From assembly GCA_963789955.1 (NCBI GenBank), contig CAWBMV010000012.1:256001-320000 (forward strand): a stretch of 64,000 bases of DNA, in the 5' to 3' direction. Origin of the DNA: an uncultured Candidatus Rokubacteria bacterium (GTDB lineage: Bacteria; Methylomirabilota; Methylomirabilia; Rokubacteriales; CSP1-6). The notes beneath the pieces were generated by a model. That model was not told where the DNA came from, did no database searches, and saw nothing but the letters and a program-made list of their open reading frames with translations. Below are positions 1 through 64,000 of this stretch, in pieces. Both the position numbers and the translations under genes were made by a program. Each line of letters starts with the position of its first letter. The stretch's first letter is position 1.

Positions 1-2307
1 ACCAGCGCGGTGACCAAGGTCACGAGCAAGATCGCGTAGACCGTGCCCTGCTGGTAGGCGCGCTCCATCAGGCCGAGGGCCTCGTAGGTGATGATCGGGG
101 TGCCGGTCACGTCGGGATCCACCGAGCGGAGGTCGGCGACGAAGCGCGCCGCGCCTGCGCGATCCCAGATGTCGACGCCGGGATGGATCTGCAGGAGAAA
201 CCGGCCGCCTGTCGCTGATGAACTTCGCGCGAAGCTCCTTGGGCACGTCGGCGAGCCCGATCGGCTTGGGCGACAGGTTGTCCTGAAGGCGCTGGAAGCT
301 CCGGACGAAGTCCCGGTAGATCTGATTCTGCAGATGGGTCAACGCGGGCCCGCTCACCTGGGGATCGCTCTGGCGGATCTTCAGGATGAGCCGGCCGAGG
401 TCTTCGGCGACGAGCTTGAGCTTCGGCCGGACGTCGCCTTCGGGCGCTTCGTTGCCCGCGATGTCGAAGCGGCGCTTGAGCGTTTCGAGCGCGCCGGCGA
501 GCTTCGCCGGGTCGACCGAGGTCGCGCGGCCGATCCGGACCGGCGCGACCAGCGGCGCAAAGTCGCCGATGATCTTGAGCTTCTCGGGCTGGTCCTCGGG
601 AATGAGGAGCAGCACCGAGTCGACTTCGGAGACGCTCGGCAGGGCATGGAACGCCTTGTACTTCTGGCGAAGCTCGTCGAGCGTGTCCGCGCTCGCAAGC
701 GCGGTGAAGCCGGAGCGTCCGGCCGTCGCGAGAATGCGCTTCTCCCAGACGACGGACTCGGTGCCCACCGCCTGGAGATTGAGCAGGTTGTAGTCGAACT
801 CGATATAGCGCAGGCCCCACGCCGAGACCGCCGTCAGGGCGGCCGCCATGACCAGCACGGTCTTCGGGTACGAGACCAGGCGCTCGACGAAGGGCACGTG
901 CATGCGCTCGAGCGCGATCGCGCGCGGGATCGTCCCGGCCGGACGCCCGGCGTGCCGGCGGTCGAGAAGGACCAGCACCGCCGGGAACACGGTCATCGTC
1001 GCGAGCCACGCCAGGACGATCGCGGTGCCCGCGATGAAGCCGAGCTCGCGCACGCCGCGGAAATCGGTCAGCCACAGGACGTAGAAGGTACCGCCCGCGG
1101 TGACCGCGCCGAGCAGCATCCCCGGGCCGCTCCGGGTGGCGGTGATCTCGATCGCTTCCTTGAGGTTGCGTCCGAGGAAGAGCTCCTCTTCGTAGCGGAA
1201 TAGAAAGTAGATTCCGTAGTCGATCCCGATGCCGATCACGATCGAGATGAACATCACCGAGAAGAGCGAGAGGTGCCCGATCACGAGCGTGGCGATGCCG
1301 ATCGACCAGCAGAGGCTCAGGGCGAGCACCAGCAGCATCAGCACCGGCTTGCCGAAGCGGACGAACGCCGCGAGCAAGAGGCCCAGGGTCAGTGCGAAGG
1401 CCAGCAGGGTCGCGCGCTCGCTGTCGCGGAACGCGGCGACCATCTCGTCGTTCTGGAGGGCCGGCTTGCCGGTCACGCCGACCGCCACCTCGGGGAACTC
1501 GCGCTTGAGCGAGGCGATCACGCCGCGGATGCCCTCGATGGCGCGCTGGTCGCCCGTGAAGCTCCCGCGCTGGGTCTCGGGCTCGGCCAGGATGAAGAGC
1601 AGCTTCTGGTCTTCGGACAGGAAGTAGCCGGCGCCGGGATTGTCCGCGCCCGGGACCGCGAACAAGGTCCCGAAGGGCGACTGGTACGGCCCGGGACGCT
1701 CCAGCCGCGCCCCGATCAGCGCCACCAGGTCCTGGACGAACTTGAGGTCGGAGGCGCCCTTACCCTCGGCCAGGCCGAGGTCGATGAAGTTCGCCATGAA
1801 CGCGTTCGCGATCTGCGTGGCCATCCCCTCGGCCAGCTGGTCGAGCGTCGGGTGGGCCGCGAACGCTTCCATGAACTCCTGGTAGTCGAAGACCGCGTCG
1901 CGGATGTTGGCGAGCCGGTCCTTCGACAGGTAGAGCAGGCCGCGGCCCTCGAACTGCTTGGGATCGATCCGGTACGCGATCCGCTTCAGCGGGACGTTTT
2001 CCGCCCGCAGCTGACGGACCAGGCGGTTCGCGTAGAGGGTCGCCTCCGGCAGCGAGGGCGCGTCGACGACGATGGCGATGCTGTCGAGATCGCCGAACTC
2101 GCGCTCGTACTGCGTGTAGCGCTCGACGTAGGGCCGGCCCGGCGGCAGCAGGGCGCGCGTCGAGGTGGCGAACGTCAGCGAGGTGAGCGCGTAGACGACC
2201 GAGAGAGCCGCCAGGGCGACGGCAATGAGCACGGTCGTCACAGGCCGCGCGCAGGCGATCCGGACCAGCGCGCGGAGAGGACGACCGATCAGCCGAGCGA
2301 TCGGCAC
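1..2307 (-). CDS. hpnN: MMPL/RND family hopanoid transporter (HpnN-like), runs off the left edge; frameshift near 210
   Basis: Absent from the ORF track because it has no stop in the window. Manual translation from GTG 2307 gives VPIARLIGRPLRALVRIACARPVTTVLIAVALAALSVVYALTSLTFATSTRALLP...REFGDLDSIAIVVDA, an internal IGIGIDYGI MMPL motif, and ...FVADLRSVDPDVTGTPIITYE; it lies in a hopanoid cluster. Confidence 0.85.
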   Translation of the reverse strand, partial: MPIARLIGRPLRALVRIACARPVTTVLIAVALAALSVVYALTSLTFATSTRALLPPGRPYVERYTQYEREFGDLDSIAIVVDAPSLPEATLYANRLVRQLRAENVPLKRIAYRIDPKQFEGRGLLYLSKDRLANIRDAVFDYQEFMEAFAAHPTLDQLAEGMATQIANAFMANFIDLGLAEGKGASDLKFVQDLVALIGARLERPGPYQSPFGTLFAVPGADNPGAGYFLSEDQKLLFILAEPETQRGSFTGDQRAIEGIRGVIASLKREFPEVAVGVTGKPALQNDEMVAAFRDSERATLLAFALTLGLLLAAFVRFGKPVLMLLVLALSLCWSIGIATLVIGHLSLFSVMFISIVIGIGIDYGIYFLFRYEEELFLGRNLKEAIEITATRSGPGMLLGAVTAGGTFYVLWLTDFRGVRELGFIAGTAIVLAWLATMTVFPAVLVLLDRRHAGRPAGTIPRAIALERMHVPFVERLVSYPKTVLVMAAALTAVSAWGLRYIEFDYNLLNLQAVGTESVVWEKRILATAGRSGFTALASADTLDELRQKYKAFHALPSVSEVDSVLLLIPEDQPEKLKIIGDFAPLVAPVRIGRATSVDPAKLAGALETLKRRFDIAGNEAPEGDVRPKLKLVAEDLGRLILKIRQSDPQVSGPALTHLQNQIYRDFVRSFQRLQDNLSPKPIGLADVPKELRAKFISDRRPVSPADPSRRRHLGSRRRGALRRRPPLGGSRRDRHPDHHLRGPRPDGARLPAGHGLRDLARDLGHRAG

Positions 2308-3381
2308 CTACTCGTCGCCGGCGATGAACCGCTCCAGCCGCTGCCGAGCGGTGTCGTCGGCCCACTGCTCGGGCGGTGACTTCATCAGGTACGCCGACGG
2401 CGCGAACAGGGCGCCCTTGATACCGCGATCGAGAGCGAGCTTGCACGACCGAATGGCGTCGATGACGACACCGGCGGAGTTCGGCGAGTCCCAGACCTCC
2501 AGCTTCAGCTCGACGTTGATCGGCTGATCGCCGAAGCCACTGCCTTCGAGGCGGATGTGGGCCCACTTCCGGTCCGCGAGCCACGGCACGTAGTCGCTCG
2601 GACCGATGTGGACGGCGTCGGCCGGCAGCTCGTGTCCGAGCTGCGAACGGACCGAGTCGGTCTTCGAGATCTTCTTCGAGGTGAGCCGATCGCGCTCGAG
2701 CATGTTGTAGAAGTCGGTGTTGCCGCCGAAATTCAGCTGGCTGGTCCGGTCGAGCCGGACGCCCCGGTCGTTGTAGAGCTTCGTGAGCACGCGGTGGATG
2801 ATCGTCGCGCCCACCTGCGACTTCACGTCGTCACCGACGACCGGCAGGCCTCGCTCCTCGAACCGCCGGCGCCAGTACGCCTCGCGGGCGATGAACACGG
2901 GGATGCAGTTCACGAAGGCGCACCCGGCGTCGAGGATCTGCTCGACGTACCACTTGGTCGCCATCTCGCTCCCCACCGGCAGGAAGTTGACGACGACGTT
3001 GGTGTTGGTGTCGCGGAGGGTGCCGGCGATGTCGGCCGTCGGCCCTGGCGCCTTCTTGATCATCTGGGAGAGGTAGTGCCCGAGGCCGTCGTGCGTCATC
3101 CCGCGCTGGACCGGCACGCCGAGCGGCTTGACGTCCGCGAACTTCACGGTGTTGTTGGGCTCCTGGAAGATCGCTTCGCTGAGATCCCGCCCGACCTTGC
3201 GCTCGTCGATGTCGAAGGCCGCCGAAAACTCGATGTCGCCGACGTGATATCCCCCGAGCCGGGGGTGCATCAAGCCGGGAATGAATTTATCGTCGGGGGC
3301 GTTCCGGTAGTACTGCACACCCTGGACGAGGGCCGACGCGCAATTCCCAACACCGATGATGGCTACTCTGACGGCTCCCAC
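2308..3381 (-). CDS. ino1: myo-inositol-1-phosphate synthase
   Basis: [39 protein letters not shown] and WDSPNSAGV motifs of the bacterial/archaeal MIPS family. Confidence 0.93.
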
Positions 3382-3477
3382 GGAGTCCTCCTCAGATAGT
3401 GGTCAGTCGAGCGGGGCGTTAACGGCTAGAAGTCTAGCACGGGCTTGAAAATTTTCCGGCTAACGATCGTCAGCGGC

Positions 3478-4120
3478 TCACCGCAGCGAGGTCCTCTTCT
3501 GCTTTTCTTCGCCGATGAACTCGTCCTGCTTGGTCTTCATCTTCTTCATGAGCTCCTGGAAGGAGGAGGTCGTGATGATCTTGTTGAACTGGGTCCGGTA
3601 GTTGGAGATGAGGCTCACGCCCTCGATGACGACGTCGTAGACGAGCCACTTGTCGCCCCGCTTGAGCATGCGGTAGTCGATCGGGATCTCGGTGCCCTGC
3701 TTGGTGACGAGCTTGGTGCGCACGACCGCGCCTTCGCCCTCGATGGTCTCGCCGAGGAAGTGGATCTGCTCACCGCCGTAGAGCTCGATCTTCGAGATGT
3801 AGGAGCGCTCGAGGAGATCGGTGAAGAGCCCGACGAACTCGTCCTTTTCGGCCTGAGTCCGCGGACGTCCAGTGCCGCGCCAGCGACCGCTTGGCAGTCT
3901 CGGAGAAGTCGAAGATGTCGTTGGCGACCTGGCGAACCGCCTCGCGGCGATCACGCTGCCGGCCATCCTTCTTGAGCTCCGGATCTTCCAGGATCTTGAC
4001 CGCGCGGTCGATCTGCGTGCGGAGCTGGTCGGTCGGCGCGCCGGCCCAGGCCCGCTGGGGGCCGGCCAGCACGACGGGAAGCAACACGGCAAGCACGAGC
4101 GCTCGGGCGAGCCAAGTCAT
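3478..4120 (-). CDS. MlaC/HpnM-family periplasmic lipid-binding protein (frameshift near 3860)
   Basis: Signal peptide in ORF 3770..4120 joins C-terminal W.VYDVVIEGVSLISNYRTQF (MlaC/Ttg2D signature) in ORF 3478..4092. Confidence 0.85.
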
Positions 4121-4137
4121 CGGAGCGCCTCCTGCGC

Positions 4138-4578
4138 CTACACCTTGCCGAAGATATACTTGGACAGCAACTCCTCGAAATCGACCGGCGCTTCGACCTC
4201 GCGGATCTTGCCGTTCGGCCCGATGATCTTGTCCGAGCCCCCCGGGCTGATCCGGATGTACTTCTCGCCGATCAGCCCCTTCGTCTTGATCGACGCGATC
4301 GAGTCCTCCTGGAGCTTGATACCCGCCTGCACCCGCAGGGTGACCCGGGCCTGGTAGTCGGCCAGCCCGATCGACTGGACCCTCCCGATCTCGACGCCCG
4401 CGATCTCCACGGTCGAGCCCGTCTTGAGCCCGCCGACCGAGGGGAAATCGACGGTCACGGTATAGCCGCGGCCGGTCAGGAACGAGATCTGGCCGAGGCT
4501 GATCGAGAGATACCCGAGCGCCAGGATCCCCAGAATGACGAAGATTCCCACCGCGATGTTCACCCGCGTCCGCTCCAT
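4138..4578 (-). CDS. mlaD: MlaD/MCE-domain protein
   Basis: MERTRVNIAVGIFV TM segment, then GGLKTGSTVEIAGVEIGRV and TKGLIGEKYI MCE motifs. Confidence 0.9.
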   Translation of the reverse strand: MERTRVNIAVGIFVILGILALGYLSISLGQISFLTGRGYTVTVDFPSVGGLKTGSTVEIAGVEIGRVQSIGLADYQARVTLRVQAGIKLQEDSIASIKTKGLIGEKYIRISPGGSDKIIGPNGKIREVEAPVDFEELLSKYIFGKV

Positions 4579-4603
4579 CAGCGTTCCTCCGAGGCGCGTC
4601 TGT

Positions 4604-5342
4604 CTATAGAGTGTTGTCCGGCTCGCCCTTGATGAATCGCCGGACGATTGGATTCGTCGAGCTCTGGATCGCCGCCGGCGAGCCCGACCTCGACGATCCG
4701 GCCCTCGTGCAGCATGGCGACCGTGTCGGCGATCTCGAAGATCTCGGGAATCTCGTGGCTGACCACCACCGCCGTGAACCGAGCCCGCCGGTGGAGGTTC
4801 AGGATCAGGTGGTGGATCGTGTTGACCAGGACCGGGTCGAGCCCGGTCGTCGGCTCGTCGAAGAACACGATCTCGGGCTCGGTCACCAGCGCCCGCGCGA
4901 TGGCCACGCGCTTGCGCATGCCGCCGGAGATCTCGGCCGGATACTTGGCGCCCACGCCCTCGAGCCCGACCTGGCCGAGCGCCGCCTCGACGCGCTTGGT
5001 CAGCTCCTCTGGCGGCGTCCGCAACTTCTCCCGGAGAGGGAAGGCCACGTTGTCGTAGCACGTCATCGAATCGAACAGCGCGCCGCCCTGGAAGACGACG
5101 CCGTAGGTGCGGCGGATCTCGTCGAGCGCCCGCCCGCGCATCCGGCTGATGTCGACGCCGTCGACCAGGATCCGCCCGGCGTCGGGACGGATGAGCCCGA
5201 TGAGGTGCTTGAGAAAGACCGACTTGCCGCCGCCGCTCCGCCCGATGACGATCGTGATGGTGCCGGTCGCGACCTCGAGGGTGAGCTCGCGCAGCACCGC
5301 CTGGCGCCCGAAGGACTTCGTCAGCCCCTCGACCTTAATCAT
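4604..5342 (-). CDS. mlaF: MlaF-type ABC ATPase (probable frameshift near 4680)
   Basis: GRSGGGKS Walker A, ISGGMRKRV signature, FDEPTTGLDP; the corrected frame ends ...PIVRRFIKGEPDNTL*. Confidence 0.9.
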
Positions 5343-5348
5343 CGGCCG

Positions 5349-6144
5349 TCATTGAAGGATCGAACCCATGAAGTAGTCCCACACGAGGATGAGCACCGAG
5401 GACATGACCACCGCCTGGGTCGTGGCCCGGGCGACGCCCTCGGCGCCGTGGCCGACGTTGAACCCCTTGTAGGTGCACACCCACGTCACGATGACCCCGA
5501 ACGAGAGCGACTTCCAGAAGCCCACCATGATGTCGCCGAGGTCGACGAACGTCTGCATCTCGCCGAAGTACGTGCCCTCCGAGAGGCCGAAGAGCTTCAC
5601 ACCGACCAGGTATCCGCCGAAGATCCCGACCACGTCGAAGAGCGCCGTCATCAAGGGGAAGGTGATCAGCCCCGCCAGGATCGAGGGTGCGACCAGATAC
5701 CGCATCGGGCTCAGCGCCATGACGGTGAAGGCGTCGATCTGCTCGGTGATCCGCATGATGCCGAGCTCGGCCGTGAGCGCCGAGCCCGCGCGGCCGGTGA
5801 CCATCAAGGCCGCCAGCACGGGCCCGAGCTCGCGGATGAGCGAGAGCGCGACGGCGGGCCCGAGGAATGCCTCCGAGCCGAATCGGACCAGGGTCAGGTA
5901 GATCTGCAGCCCGAGCACCATCCCGGTGAACGCGCCCGTCAGGAAGATGATCAGGAGCGAGCGGTAGCCGATGAAGTTGACGCGGTCGAGGAACGCCCGG
6001 AGCTTGAACGGCGGCGTGACGAGGACGCCGAGCGCTTCCGCCAAAGAACGTTCCGAATCGCCCGAGGGATTCGACGATCCCGATCGTCCAGCCGCCGACG
6101 GCCTCGAAGGGGCGCAGCGCCGGCGCGAGCGGCGGCTCAGGCAT
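5349..6144 (-). CDS. mlaE: MlaE-type ABC permease (frameshift near 6045)
   Basis: RELGPVLAALMVTGRAGS, ELGIMRITEQIDA, GAEGVARATTQAVV; N-terminus in ORF 5335..6144, body in the tail of ORF 5349..7895. Confidence 0.9.
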
Positions 6145-8040
6145 GCGCGCGGCGATAGATTCCCAGCGCCCAGAGCGGGAAATACTGGGCGTACAGGTGG
6201 TACTTCAGGTAGAAGACCCGCGGGAAGCCCGTCCCGTTCCAGAGCGCGTCTTGCCACGAGCCGTCGTCGCGCTGCGTTCTCAAGCAGGTAGTTCACGCCG
6301 CGCTCGACGGCCGGGCCGCTCGTACGGCCGGCCGCGAAGAGGCCCAGGAGGGCCCACGCGGTCTGACTCGGAATCGACTCGCCCACGCCGGCGAACTCGT
6401 AGTCGTCGTAGCTCTCGCAGGTCTCGCCCCAGCCCCCGTCGCGATTCTGATGGCGCTCGAGCCAGCGGACCGCGCGCTGGATGTATTCGTGGCGCGGATC
6501 CACGCCGATGGCGGCGAGCCCGCGCAGCACCGACCACGTGCCGTAGATGTAGTTCACGCCCCACCGGCCGTACCACGGGCCGTCGTGTCGCTGAGCGTGG
6601 CGCAGGAAATCGATCGCGCGCTGGGCCGGCTCGAAGTCCTTCCGGTAGCCGAGGGTGCCGAGGAGCTCCAGCCCGCGCCCGGTCAGGTCCTCGGTGGACG
6701 GATCGAGCAGGGCACCGTGGTCCGCGAACGGGATGTGGTTCAGGTAGAGCCGATTGTTGTCGGCGTCGAACGAGCCCCAGCCGCCGTCGGCGCCCTGCAT
6801 TCCGAGGAACCAGCCGAGCCCGCGCTCTTTGGCGGTCCGCGCCTGGTCGGCGTCGAGCCCTTGCACCTTTTCGAGGGCCATCACGACCATCGCGGTGTCG
6901 TCGAGGTCCGGGTAGAAGTCGTTGTCGTACTGGAACGCCCAGCCGCCGGGCTGCACGTGCGGGCGCTTCACCTGCCAGTCGCCGGGCACGAAGATCTGCC
7001 GCGCGATCATCCAGTCGGAGGCGCGGCGTAGGGTCGGGTGATCGGGGGGAAGATCGCTCTCGACCAGCGCGTTGACGGCGAGCGCGGTGTCCCACACCGG
7101 CGAGGGGCAGGGCTGGTAGTGGAGCATGTCGCCGTTCTCGACGGCGAGCGCCTCGATCTCCTTGAGCTGCCCCAGCACGAGCGGGTGATCGTCGGGATAG
7201 CCGAGCAGCCGCATCGCCAGGATCGAGTTCGCCATCGCCGGATAGATGCCGCCGAGCCCGCCCGGCACGGCCAGACGCTCCTCGAGCCAGAGGCGCGCCG
7301 TCTCGATCGCGCGGCGGCGCAGGGGGCGCGGCGAGAAGCGCTCCCAGATCTTGAGGCCGTCGTCGACGGCGATGAAGAAGCTCTTCCAGAAGAGACCGCG
7401 CCAGCTGAAGGGCTCGGGGACGCGCGAGAACCGCAGGCTCGTCTCTTCACGCGGCACCGGCCACAGCTCGTCGAGCGAGAGATGGGGCGGCAGCCACTTC
7501 ACCGGCTTTCGATCCAGCAGCACCAGCAGCGGCACCAGGACCGTCCGCGACCAGTACGAGATCTCGTAGATGTTGAACAGGAAGAAGGGCCGCGGCAGCA
7601 GCATGATCTCGACCGGCATCGTCGGCACGCCGTTCCAGTCGTACTCGCCGAAGAGCGCCAACAAGATCTTCGTGAACACGTCGGCTTTCGCCGGACCACC
7701 CATCTCGCGGATCAGCGAGCGCGCCGCGACCATCGTGGGGTCGCTCAGCGCCACGCCGGCCATCTTCATCGCGAAGTAGGCCTTGATCGTCGAGGACAGG
7801 TTGGCCGGGCCGGCCTCGAAGAGGTTATAGCCGCCGTCAGGAAGCTGCTGGCTCTTCAGATAGAGGACCGCGCGCGTCTGATGGTCGCGGTTCACCTGGT
7901 CGATGAGGTGACACGAGGAGCAGCTGCTCGGATGTGATCGTCGTGTTGGCTTCGAGCTGACCGACCCAGTGACCGTCGGGAGCCTGTTGGCCGAGCAGGT
8001 GCGCCTGGGCGCGCTCGATCGCGTCCTGCAGGTCCCTCAC
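6137..8040 (-). CDS. shc: squalene-hopene cyclase (frameshifts near 7905 and 6275)
   Basis: QAPDGHW start, YPDLDDTA (DxDD) catalytic motif, QW repeats (QGADGGW, QNRDGGWGE), GRWGVNYIYGT, C-terminal GTGFPRVFYLKYHLY. Confidence 0.95.
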
Positions 8041-8084
8041 GGGCGTGATGGTAACATGCTGACTCGATTACGGAAACCTCTCGA

Positions 8085-8826
8085 ATGGACCTCCTGGTCG
8101 GTACCGTCACGCTTCGCCCGTACGTTTTTGCGTTCCTGATCGGGTTCGTAGTGGCCGGCGTAGTCGATCTCGGCTGGCGCCGCACGCTCGGGTTCACGGC
8201 ATCCGTCTGGCCGGTGGCCATGCTGGCCGAGCTCTCGTCCACGCGCACCGGGTTTCCCGTTCGGGTTCTACCAGTACACGGGCCTGACGCGCGGTCAGGA
8301 GCTCTTCATCGCCAATGTTCCCTTCATCGACTCGCTGTCGTTCGTCTTTCTCGCCTACGCCTCGTTCTGTCTGGCCCGGATCGCGCTCGCCGGGCGCGAC
8401 GCGCCGCGCTGGGCGATGGCCCTGACCGCTGGCGCGCTCATGATGGCGCTCGACATCGTCATCGATCCGCTCGCCGTGCGAGGGGATCGCTGGTTCCTCG
8501 GGCCGCTCTTCGCCTACGCCACGCCCGGTCCTTACTTCGGGGTGCCGATCTCGAACTTCGTGGGGTGGGTCATCGTGGGCGCGACGGGGGTTGGGCTGTT
8601 CCTGGCCCTGACCAAGAATGTTTCGGGACGACGAGTATGGCCCGGAGTCGCGTTATACTACGCCGTGCTTGGATTCAACCTCACCATGACGGTTCAGATC
8701 GGTGAGTTGCTGCTGGCGGTGATCGGTGCGACGATTCACCTCGTAGTCGCCTTGTCCGTCTGGTCCATTCACCGGAAGCCGGGCCTTCAAGTAAGCCCGC
8801 AGAGCCAAGGGATTCAGCGCCTATGA
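8085..8826 (+). CDS. CruF/DUF422-like ('carotenoid biosynthesis') membrane protein (frameshift near 8260)
   Basis: ELSSTRTGFPFG.Y.Y, D..IDP.A...W and YFGVPISNFVGW motifs, assembled from ORFs 8085..8705 and 8416..8826. Confidence 0.75.
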
Positions 8827-9845
8827 GCTTGCCCGTTTCACAAATGTGGGCTGTGGCGTCCTATGTCCTTCGCCAGAAGCTCGCCGGCCGCAAACGCTAT
8901 CCGCTCGTGCTCATGCTCGAGCCCCTGTTCCGCTGCAACCTGGCGTGCGCCGGCTGCGGCAAGATCCAGTACCCGGCCCAGATCTTGAAGAAAAACCTGA
9001 CGGTCGAGCAGTGCCTCGCCGCGGTCGACGAGTGCGGCACGCCGGTCGTGTCGATCCCCGGCGGCGAGCCGCTCATGTACCCGGACATCGGGCCCCTGGT
9101 CAAGGCGCTGATCGCGCGCCGCAAGTACGTCTACCTCTGCACCAACGCCATCCTCCTGAAGGAGAAGCTCGAGGCGGGGATCTTCACGCCGTCGAAGTAC
9201 TTTTCCTTCAGCGTGCACCTCGACGGCCAGCGCGAGGAGCACGACGAGGCGGTGTGTCGCGACGGCGTCTACGTCCAGGCGGTGGAGGGGATCAAGGAAG
9301 CTCTGCGTCGCGGGTTCCGCGTCACCACCAACTCGACGCTCTTCGACGGGGCGAGCCCGCTGCGGATGCGCGAGTTCTTCGACGAGATGATGGACCTCGG
9401 CGTCGAGGGCATGATGATCTCGCCGGGCTATAGCTATTCGAAGGCGCCCGACCAGGAGCACTTCCTGCGTACCCAGCGCGCCCACGATCTCTTCTCGCGG
9501 ATGCTCTCGAACCCGAAGCGCCGGTGGCGGTTCAACCAGTCGCCGCTGTTCCTTCAGTTCCTGATGGGCAAGCAGGAATTCGAGTGCACGCCGTGGGGGA
9601 ACCCGACCTACAACGTCTTCGGCTGGCAGCGTCCCTGCTATCTCCTTCAGGAAGGCTACGCGGCCACGTTCAAGGAGCTGATCGAGACCACCCGCTGGGA
9701 GAACTACGGAAAGCGGAGCGGCAACGAAAAGTGCCGTGACTGCATGGTGCACTGCGGCTACGAGCCGACCGCCGTGAACCACACGTTCGGCTCGTTGCGC
9801 GGCTTCCGCGACACGGTCGCGGCCACCGTTACCGGCCGGTATTGA
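8823..9845 (+). CDS. hpnH: adenosyl-hopene transferase, radical SAM
   Basis: RYPLVLMLEPLFRCNLACAGCGKI, CTPWGNPT, C.DCMVHCGYE. Confidence 0.95.
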   Translation: MSLPVSQMWAVASYVLRQKLAGRKRYPLVLMLEPLFRCNLACAGCGKIQYPAQILKKNLTVEQCLAAVDECGTPVVSIPGGEPLMYPDIGPLVKALIARRKYVYLCTNAILLKEKLEAGIFTPSKYFSFSVHLDGQREEHDEAVCRDGVYVQAVEGIKEALRRGFRVTTNSTLFDGASPLRMREFFDEMMDLGVEGMMISPGYSYSKAPDQEHFLRTQRAHDLFSRMLSNPKRRWRFNQSPLFLQFLMGKQEFECTPWGNPTYNVFGWQRPCYLLQEGYAATFKELIETTRWENYGKRSGNEKCRDCMVHCGYEPTAVNHTFGSLRGFRDTVAATVTGRY

Positions 9846-9860
9846 GCACGGAGACGACCA

Positions 9861-10226
9861 ATGACGGACGTCACGCTCGAAGGCTGGATCCCCGAGATCG
9901 GGCCGGGTCTGTCGCTGCAAGAAGTGGTCGACAAGGCGTTCGACTATCGCGGCAACGTCACCGTGGTCCGGACCGACGGCTCCGAGACCGAAGGCTATCT
10001 GTTCAACCGCAACGCCGACGCGCCCGTGCCGTTCGTGCAGATGTTCGAGCTCAGCGGCGAGGGGCCGCGCACGATCGCGTATCGCGACATTCGCACGATC
10101 CGGTTCAGCGGCCGGGACACGGCGGCGGGCAACTCCTACGCGGCGTGGCTGCGCGCGAAGGAAGCGGCCAAATCCGGGGAACGTCCCGAGAAGGGCTCCG
10201 GCTCAGCGCCCGCCAGAGGCGTGTGA
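9861..10226 (+). CDS. small hypothetical protein within the hopanoid operon
   Basis: GGAG RBS, typical codon usage, KAFDYRGNVTV...GY.F motif, stop overlaps the next start (GTGA). Confidence 0.7.
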   Translation: MTDVTLEGWIPEIGPGLSLQEVVDKAFDYRGNVTVVRTDGSETEGYLFNRNADAPVPFVQMFELSGEGPRTIAYRDIRTIRFSGRDTAAGNSYAAWLRAKEAAKSGERPEKGSGSAPARGV

Positions 10227-10901
10227 CCCGCGTTCTCGTAGTCACCGCCGTCGATCTCGAGGCGCGCGGTCTCGCTCGCCACCTGGGTCTCGCTCGTGTC
10301 TGCCGGCCGCGACTGGCCACACTACCGCGGAGGGGCGCTCGATCTGGTCTGCGCCGGTCCCCGCGCTACGTACCTCGAGGCGCGCTGCGCCGAAGTCGAG
10401 TCGGCTTCACTCGTGATCTCGGCCGGCGTGTGCGGCGCGCTCTCGCCGGATCTTGCCGAGGGCGATCTGGTCGTGCCCGAATCGGTGGTCGCCGCCACCC
10501 GGCGTCTGGCCACCGTCGCGCTACCCGAGTTGCGGCGCGCCGGGACGCTCGTGACCGTCGAGGAGATCGTGGCGACGCCCGAGCAGAAGGCGCGGCTCTG
10601 GGTCGAGACGGGCGCCCTCGCCTGCGACATGGAATCGGCCCCGATCCTCGAGTGGGCCGCCAAGCGCGGGCTTCGTGCCGCGGTCGTCCGCGGCGTGTCG
10701 GACCGCGCGAGCCGCGGCGTCTCGCCCGATCTGGCCGCCGTCGTGGAGCCCGACGGCCGAGTCCGGACCGCGCGTGCGGTCCGCGTGGTGCTGTCGCGCC
10801 CGCGCGCGATCCCCGAGGCCATGATGCTCATGACCGGCACGAACGCCGCCCTGAAATCCGTCGCCGCCGCCCTGGGCCGCGTCGCCCGCGCACGCGCATG
10901 A
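10223..10901 (+). CDS. hpnG: HpnG-like nucleoside phosphorylase (frameshift near 10300)
   Basis: VISAGVCGAL.P.L..GDLV, DMESA and RGVSD motifs of the PNP/MTAN family; follows hpnH. Confidence 0.75.
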
Positions 10902-10920
10902 GATTCGGCCAATTCCGCAG

Positions 10921-11172
10921 AACCTCGAGCGCCAGATCGGGCGTGTCGGAGCCACGCCGCAGGACCTCCAGGGCCAGATCGGGCGTGTCGGAGCCACGCC
11001 GCACGACCTCCAGGGCCAGATCGGGCGTGTCGGAGCCACGCCGCACGACCTCCAGGGCCAGATCGGGCGTGTCGGAGCCACGCCGCACGACCTCCAGGGC
11101 CAGATCGGGCGTGTCGGAGCCACGCCGCAAGACCTCCAGGGCCAGATCGGGCGTGTCGGAGCCACGCCGCAC
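10921..11172. repeat. tandem repeat, 6 x 42 bp, each unit with a GGCGTG/CACGCC hairpin
   Basis: Unit GACCTCCAGGGCCAGATCGGGCGTGTCGGAGCCACGCCGCAC starts at 10921, 10963, 11005, 11047, 11089 and 11131; first unit degenerate; no unique spacers. Confidence 0.97.
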
Positions 11173-11206
11173 CTATCTCAGGCCACCCTCGGTCCAAGCC
11201 GGTCTC

Positions 11207-12226
11207 ATGGCCCCCGCTACAATAGACGCCCTCGTGACCGGGGCGACCGGGTTCGTCGGCGCCAACGTGGCGCGCGAGCTCCTGCGCGAGGGCGCGACGG
11301 TGCGCGTGCTCGCGCGGCCGAACGGCGACCGCCGCGCGATCGAGGGGCTCGCGGTGGAGATCTGCGAGGGCGACCTCGTCGATCCCGCCTCGGTCCGCCA
11401 GGCCGTGCAGGGCGCGCGAATGGTGTTTCACGTCGCGGCCGACTACCGGCTCTGGGCACCGCGACCCGAGGAGATCTACCGCGCCAACGTCGAGGGGACG
11501 CGCGCGGTGCTCCAGGCCGCCGCCGACGCGGGCGTGAAGCGCGTCGTGTACACCTCGAGCGTCGGCGCGCTCGGCATTCCCAAGGACGGGACGCCCGGGA
11601 CGGAGACGACGCCCGTGACCCTGGCCGACATGGTCGGCCCGTACAAGGCGTCCAAGTTTCTCGCCGAGCAGGTGGCGCTCGGCTTCGCGCTCAAGGGGCT
11701 GCCGGTCGTGATCGTGAACCCCTCGACGCCGATCGGTCCGTGGGACGTGAAGCCGACCCCGACCGGCCAGATGGTCGTCGACTTCCTGAAAGGCCGGATG
11801 TTCGCGACGCTCGACACGGGACTCAACATCGTCCACGTCCGCGACGTCGCGCGCGGCCATCTGCTGGCCGCCGAGCGCGGCCAGATCGGCGAAAAGTACA
11901 TCCTCGGCAACGCCAATCTCAGTCTCGACGAGATCGGGGTCCTGCTCGCCGAGATCGCCGGCAGCCGCGCGCCGCGCGCTCGCATCCCGTACGCGGTGGC
12001 CTGGCTCGCCGCCGGCTGCATGGAAGTCGCGGCGCGCGTCACCGGCTCGCCGCCGCGGGCGTCGCTGACCGCGGTCCGCATGGCCCGCAAGCGCATGTTC
12101 TTCAGCCCGGCCAAGGCCGTGCGCGAGCTCTCACTGCCGCAGACCGACGTGCGGACGGCGCTCGCCGAGGCCGCCGAGTGGTTCATCGCGCACGGCTATG
12201 CCGCGCGCGTGCGGAAGACCGCATGA
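11207..12226 (+). CDS. hpnA: hopanoid-associated sugar epimerase/dehydratase (extended SDR)
   Basis: LVTGATGFVG, FHVAADYRLW, YKASK, VNPSTPIGPWDVKPTPTG; start codon uncertain. Confidence 0.9.
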   Translation: MAPATIDALVTGATGFVGANVARELLREGATVRVLARPNGDRRAIEGLAVEICEGDLVDPASVRQAVQGARMVFHVAADYRLWAPRPEEIYRANVEGTRAVLQAAADAGVKRVVYTSSVGALGIPKDGTPGTETTPVTLADMVGPYKASKFLAEQVALGFALKGLPVVIVNPSTPIGPWDVKPTPTGQMVVDFLKGRMFATLDTGLNIVHVRDVARGHLLAAERGQIGEKYILGNANLSLDEIGVLLAEIAGSRAPRARIPYAVAWLAAGCMEVAARVTGSPPRASLTAVRMARKRMFFSPAKAVRELSLPQTDVRTALAEAAEWFIAHGYAARVRKTA

Positions 12227-13110
12227 TCGGACATCTCGCGGCCCGCCTGACGCGGAAGAGCCGCTCGAATTTCTACTACGCGTTTCTCGCGCTGCCCAAG
12301 CCCCGCCGCGACGCGCTGTACGCCGTGTACGCGTTCTGCCGGACCGTGGACGACATCGCGGATCTGGGCGACGAGCGCGGCACCGATCGCGCGGAGCAGC
12401 GGCGCGCGCTCGACGGCTGGCGCCGCGACGTGGCGCTCTGCTACGAGCCCGGCGCCACCCCGACCGATCCGATCGCGGCACGGCTGGCGCACGCGGTGCG
12501 CACCTTCGCGATCCCGCGCGACGCGCTCCTGGCGATCATCGACGGGGTCGCGATGGATCTCGACCGCGCACGCTACGAGACCGCCGAAGACCTGTATCCG
12601 TATTGCTATCGGGTGGCCTCGGCCGTCGGCCTCTGCTGCATCGAGATCTTCGGCTACACCGATCCGCGTGCGCGCCAGTACGCGATCGACCTGGGCACGG
12701 CGCTCCAGCTGACGAACATCATTCGCGACGTCGGCGCCGACGCGCGCGACGGGCGGGTCTACCTGCCGCAGGAGGATCTGCGGAAGTTCGGCGTGACCGT
12801 CGAGGATCTGCAGACCGGACGGTACACCGAGCAGTTCGTCCAGCTCATGCGCCATCAGGCGGAGCGGGCGCGGCGGTTCTACCGGGCCGCGCGGGAGAAC
12901 TTCCCGTCGGTCGACGCGCGCTCCCTGGTGCCCGCCGAGATCATGGGGCGGATCTACTTCGCGCTGCTCGAGGAGATCGAAGCGCGGCGCTTCCAGGTGT
13001 TCGGCGCGCGCATCACGGTGCCCACGGCCCGCAAGGTCGCGATCGCGTTTCGCTGCTGGGCGGCGGCGCGGTTCGGCTCCGCCGGCTCTCCCGGCGGACG
13101 CGCGGCGTGA
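12223..13110 (+). CDS. hpnD: presqualene diphosphate synthase (squalene/phytoene synthase family)
   Basis: SRSNFYYAF, YAFCRTVDDIAD, YCYRVASAVG, LQLTNIIRDV..D...GRVYLP. Confidence 0.88.
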   Translation: MIGHLAARLTRKSRSNFYYAFLALPKPRRDALYAVYAFCRTVDDIADLGDERGTDRAEQRRALDGWRRDVALCYEPGATPTDPIAARLAHAVRTFAIPRDALLAIIDGVAMDLDRARYETAEDLYPYCYRVASAVGLCCIEIFGYTDPRARQYAIDLGTALQLTNIIRDVGADARDGRVYLPQEDLRKFGVTVEDLQTGRYTEQFVQLMRHQAERARRFYRAARENFPSVDARSLVPAEIMGRIYFALLEEIEARRFQVFGARITVPTARKVAIAFRCWAAARFGSAGSPGGRAA

Positions 13111-14117
13111 AGGCCGCGGTCTACCGCGGCGACGGCCGACTCGTCGCCGAAGAGTGGCCCAGGCCATCGATCGGCGCCGGCGAGCTCCTGTTACGCCTCA
13201 AGGGCTGCGGCCTCTGCGGCTCGGACATCGCCAAGATCGTCGATCCCGCGACCAGGATTCCGGCGGTCTTCGGCCACGAGGTGGTCGGTGAGGTCGCCTC
13301 GGTCGGTAGCGGTGTGTCGGCGTACGCGGTGGGCGATCGCGTCGTGGCGGCGCACCACGTGCCGTGCGGCGAGTGTCACTACTGTCGCCGCGGCAGCGAG
13401 TCGATGTGCGCCGCGTTCAAGGCCTCGAACCTCGATCCGGGCGGATTCGCCGAGTACGTCCGTGTCCCGGCGCCCAATGTTCGGCACGCGACTTTCCGTG
13501 TGCCGCCGCACGTGAGCGACGAGGCCGCCTCGTTCGTCGAGCCGCTGGCGTGCTGCCTGCGCGCGGTGCGGCGCGCTCGGGTCCAGCCGGGCGACACCGT
13601 CGTCGTCGTGGGGCTCGGATCGATCGGCTGCCTCTTCGTGCAGCTCTTCAAGCGGGCGGGCGCCGCAGTCGTCGGCGCGGACGCGCTGCCCGATCGCGCG
13701 GTCTTCGCGCGCGGGCTCGGCGCCGACGCGGCGGGGACCCTGGAGGTCGCGGCGGAGGCGCAGCGAAAGCTTTCCGAGGGCCGCGGCGCCGACCATGTCG
13801 TCCTCACCGGCGGCGGCGCGGCGGTGCTCCCGTGGGCGGCGGAGGTCGCGCGCGACGGGGGAAGCGTCCACTACTTCGCGGGTGGCGGCGGCGACACCTT
13901 GCCGCTGCCGCTCGAGACGCTCTATCACCGCGAGCTGACGATCACCGCGACCTACTCGTCGTCGCCGTCCGATCTGGCGGAGGCGTTTCGTCTGATCGCC
14001 GGCGGAGGCGTCGAGGTGGAGCGCCTGATCACCCATCGCGTGCCGCTCGCGAGCCTGGCGGCCGGCGTCGACCTCATGCGCCGGCGCGAGGCGCTGAAAG
14101 TGTACGTGACGCCGTGA
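13107..14117 (+). CDS. zinc-dependent alcohol/polyol dehydrogenase (MDR family)
   Basis: CGLCGSD, GHE, CGECHYC...C and GLGSIG motifs. Confidence 0.9.
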   Translation: MKAAVYRGDGRLVAEEWPRPSIGAGELLLRLKGCGLCGSDIAKIVDPATRIPAVFGHEVVGEVASVGSGVSAYAVGDRVVAAHHVPCGECHYCRRGSESMCAAFKASNLDPGGFAEYVRVPAPNVRHATFRVPPHVSDEAASFVEPLACCLRAVRRARVQPGDTVVVVGLGSIGCLFVQLFKRAGAAVVGADALPDRAVFARGLGADAAGTLEVAAEAQRKLSEGRGADHVVLTGGGAAVLPWAAEVARDGGSVHYFAGGGGDTLPLPLETLYHRELTITATYSSSPSDLAEAFRLIAGGGVEVERLITHRVPLASLAAGVDLMRRREALKVYVTP

Positions 14118-15152
14118 GGGCGATGGTCTTCCACGGCCCCGGCGATCTGCGCCGCGAGGACCTGCCGGTGCCGACTCCGGCGCCGGGCGAGCTCGTCATG
14201 CGCATCGACGCGGCGCTCACGTGCGGCACCGACGTGAAGACCCTGCGCCGCGGACACCCGGTGATGATTCCGAAGGTGCCGACGGTGTTCGGCCACGAGT
14301 TCGCCGGCACGGTCGCGTCGGTCGGATCCGGAGTCTCGCAATTCCACGAAGGGGATCGCGTGGTCGCCGCGAACTCGGCGCCGTGCGGGAGCTGTCCGTC
14401 GTGTCTGGCTGGGCGGCCGAATCTCTGCGAGGACCTCTTGTTCGTCAACGGCGCGTACGGCGAGTTCATCGCGCTGCCGCCGCGGCTGGTCGCGACGTAA
14501 CGTCGTGCCGCTGGCGGCGTCGCTCCCGGCCGAGCGCGCCGCATTCACCGAGCCGCTGGCGTGCGCGCTTCTCGCCGTCGAGCGGGCTCGCGTGGAAGCC
14601 GGACAGACGGTGGTCGTGTTCGGCCACGGGCCGCTCGGGTGCTTGCTCGGCATGCTGGCCGCCTCGCGCAAGGCGCGAGTCGTCATGATCGGCAAGGCCG
14701 GCTGGCGGTTCGATCGCTTGAAGACCCTGGGCTTCGCCCGATGGCTCGACGCGACGGCCGGCAACGTCGTCGAGGCGGTCCGCGATGCGACGGCAGGCCG
14801 GGGCGCCGAGGTCACGGTCGACGCGACCGGCCGACCCGAGGTCTGGGAGCTGGCGGTCGACACCGTGGGACGCGGTGGCAGCGTGCTGTTCTTCGGCGGC
14901 TGCGCACCGGGCACCTCGATCCGACTGGACACGCGGCGGACGCACTACGAGGAGCTGAGCTTGCTCGGCGCCTTCCATCACACGCCCGAGATGATCCGCC
15001 GGGCGGTGGAGACTCTGGCGTCCGGCGCGCTGGTGCCCGACAGCTTGATCTCGCATCGCATGCCGCTCGAGGAAGTCGGGCAGGCCCTCGCGCTGATGGC
15101 GAAGGGCGAGGCGCTCAAGGTGCTGATCCGAACGTCGAGCGTGGCATACTAG
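14114..15152 (+). CDS. second zinc-dependent MDR dehydrogenase (frameshift near 14498)
   Basis: TCGTD, GHE, CGSCPSC...C, EPLAC, GHGPLG; split across ORFs 13364..14500 and 14505..15152. Confidence 0.88.
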
Positions 15153-15159
15153 GAGCGTC

Positions 15160-16153
15160 ATGAAAGGCCCTCTCTCCGAGATCCTCCTGGCCGGCCCCCG
15201 TGGGTTCTGCGCGGGGGTCGAGCGCGCGATCGACATCGTCGAGCTGGCCCTGTCGGTGTGCAAGCCGCCCGTCTACGTCCGCCGGGAGATCGTCCACAAT
15301 CGCCTCGTCGTCGAGACGCTCCGCCAGCAGGGCGCGATCTTCGTCGACGAGCTCGACGAGGTTCCGGACGACGCGACCGTGATCTTCAGCGCTCACGGCA
15401 TCTCGCCGGAGGTGCGCGAAGAGGGCGCGCGGCGCGGTCTGCGCGTGATCGACGCGACGTGTCCGCTGGTGACCAAGGTGCACCTGGAGGCGATCCGCTA
15501 CGCGCGCGAGGACTACTCGATCGTGCTGATCGGTCACGAGGACCACGACGAGGTCATCGGTACGCTCGGCGAGGCGCCGGAGCGCATCTTCGTGATCGCC
15601 GACGTGGACGAGGTGGCGACGCTCGAGGTGCCGAATCCGGAGAAGGTCGCGTATCTGACGCAGACGACCCTGTCGGTCGACGACACGCGCGACGTCATCG
15701 AGGCGCTGCGCCAGCGGTTCCCGAAGATCGTCGGGCCCTCGCGCAACGACATCTGCTACGCGACGCAGAACCGTCAGGCGGCGGTGAAACGTCTGGCGAA
15801 CGACGTCGATCTCCTGCTCGTGATCGGCTCCAACAACAGCTCGAACGCGATCCGCCTCGTGGAAGTCGCGCGCACGGCCGGCACCCGCGCCTACCTGATC
15901 AACGACGTCGGCGACATCCGTCAGGAGTGGCTCGAGAACGCCCGGCGCGTCGGCATCACCGCCGGCGCCTCGACGCCGGAAGTCCTGGTCACGCAGACGG
16001 TGGAAGCGCTCGCGCGGGCAGGGCGTCCCCGTGCGCGAAGTCCACGTGGTCGAGGAAGACGTGCGGTTCGCGCTGCCGCAGGAGCTCGCGCGGATGGCCG
16101 AGGAGCGTGGCATGACGCTCCCGGCCCGGACCGCGATGCGCCAGACTATTTGA
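15160..16153 (+). CDS. ispH: 4-hydroxy-3-methylbut-2-enyl diphosphate reductase (frameshift near 16022)
   Basis: [51 protein letters not shown]; the corrected frame continues EEDVRFALP. Confidence 0.95.
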
Positions 16154-16157
16154 AGAT

Positions 16158-16225
16158 GGGGGGCCTCGACGGGCCCCCCAAGCCCCCCGCGCTCGGAAAC
16201 GCCCCGGCGGAGCCGGGGCGCCCCT
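16158..16225. repeat. GC-rich double-hairpin intergenic element (REP-like)
   Basis: GGGGGCC..GGCCCCC and GCCCCGGC-GGA-GCCGGGGC inverted repeats just after the ispH stop. Confidence 0.5.
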
Positions 16226-16336
16226 CGGTTGTCGCGTCGCGGTTCTGCGCCCGAACGCCGCTTCGGGTGACTTTCCGCTAGATCGCGGGCCTCGGCTGAG
16301 CGGATATACTGCGCGAAAGCCACGAGGGGAAACGCC

Positions 16337-17572
16337 ATGAGCTTCGTCAGCCACGTCGAGTGCACGATCTGCGGCGCCCACCACGACGCGAAGCGGCTCC
16401 TGACGGTCTGCGAGAAATGCGGACAGATGCTCGCGGTGCGGTACGACTTGGAGCGGGTCAAGGCGAGCGTGACGAAAGACGCGCTGCGTCGACGCGCGCC
16501 CGGGATGTATCGCTTCCGCGAGCTGACCCCGGTTGACGACTCGGAGGCGCTGGTGACGCTCGGCGAAGGCGGGACGCCGCTGCTCGAGCTGCCGCGGCTC
16601 GCCGCCCACCTCGGCATCAAGAAGCTGTGGGCGAAGGACGACGGGCAGAACCCGACCGGATCGTTCAAGGCGCGCGGGCTCGGCATGGCCGTCACGCGGG
16701 CGCGAACGCTCGGCGCGCGCGGTTTCGTCATCCCCTCGGCCGGCAACGCCGGCGGCGCGGCGGCGGTGTACGCGGCGCGCTGTGGTCTGCCGTGCGTGGT
16801 CATCGTGCCGCGCGGGACGCCCGCGGCGGCCGTCGCCGAAGCGCAGATCGCCGGGGCGCACGTGTTCACGATCGAGGGCTCGATCGCGACCGCCGGCCGG
16901 GTCGTCGCCAAGGTCGCGCCCCAGCTCGGCTGGTTCGATCTCTCGACGCTCAAGGAGCCGTATCGTCTCGAAGGCAAGAAGACGATCGGGCTCGAGATTG
17001 CCGAGCAGCTCGACTGGCGTATGCCGGACGTCCTTTTGTATCCGACGGGCGGCGGTACCGGGCTCGTCGGCATCCCCAAGGGCTACGAGGAGCTTCGGGC
17101 GATGGGGTGGTTGTCCGGGCCGCTGCCGCGGCTGTTCGCGGTGCAGGCCGAGGGCTGCGCGCCCGTCGTGAAGGCCTTTGCCGAGGGCGCCGAGACGACC
17201 ACGGCGTGGGAGAACCCGACGACGCTCGCCGCGGGGCTCCGGGTGCCGTCGCCGTTCGCGGGTCGTCAGATGCTTCGCCTCCTGCGCGATACGCGGGGCG
17301 GCGCGATGGCGGTCAGCGAGAAGGCGATCCAGGACGCCCAGCGTCTCGTGGCGCGCACCGAGGGTGTCTGGACCGCCCCGGAGTCGGCCGCGCTCGTCGC
17401 CGCGCTCGGCATCCTCAAAGACCGCGGCGAGGCCCTCCGCGACGCCGAGATCATGCTGATTTTCACCGGCGCCGGGCTCAAGTACGACCCGCCGCCGCTG
17501 GGATCGCCGACCGATCTGGCCGGCTCCGAGGACGAAATTCTGGCCCAGGTACGGCGTACGGTCGGGGCTTAA
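16337..17572 (+). CDS. thrC: threonine synthase-like PLP enzyme
   Basis: N-terminal CxxC..CxxC, LGEGGTPL, NPTGSFKARG (PLP lysine), SAGNAG, PTGGGTG. Confidence 0.8.
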   Translation: MSFVSHVECTICGAHHDAKRLLTVCEKCGQMLAVRYDLERVKASVTKDALRRRAPGMYRFRELTPVDDSEALVTLGEGGTPLLELPRLAAHLGIKKLWAKDDGQNPTGSFKARGLGMAVTRARTLGARGFVIPSAGNAGGAAAVYAARCGLPCVVIVPRGTPAAAVAEAQIAGAHVFTIEGSIATAGRVVAKVAPQLGWFDLSTLKEPYRLEGKKTIGLEIAEQLDWRMPDVLLYPTGGGTGLVGIPKGYEELRAMGWLSGPLPRLFAVQAEGCAPVVKAFAEGAETTTAWENPTTLAAGLRVPSPFAGRQMLRLLRDTRGGAMAVSEKAIQDAQRLVARTEGVWTAPESAALVAALGILKDRGEALRDAEIMLIFTGAGLKYDPPPLGSPTDLAGSEDEILAQVRRTVGA

Positions 17573-17635
17573 CAGGCTCCTGCCTTCGGTGGTAGCATCT
17601 GGCCCACCGCATCGCTCGTTCTAGGAGGCCAGCTG

Positions 17636-19720
17636 ATGGCGATCGAGATCGGGAAGATCCGGAACGTCGGCGTCGTCGGTCACGGCGGCGTCGGTAAAAC
17701 ATCCCTCGTCGAAGCCATGCTGTTCGCGACAGGCGCGGTCACGCGCCTGGGCCGGGTGGACGACGGCTCGACCACGACCGACTTCGACCCGGACGAGATC
17801 AGGCGCAAGATCTCGATCAACACCTCGGTGGCGTACTGCGACTGGAAGGGCCACCACATCAACCTGGTCGACACCCCCGGGTACGGTGACTTCATCGCGG
17901 ATGCCCGCGCCGGTCTCCGGGTCGTCGAGGCGGCGGTCGTCGTGGTGGACGCCGTCGCCGGCGTCCAGGTCCAGACCGAGAAGGTGTGGAAGTTCGCGAC
18001 GGAGTACGACCTGCCGCGCGCGGTCGTCGTGAACCGCCTCGATCGCGAGCGCGCGGACTTCTTCCGCACGTTCGAGTCACTCGGGAAGCGGCTCAAGGGA
18101 CGGCTGGTCGCCCTGCATCTGCCCATCGGGGAAGAGTCCGGATTCCGCGGCTTCGTCGATCTCGTCAAGATGAAGGCGGTCACGCTCGCGGGTAACAAGC
18201 CCGCCGAGGCCGACATCCCCGGCGACCTCGCCGAGCGCGTCAAGGAGTATCGCGAGAAGCTCGTCGAGGCGGCCGCCGAGACCGACGACGACCTGCTGGC
18301 CAAATACCTCGAGGAAGGCTCGCTCGGCGAGGCCGAGATGCTGAAGGCGCTCCGCGCCGGCATCACCCAGGGCAAGCTCATGCCGGTGGTGTGCGCCGCC
18401 GCGTCGAAGTCGATCGGCGTCCACGCGCTGCTCGACCTGATCGTCGACGAGCTGCCGTCGCCGGCGGAGCGCCCTGAGGTCCCCGGCACCGACGTCAAGA
18501 CCAAGCAGGCGGCCACGCGGAATGCGGACGCGAAGGCTCCCGTGACGGCGCTGGTGTTCAAGACGCTCAGCGATCCTCATATCGGCAAGCTCTCGCTCTT
18601 CCGCGTCATGACCGGCACGCTCAGGGCCGACTCGACCTTGCTCAATCCGGCGCACAGCGCCCGCGAGCGCATGGGGCACGTCTCGTGGCTCCAGGGCAAG
18701 ACGCAGAAGAACGTCGAGGCGCTCGGGCCGGGCGAGATCGGCGTGGCCCAGAAGCTGAAGGAGACGCAGACGGGCGACACGCTCACCGAGGAGGCTCAGC
18801 CGTTCGAGCTGCCGAAGATCAAGTTCCCGGAGGCGGCGATCTCGTTCGCGATCCAGCCCAAGACGCGCGGTGACGAGGACAAGATCTCGACCGCGCTGGC
18901 GCGCATCGCCGAAGAAGACCCGACGGTCCACTACCACTTCGATCCGGAGACCAAGCAGCTCCTGGTTTCTGGTGTCGGCAGCTTGCACGTCGAGATGGTC
19001 GTCGAGCGCATGAAGCGCAAGTACAACGTCGACGTGAACCTGCTGCCGCCGCGCATCCCCTACAAGGAGACGGTGAAGGGGCGCGCCGAGGGGCAGGGCA
19101 AGTACAAGAAGCAGACCGGCGGGCGCGGCCAGTACGGCGACACGTGGCTCCGGGTCGAGCCGATGCCGCGCGGCGGCGGGTTCGAGTTCGTCGACGACGT
19201 CTTCGGCGGCGCGGTCCCGCGCAACTTCATCCCCTCGGTCGAGAAGGGCGTGCGCGACTGCATGAAGAAGGGGATCCTCGCCGGCTACCCGGTCGTGGAC
19301 ATGAAGGTCACGCTCTACGACGGCTCCTCCCACGACGTGGACTCCTCGGACATGGCGTTCCAGATCGCGGCGTCAATGGGACTCCAGAAGGTCTTCATGG
19401 ACGCCCGGCCGATCCTGCTCGAGCCGATCATGAACGTCGAGGTCACGACGCCGGCGGATCACGCCGGCGACGTCATCGGCGACATGAACTCACGGCGCGG
19501 CCGGATCGTCGGCATGGAGCCGGCGGGCGAGACCGCGGCGGTGCGCGCCGTGGTGCCGATGTCCGAGATGCTGACGTACGAGTCGAGCCTGCGCTCGATG
19601 ACCGGTGGTCGCGGCGGCTACTCGATGGAGTTCTCGCACTATGAAGAGGTCCCGTCCTTCCTCGCCGACAAGGTCATCAAGGAGGCGAAGTCGGAGCGGG
19701 AGAAGGCCGAGAAGCACTAG
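17636..19720 (+). CDS. fusA: elongation factor G paralog (EF-G2-like)
   Basis: GHGGVGKT, RKISI in place of canonical RGITI, DTPGY.DF, NRLD, KQTGGRGQYG; not in an rpsL-rpsG-tuf operon. Confidence 0.9.
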   Translation: MAIEIGKIRNVGVVGHGGVGKTSLVEAMLFATGAVTRLGRVDDGSTTTDFDPDEIRRKISINTSVAYCDWKGHHINLVDTPGYGDFIADARAGLRVVEAAVVVVDAVAGVQVQTEKVWKFATEYDLPRAVVVNRLDRERADFFRTFESLGKRLKGRLVALHLPIGEESGFRGFVDLVKMKAVTLAGNKPAEADIPGDLAERVKEYREKLVEAAAETDDDLLAKYLEEGSLGEAEMLKALRAGITQGKLMPVVCAAASKSIGVHALLDLIVDELPSPAERPEVPGTDVKTKQAATRNADAKAPVTALVFKTLSDPHIGKLSLFRVMTGTLRADSTLLNPAHSARERMGHVSWLQGKTQKNVEALGPGEIGVAQKLKETQTGDTLTEEAQPFELPKIKFPEAAISFAIQPKTRGDEDKISTALARIAEEDPTVHYHFDPETKQLLVSGVGSLHVEMVVERMKRKYNVDVNLLPPRIPYKETVKGRAEGQGKYKKQTGGRGQYGDTWLRVEPMPRGGGFEFVDDVFGGAVPRNFIPSVEKGVRDCMKKGILAGYPVVDMKVTLYDGSSHDVDSSDMAFQIAASMGLQKVFMDARPILLEPIMNVEVTTPADHAGDVIGDMNSRRGRIVGMEPAGETAAVRAVVPMSEMLTYESSLRSMTGGRGGYSMEFSHYEEVPSFLADKVIKEAKSEREKAEKH

Positions 19721-19754
19721 AGCGGTCGGGGGCCTCGGGTAGAATAGGCCTCAA

Positions 19755-21159
19755 ATGATCTTTCAGCAGATCCTCAACGAAGAGTCGGGCTGTCTGTCCT
19801 ATCTGATCGGCTGCGGGGAGGCCGGGAAAGCTGCTGGTGGTCGATCCCGGCCGTGACCGCGTCCCCGAATACCTCCGCCTCGCCGCGAAGAAGGGCCTCA
19901 CGATCAGCCATATCCTCGAGACGCACACACACGCCGACCACATCTCGGGCGGTCGCGATCTGGCCGAGGCGGTGCGGGCGCCGATCCTCGTTCACCGGAC
20001 CGCCGGGGTCGCCTTCGAGCACCAGGAGGTGAGCGACGGCGACGAGCTCCGGATCGGCAGCGTGCGCTTCAAGATCGCCCACACGCCGGGCCACACGCCC
20101 GACTCGATCTGCCTGATGGTGTCGGACCTGTCCCGTGGCGAGGCCCCGTGGTTCGTCCTGACGGGCGACATGCTGTTCGTCGGCTCCGTCGGACGCCCGG
20201 ATCTCGGCGGCGCCCGCGCCGCGGAGGACGCGTGGGAGAGTCTGCAGCGCGTGCTGCTGCCGCTCGACGACAGCGTCGAGGTCTATCCCGCCCACGGCGC
20301 CGGCTCGGCGTGCGGCAAGGCGATGTCGGCCAAGTCGGGCTCGACGATCGGCTTCGAGCGCCGCTTCAACCCGGCGCTCCAGCTTCGCGGCCGCCAGGAG
20401 TTCGTCGACTTCCTCATGAAGGATCTGCCGCCGAAGCCGCCCTCGTTCGAGAAGATCGTCGGCAAGAACAAGGGGTTGATCTCGCTCGCCGCCGCCAAGC
20501 CGCGGCCGTTCACGGCCCGCGAGGCGTGGGACGCGGTGCAGCGGGGCGAGATCGTCGTGGACCTGCGCGATCCCGGCACCTACGGCGAGATGCACGTCGC
20601 CGGCGCCGTGAACGTGTGGATCGAGAGCCCGCAGTTCGCCGAGCGCGTCGCGGGCATGGTGCCGTCCGGTGCGTCCTTGCTGTTGCTGGCGCAGGGGCCG
20701 TCGGACCTCGACCGCGCCGTGCAGGCGCTCTCGCGCGTGGGCATCGACGAGATCAGCGGCTTTCTCCAGTGGGGCATGATCGAGTGGCGCAGCGAGGGCT
20801 TCCCGGTCGAGTCGGTGCCGCAGATCACGGTGTCCGAGCTCGCCGAGTGGCTCGAGCAGGGACGTGACGTGGCCGTGATCGACGTGCGCGAGCACTCCGA
20901 GTGGATCGACGGCCACATCGACGGCGCGATCCACCTGCCGATGCTCGAAGCCGCGGCGCGGCGCGGCGAGGTGCCGGCCGACCGGCCGAAGGCGGTGCTG
21001 TGCGCCGGGGGCCTGCGCTCGAGCACCGCGATCAGCGCGCTGAAACGCCACGGCCTGCAGGGATGGTACAACGTCACGGGCGGCATGACGGCGTGGAAAC
21101 GGTTCGGCTATCCCGTCGTGCGCTCGTCGTCGGACTCGGGCAGCGCTCCTCGCGCGTGA
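19755..21159 (+). CDS. MBL-fold persulfide dioxygenase-like protein fused to two rhodanese domains (frameshift near 19833)
   Basis: GCLSYLIG N-terminus, ETHTHADHISG, HTPGHTP, TGD.LF.G.VGRPDL, PAHGAGS.CG; C-terminal rhodanese LCAGGLRS. Confidence 0.87.
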
Positions 21160-21272
21160 TCGCCGACAGAAGTGCGAGCCGAAGCGGTGCCTCCGCTGAG
21201 GCGAGCCTGTGATCAACGGGCGGTGCAAGCGCTTCAGCAAAGCCGAGCTCGCTCGCTCCGCTGTACGCGGCG

Positions 21273-22406
21273 GTGTTCGGACGCCCGTGGCTGGTGTGGG
21301 GCTCCGCGGTGCTGGTCGCCACCCTCAACGTCTTCCTCTTCGCCTTCGATCGTCCGTGGACCGCCTCGGACGGGCTCCGGAACTGGGGCGACTGGGTGCT
21401 CACCGGCGTCGGTCTCGTCCGCCGCCCCGACCTCTTGCCGCCCTGGCTCTATTCGGGCTCCCTGCTGAACATCGGCGTCATCGTCGGCGGCACGATCGCG
21501 GCGCTCCTGTCGCGCGAGTTCGCGATCCGCGTGCCGGCGCGCGCCGAGCTCGCCAAGGGGGGCGCCGGCGGGCTCCTGATGGGCGTCGGCGCTGTGCTCG
21601 CCTTCGGCTGCAACATCGGCGGATTCTTCTCGGCGACGAGCGCGCTCTCGCTGTCGGGCCTCGGCATGATGCTCGGGCTCGGCGCCGGCGCGTTCATCGG
21701 GATCCGCTATCTGATCTGGGAAGTCGCGCACCGGCCGCAGTGGTCGCGCGGCGGCGGGCGCATCTATCTGCAGGCGGCGGGTCCGGCGACCGCGGGGCAC
21801 ACGTGGGCCGGAGCGGTCGTCGTCGCCCTGGTCGCGGTGGTGCTCGTTCTCTACACGCGGGCGGGCTACGGGCCGCAAGGCGTGTTCTTGCTCTTCGGCG
21901 CCGCGTTCGGTGTGGTGTTCCAGCGATCCCGGTTCTGTCTGGTGCGCGCTTTCCGTGAGCCGTTCATGACGGGCGACGCCGAGCACACCCGGGCGGCGGC
22001 GCTGGCGCTCGTCGTGGCGACGCTCGGCTTCGCGATCTTGAAGTTCACCGATCTCAAGGACAAGAGCGAGTGGGTGTTCCCGGCGGCGGGGTTCGGCTCG
22101 CTGGCCGGCGGGCTGGCTTTCGGCGTCGGGATGACGCTCGCGGGCGGCTGCGGCGCGGGCTCACTGTGGCGCGCGGGCGAGGGACAGGTGAAGCTCTGGG
22201 CGACCGTCGCGTGCTTCGCCGTGGGCGCGTCGCTGGCGCGGCTGATCGCCGTCCAGACCGGGCTTTTGCAGAAGCTCGGCGCCGCGATCTTCCTGCCGGC
22301 CTGGCTCGGCTGGGGCGGGGCGATCGTGTTGATCGTCGCGATCGCGCTCGCGTGGGCTATGCTGTCGACCTGGAACGAGGAAACGCACACATTCAGCGTG
22401 GTCTAG
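21273..22406 (+). CDS. YeeE/YedE (TsuA/SoxT-like) sulfur-compound transporter
   Basis: Polytopic protein with LAFGCNIG, RSRFC and LAGGCGAG Cys motifs; start uncertain. Confidence 0.85.
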   Translation: MFGRPWLVWGSAVLVATLNVFLFAFDRPWTASDGLRNWGDWVLTGVGLVRRPDLLPPWLYSGSLLNIGVIVGGTIAALLSREFAIRVPARAELAKGGAGGLLMGVGAVLAFGCNIGGFFSATSALSLSGLGMMLGLGAGAFIGIRYLIWEVAHRPQWSRGGGRIYLQAAGPATAGHTWAGAVVVALVAVVLVLYTRAGYGPQGVFLLFGAAFGVVFQRSRFCLVRAFREPFMTGDAEHTRAAALALVVATLGFAILKFTDLKDKSEWVFPAAGFGSLAGGLAFGVGMTLAGGCGAGSLWRAGEGQVKLWATVACFAVGASLARLIAVQTGLLQKLGAAIFLPAWLGWGGAIVLIVAIALAWAMLSTWNEETHTFSVV

Positions 22407-22417
22407 CGGAGGGGCGG

Positions 22418-23674
22418 ATGAAGGAGTCGACCCGAAGAGAATTCCTTCGGACGTCATCCTGGGCAGGGCTCGGGCTGTTCGCCGCGGGTTGCGCGCCGAA
22501 AGTGTCGGACTTCGCCCAGAAGACAGGCCGTCGCGTCGTCGTGATCGGCGGCGGATGGGGCGGCATGTCGGCGGCCAAGTACGTGCGCCTGGCCGATCCG
22601 TCGATCGAGGTCGTGTTGCTCGAGCCGAACAAGGAATTCGTGTCGTGCCCGTTCTCGAACCTGGTCCTGAGCGGCGTGCGCACGATCGACAGCCTGACCT
22701 TCGACTACGACGGCCTGCGGGCCCATGGCGTTCGCGTCCTGCACGAGACGGCCACCATGATCGAGCCCGACCGCAAGCGCGTGCAGGTCGGGAGTGACTC
22801 GCTTCCCTACGACCGGCTCATCGTTTCGCCGGGCGTCGAGTTCCAGTGGGAGCAGGTCGAGGGGCTCGCCGGCGCGCAGGACCGCGTGCTCCACGCCTGG
22901 AAGGCCGGCCCGCAGACCGTGGAGCTGGCGCGCCAGCTCCAGGCGATGCCGGATGGCGGCGTGTTCGTGCTGACGATCCCGCCGGCCGCCTATCGCTGCC
23001 CGCCCGGTCCGTACGAGCGGACGTGCCAGGTCGCGTGGTATTTGAAGAACAACAAGCCGAAGTCGAAGCTGATCGTTCTCGACGCCAACCCGAACATCAT
23101 CTCGAAGACCGCGCTGTTCCGCGCCGCCTGGGCCAACTACCCGAACATCGAATACCGCGGCTCGAACAAGGTCGTGAAGGTCGACCCCGGCGCACGCGAG
23201 GTGACGACGGAGCTCGGCGACAAGGTGAAGTACGACGTGCTGAACCTGATCCCGCCGCAGCGAGCGGGGACGATCGCGGTGACGGCGGACCTGGTCGGCG
23301 CCGACAAGCGCTGGTGCGAGGTCAACCATCTGACCTACGAGTCGGTGAAGCACAAGAACGTTCACGTGATCGGCGATTCGACGATCGGGCTGCCGGTACC
23401 GAAGTCGGGCAACGTCGCCAACGCGATGGGGAAGATCTGCGCGGTCGCGGTCGCGAGCCTGCTCAACGACAAGCCGGTGCCCACGATGGCGCCGGGGAAC
23501 ACCTGCTATAGCTGGGTGAGCGACCGGGAGGCGATCGCGGTCGTCAACAGCTACAAGATCGAGGGCGGCAAGGTCGTGCAGATCGAGCAGAAGCTCACGC
23601 CGGGCCAGTCGGAAGCGTGCGCGCAGAACGCGCTGGGGTGGGCCAACAGTATCTGGCAAGACATGCTCGGCTAG
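22418..23674 (+). CDS. fccB: flavocytochrome c sulfide dehydrogenase, flavoprotein subunit (FccB/SoxF-like)
   Basis: Tat motif TRREFL plus lipobox AAGC, GGGWGG, CPFSN, YRCPPGPYER, PKSG, NTCYS. Confidence 0.9.
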   Translation: MKESTRREFLRTSSWAGLGLFAAGCAPKVSDFAQKTGRRVVVIGGGWGGMSAAKYVRLADPSIEVVLLEPNKEFVSCPFSNLVLSGVRTIDSLTFDYDGLRAHGVRVLHETATMIEPDRKRVQVGSDSLPYDRLIVSPGVEFQWEQVEGLAGAQDRVLHAWKAGPQTVELARQLQAMPDGGVFVLTIPPAAYRCPPGPYERTCQVAWYLKNNKPKSKLIVLDANPNIISKTALFRAAWANYPNIEYRGSNKVVKVDPGAREVTTELGDKVKYDVLNLIPPQRAGTIAVTADLVGADKRWCEVNHLTYESVKHKNVHVIGDSTIGLPVPKSGNVANAMGKICAVAVASLLNDKPVPTMAPGNTCYSWVSDREAIAVVNSYKIEGGKVVQIEQKLTPGQSEACAQNALGWANSIWQDMLG

Positions 23675-23675
23675 G

Positions 23676-23802
23676 GCAGGCGAATGATAAAGGCCCATCT
23701 GCTTCGTTGGCGCCCTCGGCCGCACGCTCACCGTACAGAGAGTACGGCTCGCGTGCGGCCTTCGGGCGCCGCCTCGCAGCTGGACCTTTCTCATTCGCCT
23801 GC
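23676..23802. mobile_element. 127-bp fully palindromic MITE-like element
   Basis: Terminal IR GCAGGCGAATGA/TCATTCGCCTGC (12 bp perfect, about 27 bp with 3 mismatches) enclosing nested stems GGCGCCC, GGCCGCACGC and CCGTAC. Confidence 0.65.
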
Positions 23803-23842
23803 ACGGCTGCTCATACGCCTACATGGTGCGAAAGGACATAGG

Positions 23843-24430
23843 ATGCGACTCTTTGTGAGTCTGCTTCTCATGCTGCTGATGTTGGCCGGGCCGGTGTGGG
23901 CGGGGCCGTTGGATATGGCGGGGGCGCCGCAGGCGCTGGTGTGTAGTGCTTGTCATGGCTTTGCGGGGCAGAGTCGATCGAGCACGATGCCGATCCTCGC
24001 GGGCATGGCTCCCTGGTATTTCAAGAAGGCGATCTCGGATTACGCGGCGGGCAAGCGGCCGTCGCCCGAGATGGAACCCTACGCGAAGATGGTGCTGCAG
24101 TCGGGTGTGGATGACATCGCCGCCTACTTCGCAGCTCAGGCGCGGACGCCGTCGCCGGTCAAGCTCGAGCCCGCGGCGATCGAACGCGGGCGGGCCGCCG
24201 CCGCCCAGTGCACGCTCTGCCACGGCGCCTCGGGCAAGGGTGATCCGTCCAAGGGCGTGCCCGACCTCACGGGCCAGTCGCCGGGATATCTGCGCAACCA
24301 GATGCTCCTGTTCAAGGCCGACCGGCGAAGCCCCGGTGACGATCAGCTCAAGGCCGTGAAGGTGCTGATGCGGACCATCCCCGACGAGCAGATCTCCGAC
24401 CTCGCGGCCTACTGGTCGAGCGTCCGCTAA
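23843..24430 (+). CDS. diheme c4-type cytochrome (FccA/SoxE-like partner)
   Basis: Signal peptide, CSACH and CTLCH heme motifs, P.LAG and P.L.GQ; adjacent to fccB. Confidence 0.85.
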   Translation: MRLFVSLLLMLLMLAGPVWAGPLDMAGAPQALVCSACHGFAGQSRSSTMPILAGMAPWYFKKAISDYAAGKRPSPEMEPYAKMVLQSGVDDIAAYFAAQARTPSPVKLEPAAIERGRAAAAQCTLCHGASGKGDPSKGVPDLTGQSPGYLRNQMLLFKADRRSPGDDQLKAVKVLMRTIPDEQISDLAAYWSSVR

Positions 24431-25234
24431 GTGGCGTTCGCCGATGGAGCGATTCTCGTCGCGCTCGGGCTCGCGGTCGGAGCCTTCGGAACGCTCATCG
24501 GCGCCGGCGGCGGATTCATCCTCGTTCCCATCCTGGTCCTCGGCTACCACTTTCCGCCGGCTCAGGCCGTCGGCACGTCGCTGTCGCTCGTCTTTCTCAA
24601 CGCGGCGTCGGGAAGCGTGGCCTATCTTCGTCAGCGGCGGGTCGATCTCTCGCTCGGCTGGAAGTTCGCCGCGTCGACGATCCCCGGGGCCATCATCGGG
24701 GCCTTTCTCACGCGGTCGATCTCCTCGTCGCTGTTCAACCTGCTGTTCGGCATCGTGCTGCTCGCGATCGCGGTGCTGCTCTTCTCCGGCATCACGGCGG
24801 CGCCGTCGAGCCGCGCCGGGGTCCGCCAGGTGGTCGACGCCTCCCGTGAGGCGCACACCTACCGGGTCGACGTCTGGAAGGGCGTGGTCGTCAGCCTGCT
24901 CGTCGGGTTCATGTCGAGCATCCTCGGCATCGGCGGCGGCATCATCCACGTGCCGTTCCTGATCGTCGCGCTGAGCCTGCCGATCCACATCGCCACCGCC
25001 ACCTCCCACTTCGTCCTGAGCATCTCGGCCTTCGTCGGGGCGGTGACGTTCCTGGCGCTCGGCAACGTCGATCTCCGCACCGTCGCGCTCATGGGCGCCG
25101 GTATCCTCGTCGGCGCGCAGCTCGGGGCGCGGGCGTCGCTTCGCGCCGGCGCGACCTTGATCCGGCGGATCCTGGCCGGCTCGCTCGCCGTCGTCGGGCT
25201 CCGGATGATCTTGCAGGGGCTCGGCCGTGCGTAG
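24431..25234 (+). CDS. TauE/SafE family sulfite exporter
   Basis: Duplicated G.GGG..vP motifs (GAGGGFILVP, GIGGGIIHVP), A.GTS and ATATS. Confidence 0.88.
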   Translation: MAFADGAILVALGLAVGAFGTLIGAGGGFILVPILVLGYHFPPAQAVGTSLSLVFLNAASGSVAYLRQRRVDLSLGWKFAASTIPGAIIGAFLTRSISSSLFNLLFGIVLLAIAVLLFSGITAAPSSRAGVRQVVDASREAHTYRVDVWKGVVVSLLVGFMSSILGIGGGIIHVPFLIVALSLPIHIATATSHFVLSISAFVGAVTFLALGNVDLRTVALMGAGILVGAQLGARASLRAGATLIRRILAGSLAVVGLRMILQGLGRA

Positions 25235-25245
25235 GCTCGTCTGAC

Positions 25246-26796
25246 ATGCGCTACGGCTTCGTGATCGATCAGCGCCGATGCATCGGCTGTCACGCGTGCA
25301 CGGTGGCGTGTAAAGAGGAAAATCGTGTCCCGCTCGGCGCGTTCCGCACCTGGGTGAAATACATCGAGCGCGGCAGCTTCCCGAACACGCGCCGCTACTT
25401 CTCCGTGCTCCGCTGCAATCACTGCGACTCGGCACCCTGCGTGACCATCTGTCCGACCGTCGCCCTCTACCGGCGCGACGACGGCATCGTCGATTTCGAC
25501 GGCGCTCGCTGCATCGGCTGCAAGTCGTGCATGCAGGCCTGCCCGTACGACGCGCTCTACATCGACCCGGAGACGCAGACGGCGGCGAAGTGCAACTACT
25601 GCGCGCATCGGGTCGAGGTCGGCCTCGAGCCCGCGTGCGTCATCGTGTGCCCGGAGCAAGCGATCATCGCCGGCGACCTCGACGATCCCGCCTCGCAGAT
25701 CGCCACGATCGTGGCGCGCGAGCCGGTGCAGGTGAGAAAGGCCGAGCAGGGTACGCGGCCCAAGGTGTTCTACCTCGGCGCCGACGCCGCCGCGCTCACC
25801 CCGGAGCTTCAGATCCCGTCGGAGCGCTACCTCTGGGCCCAGCGACCGGCCGAGGAGGTCGACCTGATCAGGATGGTCGCCGCCGCGCAGGAGGCGGATC
25901 ACGCGCGCGGCGGCGCGGCGCTCAGCCGGCCCGTGTACGACGTGCCGCACGCCGTCCGCCCCTGGGGCTGGAAGGTCTCCGCGTATCTGTGGACGAAATC
26001 CGTCTCGGCCGGCGCGCTGCTCGTGGCGGCTTTCGCCGGCTCCGAATCGTGGGGCAGCCTCTTCACCGGCGCCGCGCCGGCGCTGAGTCTCCTCTTCCTG
26101 GCCATCACGACGGCGCTGCTGGTCGCCGACCTCAAGCGGCCCGAGCGCTTCGCCTACATCTTGCTGAAGCCGAACTGGCGCTCGTGGCTCGTGTGGGGCG
26201 CGTGGATCTTGATGGCGTTCGGCATCACCGGCGCCGTGTGGCTCATCGGCGGCGTGACGGGACGGTCGGGCCTGCTCCACCTGGCGCTGATTCCGTCGAT
26301 CCTGCTGGCGCTCGCCACCGCGGGCTACAGCGCGTTCCTGTTCGGACAGGCCGAGGGACGAGATTTCTGGCAGAGCCCGCTCGTGCTGCCGCACCTGATC
26401 ATCGCCGCCGTGGTCGCGGGCGCCGCGACCCTGTCGGTCGCTGCGGCGATGGCGCCGCTTCAGAGCACGGAGGCGGACCCGAGCGCGACCTTGTGGCCGC
26501 TCCTGTTCCTGTCCCTGGTGGCTCACGGTTTTCTCGTCGCGCTCGAGGTGTTCAATCGGCACGCGGTCCACGACGCGACGCTCGCGGCGCGCCTGATCCG
26601 GCGCGGACCGTATCGCGCGCGCTTCTGGGGCGGCGTGGTGCTGGGCGGCGTGGTCGCGCCGATGGCGCTGATGATCGCCGGCGCGGCATCGGACTCGACC
26701 ACCGTGAGCACCCTCGGCGCGCTGCTCGCGCTGGCCGGTCTCTGGGTGTGGGAGGACTTGTGGGTGAGGGCCGGGCAGTCGGTTCCGCTGAGCTGA
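25246..26796 (+). CDS. fused 4x[4Fe-4S] (NrfC/PsrB-like) and NrfD/PsrC-like membrane anchor
   Basis: CIGCHACTVAC, CNHC...CVTICP, CIGCKSCMQACP, KCNYC...C..CP, followed by WG..V..Y, DL.RP.RF and SWL.WG TM domain. Confidence 0.9.
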   Translation: MRYGFVIDQRRCIGCHACTVACKEENRVPLGAFRTWVKYIERGSFPNTRRYFSVLRCNHCDSAPCVTICPTVALYRRDDGIVDFDGARCIGCKSCMQACPYDALYIDPETQTAAKCNYCAHRVEVGLEPACVIVCPEQAIIAGDLDDPASQIATIVAREPVQVRKAEQGTRPKVFYLGADAAALTPELQIPSERYLWAQRPAEEVDLIRMVAAAQEADHARGGAALSRPVYDVPHAVRPWGWKVSAYLWTKSVSAGALLVAAFAGSESWGSLFTGAAPALSLLFLAITTALLVADLKRPERFAYILLKPNWRSWLVWGAWILMAFGITGAVWLIGGVTGRSGLLHLALIPSILLALATAGYSAFLFGQAEGRDFWQSPLVLPHLIIAAVVAGAATLSVAAAMAPLQSTEADPSATLWPLLFLSLVAHGFLVALEVFNRHAVHDATLAARLIRRGPYRARFWGGVVLGGVVAPMALMIAGAASDSTTVSTLGALLALAGLWVWEDLWVRAGQSVPLS

Positions 26797-26824
26797 GACC
26801 GTTCGCTATGACGATAGGACGACC

Positions 26825-29653
26825 ATGACAGATCGCGCGGCCATACCGCTCCATCCCGTGGCCCGGGAGATCGCCGAATCCCAGGGCGGCCTCAAGAGCT
26901 ACCCGCCCGTCGAGCGCTGGGACAACTGGGAAGAGTACGATCCGGTCGCGTGGCCGCAGAAGGTCAAGCGCCGCTACTCGCTGATCCCGACGATCTGCTT
27001 CAACTGCGAGGCGGGCTGCGGCCTGCTCGCCTACGTCGATCGCGAGACGCTCGCGATCCAGAAGTTCGAAGGCAACCCCGCCCACCCCGGGAGCCGCGGG
27101 CGCAACTGCGCCAAAGGCCCCGCGACGCTCAACCAGGTGACCGACCCGGAGCGGATCCGCTATCCGCTGCGCCGGGTCGGCCCCCGCGGGGGCGGGCGGT
27201 GGGAGCGGGTCACGTGGGACGAAGTGCTCGACGACATCGGCGGGCGCATTCGCAAGGCCCTGGTCGAGGGCCGGCAGCGCGAAATCATGTACCACCTGGG
27301 CCGGCCGGGACACGAGCTCGTCTATCTCCAGCGCGTCTTCCACGCCTGGGGCATCGACGGCCACAACAGCCATACGAACGTCTGTTCGGCGAGCGCGCGA
27401 GCGGGCTACGCCTTCTGGCACGGCATGGACCGCCCGTCGCCCGACCACGCCAACGCGCGCTTCATCCTGCTCCTGTCCTCGCACCTGGAGACCGGCCACT
27501 ACTTCAACCCGCACGCCCAGCGAATCATGGAAGCCAAGTCGCGCGGCGCCAAGATCGCCGTGTTCGACACGCGGCTCAGTAACACCGCGTCGATGGCCGA
27601 CTGGTGGGTGGCGCCGTGGCCGGGGTCGGAGTCCGCCGTGCTCCTGGCGATGGCGCATATCCTCGTGCGCGAGAAGCTCTACGACCGCGAGTTCGTCCGC
27701 CGCTGGGTGAACTGGGACGAGTACCTGCGCGAGGAGCGCCCCGATCTGCCGGTCACGTTCGACTCGTTCGAGCGCGCGATCGACGAGCTCTACGCGCACT
27801 TCACCCCGGAGTACGCCGAAGCCGAGAGCAGCGTCCCGGCCGCGACGATCGTCGAGATCGCGCGCGAGATCGGCCGCGCCGGCTCGGCGCTGGCGACCCA
27901 CATCTGGCGCAATACCGCCGCCGGCAACCTCGGCGGCTGGCAGGTCGCGCGCGCGCTCGAGCTGATCGTGGTGCTCATGGGCGCGGTCGGCACGCCCGGC
28001 GGCACCGCGCCCAGCGCCTGGAACAAGGCGGTGCCGGCGCCGCCGATGATGCCGCCGCCGGGCAAGATCTGGAGTGAGCTCCTGATGCCGCGCGAGTACC
28101 CGCTCGCGTTCTTCGAGATGAGCTTCCTGCTCCCGCATTTCCTGCGCGAAGGCCGCGGCAAGCTCGCGATGTACTTCACGCGCGTCTACAACCCGGTGTG
28201 GACGAATCCCGATGGGATGTCGTGGATCGAGGCGCTCACCGACGAGACGAAAGTGGAGCGCCACGCGTGCCTGACGCCGATCTGGAGCGAGACGGCGTGG
28301 TTCGCGGACTACGTGTTGCCGATGGGGCACGCCTCGGAGCGCCACGACCTCATGTCGCAGGAGACGCACGCCGCGCGGTGGATCGGCTTCCGCCAGCCCG
28401 TGCTGCGCGTCGCGCTCGAGCGAGCGGGCAAGCGCTTCGATCTCACCTGGCAGGCGCACGAGGCGGCCGGCATCGGACAGGTCTGGGAGGAGGACGAGTT
28501 CTGGATCGAGCTCTCCTGGCGGATCGACCCCGACGGCTCGCTCGGCATCCGGAAGTACTTCGAGTCGCCGTATCGGCCGGGCGAGAAGCTCCGCATCGAG
28601 GAGCAGTACCGGTGGATGTTCGAGAACAGCGTGCCCGGGCTTCCGGCCGCGGCCGCGAAGGAGCAGCTGACGCCGCTCGAGTACATGCGCAAGTACGGCG
28701 CGTTCCTGATCGAGGACGGCGTGTACCGCACGCACGAGCAGGCGCCCGGCGCGAAAGACCTGGACGGCGCGACCGTCGATCCCGTCACGAGTGTCATCAA
28801 CAAGGGCGGACAGCCGGTCGGCGTCGAGATCGACGGCCGGCGGCACATCGGCTTTCCCACGCCCTCACGCAAGCTCGAGTTCTTCTCGAACACCTTGAAG
28901 TCGTGGAAGTGGCCGGACCAGGCGGTGCCGAACTACATCCGGAGCCACGTCCACTGGTCGAACCTCGATCGCGCCAAGGGCGAGATGGTGCTGCTGCCGA
29001 CGTTCAGGCTCCCGACCTTGATCCACACGCGCTCGGGCAACGCGAAGTGGCTCTACGAGATCTCCCACTCGAATCCGCTCTGGCTCCATCCCGAGGACGC
29101 CACGCGGCTCGGCGTGGCGACCGGCGATCTCCTGAAGATCGCGACGCGGATCGGCCACTTCGTCGACCGGGTGTGGGTGACCGAGTCGGTGCGTCCCGGC
29201 GTGGTGGCGTGCTCACATCACCTCGGGCGGTGGCGTCTGCACGAGGACGCGGGCGGTGAGCGGTGGTCGACGTCGCTCGTCGATCTGAGCCGGCTCGACG
29301 CCGGCAAGTGGCGGATGCGTCAGCTCCACGGTCCGCGACCGTTTCCGAGCGACGATCCGGATTCGTCGCGGGTCTGGTGGAACGAGGCCGGCGTCCACCA
29401 GAACCTGACGTTCCCGGTCCAGCCCGATCCGGTCAGCGGCCAGCACTGCTGGCATCAGAAGGTGACCGTGATGCGGCCGGGCCCCGACGACCGTTACGGC
29501 GACGTCTTCGTCGACACGGACAAGTCGTTCGAGGTCTACCGCGAGTGGCTGGCGCTGGCCCGTCCGGCGCCCGGTCCCGACAATCTGCGGCGCCCGCTGT
29601 GGCTCCCGCGGGCGTTCAAGCCCGACGCGTCCGCCTACAAGATCGGGCCCTGA
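26825..29653 (+). CDS. molybdopterin (DMSO reductase family) oxidoreductase catalytic subunit, no Tat signal
   Basis: CFNCEAGC...NCAKG FS0 cluster, R..YPL.R.G.RG.G.W...WDE, HNSHTNVC, ETA..AD..LP, C-terminal molydopterin dinucleotide-binding domain. Confidence 0.9.
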   Translation: MTDRAAIPLHPVAREIAESQGGLKSYPPVERWDNWEEYDPVAWPQKVKRRYSLIPTICFNCEAGCGLLAYVDRETLAIQKFEGNPAHPGSRGRNCAKGPATLNQVTDPERIRYPLRRVGPRGGGRWERVTWDEVLDDIGGRIRKALVEGRQREIMYHLGRPGHELVYLQRVFHAWGIDGHNSHTNVCSASARAGYAFWHGMDRPSPDHANARFILLLSSHLETGHYFNPHAQRIMEAKSRGAKIAVFDTRLSNTASMADWWVAPWPGSESAVLLAMAHILVREKLYDREFVRRWVNWDEYLREERPDLPVTFDSFERAIDELYAHFTPEYAEAESSVPAATIVEIAREIGRAGSALATHIWRNTAAGNLGGWQVARALELIVVLMGAVGTPGGTAPSAWNKAVPAPPMMPPPGKIWSELLMPREYPLAFFEMSFLLPHFLREGRGKLAMYFTRVYNPVWTNPDGMSWIEALTDETKVERHACLTPIWSETAWFADYVLPMGHASERHDLMSQETHAARWIGFRQPVLRVALERAGKRFDLTWQAHEAAGIGQVWEEDEFWIELSWRIDPDGSLGIRKYFESPYRPGEKLRIEEQYRWMFENSVPGLPAAAAKEQLTPLEYMRKYGAFLIEDGVYRTHEQAPGAKDLDGATVDPVTSVINKGGQPVGVEIDGRRHIGFPTPSRKLEFFSNTLKSWKWPDQAVPNYIRSHVHWSNLDRAKGEMVLLPTFRLPTLIHTRSGNAKWLYEISHSNPLWLHPEDATRLGVATGDLLKIATRIGHFVDRVWVTESVRPGVVACSHHLGRWRLHEDAGGERWSTSLVDLSRLDAGKWRMRQLHGPRPFPSDDPDSSRVWWNEAGVHQNLTFPVQPDPVSGQHCWHQKVTVMRPGPDDRYGDVFVDTDKSFEVYREWLALARPAPGPDNLRRPLWLPRAFKPDASAYKIGP

Positions 29654-29717
29654 GGCGCGAATCGACTGTTGGGCTGGACGCATCCTGGATAATGCGAGAT
29701 TGGCAGGAGGGCGAACG

Positions 29718-30215
29718 ATGATGGACGGTTCCCGGATACCCCGGCGCCAGGCGTTGAAGACGCTCGGGGCGCTCGGCGTCGGCGCTGCCGCGAGCGGTCT
29801 CGCGCCGGTGAAGACCGCGCACGCGCAGGCCCCGACGCTCGGCCAGAACGAGAGCGTGCAGGACGCGATGAAGCGGCTCTTTGGCGGCAAGACCATCAAG
29901 GACGGCTCCGCCATCATCAAGTTCGACATCCCGCTCATCGCCGAGAACGGCAGCGTGGTGCCGGTGGCGGTCAGTGTCGACTCGCCGATGACCGCGTCGA
30001 GCTACGTGAAGCACATCTACGTCGTGGCCGACAAGAACCGTATTCCCGTCGTCACGCGGGTGACCCTGGCGCCGGAGGCGGGCAAGGCCTCGGTGGGCGC
30101 GAACATCCGGCTCGGCGAGACCGGTGAGGTGCGCGCGATCGTGGAGCAGAGCGACGGCACCCTGCTGCAGGTCGCGCGCGAAGTGAAAGTCACCGTCGGC
30201 GGCTGCGGAGGCTGA
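29718..30215 (+). CDS. soxY: sulfur carrier SoxY
   Basis: Tat-like RRQALK, P.IAENG..VP, C-terminal VKVTVGGCGG. Confidence 0.95.
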   Translation: MMDGSRIPRRQALKTLGALGVGAAASGLAPVKTAHAQAPTLGQNESVQDAMKRLFGGKTIKDGSAIIKFDIPLIAENGSVVPVAVSVDSPMTASSYVKHIYVVADKNRIPVVTRVTLAPEAGKASVGANIRLGETGEVRAIVEQSDGTLLQVAREVKVTVGGCGG

Positions 30216-30218
30216 GCG

Positions 30219-30552
30219 ATGTCAGACATCGGGAAGGTCCGGCTCCGCATTCCCTCGACGCATCAAGCCCGGTGACGTCGTTCAGGTGCGTTCGCTCGTG
30301 ATCCATCCGATGGAGCGCATCGAGCGCGACGCGCAGGGCAAGATCCTCCAGAAGAACTACAACTACATCAACAAGGTCACGGTGACCTACCTCGGGAAGA
30401 CCGTCGCGGTCTTCGATACGACCCAGAGCGTGGCCGAGAATCCGTTCTTCTCGTTCACGTTCAAGGCGACCGATCCGGGCCAGCTCAAGGTCGAGTTCCT
30501 CGACACGACGGGCGGCCGGTACGAAGGCACCGCCGACATCAAGTTCTCGTGA
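30219..30552 (+). CDS. soxZ: SoxZ (frameshift near 30260)
   Basis: VRSLVIHPME, SVAENPFFSF.F; directly after soxY. Confidence 0.9.
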
Positions 30553-30563
30553 TCGTCGCTGTC

Positions 30564-31877
30564 ATGACCGGCGCGACGGCGCGCCGGGCGCTGCGCTGGG
30601 CGGCGTTCGCGATGCTGAGCGCCGGCTGCGCTGGCACCAGCCCTCGACGTGCCCGACTACAACGCCGTCCCGAAGTGGACGTCGCGCGCGTTGCCCGAGG
30701 CGCGCGGCGAGTTCCGTACCGGGCCCGACGGCAAGCGGGTGGCGGTTCGCTACCCCGGATGGACGACGCGCGACTTCGATCGCTATCCGACCTACGCCTA
30801 CGGCGACGAGCGCATCGAGCCCTCGGTGCAGCGCGTGACGATGCCGGCGGGCGTCACCGGCGACGCCCAGAAGGGGCGCGCGCTCTTTCTGAGCCGGAGC
30901 AAGGGGCCGTGTATCGGCTGCCACCTGGTGCCGGGTGACGACGTCTGGCCCGCCGGAAGCGCCGGTCCCGACCAGTCCACGCTCGCCGATCGGAAGCTTC
31001 CGGATCAGTACCTGTATCAGGTGATCTGGGATGCTCGCGCGTACTTCCCGAACACGATCATGCCGCCGTGGGGAGCCACAGGGGTCTTGAGCTCCGAGGA
31101 GATCGTGCACGTCGTCGCCTATCTGCAGACGCTCAAGGGGCCGGCGGCGCCCGAGAAGGACCGGGAACGGAATCCGTTCACGCGTTCGAAGCCGGTGGGG
31201 TTCGGCGACAACCTCGATCCGACGAACAACCCGGCGGTGGTGCTGGCCGACGACGGCGAGGCGCTGTGGACCGCGCGCGGCCCCTCGGGCAAGGCGTGCG
31301 CCGACTGCCACGAGAGTGGCGCGGCGCGCGCGATGCGCGGCGTGGCGACGCAGTATCCAAAGTTCGTGAAGCCGTACGGGCGCGTGATGAGCCTCGAGGA
31401 TTTTCTCGAGGTGCACGCCCCGGAGACGACCGGCCGGGCGATGGCGAGCCAGTCGGCCGACAACCTCGACATGACGATGTTCGTCAAGCGCGCGTCGAAC
31501 GGGCTGCCGGTGAAGCGTCGACGTCGCGAGCCCCGAGGCGCGGGCGGCGCTCGCGCGGGGCAAGGCGACCTTCTATCGCAAGGTGGGCGAGCGGAACCAC
31601 TCGTGTGCCGACTGTCATACGACCGAGGCCGCGGCGGGGAAGTTCCTCGGCGGCCGCGTGCTCGCCGACGTCCGAGCCGGGATTGACCCGACATTTTCCG
31701 ACCTGGCGGACCGATCGCGCCGAGGTCTGGGACATGCGCAAGCGCTTCCAGTGGTGCATGACGCCACTCGGGATGAACATGCTCGCCGCCGATTCCATCG
31801 AGTACGCCGAGCTCGAGCTCTACCTGACCTCCTTCGACAACGGCAAGCCGCTCAACGTGCCCGGGATCCGCCACTAG
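30564..31877 (+). CDS. soxA: fused SoxX-SoxA triheme cytochrome lipoprotein (frameshifts near 30640, 31515, 31680)
   Basis: Lipobox SAGC; SoxX part G..LF...KGPCIGCH..TIMPPWG; SoxA part NPA...GE.LW..CADCH, second CADCH, FP.WR, RKRFQWC, LELYL. Confidence 0.82.
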
Positions 31878-31880
31878 CGC

Positions 31881-33583
31881 ATGGACGTCTCGCGGCGCGA
31901 TCTGGTCAAGCTGCTCGCGGTCGCGGCGGGCGCTGGGCTCGCACCGCGCCGTCTCGAAGCCGCCGACGGCCCGGACCGGCTCCTCGCGTTCGAGCCGCTC
32001 GGCAACGTGACACTGCTGCACATCACCGACGCCCACGCGACGCTCCGGCCGGTGTTCTATCGCGAGCCCGACTCGGTCATCGGCGTCGGCGCCGAACGCG
32101 GCCATCCGCCGTTTCTGACCGGCGCCGAGCTGCTTCGCGCGTATCACCTCTCGCCGGGGACCGTCGAGGCGTATGCCTACACGTATCTCGATTTCCCGGC
32201 GCTGGCCGCGCGATACGGGCGGATGGGGGGCTACGCGCATCTCGCCACCCTGGTCAAGCGGATCCGCGAGCAGCGCGAGGGGCGCACGCTCTTGCTCGAC
32301 GGTGGCGACACGATCCAGGGCTCGGCGACCGCACTCTGGACCCGCGGCGAGGACATGGTGCGGGTCTCGAACCAGCTCGGGGTCGACGTCTTCACGCCCC
32401 ACTGGGAGTTCGTGTACGGCATCGATCGCGTGAAGGAGCTCTTCGGCGATCGCGAGAACAAAGGGCTCTTCGCCGGCGACTTCGTCGCCCACAACGTCAC
32501 CGAGCTCAACTGGGCCGAGCGCCCGTTTCGGCCGTACACGATCCGGGAAGTGGGCGGTGCCCGCGTGGGCGTCATCGGCCAGGCGTTTCCGTACACGCCG
32601 GTCTCCCATCCCCGGCGCTTCGTGCCCGATCTCACGTTCGGTATCAGGGAAGACGGCATCCAGGCGCTGGTGACACGAGCTGCGGGACGGCAAGAAGGTC
32701 GACCTGGTCGTCCTGCTCTCGCACAACGGTGTCGCCGTCGACTTGAAGCTCGCCGGGCGCGTGCACGGGCTCGACGTCGTGCTCGGCGGTCACACCCACG
32801 ATGCGCTGCCGCAGCCGATCCGTGTGGGCCGCACGCTCGTCGTGAACTCCGGCTCGCACGGCAAGTTCCTGAGCCGCCTGGACATGGACGTCCAGCGCGG
32901 ACGCGTCGGCTCCTACCGGTATCGCCTGATCCCGGTCCTGGCCCAGGACGTCCCGGCGGATCCCGAGATGGCGCAGCTGATCGAGGAGATTCGCCGGCCG
33001 TACGAGGACAAGTTGAGCGAGCGGCTGGCGGTGTCCGACACCTTGCTCTACCGGCGCGGCAACTTCAACGGCACGTTCGACGAGCTGATCCTCGACGCGC
33101 TCTTGCGCGGCGCCGACGCGCAGATCGGCTTTTCACCGGGCTTCCGGTGGGGGATCACGATCGTCCCGGGCCAGGAGATCACGCTCGAAGACGTCTACGC
33201 GCACACCGCCGTGACCTACCCGAACACCTGGGTGCGCGAGATGACGGGGAGCGAGATCCACCAGGTGATGGAGGACGTCGCCGACAATCTGTTCCATCCC
33301 GATCCGTACTATCGGCAGGGCGGCGATATGGTCCGGCTGGGCGGGCTGACCTATACGATCGACCCGGCGAAGGGGATGGGCCGGCGCATACGAGACCTCC
33401 GCGTGGCAGGCCGGGCCCTGGAGCCGACGCGCCGCTACAAGTCGACGGGGTGGGCGAGCCTCACCGAGGCCGACGGCCCCCCGGCGTGGGACGTCGTGGC
33501 CGCGCACCTGCGAAGCCTCGGACGAGTCAAGATCGCGCCACGGGCGCGCGTCAAGGTCGTGGGACGCAAAGGAGAATGGATGA
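31881..33583 (+). CDS. soxB: thiosulfohydrolase SoxB (frameshift near 32672; stop position ambiguous)
   Basis: Tat SRRDLVK, GNVTLLHITD.H..L.P...REP, LDGGDT.QGS, HWEF, GQAFPY, LSHNG, GGHTHD, YRRGNFNG, SPGFRWG, DPYYRQGGDMVR. Confidence 0.93.
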
Positions 33584-34125
33584 GCCGTAGCCTCGCGCTC
33601 GCGGTGGCCCTGGTCGGGCTCGCGCTGCTGCCGGCCGACGCGGCCGACGATCCGCTCGACGAGCGGCTCTCGGCGTTCCAGGTCACACCGCTCGGCGACC
33701 AGGGCCCGCTGCCGTTCAAGCTCGAGTCGCTCGACGGCAAGCTCGTCTCGCTCGCCGACGTGCGCGGCCGGGTCGCCATGCTCTATTTCTGGGAAAGCAC
33801 CTGACCATACTGCGCGAGGGAGTTGCCCTCGACGATCGAGCGAATCCATCGGGAGCTCAAGGACGAGGGGTTGGTCGTGCTGGCGATCAACCTCGCCGAG
33901 AAGCGCGAGCTCGTCGCGACGTGGGTGAAGAGTCGCAACGTGACGTCGACGGTGCTGCTCGACGCGAGCAAAGAGGTCGAGAAGAGCTACCAGATCGCCT
34001 ACACGCCGACGGTGTTCCTGGTCGATCGCCGCGGCAAGCTGGTCGGCAAGGCGATCGGCGAGCGCGCATGGGCCGGCGAGCAGGGACGGGCGCTGCTGCG
34101 CCTGCTGCTCGCGCGCAAGGGCTAG
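33580..34125 (+). CDS. exported TlpA/ResA-like thioredoxin with in-frame UGA (probable selenocysteine, UPYC)
   Basis: AAAGGAG RBS, signal peptide, F.L..LDG..VSL.D.RG....LYFWEST-TGA(33802-33804)-PYCARELP, continuing in frame to V.AIN...PT.FLVDR.G, stop TAG 34125. Confidence 0.88.
33815..33831 (+). promoter_or_regulatory. putative bacterial SECIS hairpin
   Basis: CGAGGG-AGTTG-CCCTCG; stem starts 10 nt and loop 16 nt after the UGA, with GU in the loop. Confidence 0.72.
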
Positions 34126-34172
34126 CAGGCTGGCGTCCGCCTCGCATCTGAACTTTTTTCAGCAGCCTGCTA
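34122..34172. terminator. CTAG-bounded inverted repeat between convergent genes (MITE remnant / bidirectional terminator)
   Basis: CTAGCAGGCTG ... CAGCCTGCTAG; the TAG stops of both flanking genes lie in its ends. Confidence 0.55.
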
Positions 34173-35091
34173 GCGCCGGCGGCGCGGCGGCCCGTCGGCT
34201 TCGCTGAGCGCCGAACGCAGCGCCTGGAGCAGGGCGCGCGCGGCCGGCGAGAGCGGACGGGGACGCGGGTGGATCACGTCGAGGCTTCGGGCGATCGGCT
34301 CGGCGTCGACGATCTCGAACGCGACCAGGCTGCGCCGGCGTAGCTCGCGTCCGACCGCCAGGTGCGGCAGGAAGGCGAGCCCCATGCCGCGCTCGACCAT
34401 GCGTTTCGCCGTCTCGATCGTCTCGACCTCGAGCGCCACGTTCGGCACGAGCCCCGCCCGCCGGAACAATCCCTGGGTCAAGGTCCAGTCGCTCGAGCCG
34501 CGGTCGAAGAAGATCAGCGGCCGATCGGCGATCTCTTCGAGCCGCGCCCGGCGCTCGCGCTTCGGCCAGGACGCCGCCCGCCCGACCAGCACGAGCGGAT
34601 CGTCGCGCAGGCTCACGGTCTCGACTTCGGGGTGGTGGAGCGACCGCGCGAGGCCGATCTCGGCGTCGCCGCGCAGCACCATCTCGAGCACCTCCTTGGA
34701 GTGGCCGGAGCGGACGGTGATCATCACGTTGGGATGCGCGCTCTGGAATCGCTTGAGGACGTCGGGCAGGAGATAGGTGCAGATCGACAGCACCGCGGCG
34801 ATCTGGATCGCGCCGCCGCTCGCCGGACGGATGTCGTGCACCGCCTGACGCGCGAGCGCCACCGCCTGCAGCAGCTGTTCGGCGTGCGGGCGTAGCGCGC
34901 GGCCCGCCGCCGAGAGCGCGAGCCCGTGACCCTGTCCGGCCACGCTCGAAGAGCCGCACCTTGAGCGAATCCTCCAGGGTGCGGATGCGCGCGCTCACCG
35001 CCGGCTGCGTCAGACGGAGCGCCGCCGCGGCGCGACGAAAGCCGCCGAACGTCCCGACCGCGAGAAACGCTTCGACCTGAGGGATATCCAC
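34170..35091 (-). CDS. LysR-type transcriptional regulator (frameshift near 34935)
   Basis: F..AA..L.LTQPAVS.RI..LE..L...LFER HTH in ORF 34159..35091; effector domain in ORF 34170..34943. Confidence 0.92.
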
Positions 35092-35119
35092 GCGTGAGCC
35101 TTCCGGAATCTACCTGGTG

Positions 35120-35134
35120 ATAAAGATAATTTAT
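35120..35134. promoter_or_regulatory. LysR-type operator (ATAA-N7-TTAT, T-N11-A) in an AT-rich divergent promoter
   Basis: ATAAAGATAATTTAT between lysR and the microprotein-aceA unit. Confidence 0.65.
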
Positions 35135-35236
35135 ATGGGATATAAAAACAATCACGTTGTTGATTTGTGATCCTCCCGCGCTCACTCTGGAAATCACCGA
35201 GAGAGATCACGCGACGCGAAGGCGGAGGAGACGGCG

Positions 35237-35401
35237 ATGTCGACGACGTGCGAGTGCGGAGCGACGCTCGAGCAGCCGGGCCGGACGGCGCGCTGCCAGG
35301 AATGTGACGTGGCGGCCTGCCCCGGCTGCGTCATCCATGTGGAGACCATGACCTATTGCCGGTGGTGCGCGACCGTGCTCGCGCGCCATCGTGTCGCCTG
35401 A
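35237..35401 (+). CDS. 54-aa, 8-Cys putative zinc-binding microprotein
   Basis: GGAGGAG RBS; MSTTCECGATLEQPGRTARCQECDVAACPGCVIHVETMTYCRWCATVLARHRVA*; below the ORF-track size cutoff. Confidence 0.75.
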   Translation: MSTTCECGATLEQPGRTARCQECDVAACPGCVIHVETMTYCRWCATVLARHRVA

Positions 35402-35411
35402 GGAGGGATCG

Positions 35412-36386
35412 ATGCCGGAGAGCAAAGGACGACAGTTCCGACGCCTGCTGAAGGAAGAGCCGTATCTGTTCACGGGCGGCATCTACGAGCCGCTCGGCGC
35501 GCAGATGGCCGAGAAGGTCGGCATGAAGTCGATCTACCTGAGCGGCTACTCGATGGCCCTGCACAACGCATGGCCGGACATGGGCTTTCTCACGCAGACG
35601 GAGGTCGCCCGGATCGCGTCGATGGTGGCCTCGGCCACGAGCCTGCCGGTCATCGCCGACGCCGACGACGGCTACGGCAACGCGCTCTCGACGATCCGAA
35701 CGGTGCAGGAGTTCATGAAGACGGGCGTCGCCGGCATCCATCTGGAGGACCAGCGGTTCCCGAAGCGCTGCGGCCACATCGCCGGGAAGACCATCGTGAG
35801 CCTCGAGGAGGCCCTGGGCAAGTACCGGGCCGCGCTCGACACGCGCGACCGCCTCGATCCGGACTTCGTGATCATCGCCCGGACGGATGCCTACGGGGCG
35901 GTGGGCGGCAGCCTCGAGGAAGCGATCCGCCGCGGCCGCGCCTATGCCGACGCCGGCGTCGATTCCGTGTGGTGCGAGCTCTCGAACGCCTCGCGTGAGC
36001 CCGCGGTGGCCTTCGCCAAGGCGATGCGCGAGACCCATCCGGATCTGCCGCTGTCGTTCAACTACTCGTCGTCGTTCCGCTGGCACCAGGACCCGAACCC
36101 GTTCACGTTCAAGGAGCTGGGCGAGCTCGGCTACAAGTTCATCTTCATCACGCTCTTCGCCTCCCACGCGGCGACGTACGCCACCTGGAACGCGATGGAG
36201 GAGCTGGTGCGTGACGAGGAGCAGGCCCAGTGGATGCTCGAGAAGGCGAAGGTCGGCCATCCGACGGAGAGCCACCACGTGATGGCGCGGGTCTCCTATT
36301 TCCAGGAGCTCGAGAAGAAGTACATCCCGGGCACCGAGGACCGGATCAAGTCCTCAGCGGGCTTCGACGACCACCGGATGCATTGA
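35412..36386 (+). CDS. aceA: short-form isocitrate lyase (ICL/PEP-mutase family)
   Basis: YLSG, ADADDGYG, HLEDQ..PKRCGH, ARTDA, FNYSSSFRW, LGELGYKFIFITL (ICL-type rather than PrpB-type C-terminal half). Confidence 0.75.
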   Translation: MPESKGRQFRRLLKEEPYLFTGGIYEPLGAQMAEKVGMKSIYLSGYSMALHNAWPDMGFLTQTEVARIASMVASATSLPVIADADDGYGNALSTIRTVQEFMKTGVAGIHLEDQRFPKRCGHIAGKTIVSLEEALGKYRAALDTRDRLDPDFVIIARTDAYGAVGGSLEEAIRRGRAYADAGVDSVWCELSNASREPAVAFAKAMRETHPDLPLSFNYSSSFRWHQDPNPFTFKELGELGYKFIFITLFASHAATYATWNAMEELVRDEEQAQWMLEKAKVGHPTESHHVMARVSYFQELEKKYIPGTEDRIKSSAGFDDHRMH

Positions 36387-36687
36387 GTCAACATTGGGGA
36401 GGAGCGTCGCCGCTCCGCTCGCACCCATAGTGTCCCCAGGTTGCCGGTAGCCTTCGAGGGGCGAGCGAGCCCGGTAGCTTGCTCTTCGGGAGTTTAGAGC
36501 GCCCCGGTGCAGTCCCGGCCGGGGCGCGGTACATTATAAGAATAAGAGTCGTGGGTGTGGCGGCATGGTGCCGCCATAGGTCAGTTCTTCGAGTGGTCGG
36601 GCCGCCACTCGTGAAACTGGGGACGGGTCAAACCGTCTCACTCCCTCACCAGCCTATCTGAGTGCGGGAGTCCTATGGGAGAGCGCC

Positions 36688-36965
36688 GTGCCAGAGAATG
36701 CTCCTCAACGCTCGCCAAAGCAGGCCGATTCGAGCCCTCCTTTCATCGGCGCGGTTGCCCGCCTGTACTGGCTGTTGCTCGGTAACGCTGCCCTATCCCT
36801 GATTGCACTTGGCATAGTCCAGCACGGGCCCGACCGCACATGGATCACGGACGCCGCTTTCTGGACGGTCGTGGCCAGCCTCGTTCTTGTCCGCTACCTG
36901 GATGTTGCTCGGCTTGGCGGTACAACTGCGTCGGGCGAACCGGCTTCGTCCAGACACCGGAGCAG
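36688..36965 (+). pseudogene. small membrane protein, apparently truncated
   Basis: GGGAGAG RBS and two TM-like segments, after which the ORF loses coding character; lower GC. Confidence 0.35.
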
Positions 36966-37090
36966 CTCAGCCGTTCGATCCCGCACAGTTTCCAGGCGCA
37001 ACGCGACTAGTCCAGGAAGTCGAGTGCGGAGCATCGAGCCCGGGCTTGGCAACAGTCCATTCGTCTTGGGTCGTGGAGAGGAGAGAACCT

Positions 37091-37486
37091 ATGAGTATGC
37101 AGCAGCATTCGCGGCTGGCAGATCCGGTATCGTCGCAGCGCGACCCCACTGCGAGATCGCCACGGCCTTTCAGACGCCGCGCTCTGTGGTGGAAGCTTGC
37201 CTTTGCTATTCCGCTCTCAATGATGCTGTCCGGTGCCGGCGTCATCATTTGGGCTACCGTTCAGGGCTCTCGCTCGGTGGTCCTCTGGAACGTGTGCACC
37301 GGGCTTCTGGTTGTCGGCTTCGCGGTCGGCGTTACATGCCTCGGCGCGTGGGTGGCGAGCGGTGGCACTCAGGCCATCGGACCGGTCATGAAACCACGGC
37401 AGAGCGACGTCGTCGCAGCCTCGCTGATGTCGTTGGGGATCGTCTCGCTCTTGGCAATCGTTGCCAAAGTCATGTTCTTCTTTTGA
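37091..37486 (+). CDS. hypothetical 3-TM membrane protein
   Basis: GAGGAG RBS before ATG 37091; three hydrophobic stretches. Confidence 0.5.
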   Translation: MSMQQHSRLADPVSSQRDPTARSPRPFRRRALWWKLAFAIPLSMMLSGAGVIIWATVQGSRSVVLWNVCTGLLVVGFAVGVTCLGAWVASGGTQAIGPVMKPRQSDVVAASLMSLGIVSLLAIVAKVMFFF

Positions 37487-37520
37487 GTCGAATCGTCTTA
37501 GGACGCAGGAGGAAATAGCC

Positions 37521-37865
37521 ATGACCAAGATCGGACCGTTCATCGTCGATCCGAAGGCGGGCGCGTACTGCCGGATCACCCTCGACAGCGGCGAGAAGAT
37601 TTTAGTCAATCACGACATGGGAGGTTTCAAGGGCGGTCGCCTGACAATCGAAGCCCCGAAGTTCCTTGGGTTGAGCTCTGACCAGATTGTTACGTGTGAT
37701 TTGGACAGTCCTCACGGAAGGGCAGCCCTCGCGCAACTGACCGGCGCCGCTTCGAAGGGAGGTGTCAGCGTCACTCCCCTTGGCGCCTTTGTGGAGTACA
37801 TCAAGGACTGTAGGTCGGTCGCCGATGTAAGGACCAAGTGTGCTGCGCTCCTGTCGAGTGCGTGA
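37521..37865 (+). CDS. hypothetical protein
   Basis: AGGAGG RBS; MTKIGPFIVDPKAGAYCRITLDSGEKILVNHD; lower GC in the 3' half. Confidence 0.65.
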   Translation: MTKIGPFIVDPKAGAYCRITLDSGEKILVNHDMGGFKGGRLTIEAPKFLGLSSDQIVTCDLDSPHGRAALAQLTGAASKGGVSVTPLGAFVEYIKDCRSVADVRTKCAALLSSA

Positions 37866-37992
37866 GGGGGCGTCGGTGCCGTTCATTCTCGGTTTCGGCG
37901 GCCTGAGGTGGCTCGGATACCCCCACCGACTACCCGCGGCGGTCTCTTGGCTCGCTCGAGTTGCGCCGGCAGAGCCGGCGCTCGAACACTTG

Positions 37993-39873
37993 CTACTTCT
38001 CGGCCGGCTTGTCCTTGGTTTCTGGCGGTCGCTCGCCCGAGCGCGGCGAAGGCTGGCCGTGCTTGCCTTCAGGGCGACGGCCCTTGTCCCCTGCGCCACC
38101 GTGGGGACGTGCTTGGCGCGCGTCCGCGGAGTTGTGTGGTGGTGGAGGCGGCGGATTCACCTTGCGGCCGGCGTCGCCCTCGTCGCTCGCTGGCGGCTTG
38201 CTCTGCCGGGAATCCGGCTGCGCGGGAGCATTGCGAGCGCCGGATCGCGGAGTGCCCGGCGCCGTGTTCGGAGTGGAGCCCGGATCCGGCCGCCGCGCGT
38301 TCGGAGTGTCGGCCGGACGCGGCGGTCTTTGACCCGGGCCCTGGCCTTCGGGCGGCGCCACGGCGACCGTGCGCCGCGGTGCTGGGACGATTCGCGGCGA
38401 CGCCGCTGACGTCGTCGCTTCGCGCGGCGCGCTGAGCCCCTCGGCACGCAGCGACGGCGAGAAATCGCGCGGGGCGCGCGTCGCTACCACGGTGCGGTCC
38501 CGAATGGCGGCCGGTGGTGTCAAGGTCGCGCGGTCAGCGCTCATCACGCTGGCCGCGGCGGGCTTGACCTGGAGCGATCCGCGCACCGGCGTGAGCTCTT
38601 TCACCTGCGCGTCGCTGACCCGCGCGATGTGAGCCGCGCCGCGTCCGAAGCGATCCTCCGGCACGCCCACGACGGCGTTGTGAACGTTGACGTTGCTGTA
38701 GACGTTGATGTTGGTCACGTTGACGGTCGTCGTGCGATTGACGACGACGTTGTTCACGACGCGCGGGCCGCCCCAGCCGCCCCACCAGGCGACGCCGACG
38801 AAGCCCTGGACGGCCCCACCAGGGTACGACGGGTTCGCCCCAGCCGAGAGGCGCCCAGTGCACAGGTCGTGCGGCGACGGCCACGCCGACCGGGCCGCCA
38901 AGGAACACGACGAGCGCCGGCGCGTAGACGGGCCGGACGACGACGGGCCCCGGCGCCCATCCCCAGTAGCCCCGCACGAAGACCCAGCGGCCGTAGTGGT
39001 ACGGCGCCCATCCCCACGGCGCGGCGTCGAGCCACGTCCAGCCGAAGCGCGGATCCCAGATCCATCGCCCCGTGCTGTACGGCACCCATCCCGGCGGCAC
39101 GCTTGCGGGCGCCCACACCGGGCCATAGGCCTCTTCTGTACGCCAGGCCCCGTGCTGCGCGAGCTCCTCGGTGCCGTACATCGCGGGCGAGACGTTCTGC
39201 GCGTTGGTCGGCTGGATCAGGTAGGCCGTGCGCTGGTAGTTCCAGCGATCCCACCGGGTGAGCGGCGGCGCCGCGCTCGTCTCGACGCTCGGCGTCTCGA
39301 CGCCCGCGATCACGATTTGCTGGTTGGCCGCGACGGTCGCGGCCGCTCCGGCGGCCGGAGTCACCGCGGCGCTCCCGCCGCGATGCGCCCTGAAGGTCGT
39401 CGTGTCCTCGGAGAGATCGACGTGGTAGTAGCCCTTGCGCTCGATCGTGAAGGCGGCGTTCGGCGTGTCGATCTCGACCGTGTGACCGGCCGGGATGTCC
39501 CGCACGTCGAACGCGGCGTGGCCGGCCGTGACGCGGAACTGCGTGAAGTCGGGCTCGTCGTTGTCGAGACCGAGCTGCGTTCCGTTGCCGGCGCGCACGA
39601 AGGCACGCGGGCCGACTTGTAGCTCGGCGTTGCCGTCCGGACCGGTGTAGAGGACGTCGCCGGGCGCCAGCGGCGTGTTGACCTTGGCCTCGGCCCACTC
39701 CTGTGCGCCGGGACGCCAGAAGGAGACCTCGCCGTAGAGGTAGCTGACTCGTGTCGGCGTGATCTCGCCGGCCTGCTCGGGGGCCGGTGGGTCGGCCGCC
39801 GGGATCGAGCCCGGACCGCTCGCGGCCAGAGCCAGCATGAGAAGCGCTGACGATGATCCGTCGAGTGCCGCAT
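37993..39873 (-). CDS. exported FecR-domain / DUF6600-like protein with Pro/Arg-rich tail (frameshifts near 39845 and 38810)
   Basis: RVSY..G.VSF, N.PL..GD, E..TPN; L...G.W.....YG.VW.P, W.PY..G.W, PWGWAPYHYGRW; low-complexity C-terminus. Confidence 0.8.
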
Positions 39874-40051
39874 TGCGGCGACTCCTTGTTCAAGATCGGA
39901 TCTCGCTCTCCGCGCATACGGGCGGACGGAGCCGTCCGGGCGATCTGTATTGAGACCCAAGAACGGGGTCAGGTGTTTACAGTGTAAGGCGCGCGGCGTG
40001 CGAAGAGGGCATCGGCCGTTCACCGGAATCCCGGATTAAGATAGGCGCCTG

Positions 40052-41786
40052 ATGATGAGGCCAATCGACGCCGTCGAGACGGACGTGCTCGTCCTCGGCG
40101 CCGGCGGCGCCGGGCTCTGTGCCGCGCTCCACGCCGCCGACCGGTCGCCCAATCTTTCGGTCACCGTCGTCGTCAAGGGGTTGCTCGGCCGCGCGGGCTG
40201 TACGCGCATGGTGCAGGGCGGGTACAACGCGGTGCTGACGGCGCCGGACTCGCTCGAGGCGCATTTTCTCGACACGCTCGCGGGCGGCGGGTGGATCAAC
40301 GACCAGGAGCTCGTGTGGACCCTCGTCGTCGAGGCGCCCGGCCGGGTGCTCGAGCTCGAGTCGCGCTACGGGTGCCTCTTCGACCGCACGACCGAGGGGC
40401 GGATCCATCAGAAGCCCTTTGCCGGCCAGACGCACGATCGGACGATCCACAAGGGCGACCTGACCGGCATCGAGATCATGAACCGCCTGTCGGAGCAGGT
40501 GCTCCGGCGCGAGAACGTCCAGGCGCTCGAAGAGTGTCGCGCGGTCGAGCTTCTGCTCGACGGCACGGGGCGCTGCGCGGGCGCGCTCGTCCTCGACATC
40601 CGCCAGGGGCGATTCGTCGTCGTGACCGCCCGCGCAACCTTGCTGGCCATGGGCGGCGGGCCCACCATGTACAAGGTCGTCGCGTGTTCGGCCGACAAGG
40701 CCGCCGACGGTATCGCGCTCGGGTATCGTGCGGGGTTGCCGCTGCGCGACATGGAGATGATCCAGTTCCATCCGACGGGTCTCGTCATCCCGGACTCGCT
40801 GATGACGGGCGCGCTCCTCGAGGAAGGGCTGCGCGGCGCCGGCGGCCATCTGAAGAACGGGCGCGGCGAGCGGTACATGGAGCGGTACGATCCGGCTCGG
40901 ATGGAGCGCTCGACCGCGCGATCTCGTCGCGCGGGCCTCGTTCCTCGAGGTGACGGAGGGCCGCGGGACGCCGAACGGCGGCGTGTGGATCGACGTCTCG
41001 CATCTCGGCGCCGACGTGGTCGAGCGGAACTTCCGCGGCATGGTCCGGCGCTGTCGTGACTTCGGCCGGGATCTCGCGCGCGGGCCGGTCGAGGTCGGCC
41101 CGACGACACACTTCATGATGGGTGGCGTCGTCGTCGACACCGCGTGCCGCACGGCGATCGACGGGCTCTTCGCGGCCGGTGAGGATACCGGTGGTGTCCA
41201 CGGCGCCAACCGCCTGGGCGGCAACGGTGTCGCGGAGTCGACCGTGTTCGGCGGCATCGCCGGCGACGTGATGGCTGATTTCGTCGCCGGACGCGCGGCG
41301 CCGCGCCACGCCGCCGCCGTCGGCGACGTCGTCGAGCGGCTCACCGCGCCGCTCGAGCGCCGCGGCGGCGATCTCTATGCGCTACAGCGCGAGCTGCGTG
41401 AGGTGATGTGGGAGCGGGCGGGGCTCGTGCGTGACGGCGAAGGCCTGAAGATCGCGGCGGCGACCGCCGATCGGATCGCCGGCGAGCTCGCGCGTGTCGG
41501 TGTTCCCGGGGGAGCGGCGTTCAATCTGGCGTGGCAGGACTGGATCAACCTGACCAACCAGACGGCCGTCGCCCGCCTGATCACGGCCAGCGCCCTGGCA
41601 CGGACCGAAAGCCGCGGCGCGCACTACCGCAACGATTTCCCGGCGCCGTCGGCCGCGCCGCTCTACACCGTGCGCGTCCAGTCGCGCGCCGGCGAGAGCG
41701 CGGTGTGGACGGAGCCGGTGGCGCTGACGCGCGCGACACCCGCCGGAGCGGGGCGTGTGTCGTCGATGGTCGAAGTTGGAGACTGA
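40052..41786 (+). CDS. non-canonical SdhA/FrdA/NadB-family flavoprotein (frameshift near 40915)
   Basis: GAGGAG, GRAGCTRMVQGG, QFHPTG, LLEEGLRGAGG, HFMMGG, HGANRLGGN, ESRGAH. Confidence 0.88.
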
Positions 41787-41812
41787 GCGACCCAAGCGAG
41801 GGAGGGCACGAG

Positions 41813-42184
41813 ATGGCGTTCGACGGTGAAGCGTTCGTGGATCGATTCAACACGGTGTGGAACGGGCACGATATCGAGGGAATTCTCGCCATGATGACCG
41901 ACGACGTCATCTTCGAGGCCTCCTTCGGCAAGGACCCCTGGGGATCGCGAGTCGTCGGCAAGCCGGCGGTGCGCGAGTTCCTCGAAGAGATGTTCGGGCG
42001 CGTCGCTGACATCCGCTGGGACGAGATCCGGCACTTCGCCGGCCCCGAGCTGGCGGTGGTCGAGTGGCTGACGACCGGGACGCCGCGCGGCTCCACGCGC
42101 TTCGAGGTGCAGGGGTGCGATCTGCTGACCCTGCGCAACGGCAAGATCGCCGCCAAGCGCTCCTACCGCAAGGGGCAGCTGTAG
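41813..42184 (+). CDS. SnoaL/NTF2-like protein
   Basis: GGAGGG RBS; F...WN.HD....., G...VR, EW..TG, GCD......GKI..K..Y.K. Confidence 0.8.
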   Translation: MAFDGEAFVDRFNTVWNGHDIEGILAMMTDDVIFEASFGKDPWGSRVVGKPAVREFLEEMFGRVADIRWDEIRHFAGPELAVVEWLTTGTPRGSTRFEVQGCDLLTLRNGKIAAKRSYRKGQL

Positions 42185-42218
42185 CCGACGCCGCGCCGGC
42201 CCGCGCCGGCGCGGCGCT

Positions 42219-43798
42219 TCAGTGCGAGGAGACGCGCGTCTTGAACGTCGGCGCGGGCACGCCGTCGATCGCCACGTTGACGCACGCGGGACGGCCCGAG
42301 GCGATCGCGCGCGCGACCGCCGGCGCGAGCTCCTCGGGCCGCTCCACGCATTCACCGTGGCCGCCCAGCGCCTCCACGATCCGCTCGTAGCGCGACGGCA
42401 GCAGCTCGCAGCCCACGGTCCGGTCGGCTCCGTAGTGCTGGATCTGCAGCTGGTACTCCGCATTCCAGCGTGCGTCGTTGCCGACGATCGCCACGATCGG
42501 CAGACCGTAGCGCAGCGCCGTGTCGAATTCGAGCGCGTGATAGCCGAATGTCCCGTCGCCGAGCGTCGTGATGATCGTGCGGTCGGGGTGGGCGACCTTG
42601 GCGGCCACGGCCATCGGCAGGGCGCTGCCGATCGAGCCGGACGGGCCGTTGATCAACCGAGTCTGGGCGACCAGAGCGGCCTGGGCCCACTGGCCGAACT
42701 CTCCGCCATCGCTGACGAGCACGGCTCCGCGGTCGAGGTGCGGCTGGATTGCGGCGCAGAGGCGGACCGGATGCATCGGCGCGCGCGGAGAGCGCTGCAG
42801 ATCGTCCCAGCCCGACGGACGCGCCGTGCGCGCCGTCTCGATCTCGTCCGTCCATTCGGTGCGCCGCCAGTGTCGCTCGCGGGCGACGCGCAGCATCGCG
42901 TCGACTCTGGTGGCCGGATCGCCCGCGCCGTCGAAGTCCAGATGCAGGAAGCGCACATCTGCGGCGAACGCGGGCGGGCGGCCGAAGCGCAAGGTGTAGT
43001 CGAGCTTCTTGCCGAGCAGCAACACCAGATCCGCGTCGGACAGACACGCCGCCGCCGCCCGCAACGATGGGTCGTTGACACCGCGCGGGCTCTCCATGAC
43101 GAGCGCCGGAACCTGGGTGAGCTCCGCGAGCGCGGTGACCGCGCGCCAGCGCGCTCCGCGCCCCATCGCCGGCCCGGCGATGATCAGCGGGCGCTTGGCC
43201 TCGGCGAGTAGCCCGAGCGTCTCGCGAACCGCGGCCACGGACGGATCGGCCACGGGCGGCGGCGCTCTGCACCGCCATGCGCGGTCTCTTCGTCGACGAT
43301 CGTCTCGAGCAGGTCTCCCGGGAGGCTCACGTGCACGGGACCGGGGCGGCCGGTCGTGGCCAGGGTGAGAGCCCGGGCGATGTCGTCCCCGAGCGTGTCG
43401 GCGCTGTCGGCCAGCCACGCCGCCTTCGTGACCGGCCGCGCGGCGCCGACCTGGTCCATCTCCTGGAAGGCGCCGGTTCCGAGCTGGTTTCGCGGCGCGT
43501 GGCCGCTCAGCAGTACCACCGGCGACTCGGACATGAGCGCGCCGTAGAGCGCGGAGACCGCGTTGCAGTGTCCGGGGCCCGCCGTGACCAGCGCGACACC
43601 CGGCTGGTCGGTCAGACGCCCCCACGCGTCGGCCATGTGGACGGCGGCGGCTTCGTGCCGCGTGTGAACGAGGGCGATGTCGCGCCCGACCGTGGCGTCG
43701 TAGATCGACAGGATCTGGTTTCCGGAAAGCGTGAAGAGATATTTGACGCCGTGGGCGGCCAACGCGTCGACGAGGCACTGGGCTCCGGTCCGTGACAT
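42219..43798 (-). CDS. thiamine-pyrophosphate enzyme (acetolactate synthase / 2-hydroxyacyl-CoA lyase-like; frameshift near 43270)
   Basis: F.LSGNQI, RHEAAAVHMAD, VTAGPG, FQEMDQ, GDGTFG...GND TPP motif. Confidence 0.88.
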
Positions 43799-43828
43799 GC
43801 GGACGATAATACGGTAGCTTGGCGGGCC

Positions 43829-44146
43829 GTGAGCCGCGTTCTCAAGCGCGACTGGAGTACCGCGGAAGGCTGGCGCGACACGAAGGCCGGCATGTGGGCG
43901 TGGCTGATCCAGCGCGCCGCGGCCGTGGCGCTCTTGCTCGTGATCGCGCTGCATCTGGCGAACCCGTTCCGCCGCGGCACTCAGGCCGCGCTGCTGGCCC
44001 TCGTGCTGGTCCACGCTCTGCTCGGCGTTCGAGCGATCCTGCTCGACTTCGGTCTCGCGCACCGCTGGCACCGCGCGCTGTTCGCGCTCGCGATAGTGCT
44101 GGCGGCGATCGTCTTCGTGCTGGTCTGGGCGTGGAGGTGGTACTGA
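43829..44146 (+). CDS. small SdhC/SdhD-like membrane anchor
   Basis: GMWAWLIQR....L, H.L.G.R.IL.D cytochrome b motif, three TM segments. Confidence 0.7.
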   Translation: MSRVLKRDWSTAEGWRDTKAGMWAWLIQRAAAVALLLVIALHLANPFRRGTQAALLALVLVHALLGVRAILLDFGLAHRWHRALFALAIVLAAIVFVLVWAWRWY

Positions 44147-44157
44147 GCCGCGCCGAG

Positions 44158-45484
44158 CTACATCGGACGTGAGGACACGATCGCGGCGTAGAGCGCGGTC
44201 TGGCGGTAGAAGTGTCGCAGCACGTAGTGCTCGTTGACGTCGTGCTGCTGGTTGTTGCTGTTGGCCGCCGGAATCCAGAGGCACGGAATCCCCAGGACGT
44301 CCGTGAAGACGTGAAGCGGCAGGGTGCCGCCGAGAATCGGCAGCGCGATCGGCTCCTCGCCGCCGTGCTCCTCCAGCAAGCGTAGAAGCCAGCCGAACTC
44401 CGGCCGCGCGGGCGAGGTGTAGCTCGCGGGCTGACCGTCGGTCTCGACCGTGAACGTGATGCCCGGCGTGCGGCTCTGGTGGTCGGCGACCGCGCGCTGG
44501 ACGATGTCGCGCATCGCGGCGACCGGCGTGTCGGGCGTCAGCCTGATGTCCAGACGCGCATGGGCCGTGCGCGGGATGATGGTCCGCCGCAAGCGTCGGC
44601 GAGGCGCCGTCGGAGATGAAGCTGTTGATGTTCACGGTCGGCTTCAAGAACGGCGTCCAGACCGCCTTGTCCTCCCACTTCGCGAACACCTCGCTCGCCT
44701 CACGCCGAAACGCCTCGTGCTCGGCCGACCAGACCCGAACGCGCTCCTCGATGTCGCCGATGAGCCGGGCGAGGGGAAGCACCGGGTTCGGCACGATGTT
44801 GCCGTAGTTGCCCGAGTGGACGGACGCGGTCTGCCCGTTGTCGGCGACGATGTTGACGGTCAAGAGGCCGCGCACGCCCATCACGAGCGTCGGGGCGTTG
44901 TTCTGCTTGGGGCCGTCGGAGCCGATCAGGACGTCCGCGGCGAGCTTGTCTCGATGGGCCTGGGCGATCGCCGCGAGATTCGGGCTCCCATGCTCCTCTT
45001 CGCCGTCGAGGATGATCTTGACCTTCCACTGGGCGGCGCCGGACCGAACGGCGTCCATGGCGCCGAGGATGTTCGAAAGATGCTGGCCCTTGTTGTCGGC
45101 TCCTCCGCGTCCCACCATTATCAAGTCGTCGAGCGCCTGGTCGCCGATCAGGCGCGGCTCGACCGCGCGCCCGTCGAGGAAGTAGGCCGGCACGAACGGC
45201 TCGCACGGGACGCCCTGCCACGTCCAGCGCGTCACGTCACCCGTGGGCTGGACGTCGTAGTGACCGTAGAGGAGGAGCGTCGGAGCGCCCTTCGGTCCGG
45301 GCAGCTCGCCGTAGAGGGCGGGGGTGCCGCGGCCGTCGTCGGGCGCCAGGGGCGTCAGCTCGAGACCGAGCCCACGCCAGAGGCCGCGGACGGCTTCGAC
45401 CATGTCCGGAGTGACCTGACGACTGATCGTCGGGATCCGGAGATAGCGATCGAGGAGCTCGAGCCGGTCGTGACGCGAGGACAT
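44158..45484 (-). CDS. M20/M25/M40 family metallopeptidase (frameshift near 44592)
   Basis: YGHYDVQP, GRG.ADNKGQ, GEEEHGSP, HSGNYG, QH..NE. Confidence 0.88.
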
Positions 45485-45511
45485 TGAAGTGGCGGTAGTA
45501 TAACGCCGACG

Positions 45512-46229
45512 ATGACGTCGCCCGCCGCGCTCCGCGTCTTTCGCTGGACGGCCGACCAGGCCGAGCGTGTCGACGAATATCGGGTCACCGCCGCGGCCGA
45601 CACGACGGTGCTCGACGCGCTCGTGGAGATCCAGCGCACGCAGGATCCGACGCTCGCCTTCCGCTACGCCTGTCGCGTCGGGATGTGCGGCTCGTGCGCG
45701 ATGGTGGTGAACGGCCGGGAGCGGTGGGCCTGCCGCACGCGGCTCGAGTCGCTCGGCCCGGGACCGATCAGCGTCCGTCCGCTCTATCACTTCCCGCTGC
45801 TGCGCGATCTGGTCGTCGACATGACGCCGTTCGCGGCCAAGCTCCGGGACGTGAGCGCGGCCCTCACGCCGCGCGAGGGGGCTCGAGCCCTATGCCCTGG
45901 TGTCGAGCGGCTCGGCCGAGCGCCACGAGATCGACCTGGCGATCGAGTGCATCGGCTGCGGGATGTGCGTCTCCGCCTGCACGATGGTCGGTCACAACGA
46001 CCGATTTCCCGGGCCGGCCGCGCTCAACCGGGCGCTGACGCTCGAGCTCGACCATCGCGACGGTGGTCGCGAGGGGCGCTGGCGCGTTCTCCTGGGCGAC
46101 GACGCGCTCGCGCGCTGTCACGGCCAGGGCAACTGCACCGAGGTCTGTCCGATGAGCCTCTCGCCGGCCGATTCGATTCGCCGGCTTCGTCGGCTCGCCG
46201 TGCCACGGTTGTTCGGTCTGTCGGGTTGA
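45512..46229 (+). CDS. SdhB/FrdB-like iron-sulfur subunit (frameshift near 45880)
   Basis: CRVGMCGSCA...AC, PL..FP..RDL.VD, CIGCGMCVSAC, CHGQGNCTEVCP. Confidence 0.88.
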
Positions 46230-47023
46230 TTCGCCTGGGCGATCTGACCTCACCCGGCGCCGCAAGGCTTGCCCGTGATCCCCGCGCCGTTGTGTTCCTT
46301 CCGCTCGGTGCGATCGAGCAGCACGGCCCGCATCTTCCGCTCCTGGTCGACTGGCGGGGCGCCGAGGAGCTGGCGCGCCGGGTCGCGCCCCATCTGCGTC
46401 GCGCCGGGTGGCGTCCGATTCTCGCGCCGTCGATCCCGTACGGCGTCAGCACCCTGGCCGTCGGCTGGCCGGGCACGGTCTCGCTCTCGATCTCGACCTT
46501 GCGTCGGCTGATCGTCGAGCTCGTCAACGGGCTCGCGAGCCACGGCTTTCGTCGATTCGTCCTGACGAACTATCAGGCGGATCCGGATCACTTGAGAGCG
46601 ATCGCCGCCGCGCGGCGAGCGCTCGCCCGGCGCCGGCAATTGCGCGTGCTCGTGGCGGGCTTCGAGCCCGCAACTCGACCGCCGACGCCGATGGTGAACC
46701 GCCGGGTGCAGGCGCTCATGCGCAGCCCGAATCCCGACGCGGAGTGGCACTCCGGCGAGCTGGAGACCGCTCTCATGCTGTCGGTCGACAGAAAGCTCGT
46801 CCGAGAGCGAATCGCGCGACGGCTGCCGCCGGCGTGGTTCGACTTCCGCCGCGAGCTGGCGCGCGGCGCGCGCAATTTTCGGCAGCTCGGTCCGGGCGGG
46901 GCCGGTTACTTCGGCTGGCCGGCGGCCGCGCGAGCGCGGACGGGCCGCGCCGTGATGGCGCTGCGCGGCCGGCTGATCGCGCGACGGCTGCTCGAAACGC
47001 TCGGGAAGCCGTCGCGTTCTTGA
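46226..47023 (+). CDS. creatininase/MftE-family amidohydrolase
   Basis: PLGAIEQHGPHLP..D, PGTVSL, HSGELET; NYQ replaces the usual NxH. Confidence 0.82.
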   Translation: MIRLGDLTSPGAARLARDPRAVVFLPLGAIEQHGPHLPLLVDWRGAEELARRVAPHLRRAGWRPILAPSIPYGVSTLAVGWPGTVSLSISTLRRLIVELVNGLASHGFRRFVLTNYQADPDHLRAIAAARRALARRRQLRVLVAGFEPATRPPTPMVNRRVQALMRSPNPDAEWHSGELETALMLSVDRKLVRERIARRLPPAWFDFRRELARGARNFRQLGPGGAGYFGWPAAARARTGRAVMALRGRLIARRLLETLGKPSRS

Positions 47024-47226
47024 CCCTGTCTGCGCGGCGCGTTAGAGTAATGCGTCATTGAAATCGACGAGATCGGCGGCAAATTGCTCGCAACGAGCCT
47101 CACAATCGAGCACATCGAGTTCTTCCAGGGCGCAGAGCCCGCTCGGCGACGACCGCGCGGGATGTGCGCGCTGCAGGGCGTCGCGGGGCTGGGGCCACGC
47201 CGGCCGAGGCGCGCCTCTAGATTTAG

Positions 47227-48228
<1,002 letters not shown>

Positions 48229-48348
48229 TCCAGGGAGTGTCACGCGGATGGCGAAGCGAGCGAAGGCGAGGCAGAAGAAGAAGTCCGCCGCCCGGAGGCC
48301 ACCCGCGAGGGTCAAGCCGATTGGCGAACATGCCGGCAGGGCCGCGTC

Positions 48349-49172
48349 GTGAGAGACGTTCACGTCAGCGCCATCGTCGACGCGGTCAAGAAGCTCTGCA
48401 TCGGCGCCAACCTGGAGCTCGAGCCCGACATGCTGCGCGCCTTCGACCGCGCGCTGACCACCGAGCGCTCGCCGGCCGGCAAGCAGGTGCTGCAGATCCT
48501 GAAGGACAACGCCGAGATGGCCCGGACCCGGCGCATTCCGTACTGCCAGGACACCGGCTTCGTCGTGTGCTTCGTCGAGCTCGGCCAGGACGTGCACGTC
48601 ACGGGGGGCGGGCTCTACGACGCGATCAACGAGGGCGTGCGCCAGGGCTACAAAGAGGGCTATCTGCGCGCCTCGATCGTGCGGTCGCCGCTCGACCGCG
48701 TGAACACCGGCGACAACACGCCGGCGGTGATCCACGTCGACGTCGCGCCGGGCGCCGAGCTCAAGCTCGCGATCATGGCCAAGGGCGGCGGCTGCGAGAA
48801 CCGCTCGAAGTACACGATGCTGACGCCGGCCGCGGGTGTCGACGGCGTGAAGGACTTCATCATCGACTGCGTGAAGATGGCGGGCCCGGACGCGTGCCCG
48901 CCGCTCATCCTGGGCGTCGGCGTCGGCGGCACGTTCGAGAAGGCCGCGATCTTGTCGAAGAAGGCGCTGTTCCGCGAGGTCGGCTCCGCCAACTCGGACC
49001 CCACGCTCGACGCGCTGGAGAAGGAGCTGCTCGCGCGCGCCAACCGGCTCGGGATCGGCCCGCAGGGTTATGGCGGCGACACGACGTCCCTCGGCATCCA
49101 CGTGCTCACGTACCCCTGCCACATCACGTCGCTGCCCGTCGCCGTCACGATCGAATGCCACGCGCATCGCCA

Positions 49173-49191
<19 letters not shown>
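48349..49191 (+). CDS. Fe-S fumarate hydratase (class I, split type) alpha subunit
   Basis: CQDTG, GYLR.S.V, NTGDNTP, KGGGCEN, CPP, CHA.RH. Confidence 0.9.
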
Positions 49192-51558
<2,367 letters not shown>

Positions 51559-51560
51559 CG

Positions 51561-52142
51561 ATGAGCGTCACGACCGCGGCCGACGGCCTCAAGGACGTCA
51601 CGACGCCGCTCAGCGACGCCGACGTCGAGTCATTGAGGACCGGTGACCGAGTGCGGATCACCGGTGTCGTCTACACGGCGCGCGACGCGGCGCACGGACG
51701 ACTGTGGCCGCTGATCCAGGAAGGCAAGCAGCTCCCGATCGACGTGCGCGGCCAGATCATCTACTACACCGGCCCGTCGCCGGCGAAGCCCGGCGATGTC
51801 GTCGGCTCGATCGGTCCCACCACCGGCAGTCGCATGGACAAGTTCACACCGGCGCTGATCAAGCTGGGGCTCAAGGCCACCATGGGCAAGGGCGCCCGCT
51901 CGCAGCCGGTCAAGGATGCGTTCAAGCAGTACAAGGGCGTGTACTTCGGCGCCATCGGGGGCGCCGGCGCCGTGCTCTCGCGGTTCGTGAAGCGCGTCGA
52001 GATCGTCGCGTACGAGGATCTCGGCACGGAGGCGATCCGGCGCCTGGAGGTCGAGGCGTTTCCGGCCATCGTGGTCAACGACTGCCACGGCGGCGATCTC
52101 TATCAGGACGGCATGAAGGCCTATGCGCGGGAGGAGACATGA
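51561..52142 (+). CDS. Fe-S fumarate hydratase beta subunit
   Basis: ARDAAH, GPTT..RM, GKG, DLG.EA, D.HG. Confidence 0.9.
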
Positions 52143-52935
52143 GCAGCCGGGTGATCGGGCAATCGCGGCCCTCCATCACGGCATCGCACCTGAGGACGGA
52201 TCCGTGGTGGGCGCTGCCGATCACGGTGGTGATCGTGCTCGGCTCGTTCATCGTCTACTCGACGTGGGCGGCCTTCCAGAACGCCCACTATTTCGTCGAT
52301 CCGTATCTGTCGCCGTTCTATTCGCCCTGTCTCTCGCAGACGTGCCTGCACAAGAGCTTCGGGTTCGCGCTGCCGGACATCCACTTGCCGATCATCGGGC
52401 TGCTCTCGCCCGCGTTCCTCATCCTCGGCGGGCCGGGCTTGTTCCGGCTGACCTGCTACTACTACCGCAAGGCGTACTACCGCTCGTTCTGGCTCACGCC
52501 GCCGGCGTGCGCGGTGCCCGACTTGAAGCGGGGCTACAGCGGTGAGACGAGGTTCCCGCTGCTCTTCCAAGCGTTTCCATCGCTACACCTGGTATGTGGC
52601 GGTGCTCTTCATCCTGATGCTGACCTGGGATGCCATCCTCGCGTTCCGGTTCCCGAACGGTTTCGGGATCGGCGTGGGCACGCTCGTCATGTGGGTCAAC
52701 GTGATCTTCCTGGCCGGCTACACGTTCTCGTGCCACTCCTGCCGCCACGTCTGCGGCGGCCACGTCAACGTGTTCTCGAAGGCGCCGGGCCGCTATCGCA
52801 TCTGGCATTTCGTGACGCGCCTGAACGAGCGCCATCCCGACATTTGCCTGGCTCTCGCTCTTCAGCGTCGGATTGACCGACCTCTACATCCGACTGGTCT
52901 CGATGGGCGTGATTCGAGACTGGAGGATCATCTGA
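52139..52935 (+). CDS. sdhC: succinate dehydrogenase membrane anchor, actinobacterial Sdh1 type (frameshifts near 52570 and 52840)
   Basis: [47 protein letters not shown]. Confidence 0.8.
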
Positions 52936-54737
52936 TGGCGAATCCGGACTACGAGACACACGAGCACGACGTCCTGGTCATCGGCGCCGGCGGCGCCGGC
53001 CTGCGGGCGGCGATCGAGGCCGCGGCGCAGGGCGTGTCGGTCGGCCTGGTCTGCAAGTCGCTTCTCGGCAAGGCGCACACCGTGATGGCCGAGGGCGGGA
53101 TCGCCGCGTCGCTCGGCAACGTGTGGCCCGAGGACAACTGGCAGGTGCACTTCCGCGACACGATGCGCGGCGGCAAGATGCTCAACAACTGGCGGATGGC
53201 GCAGCTGCACGCCCAGGAAGCACCCGACCGGGTGCTCGAGCTGGAGCGCTGGGGCGCCCTGTTCGATCGCACCAAGGACGGGCGGATCCTCCAGCGCGAC
53301 TTCGGCGGACACCGCTACGCGCGCCTGGCCCACGTCGGCGACCGCACCGGTCTGGAGATGATCCGCACGCTCCAGTATCACGGCATCCACCAGGGCATCG
53401 ACGTGTACATGGAGTGCAAGGTCGAGCGCCTCCTGAAGGACGGCGATCGCGTCAACGGCGCCTTCGGCTACTGGCGCAACACCGGCAAGTTCGTGCTCTT
53501 CAAGGCCAAGGCCGTCGTGCTCGCCACCGGCGGCGTCGGCAAGGCGTGGAAGGTCACGTCGAACTCGTGGGAGTACACGGGCGACGGCCAGTCGCTCGCG
53601 CTGTGGGCGGGCGCGGATCTGCTCGACATGGAGTTCGTCCAGTTCCATCCGACCGGCATGGTCTGGCCGCCGTCGGTGCGCGGCATCCTCGTCACGGAGG
53701 GCGTGCGCGGCGACGGCGGGACGTTGAAGAACACCAAGGGCGAGCGGTTCATGTTCAATTACATCCCGGAGTTCTTCAAGGGCGAGACCGCCGACAACGA
53801 GGCCGAAGCCGACCGCTGGTACGCGGACAAGAAGAACAACCGGCGCACGCCCGATCTCTTGCCGCGCGACGAGGTCGCGCGCGCGATCAATGCCGAGATC
53901 AAGGGCGGGCGCGGGACCCCGCACGGGGGCGTCTTCCTCGACATCTGCACGCGCCGTCCGGCCGACTACATCAGGAAGCGCCTGCCGTCGATGTACCACC
54001 AGTTCAAGGAGCTCGCGGGTGTCGACATCACCAAGGAGCCGATGGAGGTCGGACCGACCTGCCACTACATCATGGGCGGCGTCCGTGTCGACGCGGACAC
54101 CACCGCGGCGACCGTGAAGGGGCTGTTCGCGGCCGGCGAGGTCGCCGGTGGCATGCACGGCTCGAACCGCCTCGGCGGGAACTCGCTCTCGGATCTCCTG
54201 GTGTTCGGCCGGCGCGCCGGATTGTACGCCGCGCTCTACGCCAAGGATTTCGGCGGCGCGCTGACGGTCGAGTCGAGCCAGGTCGACTCGCTCGCCCGCG
54301 AGATGCTCGAGCCGTTCACGCGGAGCGGCGGTGAGAACCCGTACGCGATCCAGGCCGACCTTCAAGAGACGATGCAAAGCCTGGTCGGGCTGATCCGGAC
54401 CGAGCAGGAGCTGCGCGAGGCCTTGAAGCGGATCGAGTCGTTCAAGCACCGCGCGGCGCGCACGCACGTCGACGGCGGCCGCACCTACAACCCCGGCTGG
54501 CACACGGCGCTCGATCTCGGCTCACTGCTCACCGTGGCCGAGTGCTGCACGCTGGCCGCGCTCGAGCGGCGGGAGAGCCGCGGCGGTCACACGCGCGACG
54601 ATCACCCGTACACCGACGACTCGTGGGGCAAGATCAACGTGGTCATCCGCCAGAGGCAGGGGGCGCTCGCCCTCAGCCGTGAGCCGCTGCCGGAGATGCC
54701 GGCCGAGCTCAAGGCGCTCTTCCAGGAGAGGAAGTAG
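52935..54737 (+). CDS. sdhA: succinate dehydrogenase flavoprotein
   Basis: GKAHTVMAEGG (covalent-FAD His), QFHPTG, LVTEGVRGDGG, PRDEVAR, HYIMGG, HGSNRLGGNSL. Confidence 0.93.
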   Translation: MANPDYETHEHDVLVIGAGGAGLRAAIEAAAQGVSVGLVCKSLLGKAHTVMAEGGIAASLGNVWPEDNWQVHFRDTMRGGKMLNNWRMAQLHAQEAPDRVLELERWGALFDRTKDGRILQRDFGGHRYARLAHVGDRTGLEMIRTLQYHGIHQGIDVYMECKVERLLKDGDRVNGAFGYWRNTGKFVLFKAKAVVLATGGVGKAWKVTSNSWEYTGDGQSLALWAGADLLDMEFVQFHPTGMVWPPSVRGILVTEGVRGDGGTLKNTKGERFMFNYIPEFFKGETADNEAEADRWYADKKNNRRTPDLLPRDEVARAINAEIKGGRGTPHGGVFLDICTRRPADYIRKRLPSMYHQFKELAGVDITKEPMEVGPTCHYIMGGVRVDADTTAATVKGLFAAGEVAGGMHGSNRLGGNSLSDLLVFGRRAGLYAALYAKDFGGALTVESSQVDSLAREMLEPFTRSGGENPYAIQADLQETMQSLVGLIRTEQELREALKRIESFKHRAARTHVDGGRTYNPGWHTALDLGSLLTVAECCTLAALERRESRGGHTRDDHPYTDDSWGKINVVIRQRQGALALSREPLPEMPAELKALFQERK

Positions 54738-54739
54738 CG

Positions 54740-55496
54740 ATGGCGCAATTCACGATGCGGGTGTTCCGCGGTGATGCCTCGGGCGGGGGCTTCAAGGACT
54801 ACAACGGTCGAGCCCGAGGAAGGCATGGTCGTGCTGGACGTGATCCACAAGATCCAGGCGACTCAGGCCAACGATCTCGCGTGCCGGTGGAACTGCAAGG
54901 CCGGCAAGTGCGGATCGTGCAGCGCCGAGGTGAACGGCAAGCCCCGTCTGATGTGCATGACCCGGATGGACTTGTTCCAGCCCGGCGACACGATCACGGT
55001 GGCGCCGATCCGGACCTTCCCGCTCATTCGCGACCTCGTCACCGACGTGTCCTACAACTACGAGAAGGCCAGGCAGGTGCCGCCGCTGCGCCTGAAGCCG
55101 CCCGAGCCCGACGGCACCTACCGGATGATGCAGGAAGACATCGATCGCATCCAGGAGTTCCACAAGTGCATCGAGTGCTTCCTGTGCCAGGACGTGTGTC
55201 ACGTGATCCGCGACCACGAGGACAAGAAGCGCGCCTTCGCCGGGCCGCGCTTCTTCATCAAGCTGGCGGGGCTCGACATGCATCCGCTGGACACCCGCGA
55301 CCGCGCGCGCTTCATCACGGATGAGGCGGGAGTGGGGCTCTGCAACATCACCAAGTGCTGCACCGAGGTGTGCCCCGAGCACATCCACATCACCGACAAC
55401 GGGATCATCCCGCTCAAGGAACGGGCGGCCGATGCGGTCGACCCGGTCGTCTGGCTGCTGCGGAAGTTCCGCGGCCAGAAGAGCCAACAGGCCTGA
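54740..55496 (+). CDS. sdhB: succinate dehydrogenase iron-sulfur subunit (frameshift near 54805)
   Basis: CKAGKCGSC, CIECFLCQDVCH, CNITKCCTEVCP. Confidence 0.92.
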
Positions 55497-55506
55497 TCTC
55501 GCGTCC

Positions 55507-56667
55507 GTGAAAATCCACGAGTACCAGGCCAAGGCCCTGCTGCGCGAGTTCGGCGTGCCGGTCCCGGCCGGCGACGTCGCCACCACGCCCGCGGAGGCTC
55601 GAGCGGTTGCCGCGCGCCTGGGCGGCAAGGTGGTCGTGAAGGCGCAGGTGCACGCGGGTGGCCGCGGCAAGGCCGGCGGGATCAAGCTCGCCGACGACCC
55701 GGAGGGCGCCCAGCGCGCCGCGCAGCAGATCCTCGGCATGAAGCTCAAGACGCCCCAGACGCCGCCCGACGGCATCCTCGTGCGCTCGGTGCTCATCGAA
55801 GAAGCCTCGGCCGTCGACCGTGAGCTCTACCTCTCGATGACGCTCGATCGCGCCCGCGCGACCCACGTCGTGATGGCCTCGCAGGCGGGCGGGATGGACA
55901 TCGAGGAGGTCGCCGCACGTACACCCGAGCGGATCTTCCGGGAGTGGGCGCATCCGGCGCTCGGGATCCAGGACTACCAGGCGCGCCGTCTCGCGTACGG
56001 GCTCGGGCTGACGGGCGAGCCGTTCAAGCAGGCGGTCGGCCTGATCCGAAGCCTCTTCGCACTCTACCTCGCGCGCGACTGCTCGCTGGCCGAGATCAAC
56101 CCGCTGGTGGTCACCAAGGACGGGCGCGTGCTGGCCCTCGACGCCAAGCTCAACTTCGACGACAACGCGCTCACTCGGCACAAGGAGATCGCGGCCCTCC
56201 GCGACGTCAACGAGGAAGATCCGCTCGACGTCGAAGCCTCGAAGTACGGCCTGAACTACATCAAGCTCGACGGGAACGTCGGCTGCATGGTGAACGGCGC
56301 AGGGCTCGCGATGGCGACGATGGACATCGTGAAGCTCGCCGGCGGCGAGCCCGCCAACTTCCTCGACGTCGGCGGCGGCGCCTCACCCGAGCAGATCGAG
56401 AACGCGTTCCGCATCCTCTCGTCCGATCCGAGCGTGAAGGCGGTGTTCATCAACGTGTTCGGCGGCATCCTACGCTGCGACCGTCTGGCCGCGGGCGTGA
56501 TCGCCGCCGTCCAGAAGCTCGGGCTGCGGCTGCCGGTCGTGGTGCGCATGGAAGGCACCAACGTGGAGCAAGGCAGGCAGATGCTCGCCGAGTCGGGCCT
56601 GCATCTGACCAACGCCGACGACATGGGGGATGGCGCGAAGAAGGCGGTGGCCCTCGCGCGGGGCTAG
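55507..56667 (+). CDS. sucC: succinyl-CoA synthetase beta subunit
   Basis: [51 protein letters not shown]. Confidence 0.96.
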
Positions 56668-56980
56668 CCGGTGGCTACCCCTCTTGCTCCTCACGGCCCT
56701 GGTCGTCGCGAGCGCCGGGTGTCGGCGCGGCGACGAGCGAGCCTACGAGGACGCCGTCGCGACGATGTCGATGGTGAAGGCCAAGGCGTTCTTCGAGAAG
56801 TACCCGCAGAGCCCGTACCGGGATCGGCTCGTCGAGGACATGATCCGGTGGTGCCGGCGTGAGGACACCGACGCGTGCTATGAGATCATCGTCAAGACGA
56901 TGCCGACCGATCATCCCCGCTACCAGGAAGTCGCCGACCTCGTCGAGCGTCGGCGCGCCGACAAGCGGCGGAAGCACTGA
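56630..56980 (+). CDS. hypothetical lipoprotein between sucC and sucD
   Basis: Hydrophobic stretch ending in lipobox SAGC, F..KYP.S.Y motif; start uncertain. Confidence 0.6.
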
Positions 56981-57853
56981 ATGAGCATTCTGGTCGACCG
57001 GTCGACGCGCGTGGTCGTGCAAGGGATCACCGGCCGTGAAGGCGCCTTCCACGCCGCGCGGTGCAAAGAATACGGCACGCTGGTGATCGGTGGTGTGACG
57101 CCGGGCAAGGGCGGTACGACGCACGAAGGCTTCCCGGTCTGGAACACGGTGGCCGAGGCCGTGGCCAGCGAGGGCGCGACCTGCGCCCTGATCTTCGTGC
57201 CGCCGCCGGCCGCGGCCGACGCGATCATGGAGGCCGCCGCCGCGGAGATCCCGCTGGTCGTCTGCATCACCGAGGGCATTCCGGTCACCGACATGGTGAA
57301 GGCCAAGCACTTCCTGGCCGGCACCAAGAGCCGTCTCATCGGACCGAACTGCCCCGGCGTCATCACGCCGGATCAGGCGAAGATCGGGATCATGCCCGGA
57401 CACATCCACAAGGCGGGACCGGTGGGTGTGGTGTCGCGCAGCGGCACCCTGACCTACGAGGTCGTCGGCCAGCTGACCGGGCGCGGGATCGGGCAATCGA
57501 CGTGCGTCGGGATCGGCGGCGATCCGGTCAACGGCACGACCTTCGTCGACGTGCTGCGGATGTTCAACGACGATCCCGAGACGCGCTCGATCATGATGAT
57601 CGGCGAGATCGGCGGCACCGCCGAGGAAGAAGCGGCCGCCTTCGTCAAGGCCAAGGTGAAGAAGCCCGTCGTCGCGTTCATCTGCGGCCAGACGGCGCCG
57701 CCCGGGCGCCGGATGGGCCACGCGGGCGCGATCATCGCGGGCGGCAAGGGGACGGCGGCTGAGAAAATGAAAGCACTCGAGGAGGCGGGGGCCACCCTGG
57801 TCAAGAGCCCCGCCGACATGGGAGCGACCATGGCCAAGGTGATCGGACGATGA
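56981..57853 (+). CDS. sucD: succinyl-CoA synthetase alpha subunit
   Basis: [37 protein letters not shown]. Confidence 0.96.
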
Positions 57854-58275
57854 GCGCGCAGCGCACCCTCGCCATCGTCAAGCCCGACGCGGTGGCCAAG
57901 CGCGTGGCGGGCAAGATCATCACGCGCATCGAGGAGGCCGGCTTCACGATTCTCGCGGCCAGGCTCGTGCACATGTCGCTCACCGAGGCGCGCGGCTTCT
58001 ACTATGTTCATCGCGCGCGGCCCTTCTACGAGAGCCTCTGCTCCTTCATGGCGCAGGGGCCGTGCCTCTTAATGGTGCTCGAGGGCGAGAACGCGATCCA
58101 GCGCTGGCGCGACCTCATGGGCGCCACCGATCCGGCCAAGGCGGCGTCCGGGACGATCCGAAAGGATTTCGCCTCGTCCATCGAGGCCAACGCCGTGCAC
58201 GGCTCCGACTCGCCCGAGACGGCGGCGGTCGAGATCCCCTACTTCTTCTCCAGCCTCGAGCTCTGCCCGCGGTAA
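57850..58275 (+). CDS. ndk: nucleoside diphosphate kinase
   Basis: [23 protein letters not shown]. Confidence 0.96.
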
Positions 58276-58282
58276 CCACGCG

Positions 58283-59775
<1,493 letters not shown>

Positions 59776-59779
<4 letters not shown>

Positions 59780-60276
59780 AGTTCGCGGTGACGGTCGGCG
59801 ACACCACCGAGATGGTCGAGGTGAGCGGCGAGGCCGGGCACTACCGGCTGACCATCGGCTCCGAGGTCTGGGAGGTCGACGGGCGTCTCACCGCGCAAGG
59901 CATCTACTCGCTGCTGATCGGCGGGGTGTCCTACGTCGCCGACGTCTGGGACGAGGACGGCGCGTGTGTCGTCGATGTGGGAACGGAGCGCTACGTGGTC
60001 AACGTCGAGGAGCACACCCGCCACATCATCCGCACGAAGGGCGGCGCCGGCGGCGGGCAGGCGGGCCGAACGCTCGTGGCGCCGCTGCCCGGACGCATCG
60101 TCAAAGTCGCGGTGAAGCCGGGCGATCGCGTCGAGAAGGGCGCCACCTTGCTGGTGATCGAGGCGATGAAGATGGAGAACGAGTTCAGGGCCGGCGCCTC
60201 GGGCACCGTCGCCGAGGTTCGGGTCGAGCCCGGTCAGGCCGTGAACGGAGGGGACGTCCTCGTCGTCATCCGCTGA
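59776..60276 (+). CDS. biotin carboxyl carrier protein
   Basis: EAMKMEN biotinylation motif. Confidence 0.9.
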
Positions 60277-60297
60277 GCACCGGGCGGCTCGCCGCCC

Positions 60298-61032
<735 letters not shown>

Positions 61033-61054
61033 GACGGTTTCCCCCGGCTCCCGA

Positions 61055-61750
61055 TCAACGGCTCGGTACGGTTATCTGGGCCTGGAGCCGCTTCACGAGG
61101 CTCGACAGGCCGAAGCTGATCGCGAAGTAGACCACCGCGACGAACAGGTACATCTCCACCAGGCGTCCGTCCCGCTGAGCGATCTTCGAGGCGGCGCCGA
61201 GGAAATCGGTGATGGAGATCACGTACACGAGCGAGGTGTCCTGGAACAGGATGATCGTCTGGGTGAGCAGCACCGGCATCATGTTCCGGAACGCCTGCGG
61301 CAGCACGATGCGTCCCATGGTCTGCCAGTAGCTCAGGCCGAGCGCGTAGCCGGCCCACATCTGCCCGCGCGGGATCGACTGGATGCCGGCGCGCATGATC
61401 TCGCAGTAGTAGGCGGCCTCGAACATCATGAAGGTGACGAGGGAGGAGACGAACGCGCCGACCTGGATCGGCCGGCTCGCCCCGAGCAGCCAGCCGCCGA
61501 TCCAGGGCACCAGGAAGTAGAACCAGAAGATCACGAGCACGAGCGGCGTCGAGCGCATCACGTTCACGTACGCGCCGGCGACGCTCGAGAGCACGCGGTA
61601 GCTCGCCAGCCGCATCATCGCCAGCAGGGTGCCGAAGACGATCCCGCCCGTCATGGCCAGCGCGGTGAGCGTGAGCGTGAAGGTCATGCCCTCCCGGAAC
61701 AGGTAGGGCGCAGTCCGTCGGATGACGTCCCAGTCGAATCCGGTCAGCAC
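61055..61750 (-). CDS. gltK: amino-acid ABC permease (GltK-like)
   Basis: [33 protein letters not shown]. Confidence 0.85.
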
Positions 61751-61752
61751 GC

Positions 61753-62510
61753 TCAGTGCCCGGCCTGCGGCATCGCCGGTGCCCGCACCGATGAGCCCCG
61801 GCACCGCCAGCCTCCGCTCGAGCCAGCGCATCCCGAGCACCACGACGAGGTTCAGCGCCAGGTAGATGAGGGTGGCCGCCGTGAACGCCTCGAAGACCTG
61901 GAAGCTGAACTCCTGCATCGAGCGAGCGCTGGCCGTGAGCTCGACCAGCCCGATCGTCAAGCGCCACGGCGCTGTTCTTGATGACGTTCAGGAATTCCGA
62001 CGTGAGCGGCGGCATGACGATCCGGATCGCCATCGGCAAGAGGATGTAGCGATAGGTCTGCGGCAAGGTGAGCCCGAGCGCGACGCCCGCCATCCGCTGG
62101 CCACTCGCCAGGGACTGGATCCCGGCACGCACCTGCTCGGCCACGCGCGCCGAGGTGTAGAGGCCGAGGCAGACGACCGCCGTGTAGAACGCTGAGCGCG
62201 GCAGCTGCTTGAGCCAGGTCCCGACCGCGGTCGGCAGGAGCTCGGGCACCACGAAGAACCAGATGAACATCTGGACCAGCAGGGGAACGTTGCGGAACAC
62301 CTCGACCCACGCGTCGCCGAGGCGGCGCAGCCAGTTGACCGGCGTGGTCCGGACCACGCCGACGATCATGCCCAGCGCGAGCGCGATCAGCCAGGCGGCC
62401 AGCGCGGTCGCCAGGGTCCAGCCGAGGCCGGCGATGAGGGTGTCGAGATAGGTGCCGCGCCCGTCCGGCGAGAGCTGCCAGAAGATGCCCCAGTTCCAGT
62501 TGTACTTCAC
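61753..62510 (-). CDS. gltJ: amino-acid ABC permease (GltJ-like; frameshift near 61960, 3' end uncertain)
   Basis: YNWNW..F, FRNVPLLVQ, EQVRAGIQSL..GQ, PPLTSE..N..KNS. Confidence 0.85.
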
Positions 62511-62558
62511 TGGCTCAGCTCCCCGGCCGGACGGGCGCGGCGCGCACGCGGTGTCGAG

Positions 62559-63473
62559 CTACTTGTAGTCGTTCGGGTCGCCGGAGTCCGTGGGCTTGGC
62601 CACCACGTGCTTGAAGACCTCGCTCATCGGCACGTTGAGGTTGATGCCCTTCGGCGGTACCGGCTGCCAGGAACCACTTCGCGTAGATCTTGTTGATCTC
62701 GCCGGACTTGTAGACCTTCGTCATCGCCTCGTCCACGACCTTCTTGAACGACGGATCGTCCTTGCGCAGCATGATGCCGTAGGGCTCGACGGACAGTGCG
62801 TCGGCGGAGATGACCCACTCCGACGGGGTCTTCGAGTTGGCCACCAGGCTGTAGAGCAGGATGTCGTCCATGACGAACGCGACGGCGCGGCCGGTCTCGA
62901 CCATCAGGAACGCCTCGGCGTGATCCTTGGCGGGCAGGATCGTGAGGCCGAGATTCTTCGGGCGTTGAGCTCGGTGATCTGCTTGATGTTGGTCGTGCCC
63001 GAGGTCGAGACGACCGTCTTGCCCTTGAGGTCGTCGAGGCTCTTGAGGTTCGCGGCCTTCTTGCTGACGAATCGGTTGGCCGTGACGAAGTGGGTGATCG
63101 TGAAGGCCACCTGCTTCTGCCGCTCGAGGTTATTGGTGGTCGAGCCACACTCGAGGTCGATCGTCCCGTTCGCCATCAGCGGAATGCGCGTCGCCGAGGT
63201 CACCGGATTGAGCTTCACCTGCAGATTGGGCATCTTGAGCTCGGCCTTCACGGCGTCGACGATCTTGCCGCAGAGGTCCATCGCGTAGCCGATGGCCGCC
63301 TGCTTGTCGTCGAAGTACGAGAAGGGGATCGATACGTCGCGATGCCCGAGCGTGATCGCGCCCGTCTCCTTGATCTTCTTGAGCGTGCCCTCCTGCGCGT
63401 GTGCCGGCGCTGCGACCAGCAGAGCGCACAGGGCGGCCAGGCCAACAGAGACGAAGCTTCTGAGATTGCGCAT
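62559..63473 (-). CDS. gltI: glutamate/aspartate ABC substrate-binding protein (frameshifts near 62960 and 62668)
   Basis: TLKKIKE.G.I.LGHR..SIPFSY, RIPL..NGTIDLECGSTTNN.ERQ, AF.MDDILL. Confidence 0.87.
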
Positions 63474-63647
63474 GTGTCGTGTCTCCTCCGCTACGTGTTG
63501 TTCGGTCCTACCCAATAGGCAAAAGGCCGGATCTTTCCGGAACTCAGCCTGCATCCAAGGGCCCCAGGCGGATCGATTCGCTTTCGTTGTGCGAGCGGCG
63601 CGGGCGGGTGCGCGAAGCACCCGCCCGCGGTCGTGCCGCCGGTCGGC

Positions 63648-64000
63648 TTACTTGATGGCGCCGGCGGTGAGGCCGGAGACGTAGTAGTCGAGGAAGAAGA
63701 CGTAGAGGATCACGATCGGGACCGAGGCGAGGACCGCGCCGGCCATCAGCGAGCCCCAGTAGTAGATGTCGCCGCGGATCAGCTCGGTCGTCACGCCCAC
63801 GCTGGCGGTGATCTGCTCGGACGACGACGTGAACGTGAGCGCGTAGATGAACTCGTTCCAGGAGAGCGTGAAGGCGAAGAGCGCGGCGCACACGAGGCCG
63901 GGCACCGCGATCGGCAGCACGATCCGCCACAGCGCCTGGATGCGCGTCGCGCCGTCGACCATCGCGCACTCCTCGACCTCTTTCGGCACGGTACGGAAGT
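63648..64000 (-). CDS. carbohydrate ABC permease, C-terminal part (5' end outside the window)
   Basis: P.E.EE.A.VDGA (EAA motif), WNEF.YA, G..AGAIK. Confidence 0.88.
   Translation of the reverse strand, partial: FRTVPKEVEECAMVDGATRIQALWRIVLPIAVPGLVCAALFAFTLSWNEFIYALTFTSSSEQITASVGVTTELIRGDIYYWGSLMAGAVLASVPIVILYVFFLDYYVSGLTAGAIK

What the first reader, a model, noticed from the sequence alone, without database searches (positions are those of the whole stretch)
19755..34125. SoxCD-less Sox island with a candidate built-in route for sulfane sulfur
Seen: 12 co-directional genes, namely MBL plus 2x rhodanese, YeeE/YedE, FccB, diheme cytochrome, TauE, NrfC-D fusion, Mo-enzyme, soxY, soxZ, soxXA, soxB and the Sec-thioredoxin. 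No soxCD, dsr or shdr in the window. Established: truncated Sox leaves sulfane sulfur on SoxY and is normally paired with rDsr or sHdr, while PDO-rhodanese fusions (CstB/ETHE1 type) oxidise persulfide to sulfite. Inference: a self-contained alternative path in which thioredoxin releases sulfur, YeeE imports it, PDO-rhodanese makes sulfite, and the cytoplasmic Mo-enzyme passes electrons to quinone, or TauE exports the sulfite.
Basis: partly seen in the sequence, partly recalled or inferred. Interest (0 to 1): 0.72.

Follow-up and report, generated by a model that had tools for sequence, protein, structure and literature searches.

The report
Rokubacterial Sox operon with substitute pathway
A group of uncultured soil bacteria (Rokubacteria) carries thiosulfate-oxidising genes without any of the three textbook partner systems, and in their place a persulfide dioxygenase, a sulfur importer and an unstudied molybdenum enzyme, at sites where relatives carry the textbook systems, which points to a fourth way of finishing sulfur oxidation.

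Summary
The 12-gene block is real and conserved in one family of Rokubacteria. Its frameshifts look like assembly errors. G000 (87% complete) has no soxCD, dsrAB, sHdr or aprAB.

The strongest evidence is a natural swap in relatives. Some carry a type II sHdr operon, with the same YeeE inside it, beside the same EF-G gene. Others carry dsr or sat-apr-qmo directly upstream of the same soxYZ-XA-B. Of 9 dsr/sHdr genomes, 8 lack the Mo enzyme, against 5 of 74 others. Of 21 soxB genomes with no known partner, 18 have both the dioxygenase and the Mo enzyme.

The dioxygenase is CstB-type, which makes thiosulfate rather than sulfite, so the route is probably a thiosulfate loop plus cytoplasmic sulfite oxidation. 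And 9 of 16 genus relatives have an unlinked soxCD.

PDO helping a truncated Sox is already published (Cupriavidus, Beggiatoa). I found neither this operon nor the swap in print. This scan noted the left half and the selenoprotein before, on other DNA. Nothing is shown biochemically, and the swap may be one historical event.

The parts
17636..19720 (+). EF-G paralogue; landmark of the site, not part of the pathway
   Evidence: NCBIfam; same gene precedes the block, or an sHdr operon, in relatives
19755..21159 (+). CstB-type persulfide dioxygenase-rhodanese fusion (one extra base near 19832, likely assembly error)
   Evidence: Pfam; best PDB hits 3TP9 and 3R2U with the Cys-Gly loop and rhodanese Cys kept; motifs conserved in relatives
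21273..22406 (+). YeeE/YedE-family sulfur transporter, halves swapped relative to TsuA; Cys113, Cys222, Cys293 invariant
   Evidence: orthologue sits inside type II sHdr operons of G095, G102, G114
22418..23674 (+). FccB/SoxF flavoprotein of flavocytochrome c sulfide dehydrogenase, Tat signal
23675..23842 (.). Intergenic palindromic repeat with about ten other copies in the genome; not part of the pathway
23843..24430 (+). Diheme cytochrome c (FccA-like)
24431..25234 (+). TauE/SafE-family transporter
   Evidence: Pfam E 3e-53; most relatives have a different TauE (about 28% identical) in the same slot
25246..26796 (+). Fe-S subunit fused to an NrfD-type membrane anchor, no export signal
26825..29653 (+). 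Cytoplasm-facing Mo-bisPGD enzyme, Cys187 as likely Mo ligand; probable sulfite:quinone oxidoreductase (inferred)
   Evidence: neighbourhoods; near-exclusive with dsr/sHdr genomes
29718..30215 (+). SoxY with GGCGG arm
   Evidence: TIGR04488 above cut-off
30219..30552 (+). SoxZ (extra base near 30258)
30564..31877 (+). SoxX-SoxA fusion (extra bases near 30638, 31514, 31682)
   Evidence: intact triheme ORF in relatives
31881..33579 (+). SoxB (extra base near 32673; stop codon missing at the 3' end in this assembly)
33580..34125 (+). Exported ResA/TlpA-like redoxin with U-x-x-C (UGA at 33802-33804)
   Evidence: TGA aligns with Cys in homologues; selA and tRNA-Sec in G000
33816..33830 (+). SECIS-like 5-bp hairpin 11 nt after the UGA
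   Evidence: complete in 22 of 22 TGA versions, 1 of 6 Cys versions
34170..35091 (-). LysR regulator converging on the block; link to it unproven
   Evidence: present after trx in many but not all relatives

Best explanation
An aerobic, periplasm-to-cytoplasm route for oxidising sulfide and thiosulfate that uses a CstB-type dioxygenase and a cytoplasmic Mo enzyme in place of sHdr/rDsr and Apr-Sat-Qmo. Steps: (1) SoxXA and SoxB turn thiosulfate into sulfate plus SoxY-bound sulfane sulfur, and FccAB turns sulfide into sulfane sulfur (established family chemistry). (2) The Sec-redoxin releases sulfane from SoxY (inferred from SoxS/DsbA). (3) YeeE imports it (inferred from SoxT1A and from its place inside sHdr operons). 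(4) The CstB-type enzyme converts two persulfides plus O2 into thiosulfate (inferred from conserved catalytic residues). (5) That thiosulfate is exported (TauE or YeeE) to SoxXA/B again, or split by rhodanese/TusA into sulfite plus persulfide. (6) The NrfCD-Mo complex oxidises sulfite to sulfate and reduces quinone (inferred from context only). By my arithmetic either branch conserves about 4 of the 8 electrons per thiosulfate, so it serves both detoxification and supplementary energy. Shown: genes, residues, synteny and presence/absence. Inferred: every reaction in this organism.
For: G000 has no soxC (best 130 bits against a cut-off of 420; that hit is SorAB). Rokubacterial DsrA, DsrC, sHdrA, B1, C1, H, AprB and QmoC give no hit at E<1e-5. 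Mo-soxY linkage in 14 of 16 genus relatives. The full block lies on one contig in G070 (4 contigs, 95% complete), which has no soxC, dsrA or HdrB hit. Locus swap: type II sHdr genes beside the same EF-G in G095, G102, G114 and G115, with the YeeE orthologue (63-67%) inside the operon in the first three; dsrAB-C-MKJOP upstream of soxYZ-XA-B-trx in G087; sat-aprBA-qmo upstream in G114 and G115. Among 83 family genomes, 8 of 9 dsr/sHdr genomes lack the Mo enzyme against 5 of 74 others, and 6 of 9 lack the CstB gene against 6 of 74. 18 of 21 soxB genomes with no soxC, dsr or sHdr have both genes. TusA is fused to the dioxygenase or placed before yeeE in several relatives. Mo-enzyme neighbours elsewhere handle sulfite: ComA in 7 of 9 family-f4 loci, Xsc in L127, taurine/sulfonate genes in L144, and DsrE-TusA with a CstB-type gene in Rhodococcus jostii. 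No gshB above cut-off in 5 of 5 genomes, which fits a glutathione-independent CstB. Two heme-copper oxidase subunit I motifs in G000.
Against: No activity or co-expression data. An unlinked soxCD is present in 18 of 44 soxB genomes, and soxC is weakly enriched among them (18 of 44 against 11 of 53; p 0.045, kin not independent). G000 is only 87% complete. The CstB gene (71 of 83) and the Mo enzyme (70 of 83; 13 of 14 in a family without soxB) are far commoner than soxB (44 of 83), so co-occurrence with sox is partly background. Three of seven sHdr genomes keep a CstB-type gene elsewhere, and G074 has both sHdr and the Mo enzyme. On an EF-G tree the CstB-at-site loci fall in one clade, so the swap may be a single event and the p-values overstate it. 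Most of the 47 non-rokubacterial Mo loci show no sulfur gene that I recognised. The redoxin also sits beside the Mo gene without soxYZ in 6 of 80 loci, and its best family is ResA. The dioxygenase differs from CstB at Q13 (Cys here) and L205 (Met here), so its product could differ. The sHdr search used a threshold close to the hit scores (1e-20 against 1e-22 to 1e-26), so 7 sHdr genomes is a lower bound.
Confidence: 0.6

Rival explanations
1. One reading: the dioxygenase releases free sulfite, which the Mo enzyme oxidises directly or TauE exports to periplasmic SorAB. Same module, simpler chemistry.
For: Dioxygenase, TauE and Mo genes are co-operonic. G000 has SorAB at C22:35036. The enzyme departs from CstB at Q13 and L205.
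Against: It keeps the Cys-Gly loop, the rhodanese Cys and both Arg residues that make CstB release only thiosulfate (PMC12934615 parts 1-3).
Confidence: 0.12
2. The left half is a general sulfide/persulfide detoxification and sulfite-disposal module. soxXA-soxB is a neighbour by clustering of related functions, and its sulfane sulfur is mostly shed as polysulfide or elemental sulfur.
For: CstB and Mo genes occur in many genomes without soxB. soxYZ sits beside the Mo gene with no soxXA/B in 7 of 16 soxY-bearing loci, and soxB was not above cut-off in 5 of 5 such genomes. The S. aureus cst operon (CstB, TauE) is a detoxification system (PMC12934615).
Against: Does not explain why the module occupies the site of an sHdr operon around the same YeeE, or why dsr/sHdr genomes lose the Mo enzyme. 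One strand, tight spacing.
Confidence: 0.17
3. SoxCD encoded elsewhere completes an ordinary Sox cycle in trans, and G000 has simply lost it from the assembly.
For: SoxC above cut-off with a monoheme SoxD in 9 of 16 genus relatives, plus a split copy in G006. G000 is 87% complete.
Against: 26 of 44 soxB genomes at >=90% completeness lack soxC, including G070 in 4 contigs. 11 of 29 soxC genomes lack soxB. No soxC in any locus of this operon type.
Confidence: 0.08
4. The Mo enzyme acts on thiosulfate, tetrathionate or polysulfide rather than sulfite, taking the CstB product directly.
For: Nearest named families are PhsA/PsrA. The Fe-S part scores best on TtrB.
Against: Only 26-30% identity over about half the length. 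Neighbours elsewhere make or use sulfite. sat-apr-qmo takes its position in G114 and G115.
Confidence: 0.1

Closest known systems
Truncated Sox plus sHdr with SoxT1A import and DsbA/SoxS release (Hyphomicrobium denitrificans; PMC11582611)
   Same: soxYZ/XA/B without soxCD, a YeeE-family importer with three Cys, and a periplasmic thioredoxin proposed to release sulfane from SoxYZ.
   Different: No sHdr-LbpA in G000. The importer has its halves swapped relative to TsuA/SoxT. The redoxin is a selenoprotein. The cytoplasmic oxidiser is a CstB-type dioxygenase.
PDO-assisted incomplete Sox (Cupriavidus pinatubonensis soxCD deletion, PMC9959259; Beggiatoa leptomitoformis, PMC11507549)
   Same: Sulfane from a SoxCD-less Sox enters the cytoplasm (yeeE/yedE induced), is oxidised by a PDO and returns to Sox as thiosulfate.
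   Different: There it is an engineered mutant or scattered genes with glutathione-dependent PDOs. Here it is one conserved operon with a CstB-type enzyme and a dedicated Mo complex, at sites where relatives hold sHdr or dsr.
Staphylococcus aureus cst operon / CstB (PMC12934615)
   Same: PDO-pseudorhodanese-rhodanese architecture, His-His-Asp triad, Cys-Gly loop, rhodanese Cys with two Arg, TauE neighbour.
   Different: No CstR, CstA or Sqr in the block; joined to FccAB, YeeE, Sox and a Mo enzyme; Q13 and L205 positions differ.
SoeABC and PSRLC3 cytoplasmic sulfite:quinone oxidoreductases
   Same: Cytoplasm-facing Cys-ligated Mo-bisPGD enzyme with Fe-S subunit and membrane anchor, in a sulfur context.
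   Different: Order is fused BC then A with an NrfD anchor, unlike SoeA-B-C with a DmsC-type anchor (SoeABC layout recalled). No SoeA or PSRLC3 sequence was available for direct comparison. The PSRLC3 likeness comes from earlier scan notes and one passage in PMC6338057.

Membership tests
Truncated Sox (SoxXA-YZ-B) | soxX, soxA, soxY (GGCGG), soxZ and soxB in one cluster | tested here: met
   intact in relatives
Complete Sox | soxCD in the cluster or genome | tested here: not met
   for G000 (87% complete); unlinked soxCD in 9 of 16 genus relatives
Truncated Sox + rDsr or sHdr | dsrAB-C or shdrC1B1AH(C2B2/B3)-lbpA in the genome | tested here: not met
   the same searches found dsrA in 4 and sHdr in 7 relatives
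CstB-type PDO-rhodanese fusion | His-His-Asp Fe triad, G196/G198/C201/G202 loop, C408 with R370 and R413 | tested here: met
   read against residue numbers in PMC12934615; that 3R2U is S. aureus CstB is recalled
CstB-type PDO-rhodanese fusion | L205 invariant; Q13 | tested here: not met
   Met and Cys at these positions
CstB-type PDO-rhodanese fusion | Thiosulfate as sole product | not testable with these tools
   needs an enzyme assay
SoxT1/SoxT2/TsuA | Three conserved Cys | tested here: met
   Cys113, 222, 293 invariant in 21 of 21 sequences
SoxT1/SoxT2/TsuA | Collinear with TsuA, 330-350 aa, soxSRT context | tested here: not met
   halves swapped against 6LEO; 377 aa; best NCBIfam match is YedE/FdhT, below cut-off
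SoeABC | No Tat signal, cytoplasm-facing | tested here: met
SoeABC | Separate A, B, C genes with DmsC-type anchor (recalled) | tested here: not met
   Fer4-NrfD fusion precedes the Mo gene; Pfam gives NrfD only
SoeABC | Membership of the bSreA/SoeA clade | not tested
   no SoeA sequence obtained
PSRLC3 of green sulfur bacteria | Orthology to the Chlorobi proteins | not tested
   source paper not held; no Chlorobi sequence among the 80 loci kept
Bacterial selenoprotein | In-frame UGA aligned with Cys, downstream hairpin, Sec machinery | tested here: met
   a 69-nt fold was not more stable than shuffles (z -0.11)
SoxS | Binds and reduces SoxY | not testable with these tools
   only adjacency; best family match is ResA, below cut-off

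The most novel reading that the evidence does not exclude
This operon is a fourth, genetically dedicated completion route for truncated Sox, alongside SoxCD, rDsr and sHdr. A CstB-type dioxygenase displaced a type II sHdr operon in front of a retained YeeE importer, the NrfCD-Mo complex stands in for Apr-Sat-Qmo as the sulfite:quinone oxidoreductase, and SoxYZ with a selenocysteine redoxin serves as a general periplasmic sulfane shuttle that also works without SoxXA and SoxB.
Probability: 0.42. Interest if true: 0.83.

Novelty: new variant of a known kind. Interest (0 to 1): 0.7.

Why it matters
A 2026 survey states that truncated Sox needs rDsr, SoxCD or sHdr for complete oxidation, yet keeps a class of genomes with neither rDsr nor SoxCD; the term PDO does not occur in its main text (PMC13500833, passages). 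Here 21 of 44 soxB-bearing genomes of one rokubacterial family have none of the three partners by my searches, and 18 of them carry this module. If the reading holds, it explains how these soil and sediment bacteria finish sulfur oxidation. Each step can be tested with ordinary heterologous assays.

Tried and rejected
- Pseudogene reading of the frameshifts: rejected.
- G000 hits mistaken for SoxC, sHdrB or LbpA: they are SorAB, MsrP- and YuiH-like proteins, GlcF/LutA/FadF-like CCG proteins and one gcvH in a glycine-cleavage cluster (several of these names are recalled from sequence and gene order). The HdrB-like hit in G016 lies in a succinate-dehydrogenase-like cluster.
- The first dsrA and aprA searches over 41 genomes found nothing and had no positive control. 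The wider dsrA search supplied one.
- AlphaFold2 model of the Mo enzyme was low confidence (mean pLDDT 56.6), so no fold search was run.
- Complex prediction of YeeE with the dioxygenase returned 'no answer'; not used as evidence either way.
- RNA-library contigs (X15, X16) cover both halves, but contigs cannot show level, strand or co-transcription; not counted as evidence.
- Promoter and terminator scan: nothing above shuffles.
- Search for a SoeA reference on plasmids failed.
- Gregersen et al. on PSRLC3 is not held. PMC5712423 has no sox or sulfur term.
- No supplementary files were opened; those of PMC13500833, PMC11094781 and PMC11582611 may list these genomes.

Full report
Observation. 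The twelve genes are present on the + strand from 19755 to 34125 with short gaps, and family scans confirm each name. The closest relatives of the Mo enzyme (up to 97% identical) are mostly Rokubacteria/Methylomirabilota records, so G000 is taken to belong there. Four of the twelve genes and the neighbouring lysR carry single extra bases (seven places). Contigs of near-identical strains lack the base at five of them; the other two are not among the rows shown. Three of 20 genes in the ribosomal-protein region are broken the same way (EF-Tu, L15 and RpoA by recalled sequence and gene order). I treat these as assembly errors.

What G000 lacks. G000 is 87.2% complete. Its three molybdopterin-oxidoreductase genes of the sulfite-oxidase type are not SoxC; the best scores 130 bits against a cut-off of 420 and is SorA with SorB beside it. 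Rokubacterial DsrA, DsrC, DsrM, DsrF, sHdrC1, B1, A, H, AprB and QmoC give no tblastn hit at E<1e-5, and the other queries hit only distant homologues at 24-37% identity. The only GcvH-like gene is in a glycine-cleavage cluster.

Conservation. Full-strength soxB is in 15 of 16 genus relatives. The Mo gene and soxY are on one stretch in 14 of 16; in G006 a contig end falls between them, and G008's locus was not fetched. The whole block from dioxygenase to soxB is on one contig in six genus relatives and in G058, G064, G069 and G070. G070 has 4 contigs, is 95% complete and has no soxC, dsrA or HdrB hit. No locus of this operon type contained soxC.

Against a simple 'SoxCD-less' label. SoxC above cut-off, followed by a monoheme SoxD, occurs unlinked in 9 of 16 genus relatives and split in G006. 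Among 97 order genomes at 90% completeness or more, 44 have soxB, 29 have soxC and 18 have both; 26 have soxB only and 11 soxC only. The orphan soxCD is thus neither required for nor confined to Sox genomes, but it could complete the cycle where present. The CstB-like gene (71 of 83 family genomes) and the Mo enzyme (70 of 83, and 13 of 14 in a family without soxB) are commoner than soxB. In 7 of 16 soxY-bearing Mo loci, soxYZ has no soxXA or soxB beside it, and 5 of 5 such genomes tested have no soxB above cut-off.

The natural swap. dsrA was found in 4 of 98 genomes, and a type II sHdr operon in 7 (arrangement as defined in PMC11094781, passages). In G095, G102, G114 and G115 the sHdr genes lie beside the same EF-G paralogue that precedes the window's block. 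In G095, G102 and G114 the orthologue of the window's YeeE (63-67%) is inside the operon, and in G095 and G102 fccBA is adjacent. In G087, dsrAB-C-MKJOP lies upstream of the same soxYZ-XA-B-trx; in G114 and G115, sat-aprBA-qmo does. Rokubacterial Dsr has been read as probably oxidative (PMC6018805, passages). Of the nine dsr/sHdr genomes, 8 lack the Mo enzyme (5 of 74 others do) and 6 lack the CstB gene (6 of 74 others do). Of 21 soxB genomes with no soxC, dsr or sHdr, 18 have both. These tallies include three genomes flagged unpublished (G050, G110, G111); without G111 the last count is 17 of 20. Limits: kin are not independent; on a single-gene EF-G tree the CstB-at-site loci fall in one clade (which also holds one locus with TusA-YeeE only) and the sHdr loci branch outside it in two places, so the swap may be one event and its direction was not tested; and 7 is a lower bound for sHdr because the threshold was near the hit scores.

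The dioxygenase. It aligns over its length with 3TP9 and 3R2U and keeps the Fe triad, the Cys-Gly loop, the rhodanese Cys and both Arg residues, invariant in 17 of 17 homologues. In S. aureus CstB these features give thiosulfate as the only product, without need for glutathione (PMC12934615, parts 1-3 of 7). No gshB reached cut-off in 5 of 5 genomes. Two positions differ (Q13, L205). TusA is fused to the enzyme or precedes yeeE in several relatives, recalling the YeeD partner that cleaves thiosulfate to persulfide and sulfite (PMC11582611, passages).

The importer and the redoxin. YeeE keeps three invariant Cys (21 of 21) but has its halves swapped against TsuA, so it works like SoxT without being one by layout. 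The redoxin's TGA aligns with Cys codons in 6 of 28 distinct homologue stretches and is TGA in 22. A 5-bp hairpin follows in 22 of 22 TGA versions and 1 of 6 Cys versions, and G000 has selA and tRNA-Sec. It is a selenoprotein with good confidence. That it strips SoxY is an analogy to SoxS and DsbA (PMC11582611). It may instead serve cytochrome c maturation.

The Mo enzyme. It has no Tat motif, an invariant Cys187 and only 26-30% identity to PhsA over about half its length. It is not SoeABC by layout; orthology to SoeA or PSRLC3 could not be tested. Of 80 loci, 72 have the fused Fe-S/NrfD gene. Informative neighbours point to sulfite: ComA in 7 of 9 family-f4 loci, Xsc in one, taurine and sulfonate genes in one, TauE in 8 of 56, and DsrE-TusA with a CstB-type gene in Rhodococcus jostii. 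Most of the 47 non-rokubacterial loci show no sulfur neighbour that I recognised.

Mechanism. Periplasmic SoxXA/B and FccAB produce sulfane sulfur; the redoxin and YeeE bring it in; the CstB-type enzyme burns it to thiosulfate with O2 (two heme-copper oxidase motifs in G000); thiosulfate returns to Sox or is split to sulfite; the Mo complex, or SorAB after export, oxidises sulfite. All reactions are inferred. I put this at 0.6.

Comparison with print. PDO clearing sulfane in a soxCD deletion, with yeeE/yedE induced, is in PMC9959259 (abstract, introduction, passages), which also counts 21 of 62 incomplete-Sox species with PDO and no DsrAB. A natural case is in PMC11507549 (abstract, first part of the discussion). 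PMC13500833 (passages) lists only SoxCD, rDsr and sHdr as partners. Ten full-text searches showed no listing that describes this operon or the swap; the library lacks most subscription journals and no supplements were read. Also seen as passages: PMC6338057, PMC8232776, PMC10100899, PMC10504309 and 10.1101/2020.05.14.086363. This scan had noted the left half, the Mo family and the selenoprotein on other genomes; the PSRLC3 lead came from those notes, and the swap was not in the notes returned.

Verdict. A new variant of a known kind; interest 0.70.

Noticed in passing
L272:13787-14962, L266:7744-8874, L270:9412-10581: A YeeE-family gene lies inside type II sHdr operons, between shdrB3 and etfB. 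PMC11582611 reports SoxT1/T2 absent from type II sHdr genomes; this permuted YeeE could be the missing importer.
   Followed up: partly
L105, L118, L119, L125, L126, L167, L173: soxYZ beside the Mo gene without soxXA or soxB. L118, L119 and L167 have a variant arm (GCAA end) instead of GGCGG.
   Followed up: partly
window 33560-33600: soxB runs in frame into the redoxin with no stop. Relatives have a stop here, and many have an exported DsrE-like gene (443 letters in two laid runs). Deletion scar or assembly error.
   Followed up: partly
L050, L052, L053, L055, L058, L061, L096: A second, inverted soxXA (about 57% identical), in most with a DUF255 thioredoxin-domain gene, inserted between the Mo gene and soxY; absent from the window.
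   Followed up: no
L214 (G049:C17): A separate complete soxCD-Y-Z-A-B cluster of a more distant type (SoxB 56-58% identical); similar soxB in G052, G054 and G067.
   Followed up: no
G000:C15:70450-74008: Second cluster of cytochrome c, FccB-like, SoxY-like, SoxZ-like and SoxA-like genes beside a xanthine-dehydrogenase-type enzyme (names from sequence).
   Followed up: no
G000:C22:35036-36570: SorAB periplasmic sulfite dehydrogenase (SorA frameshifted near its end).
   Followed up: yes
L183, L185-L187, L189-L191: In family f4, phosphosulfolactate synthase (ComA) and an unknown 332-aa gene lie just upstream of the same NrfCD-Mo pair.
   Followed up: partly
window 23675-23842: Palindromic repeat with about ten copies in G000 and very high depth in soil contigs; it creates a false N-terminal extension of the cytochrome ORF.
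   Followed up: partly
L216 (G112:C39): The NrfCD-Mo pair is deleted, leaving a remnant of about 98 codons before soxY, in a genome with two soxC genes.
   Followed up: no

Follow-up and report, generated by a model that had tools for sequence, protein, structure and literature searches.

The DNA analysed here, a stretch of 64,000 nucleotides referred to as the window, carries a series of sulfur oxidation genes on its forward strand. The sox genes follow the order soxY, soxZ, soxXA, soxB and a redoxin gene, after which comes a convergent gene for a LysR regulator (34159–35091, reverse strand), a conserved downstream neighbour in the genus. The product of soxY (29700–30215) has a C-terminal GGCGG arm and scores 140 bits against TIGR04488 (cutoff 125); soxZ (30219–30552), a fused soxXA (30564–31877) and soxB (31881–33579) follow on the same strand. 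Upstream lies a larger sulfur cluster (19837–29653, forward strand) that encodes an MBL-rhodanese fusion, a YeeE/YedE transporter (21213–22406; 11 kb upstream of the redoxin), an FccB-like flavoprotein, a cytochrome c, TauE, an NrfC-NrfD fusion (25246–26796) and a molybdopterin enzyme without an evident Tat signal (26825–29653). A 52-nt element with 11-bp inverted ends (34122–34173) overlaps the redoxin stop codon and is absent from the close relative L047; it is possibly a terminator or a mobile-element scar.

With L047, in which the genes are intact, as the reference for indel calls, single extra bases were located in the window assembly at 30259 (soxZ), 30640, 31516 and 31682 (three sites in soxXA), 32674 (soxB) and 34935 (lysR), each breaking the gene concerned; the soxXA of L047 is an intact 436-aa ORF with SoxA-TsdA domains. 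Contigs from public sequencing runs lack the base at about the first five of the six sites. The soxB gene is also missing its stop codon, and its 3′ frame enters the redoxin gene. The preliminary description of this DNA had missed both the frameshifting insertions in soxZ, soxXA, soxB and lysR and the continuation of the soxB frame into the redoxin. The window's own genome (G000) is 87% complete, and therefore genes absent from it are reported as 'not found' only.

The redoxin gene occupies 33580–34125 on the forward strand and encodes a UxxC protein of the TlpA/ResA type with 181 amino acids if UGA is read as Sec, as domain, fold and ortholog evidence suggests. Its frame contains a single internal stop, the TGA at 33802–33804 (codon 75, in the context LYFWEST-UGA-PYCARELP), and ends with the TAG at 34123–34125; our translation thus agrees with the original proposal of a gene split at this TGA in a frame that stays open without an indel. 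The read-through product matches both AhpC-TSA (PF00578, E 5e-22, residues 41–155) and Redoxin (PF08534, E 3e-20, residues 40–161), in each case across the UGA. A Shine-Dalgarno-like AGGAG (33570–33574, forward strand) lies 5 nt upstream of the ATG, and a Sec/SPI signal peptide is predicted at 33580–33642, with a basic N-region, a hydrophobic core (Kyte-Doolittle maximum 2.95, residues 7–17), A-D-A at residues 19–21 and no lipobox Cys. Positions 75 and 78 are the sole Cys/Sec positions of the protein. The UGA codon (putative Sec75) takes the nucleophilic position of a U-P-Y-C motif, that is, the place of the first Cys of CxxC, which is where it had been placed before and where three orthologs have Cys; Cys78 (33811–33813) is the putative resolving cysteine. 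Pro143 of a T-P-T motif (34006–34008) sits at what we take to be the cis-Pro position of the thioredoxin fold, its cis geometry being presumed. U/C75, C78, E81 and P143 are invariant in an alignment of 29 sequences (A1).

The putative bacterial SECIS hairpin (33815–33831, forward strand) overlaps codons A79-R80-E81-L82-P83-S84. It starts 10 nt 3′ of the UGA and has GU in its loop, in agreement with the preliminary description; a 6-bp stem (33815–33820 and 33826–33831) encloses the loop AGTTG (33821–33825), which lies 16 nt from the UGA, and the minimum free energy (MFE) is −12.4 kcal/mol. The bSECIS constraints stated in the available part of PMC13188914 are a loop of 3–9 nt with G and then G or U at loop position 1–2, a spacing of 16–37 nt and an MFE of −7.5 or lower, and the window hairpin, with its spacing of 16, AGUUG loop, 6 bp and −12.4 kcal/mol, falls within them. 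Taken alone the hairpin proves nothing, because its energy is no better than that of shuffled sequences in this 68% GC genome (z −0.11 to −1.28 over four folding windows, not above chance). An Rfam scan of 29000–36500 gave no match to a SECIS model and one chance match (E 0.25, 18 of 153 bits). The significance of the hairpin comes from the comparative test.

A search of 61 related genomes returned best-match loci for 30, own locus included; protein identity ranges from 39 to 91%, and kin among these loci are non-independent. The comparison of orthologs for which the preliminary description had called yielded TGA at codon 75 in 27 of the 30 best loci, TGT or TGC in three and other codons in none (TGA in 26 of 29 without L033, the locus from the unpublished genome G025). 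AGG at Arg80 together with TTG or TTA at Leu82 is kept in all 27 UGA loci, and the stem has six pairs in 26 of them and five in one; all three Cys loci have CGG or CGC and CTG or ATG instead, with the stem broken and the loop GU lost. These are uncommon codons, as had been remarked: in six window genes, Arg is encoded by AGG in 2.2% of cases and Leu by TTG in 4.8%. Among 20,000 synonymous recodings six Watson-Crick pairs at the same register arose in 0.12%, and these pairs plus an AGU loop in none. A paralog on contig C34 (L037) has an identical loop on a different, compensated stem. In a quick tree the Cys form of L011 nests within the UGA clade, which suggests that Sec reverted to Cys there while the hairpin decayed.

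These comparisons also bear on the alternative that the UGA, through a nonsense mutation or a fault of assembly, is a true stop, which would make this a pseudogene within a MAG rich in indels. The at least six single-base insertions in a 9-kb region would fit such an origin, as would a hairpin no more stable than shuffles; moreover, even the best of the public sequencing runs shares no more than 0.43 of the window's words. However, 26 other genomes, the most distant at 39% protein identity, have TGA at this codon, Cys is the sole alternative, the hairpin codons co-vary perfectly with UGA versus Cys, and the frame is intact on both sides in all 26. The pseudogene reading is thereby largely refuted, and we consider it extremely improbable. 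One public DNA contig covers 33584–33851 with 2 differing letters, and 33802–33804 does not appear among the 40 of 390 contig substitutions listed, which is no proof of identity. Two other interpretations of the codon were rejected: read-through as Trp (code 4/25), because Cys is the only residue that replaces it and TGA serves orthologs as their terminating codon, and a UxxU motif, because where some matches show a second TGA, it is the natural stop.

The search for sel genes that had been suggested found selA (592 bits), selB (359 bits) and selD (304 bits) in the genome, all over cutoff, and a tRNA-Sec that adjoins selA-selB on contig C1; selD, on contig C6, itself contains a UGA and is frameshifted in the assembly. 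Among the 61 genomes 55 have selA, including all three with Cys orthologs. With the conserved UGA and a hairpin that co-varies with it, this sequence evidence indicates that UGA75 is almost certainly decoded as Sec via the hairpin 16 nt downstream, using the genome's SelA, SelB, SelD and tRNA-Sec, and so upholds the claim of a hidden selenoprotein.

Rokubacteria fall within the phylum Methylomirabilota, and the use of selenium is routine in this lineage. A genome-wide scan identified 79 TGA codons that are flanked on either side by coding-like sequence and have a SECIS-like hairpin. Of these, 26 lie in a UxxC or CxxU motif, compared with 3 of 61 TAG and 1 of 9 TAA candidates, and about 25 further genes in the genome combine UGA, hairpin and redox motif; given the motif excess at TGA, the genome therefore has roughly two dozen redox selenoproteins or more, the redoxin among them. 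The available text of a 2026 review (PMC13188914) mentions 63 predicted selenoprotein genes in a Methylomirabilota MAG.

The enzyme class is an ordinary one. The best PDB sequence match is ResA (E 1e-19), and the AlphaFold2 model (pLDDT 92.8; input alignment including L033) has a thioredoxin fold with an N-terminal beta-hairpin and a helix-strand insert. Its top Foldseek matches are again ResA (E 3e-15, TM-score to target 0.88–0.91, rmsd about 2 Å, 26–28% identity), and Glu81 aligns to the ResA-type Glu three residues after CxxC. Scores against the NCBIfam models stay below cutoff, both for ResA (NF002854, 80.5 of 170 bits) and TlpA (43.8 of 230 bits) and for the seleno-redoxins WAxxUGC_long (43 of 300 bits) and redoxin_TUGYCR (32 of 100 bits). 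Judged by sequence and model, the redoxin is a ResA/TlpA-family protein, and it had been recognised correctly that the fold is of the thioredoxin/TlpA type and that U takes the nucleophilic position. Export, which had likewise been proposed, is a prediction made by eye and from hydropathy: a hydrophobic N-terminus with A-x-A in the window protein and most orthologs suggests a cleavable signal peptide and a soluble periplasmic product rather than a membrane-anchored one.

The proposal of a SoxS/SoxW analogue did not hold as stated: the redoxin is not a homolog of SoxS or SoxW. The family HMM gives E 0.11 against SoxS and 0.06 against SoxW of Paracoccus, compared with 8e-23 against the TlpA encoded beside the Allomeiothermus sox cluster; soxS and soxW of Paracoccus ferrooxidans were assigned by gene position, the record naming both products thioredoxins. 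SoxS did not appear in the 44 PDB sequence matches or in the 27 fold matches listed, and tblastn found no SoxS or SoxW homolog in the 87% complete genome.

The gene's position as last of the sox operon proved to be conserved. soxB lies within about 3 kb on the same contig at 20 of the 30 loci, and all 14 genus loci are soxB-linked, with the redoxin directly after soxB or with an exported DsrE-like gene between them. The soxB-linked loci form a clade (SH-aLRT 99) in the quick tree, in which deep forks are open and L034 was entered shortened and mislabelled as Cys. The ten loci without a nearby soxB comprise six from family f1, which lie by other cluster parts or at a contig edge, and four from family f4. 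One genome (G026) has soxYZXAB-dsrE and no redoxin match in about 9.5 kb downstream, and another (G006) has a Cys version in the same slot. Because this slot can also be taken by a Cys version, it is unlikely that the pathway depends on selenium throughout the lineage.

Some of these contexts raise the possibility that the redoxin is a general periplasmic persulfide or polysulfide reductase, partnered by the exported DsrE-like protein, FccAB or YeeE/TauE and not specific for SoxY. In G017 (89% complete) and G025 (95% complete, unpublished) the UxxC gene directly follows the molybdoenzyme gene and soxB was not found, but both are incomplete MAGs and the losses may be recent. In many relatives the redoxin frame begins inside the 3′ end of the exported single-Cys DsrE-like gene; yet where dsrE is deleted, as in the window and in L008, L009, L011, L012, L013, L017, L018 and L020, the redoxin stays beside soxB. 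The general role would also suit a UxxC subfamily that eight order-level f4 relatives carry at 43–51% identity, beside unrelated genes and with no sox genes there; soxB was matched in 2 of 21 f4 genomes. On balance we think such a general reductase unlikely. The distribution is most simply read as the recruitment, in family f1, of a subfamily that already contained Sec into the sulfur cluster; the quick tree, in which deep forks are open, does not establish the order of events. Sec would then be an inherited lineage trait of the UxxC subfamily and no Sox-specific invention. The link between selenium and thiosulfate oxidation is thus weaker than the preliminary description implied, given about 25 other UGA redox genes, UxxC relatives without sox genes and the Cys versions.

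At the junction with soxB, an ORF (32743–33804) is open from the C-terminal half of SoxB to the UGA with no stop before the redoxin ATG, and this raises the question of whether the present strain makes the redoxin fused to the C-terminus of SoxB. However, soxB has its own stop in every relative in which the junction was read, and two public runs have 443 other letters between soxB and the redoxin. A contig that runs from the 3′ end of soxB through this insert of 443 letters and across the UGA comes from an RNA library, but a contig cannot demonstrate a transcript. The only longer homolog with a SoxB-redoxin join was the window's own ORF (P0081, one contig), which counts as weak evidence from 8000 scored candidates. 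In addition, the redoxin retains a complete predicted signal peptide and a ribosome site of its own, and the assembly is prone to insertions. A fusion is thus improbable, and the missing soxB stop most likely reflects an error in the assembly, adjoining a dsrE deletion that is either real or only apparent.

The explanation that we favour, with a probability of about 0.5, is that the gene product, a thiol-disulfide reductase of the TlpA/ResA family with selenocysteine, is exported and serves the Sox system, SoxYZ included among its targets. Cleavage of the predicted signal peptide would free a soluble periplasmic domain of ~160 aa, in which Sec75 is predicted to be the attacking nucleophile and Cys78 the resolving residue. 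The redoxin might be re-reduced by the genome's single CcdA/DsbD-type membrane protein, which is 39% identical to Paracoccus SoxV and encoded on contig C6, away from the cluster; no CcdA/SoxV gene was found in the sulfur cluster itself. Gene position and analogy suggest that the redoxin fills the job that SoxS does on SoxYZ in Alphaproteobacteria: by attacking disulfides or sulfane sulfur at the cysteine of the SoxY GGCGG arm, it would reactivate the carrier. SoxYZ is favoured as the target because SoxS, which reduces false mixed disulfides on SoxYZ according to the available part of PMC10451225, has that role; because the 87% complete genome yielded no SoxS/SoxW homolog and no SoxC (130 of 420 bits) or DsrA over cutoff; and because release of SoxYZ sulfane sulfur to a YeeE-like transporter by a periplasmic thioredoxin has been proposed for Hyphomicrobium (PMC11582611, text available in part). 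As SoxCD was not found, the redoxin may release the sulfane sulfur as HS⁻ or polysulfide, which would be imported by YeeE and passed to the MBL-rhodanese protein and the molybdoenzyme encoded upstream.

A counterpoint to a role on SoxYZ is that in sequence the redoxin appears closer to ResA than to SoxS. A complex prediction with SoxY, SoxZ and the natural Cys ortholog from G006, run without folded controls, scored 0.00 and speaks neither for nor against such a role. The substrates of ResA are apo-cytochromes, and the redoxin could instead be dedicated, in the manner of ResA, to maturing or repairing the cluster's c-type cytochromes, by reducing CXXCH disulfides in apo-SoxXA or by keeping the active-site cysteine of SoxA in its reduced form. 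ResA is its best match in both sequence and structure, the ResA-type Glu81 is invariant, and the window operon has a gene for a multi-haem SoxXA fusion, to which several relatives add a second SoxXA. Glu81 does not discriminate, however, because it is invariant in the distant generic TlpAs P0079 and P0080 as well; the predicted product looks soluble and not membrane-anchored; and the genome has separate Cys redoxins, a CcmG-like one beside ccm-type cytochrome c assembly genes on contig C12 and a TlpA-type neighbour of the single ccdA. We therefore regard a cytochrome factor as doubtful compared with the reductase serving the Sox system.

A selenolate is a better nucleophile toward persulfides. 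A further tentative idea, to which we attach a low probability, is that in the SoxCD-less Rokubacteria the selenolate strips the sulfane sulfur from SoxY as a catalytic step and passes it to the YeeE importer. If this were so, thiosulfate oxidation by an abundant soil lineage would depend on the supply of selenium, Cys reversions would mark selenium-poor niches, and many relatives would need both an ACG start inside the upstream dsrE and recoding of UGA to Sec.

Several known systems resemble the window redoxin in part. The selenoprotein families UxxC redoxin, cd02966 and PF00578 are catalogued in Table 1 of PMC13188914 (source available in part) and share with it the Pfam domains, the position of UxxC and a SECIS within the coding sequence; the window gene differs in scoring below the named NCBIfam cutoffs and in lying inside a sox operon, and the words 'sox' and 'periplasm' are absent from the available text of that review. 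ResA of Bacillus subtilis and TlpA of Bradyrhizobium have in common with it the Glu three residues after CxxC, the T-P motif and the fold, whereas the window protein has Sec for the first Cys and a predicted cleavable signal instead of a membrane anchor. SoxS and SoxW of Paracoccus, periplasmic thioredoxins fed by SoxV, are thioredoxin-fold proteins of CxxC type encoded with sox genes, and the window protein is predicted to be exported as they are, but they belong to another thioredoxin subfamily (blastp 27% over 93 aa, E 0.002 pairwise), and unlike the Paracoccus soxS setting with soxR/soxT and soxV, the window cluster has no soxV, and SoxCD was not found. A comparable setting occurs in Cupriavidus pinatubonensis, whose sox cluster, as drawn in Fig. 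1 of PMC13122954 (partial source), includes the DsrE gene Reut_A3253 and the TlpA-family gene Reut_A3250, likened here by description. In Allomeiothermus silvanus the TlpA-family gene MESIL_RS17385 lies beside the sox cluster; its product has Cys (W-C-T-V-C) and sits on a long branch in the quick tree.

Our literature search, in which most subscription papers and supplements lay outside the scope, found no functional study of Reut_A3250 or MESIL_RS17385 and no report of selenoproteins encoded by sox operons or described from Rokubacteria. As far as the portions available go, an uncharacterised soxO precedes soxB in Pusillimonas (10.1101/708438), Methylomirabilota are recognised sox carriers (PMC13500833) and PMC5748708 treats only the expression of soxSVW; the topic terms were unmatched in deep-Sep (PMC12013277) and PMC5336275. 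BSepDB, with 57,630 entries according to its accessible description, may already list the window redoxin. UxxC redoxins and Cys-TlpA genes of sox clusters are thus each known, and their combination is apparently unreported; with it, the Sox pathway would gain a selenoprotein. For Sox systems without SoxCD and SoxS, the redoxin is a conserved candidate for the unloading or reactivation of SoxY, and as natural Sec and Cys versions occur side by side, its substrate and the benefit of selenium are testable in vitro.

Annotations of Rokubacteria are systematically split at the redoxin, as expected from the earlier remark that gene callers would miss it: 60 of 79 database matches are pieces of 99–104 aa that cover 48–55% of the query, for example P0012, a C-terminal piece that starts at the TTG within the hairpin loop. 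The near-full-length top homologs (P0002–P0011, n=10) are Cys forms with CxxC, and the named homologs are from Candidatus Rokuibacteriota.

Between positions 29700 and 35100 of the window, six single-base insertions cause frameshifts in soxZ, soxXA, soxB and lysR, and automatic annotation would label the sox operon as broken even though the frames of these genes are intact in relatives and in public contigs. The soxXA gene (30564-31877) encodes a SoxX-SoxA fusion, which in relatives is specified by a single 436-aa ORF. Several genomes carry a second soxXA copy just upstream of soxY, divergently transcribed and 58-61% identical. Upstream of the sox genes lie an NrfC-NrfD fusion and a molybdopterin enzyme (25246-29653), conserved in placement and sharing 81-97% identity among relatives. 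No Tat signal is evident in the molybdopterin enzyme, and the pair resembles a cytoplasm-facing SoeABC-type sulfite dehydrogenase, a tentative assignment.

At the 3' end of the redoxin gene, the stop codon is overlapped by a 52-nt element (34122-34173), which contains a T-run and is bounded by inverted sequences of 11 bp. It is present in one copy in the window's own genome and is found neither in L047, a close relative with intact genes, nor in contigs from three public runs. The element is possibly terminator-like or a mobile-element scar.

At the 5' end, the redoxin orthologs of eight related loci (L008, L010, L011, L014, L015, L016, L019 and L029) have no ATG or GTG ahead of the signal peptide, with a TTG present upstream in L011. 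These orthologs probably start at ACG: inside the last codons of the preceding dsrE-like gene, a Shine-Dalgarno match of 5-6 nt is followed after 6-7 nt by an in-frame ACG, 76-78 codons 5' of the UGA. L055 shares this frame, the database orthologs P0004 and P0005 have an N-terminal Met at the matching position, and in L008 and L011 a 40-nt dsrE stub with the ACG is retained despite loss of dsrE. This evidence is suggestive only, because the Gly-Tyr codons of DsrE also force ACG where dsrE is intact.

In one sub-branch of the redoxin (locus L013 and database homologs P0002-P0006 and P0009), the position that follows the first active-site residue is occupied by R rather than P, giving U-R-Y-C or C-R-Y-C. 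Cys-form database orthologs are mostly of this R-type, which suggests that Sec-to-Cys reversion occurred repeatedly within the genus. The two Cys relatives from the order-level related family f4 (L062:9580-10949 and L063:9750-11089) are each immediately preceded by an FGE-sulfatase-domain gene within a methanopterin/furan-type cluster (4-HFC-P synthase). They represent a recruitment of the redoxin's subfamily different from that in the sox operon.

Genome-wide, the window's own genome holds a large hidden selenoproteome, with families assigned by eye from motifs: at least eight UGSC-type genes, several AhpD-like CxxU genes, peroxiredoxin-like and DsbA-like UGA genes, two formate-dehydrogenase-like UH sites, a MoeB-like UGA site and SelD itself. 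Example sites, by contig, are C3:53486, C6:147642, C22:153213, C34:764112, C12:381563 and C14:64497.
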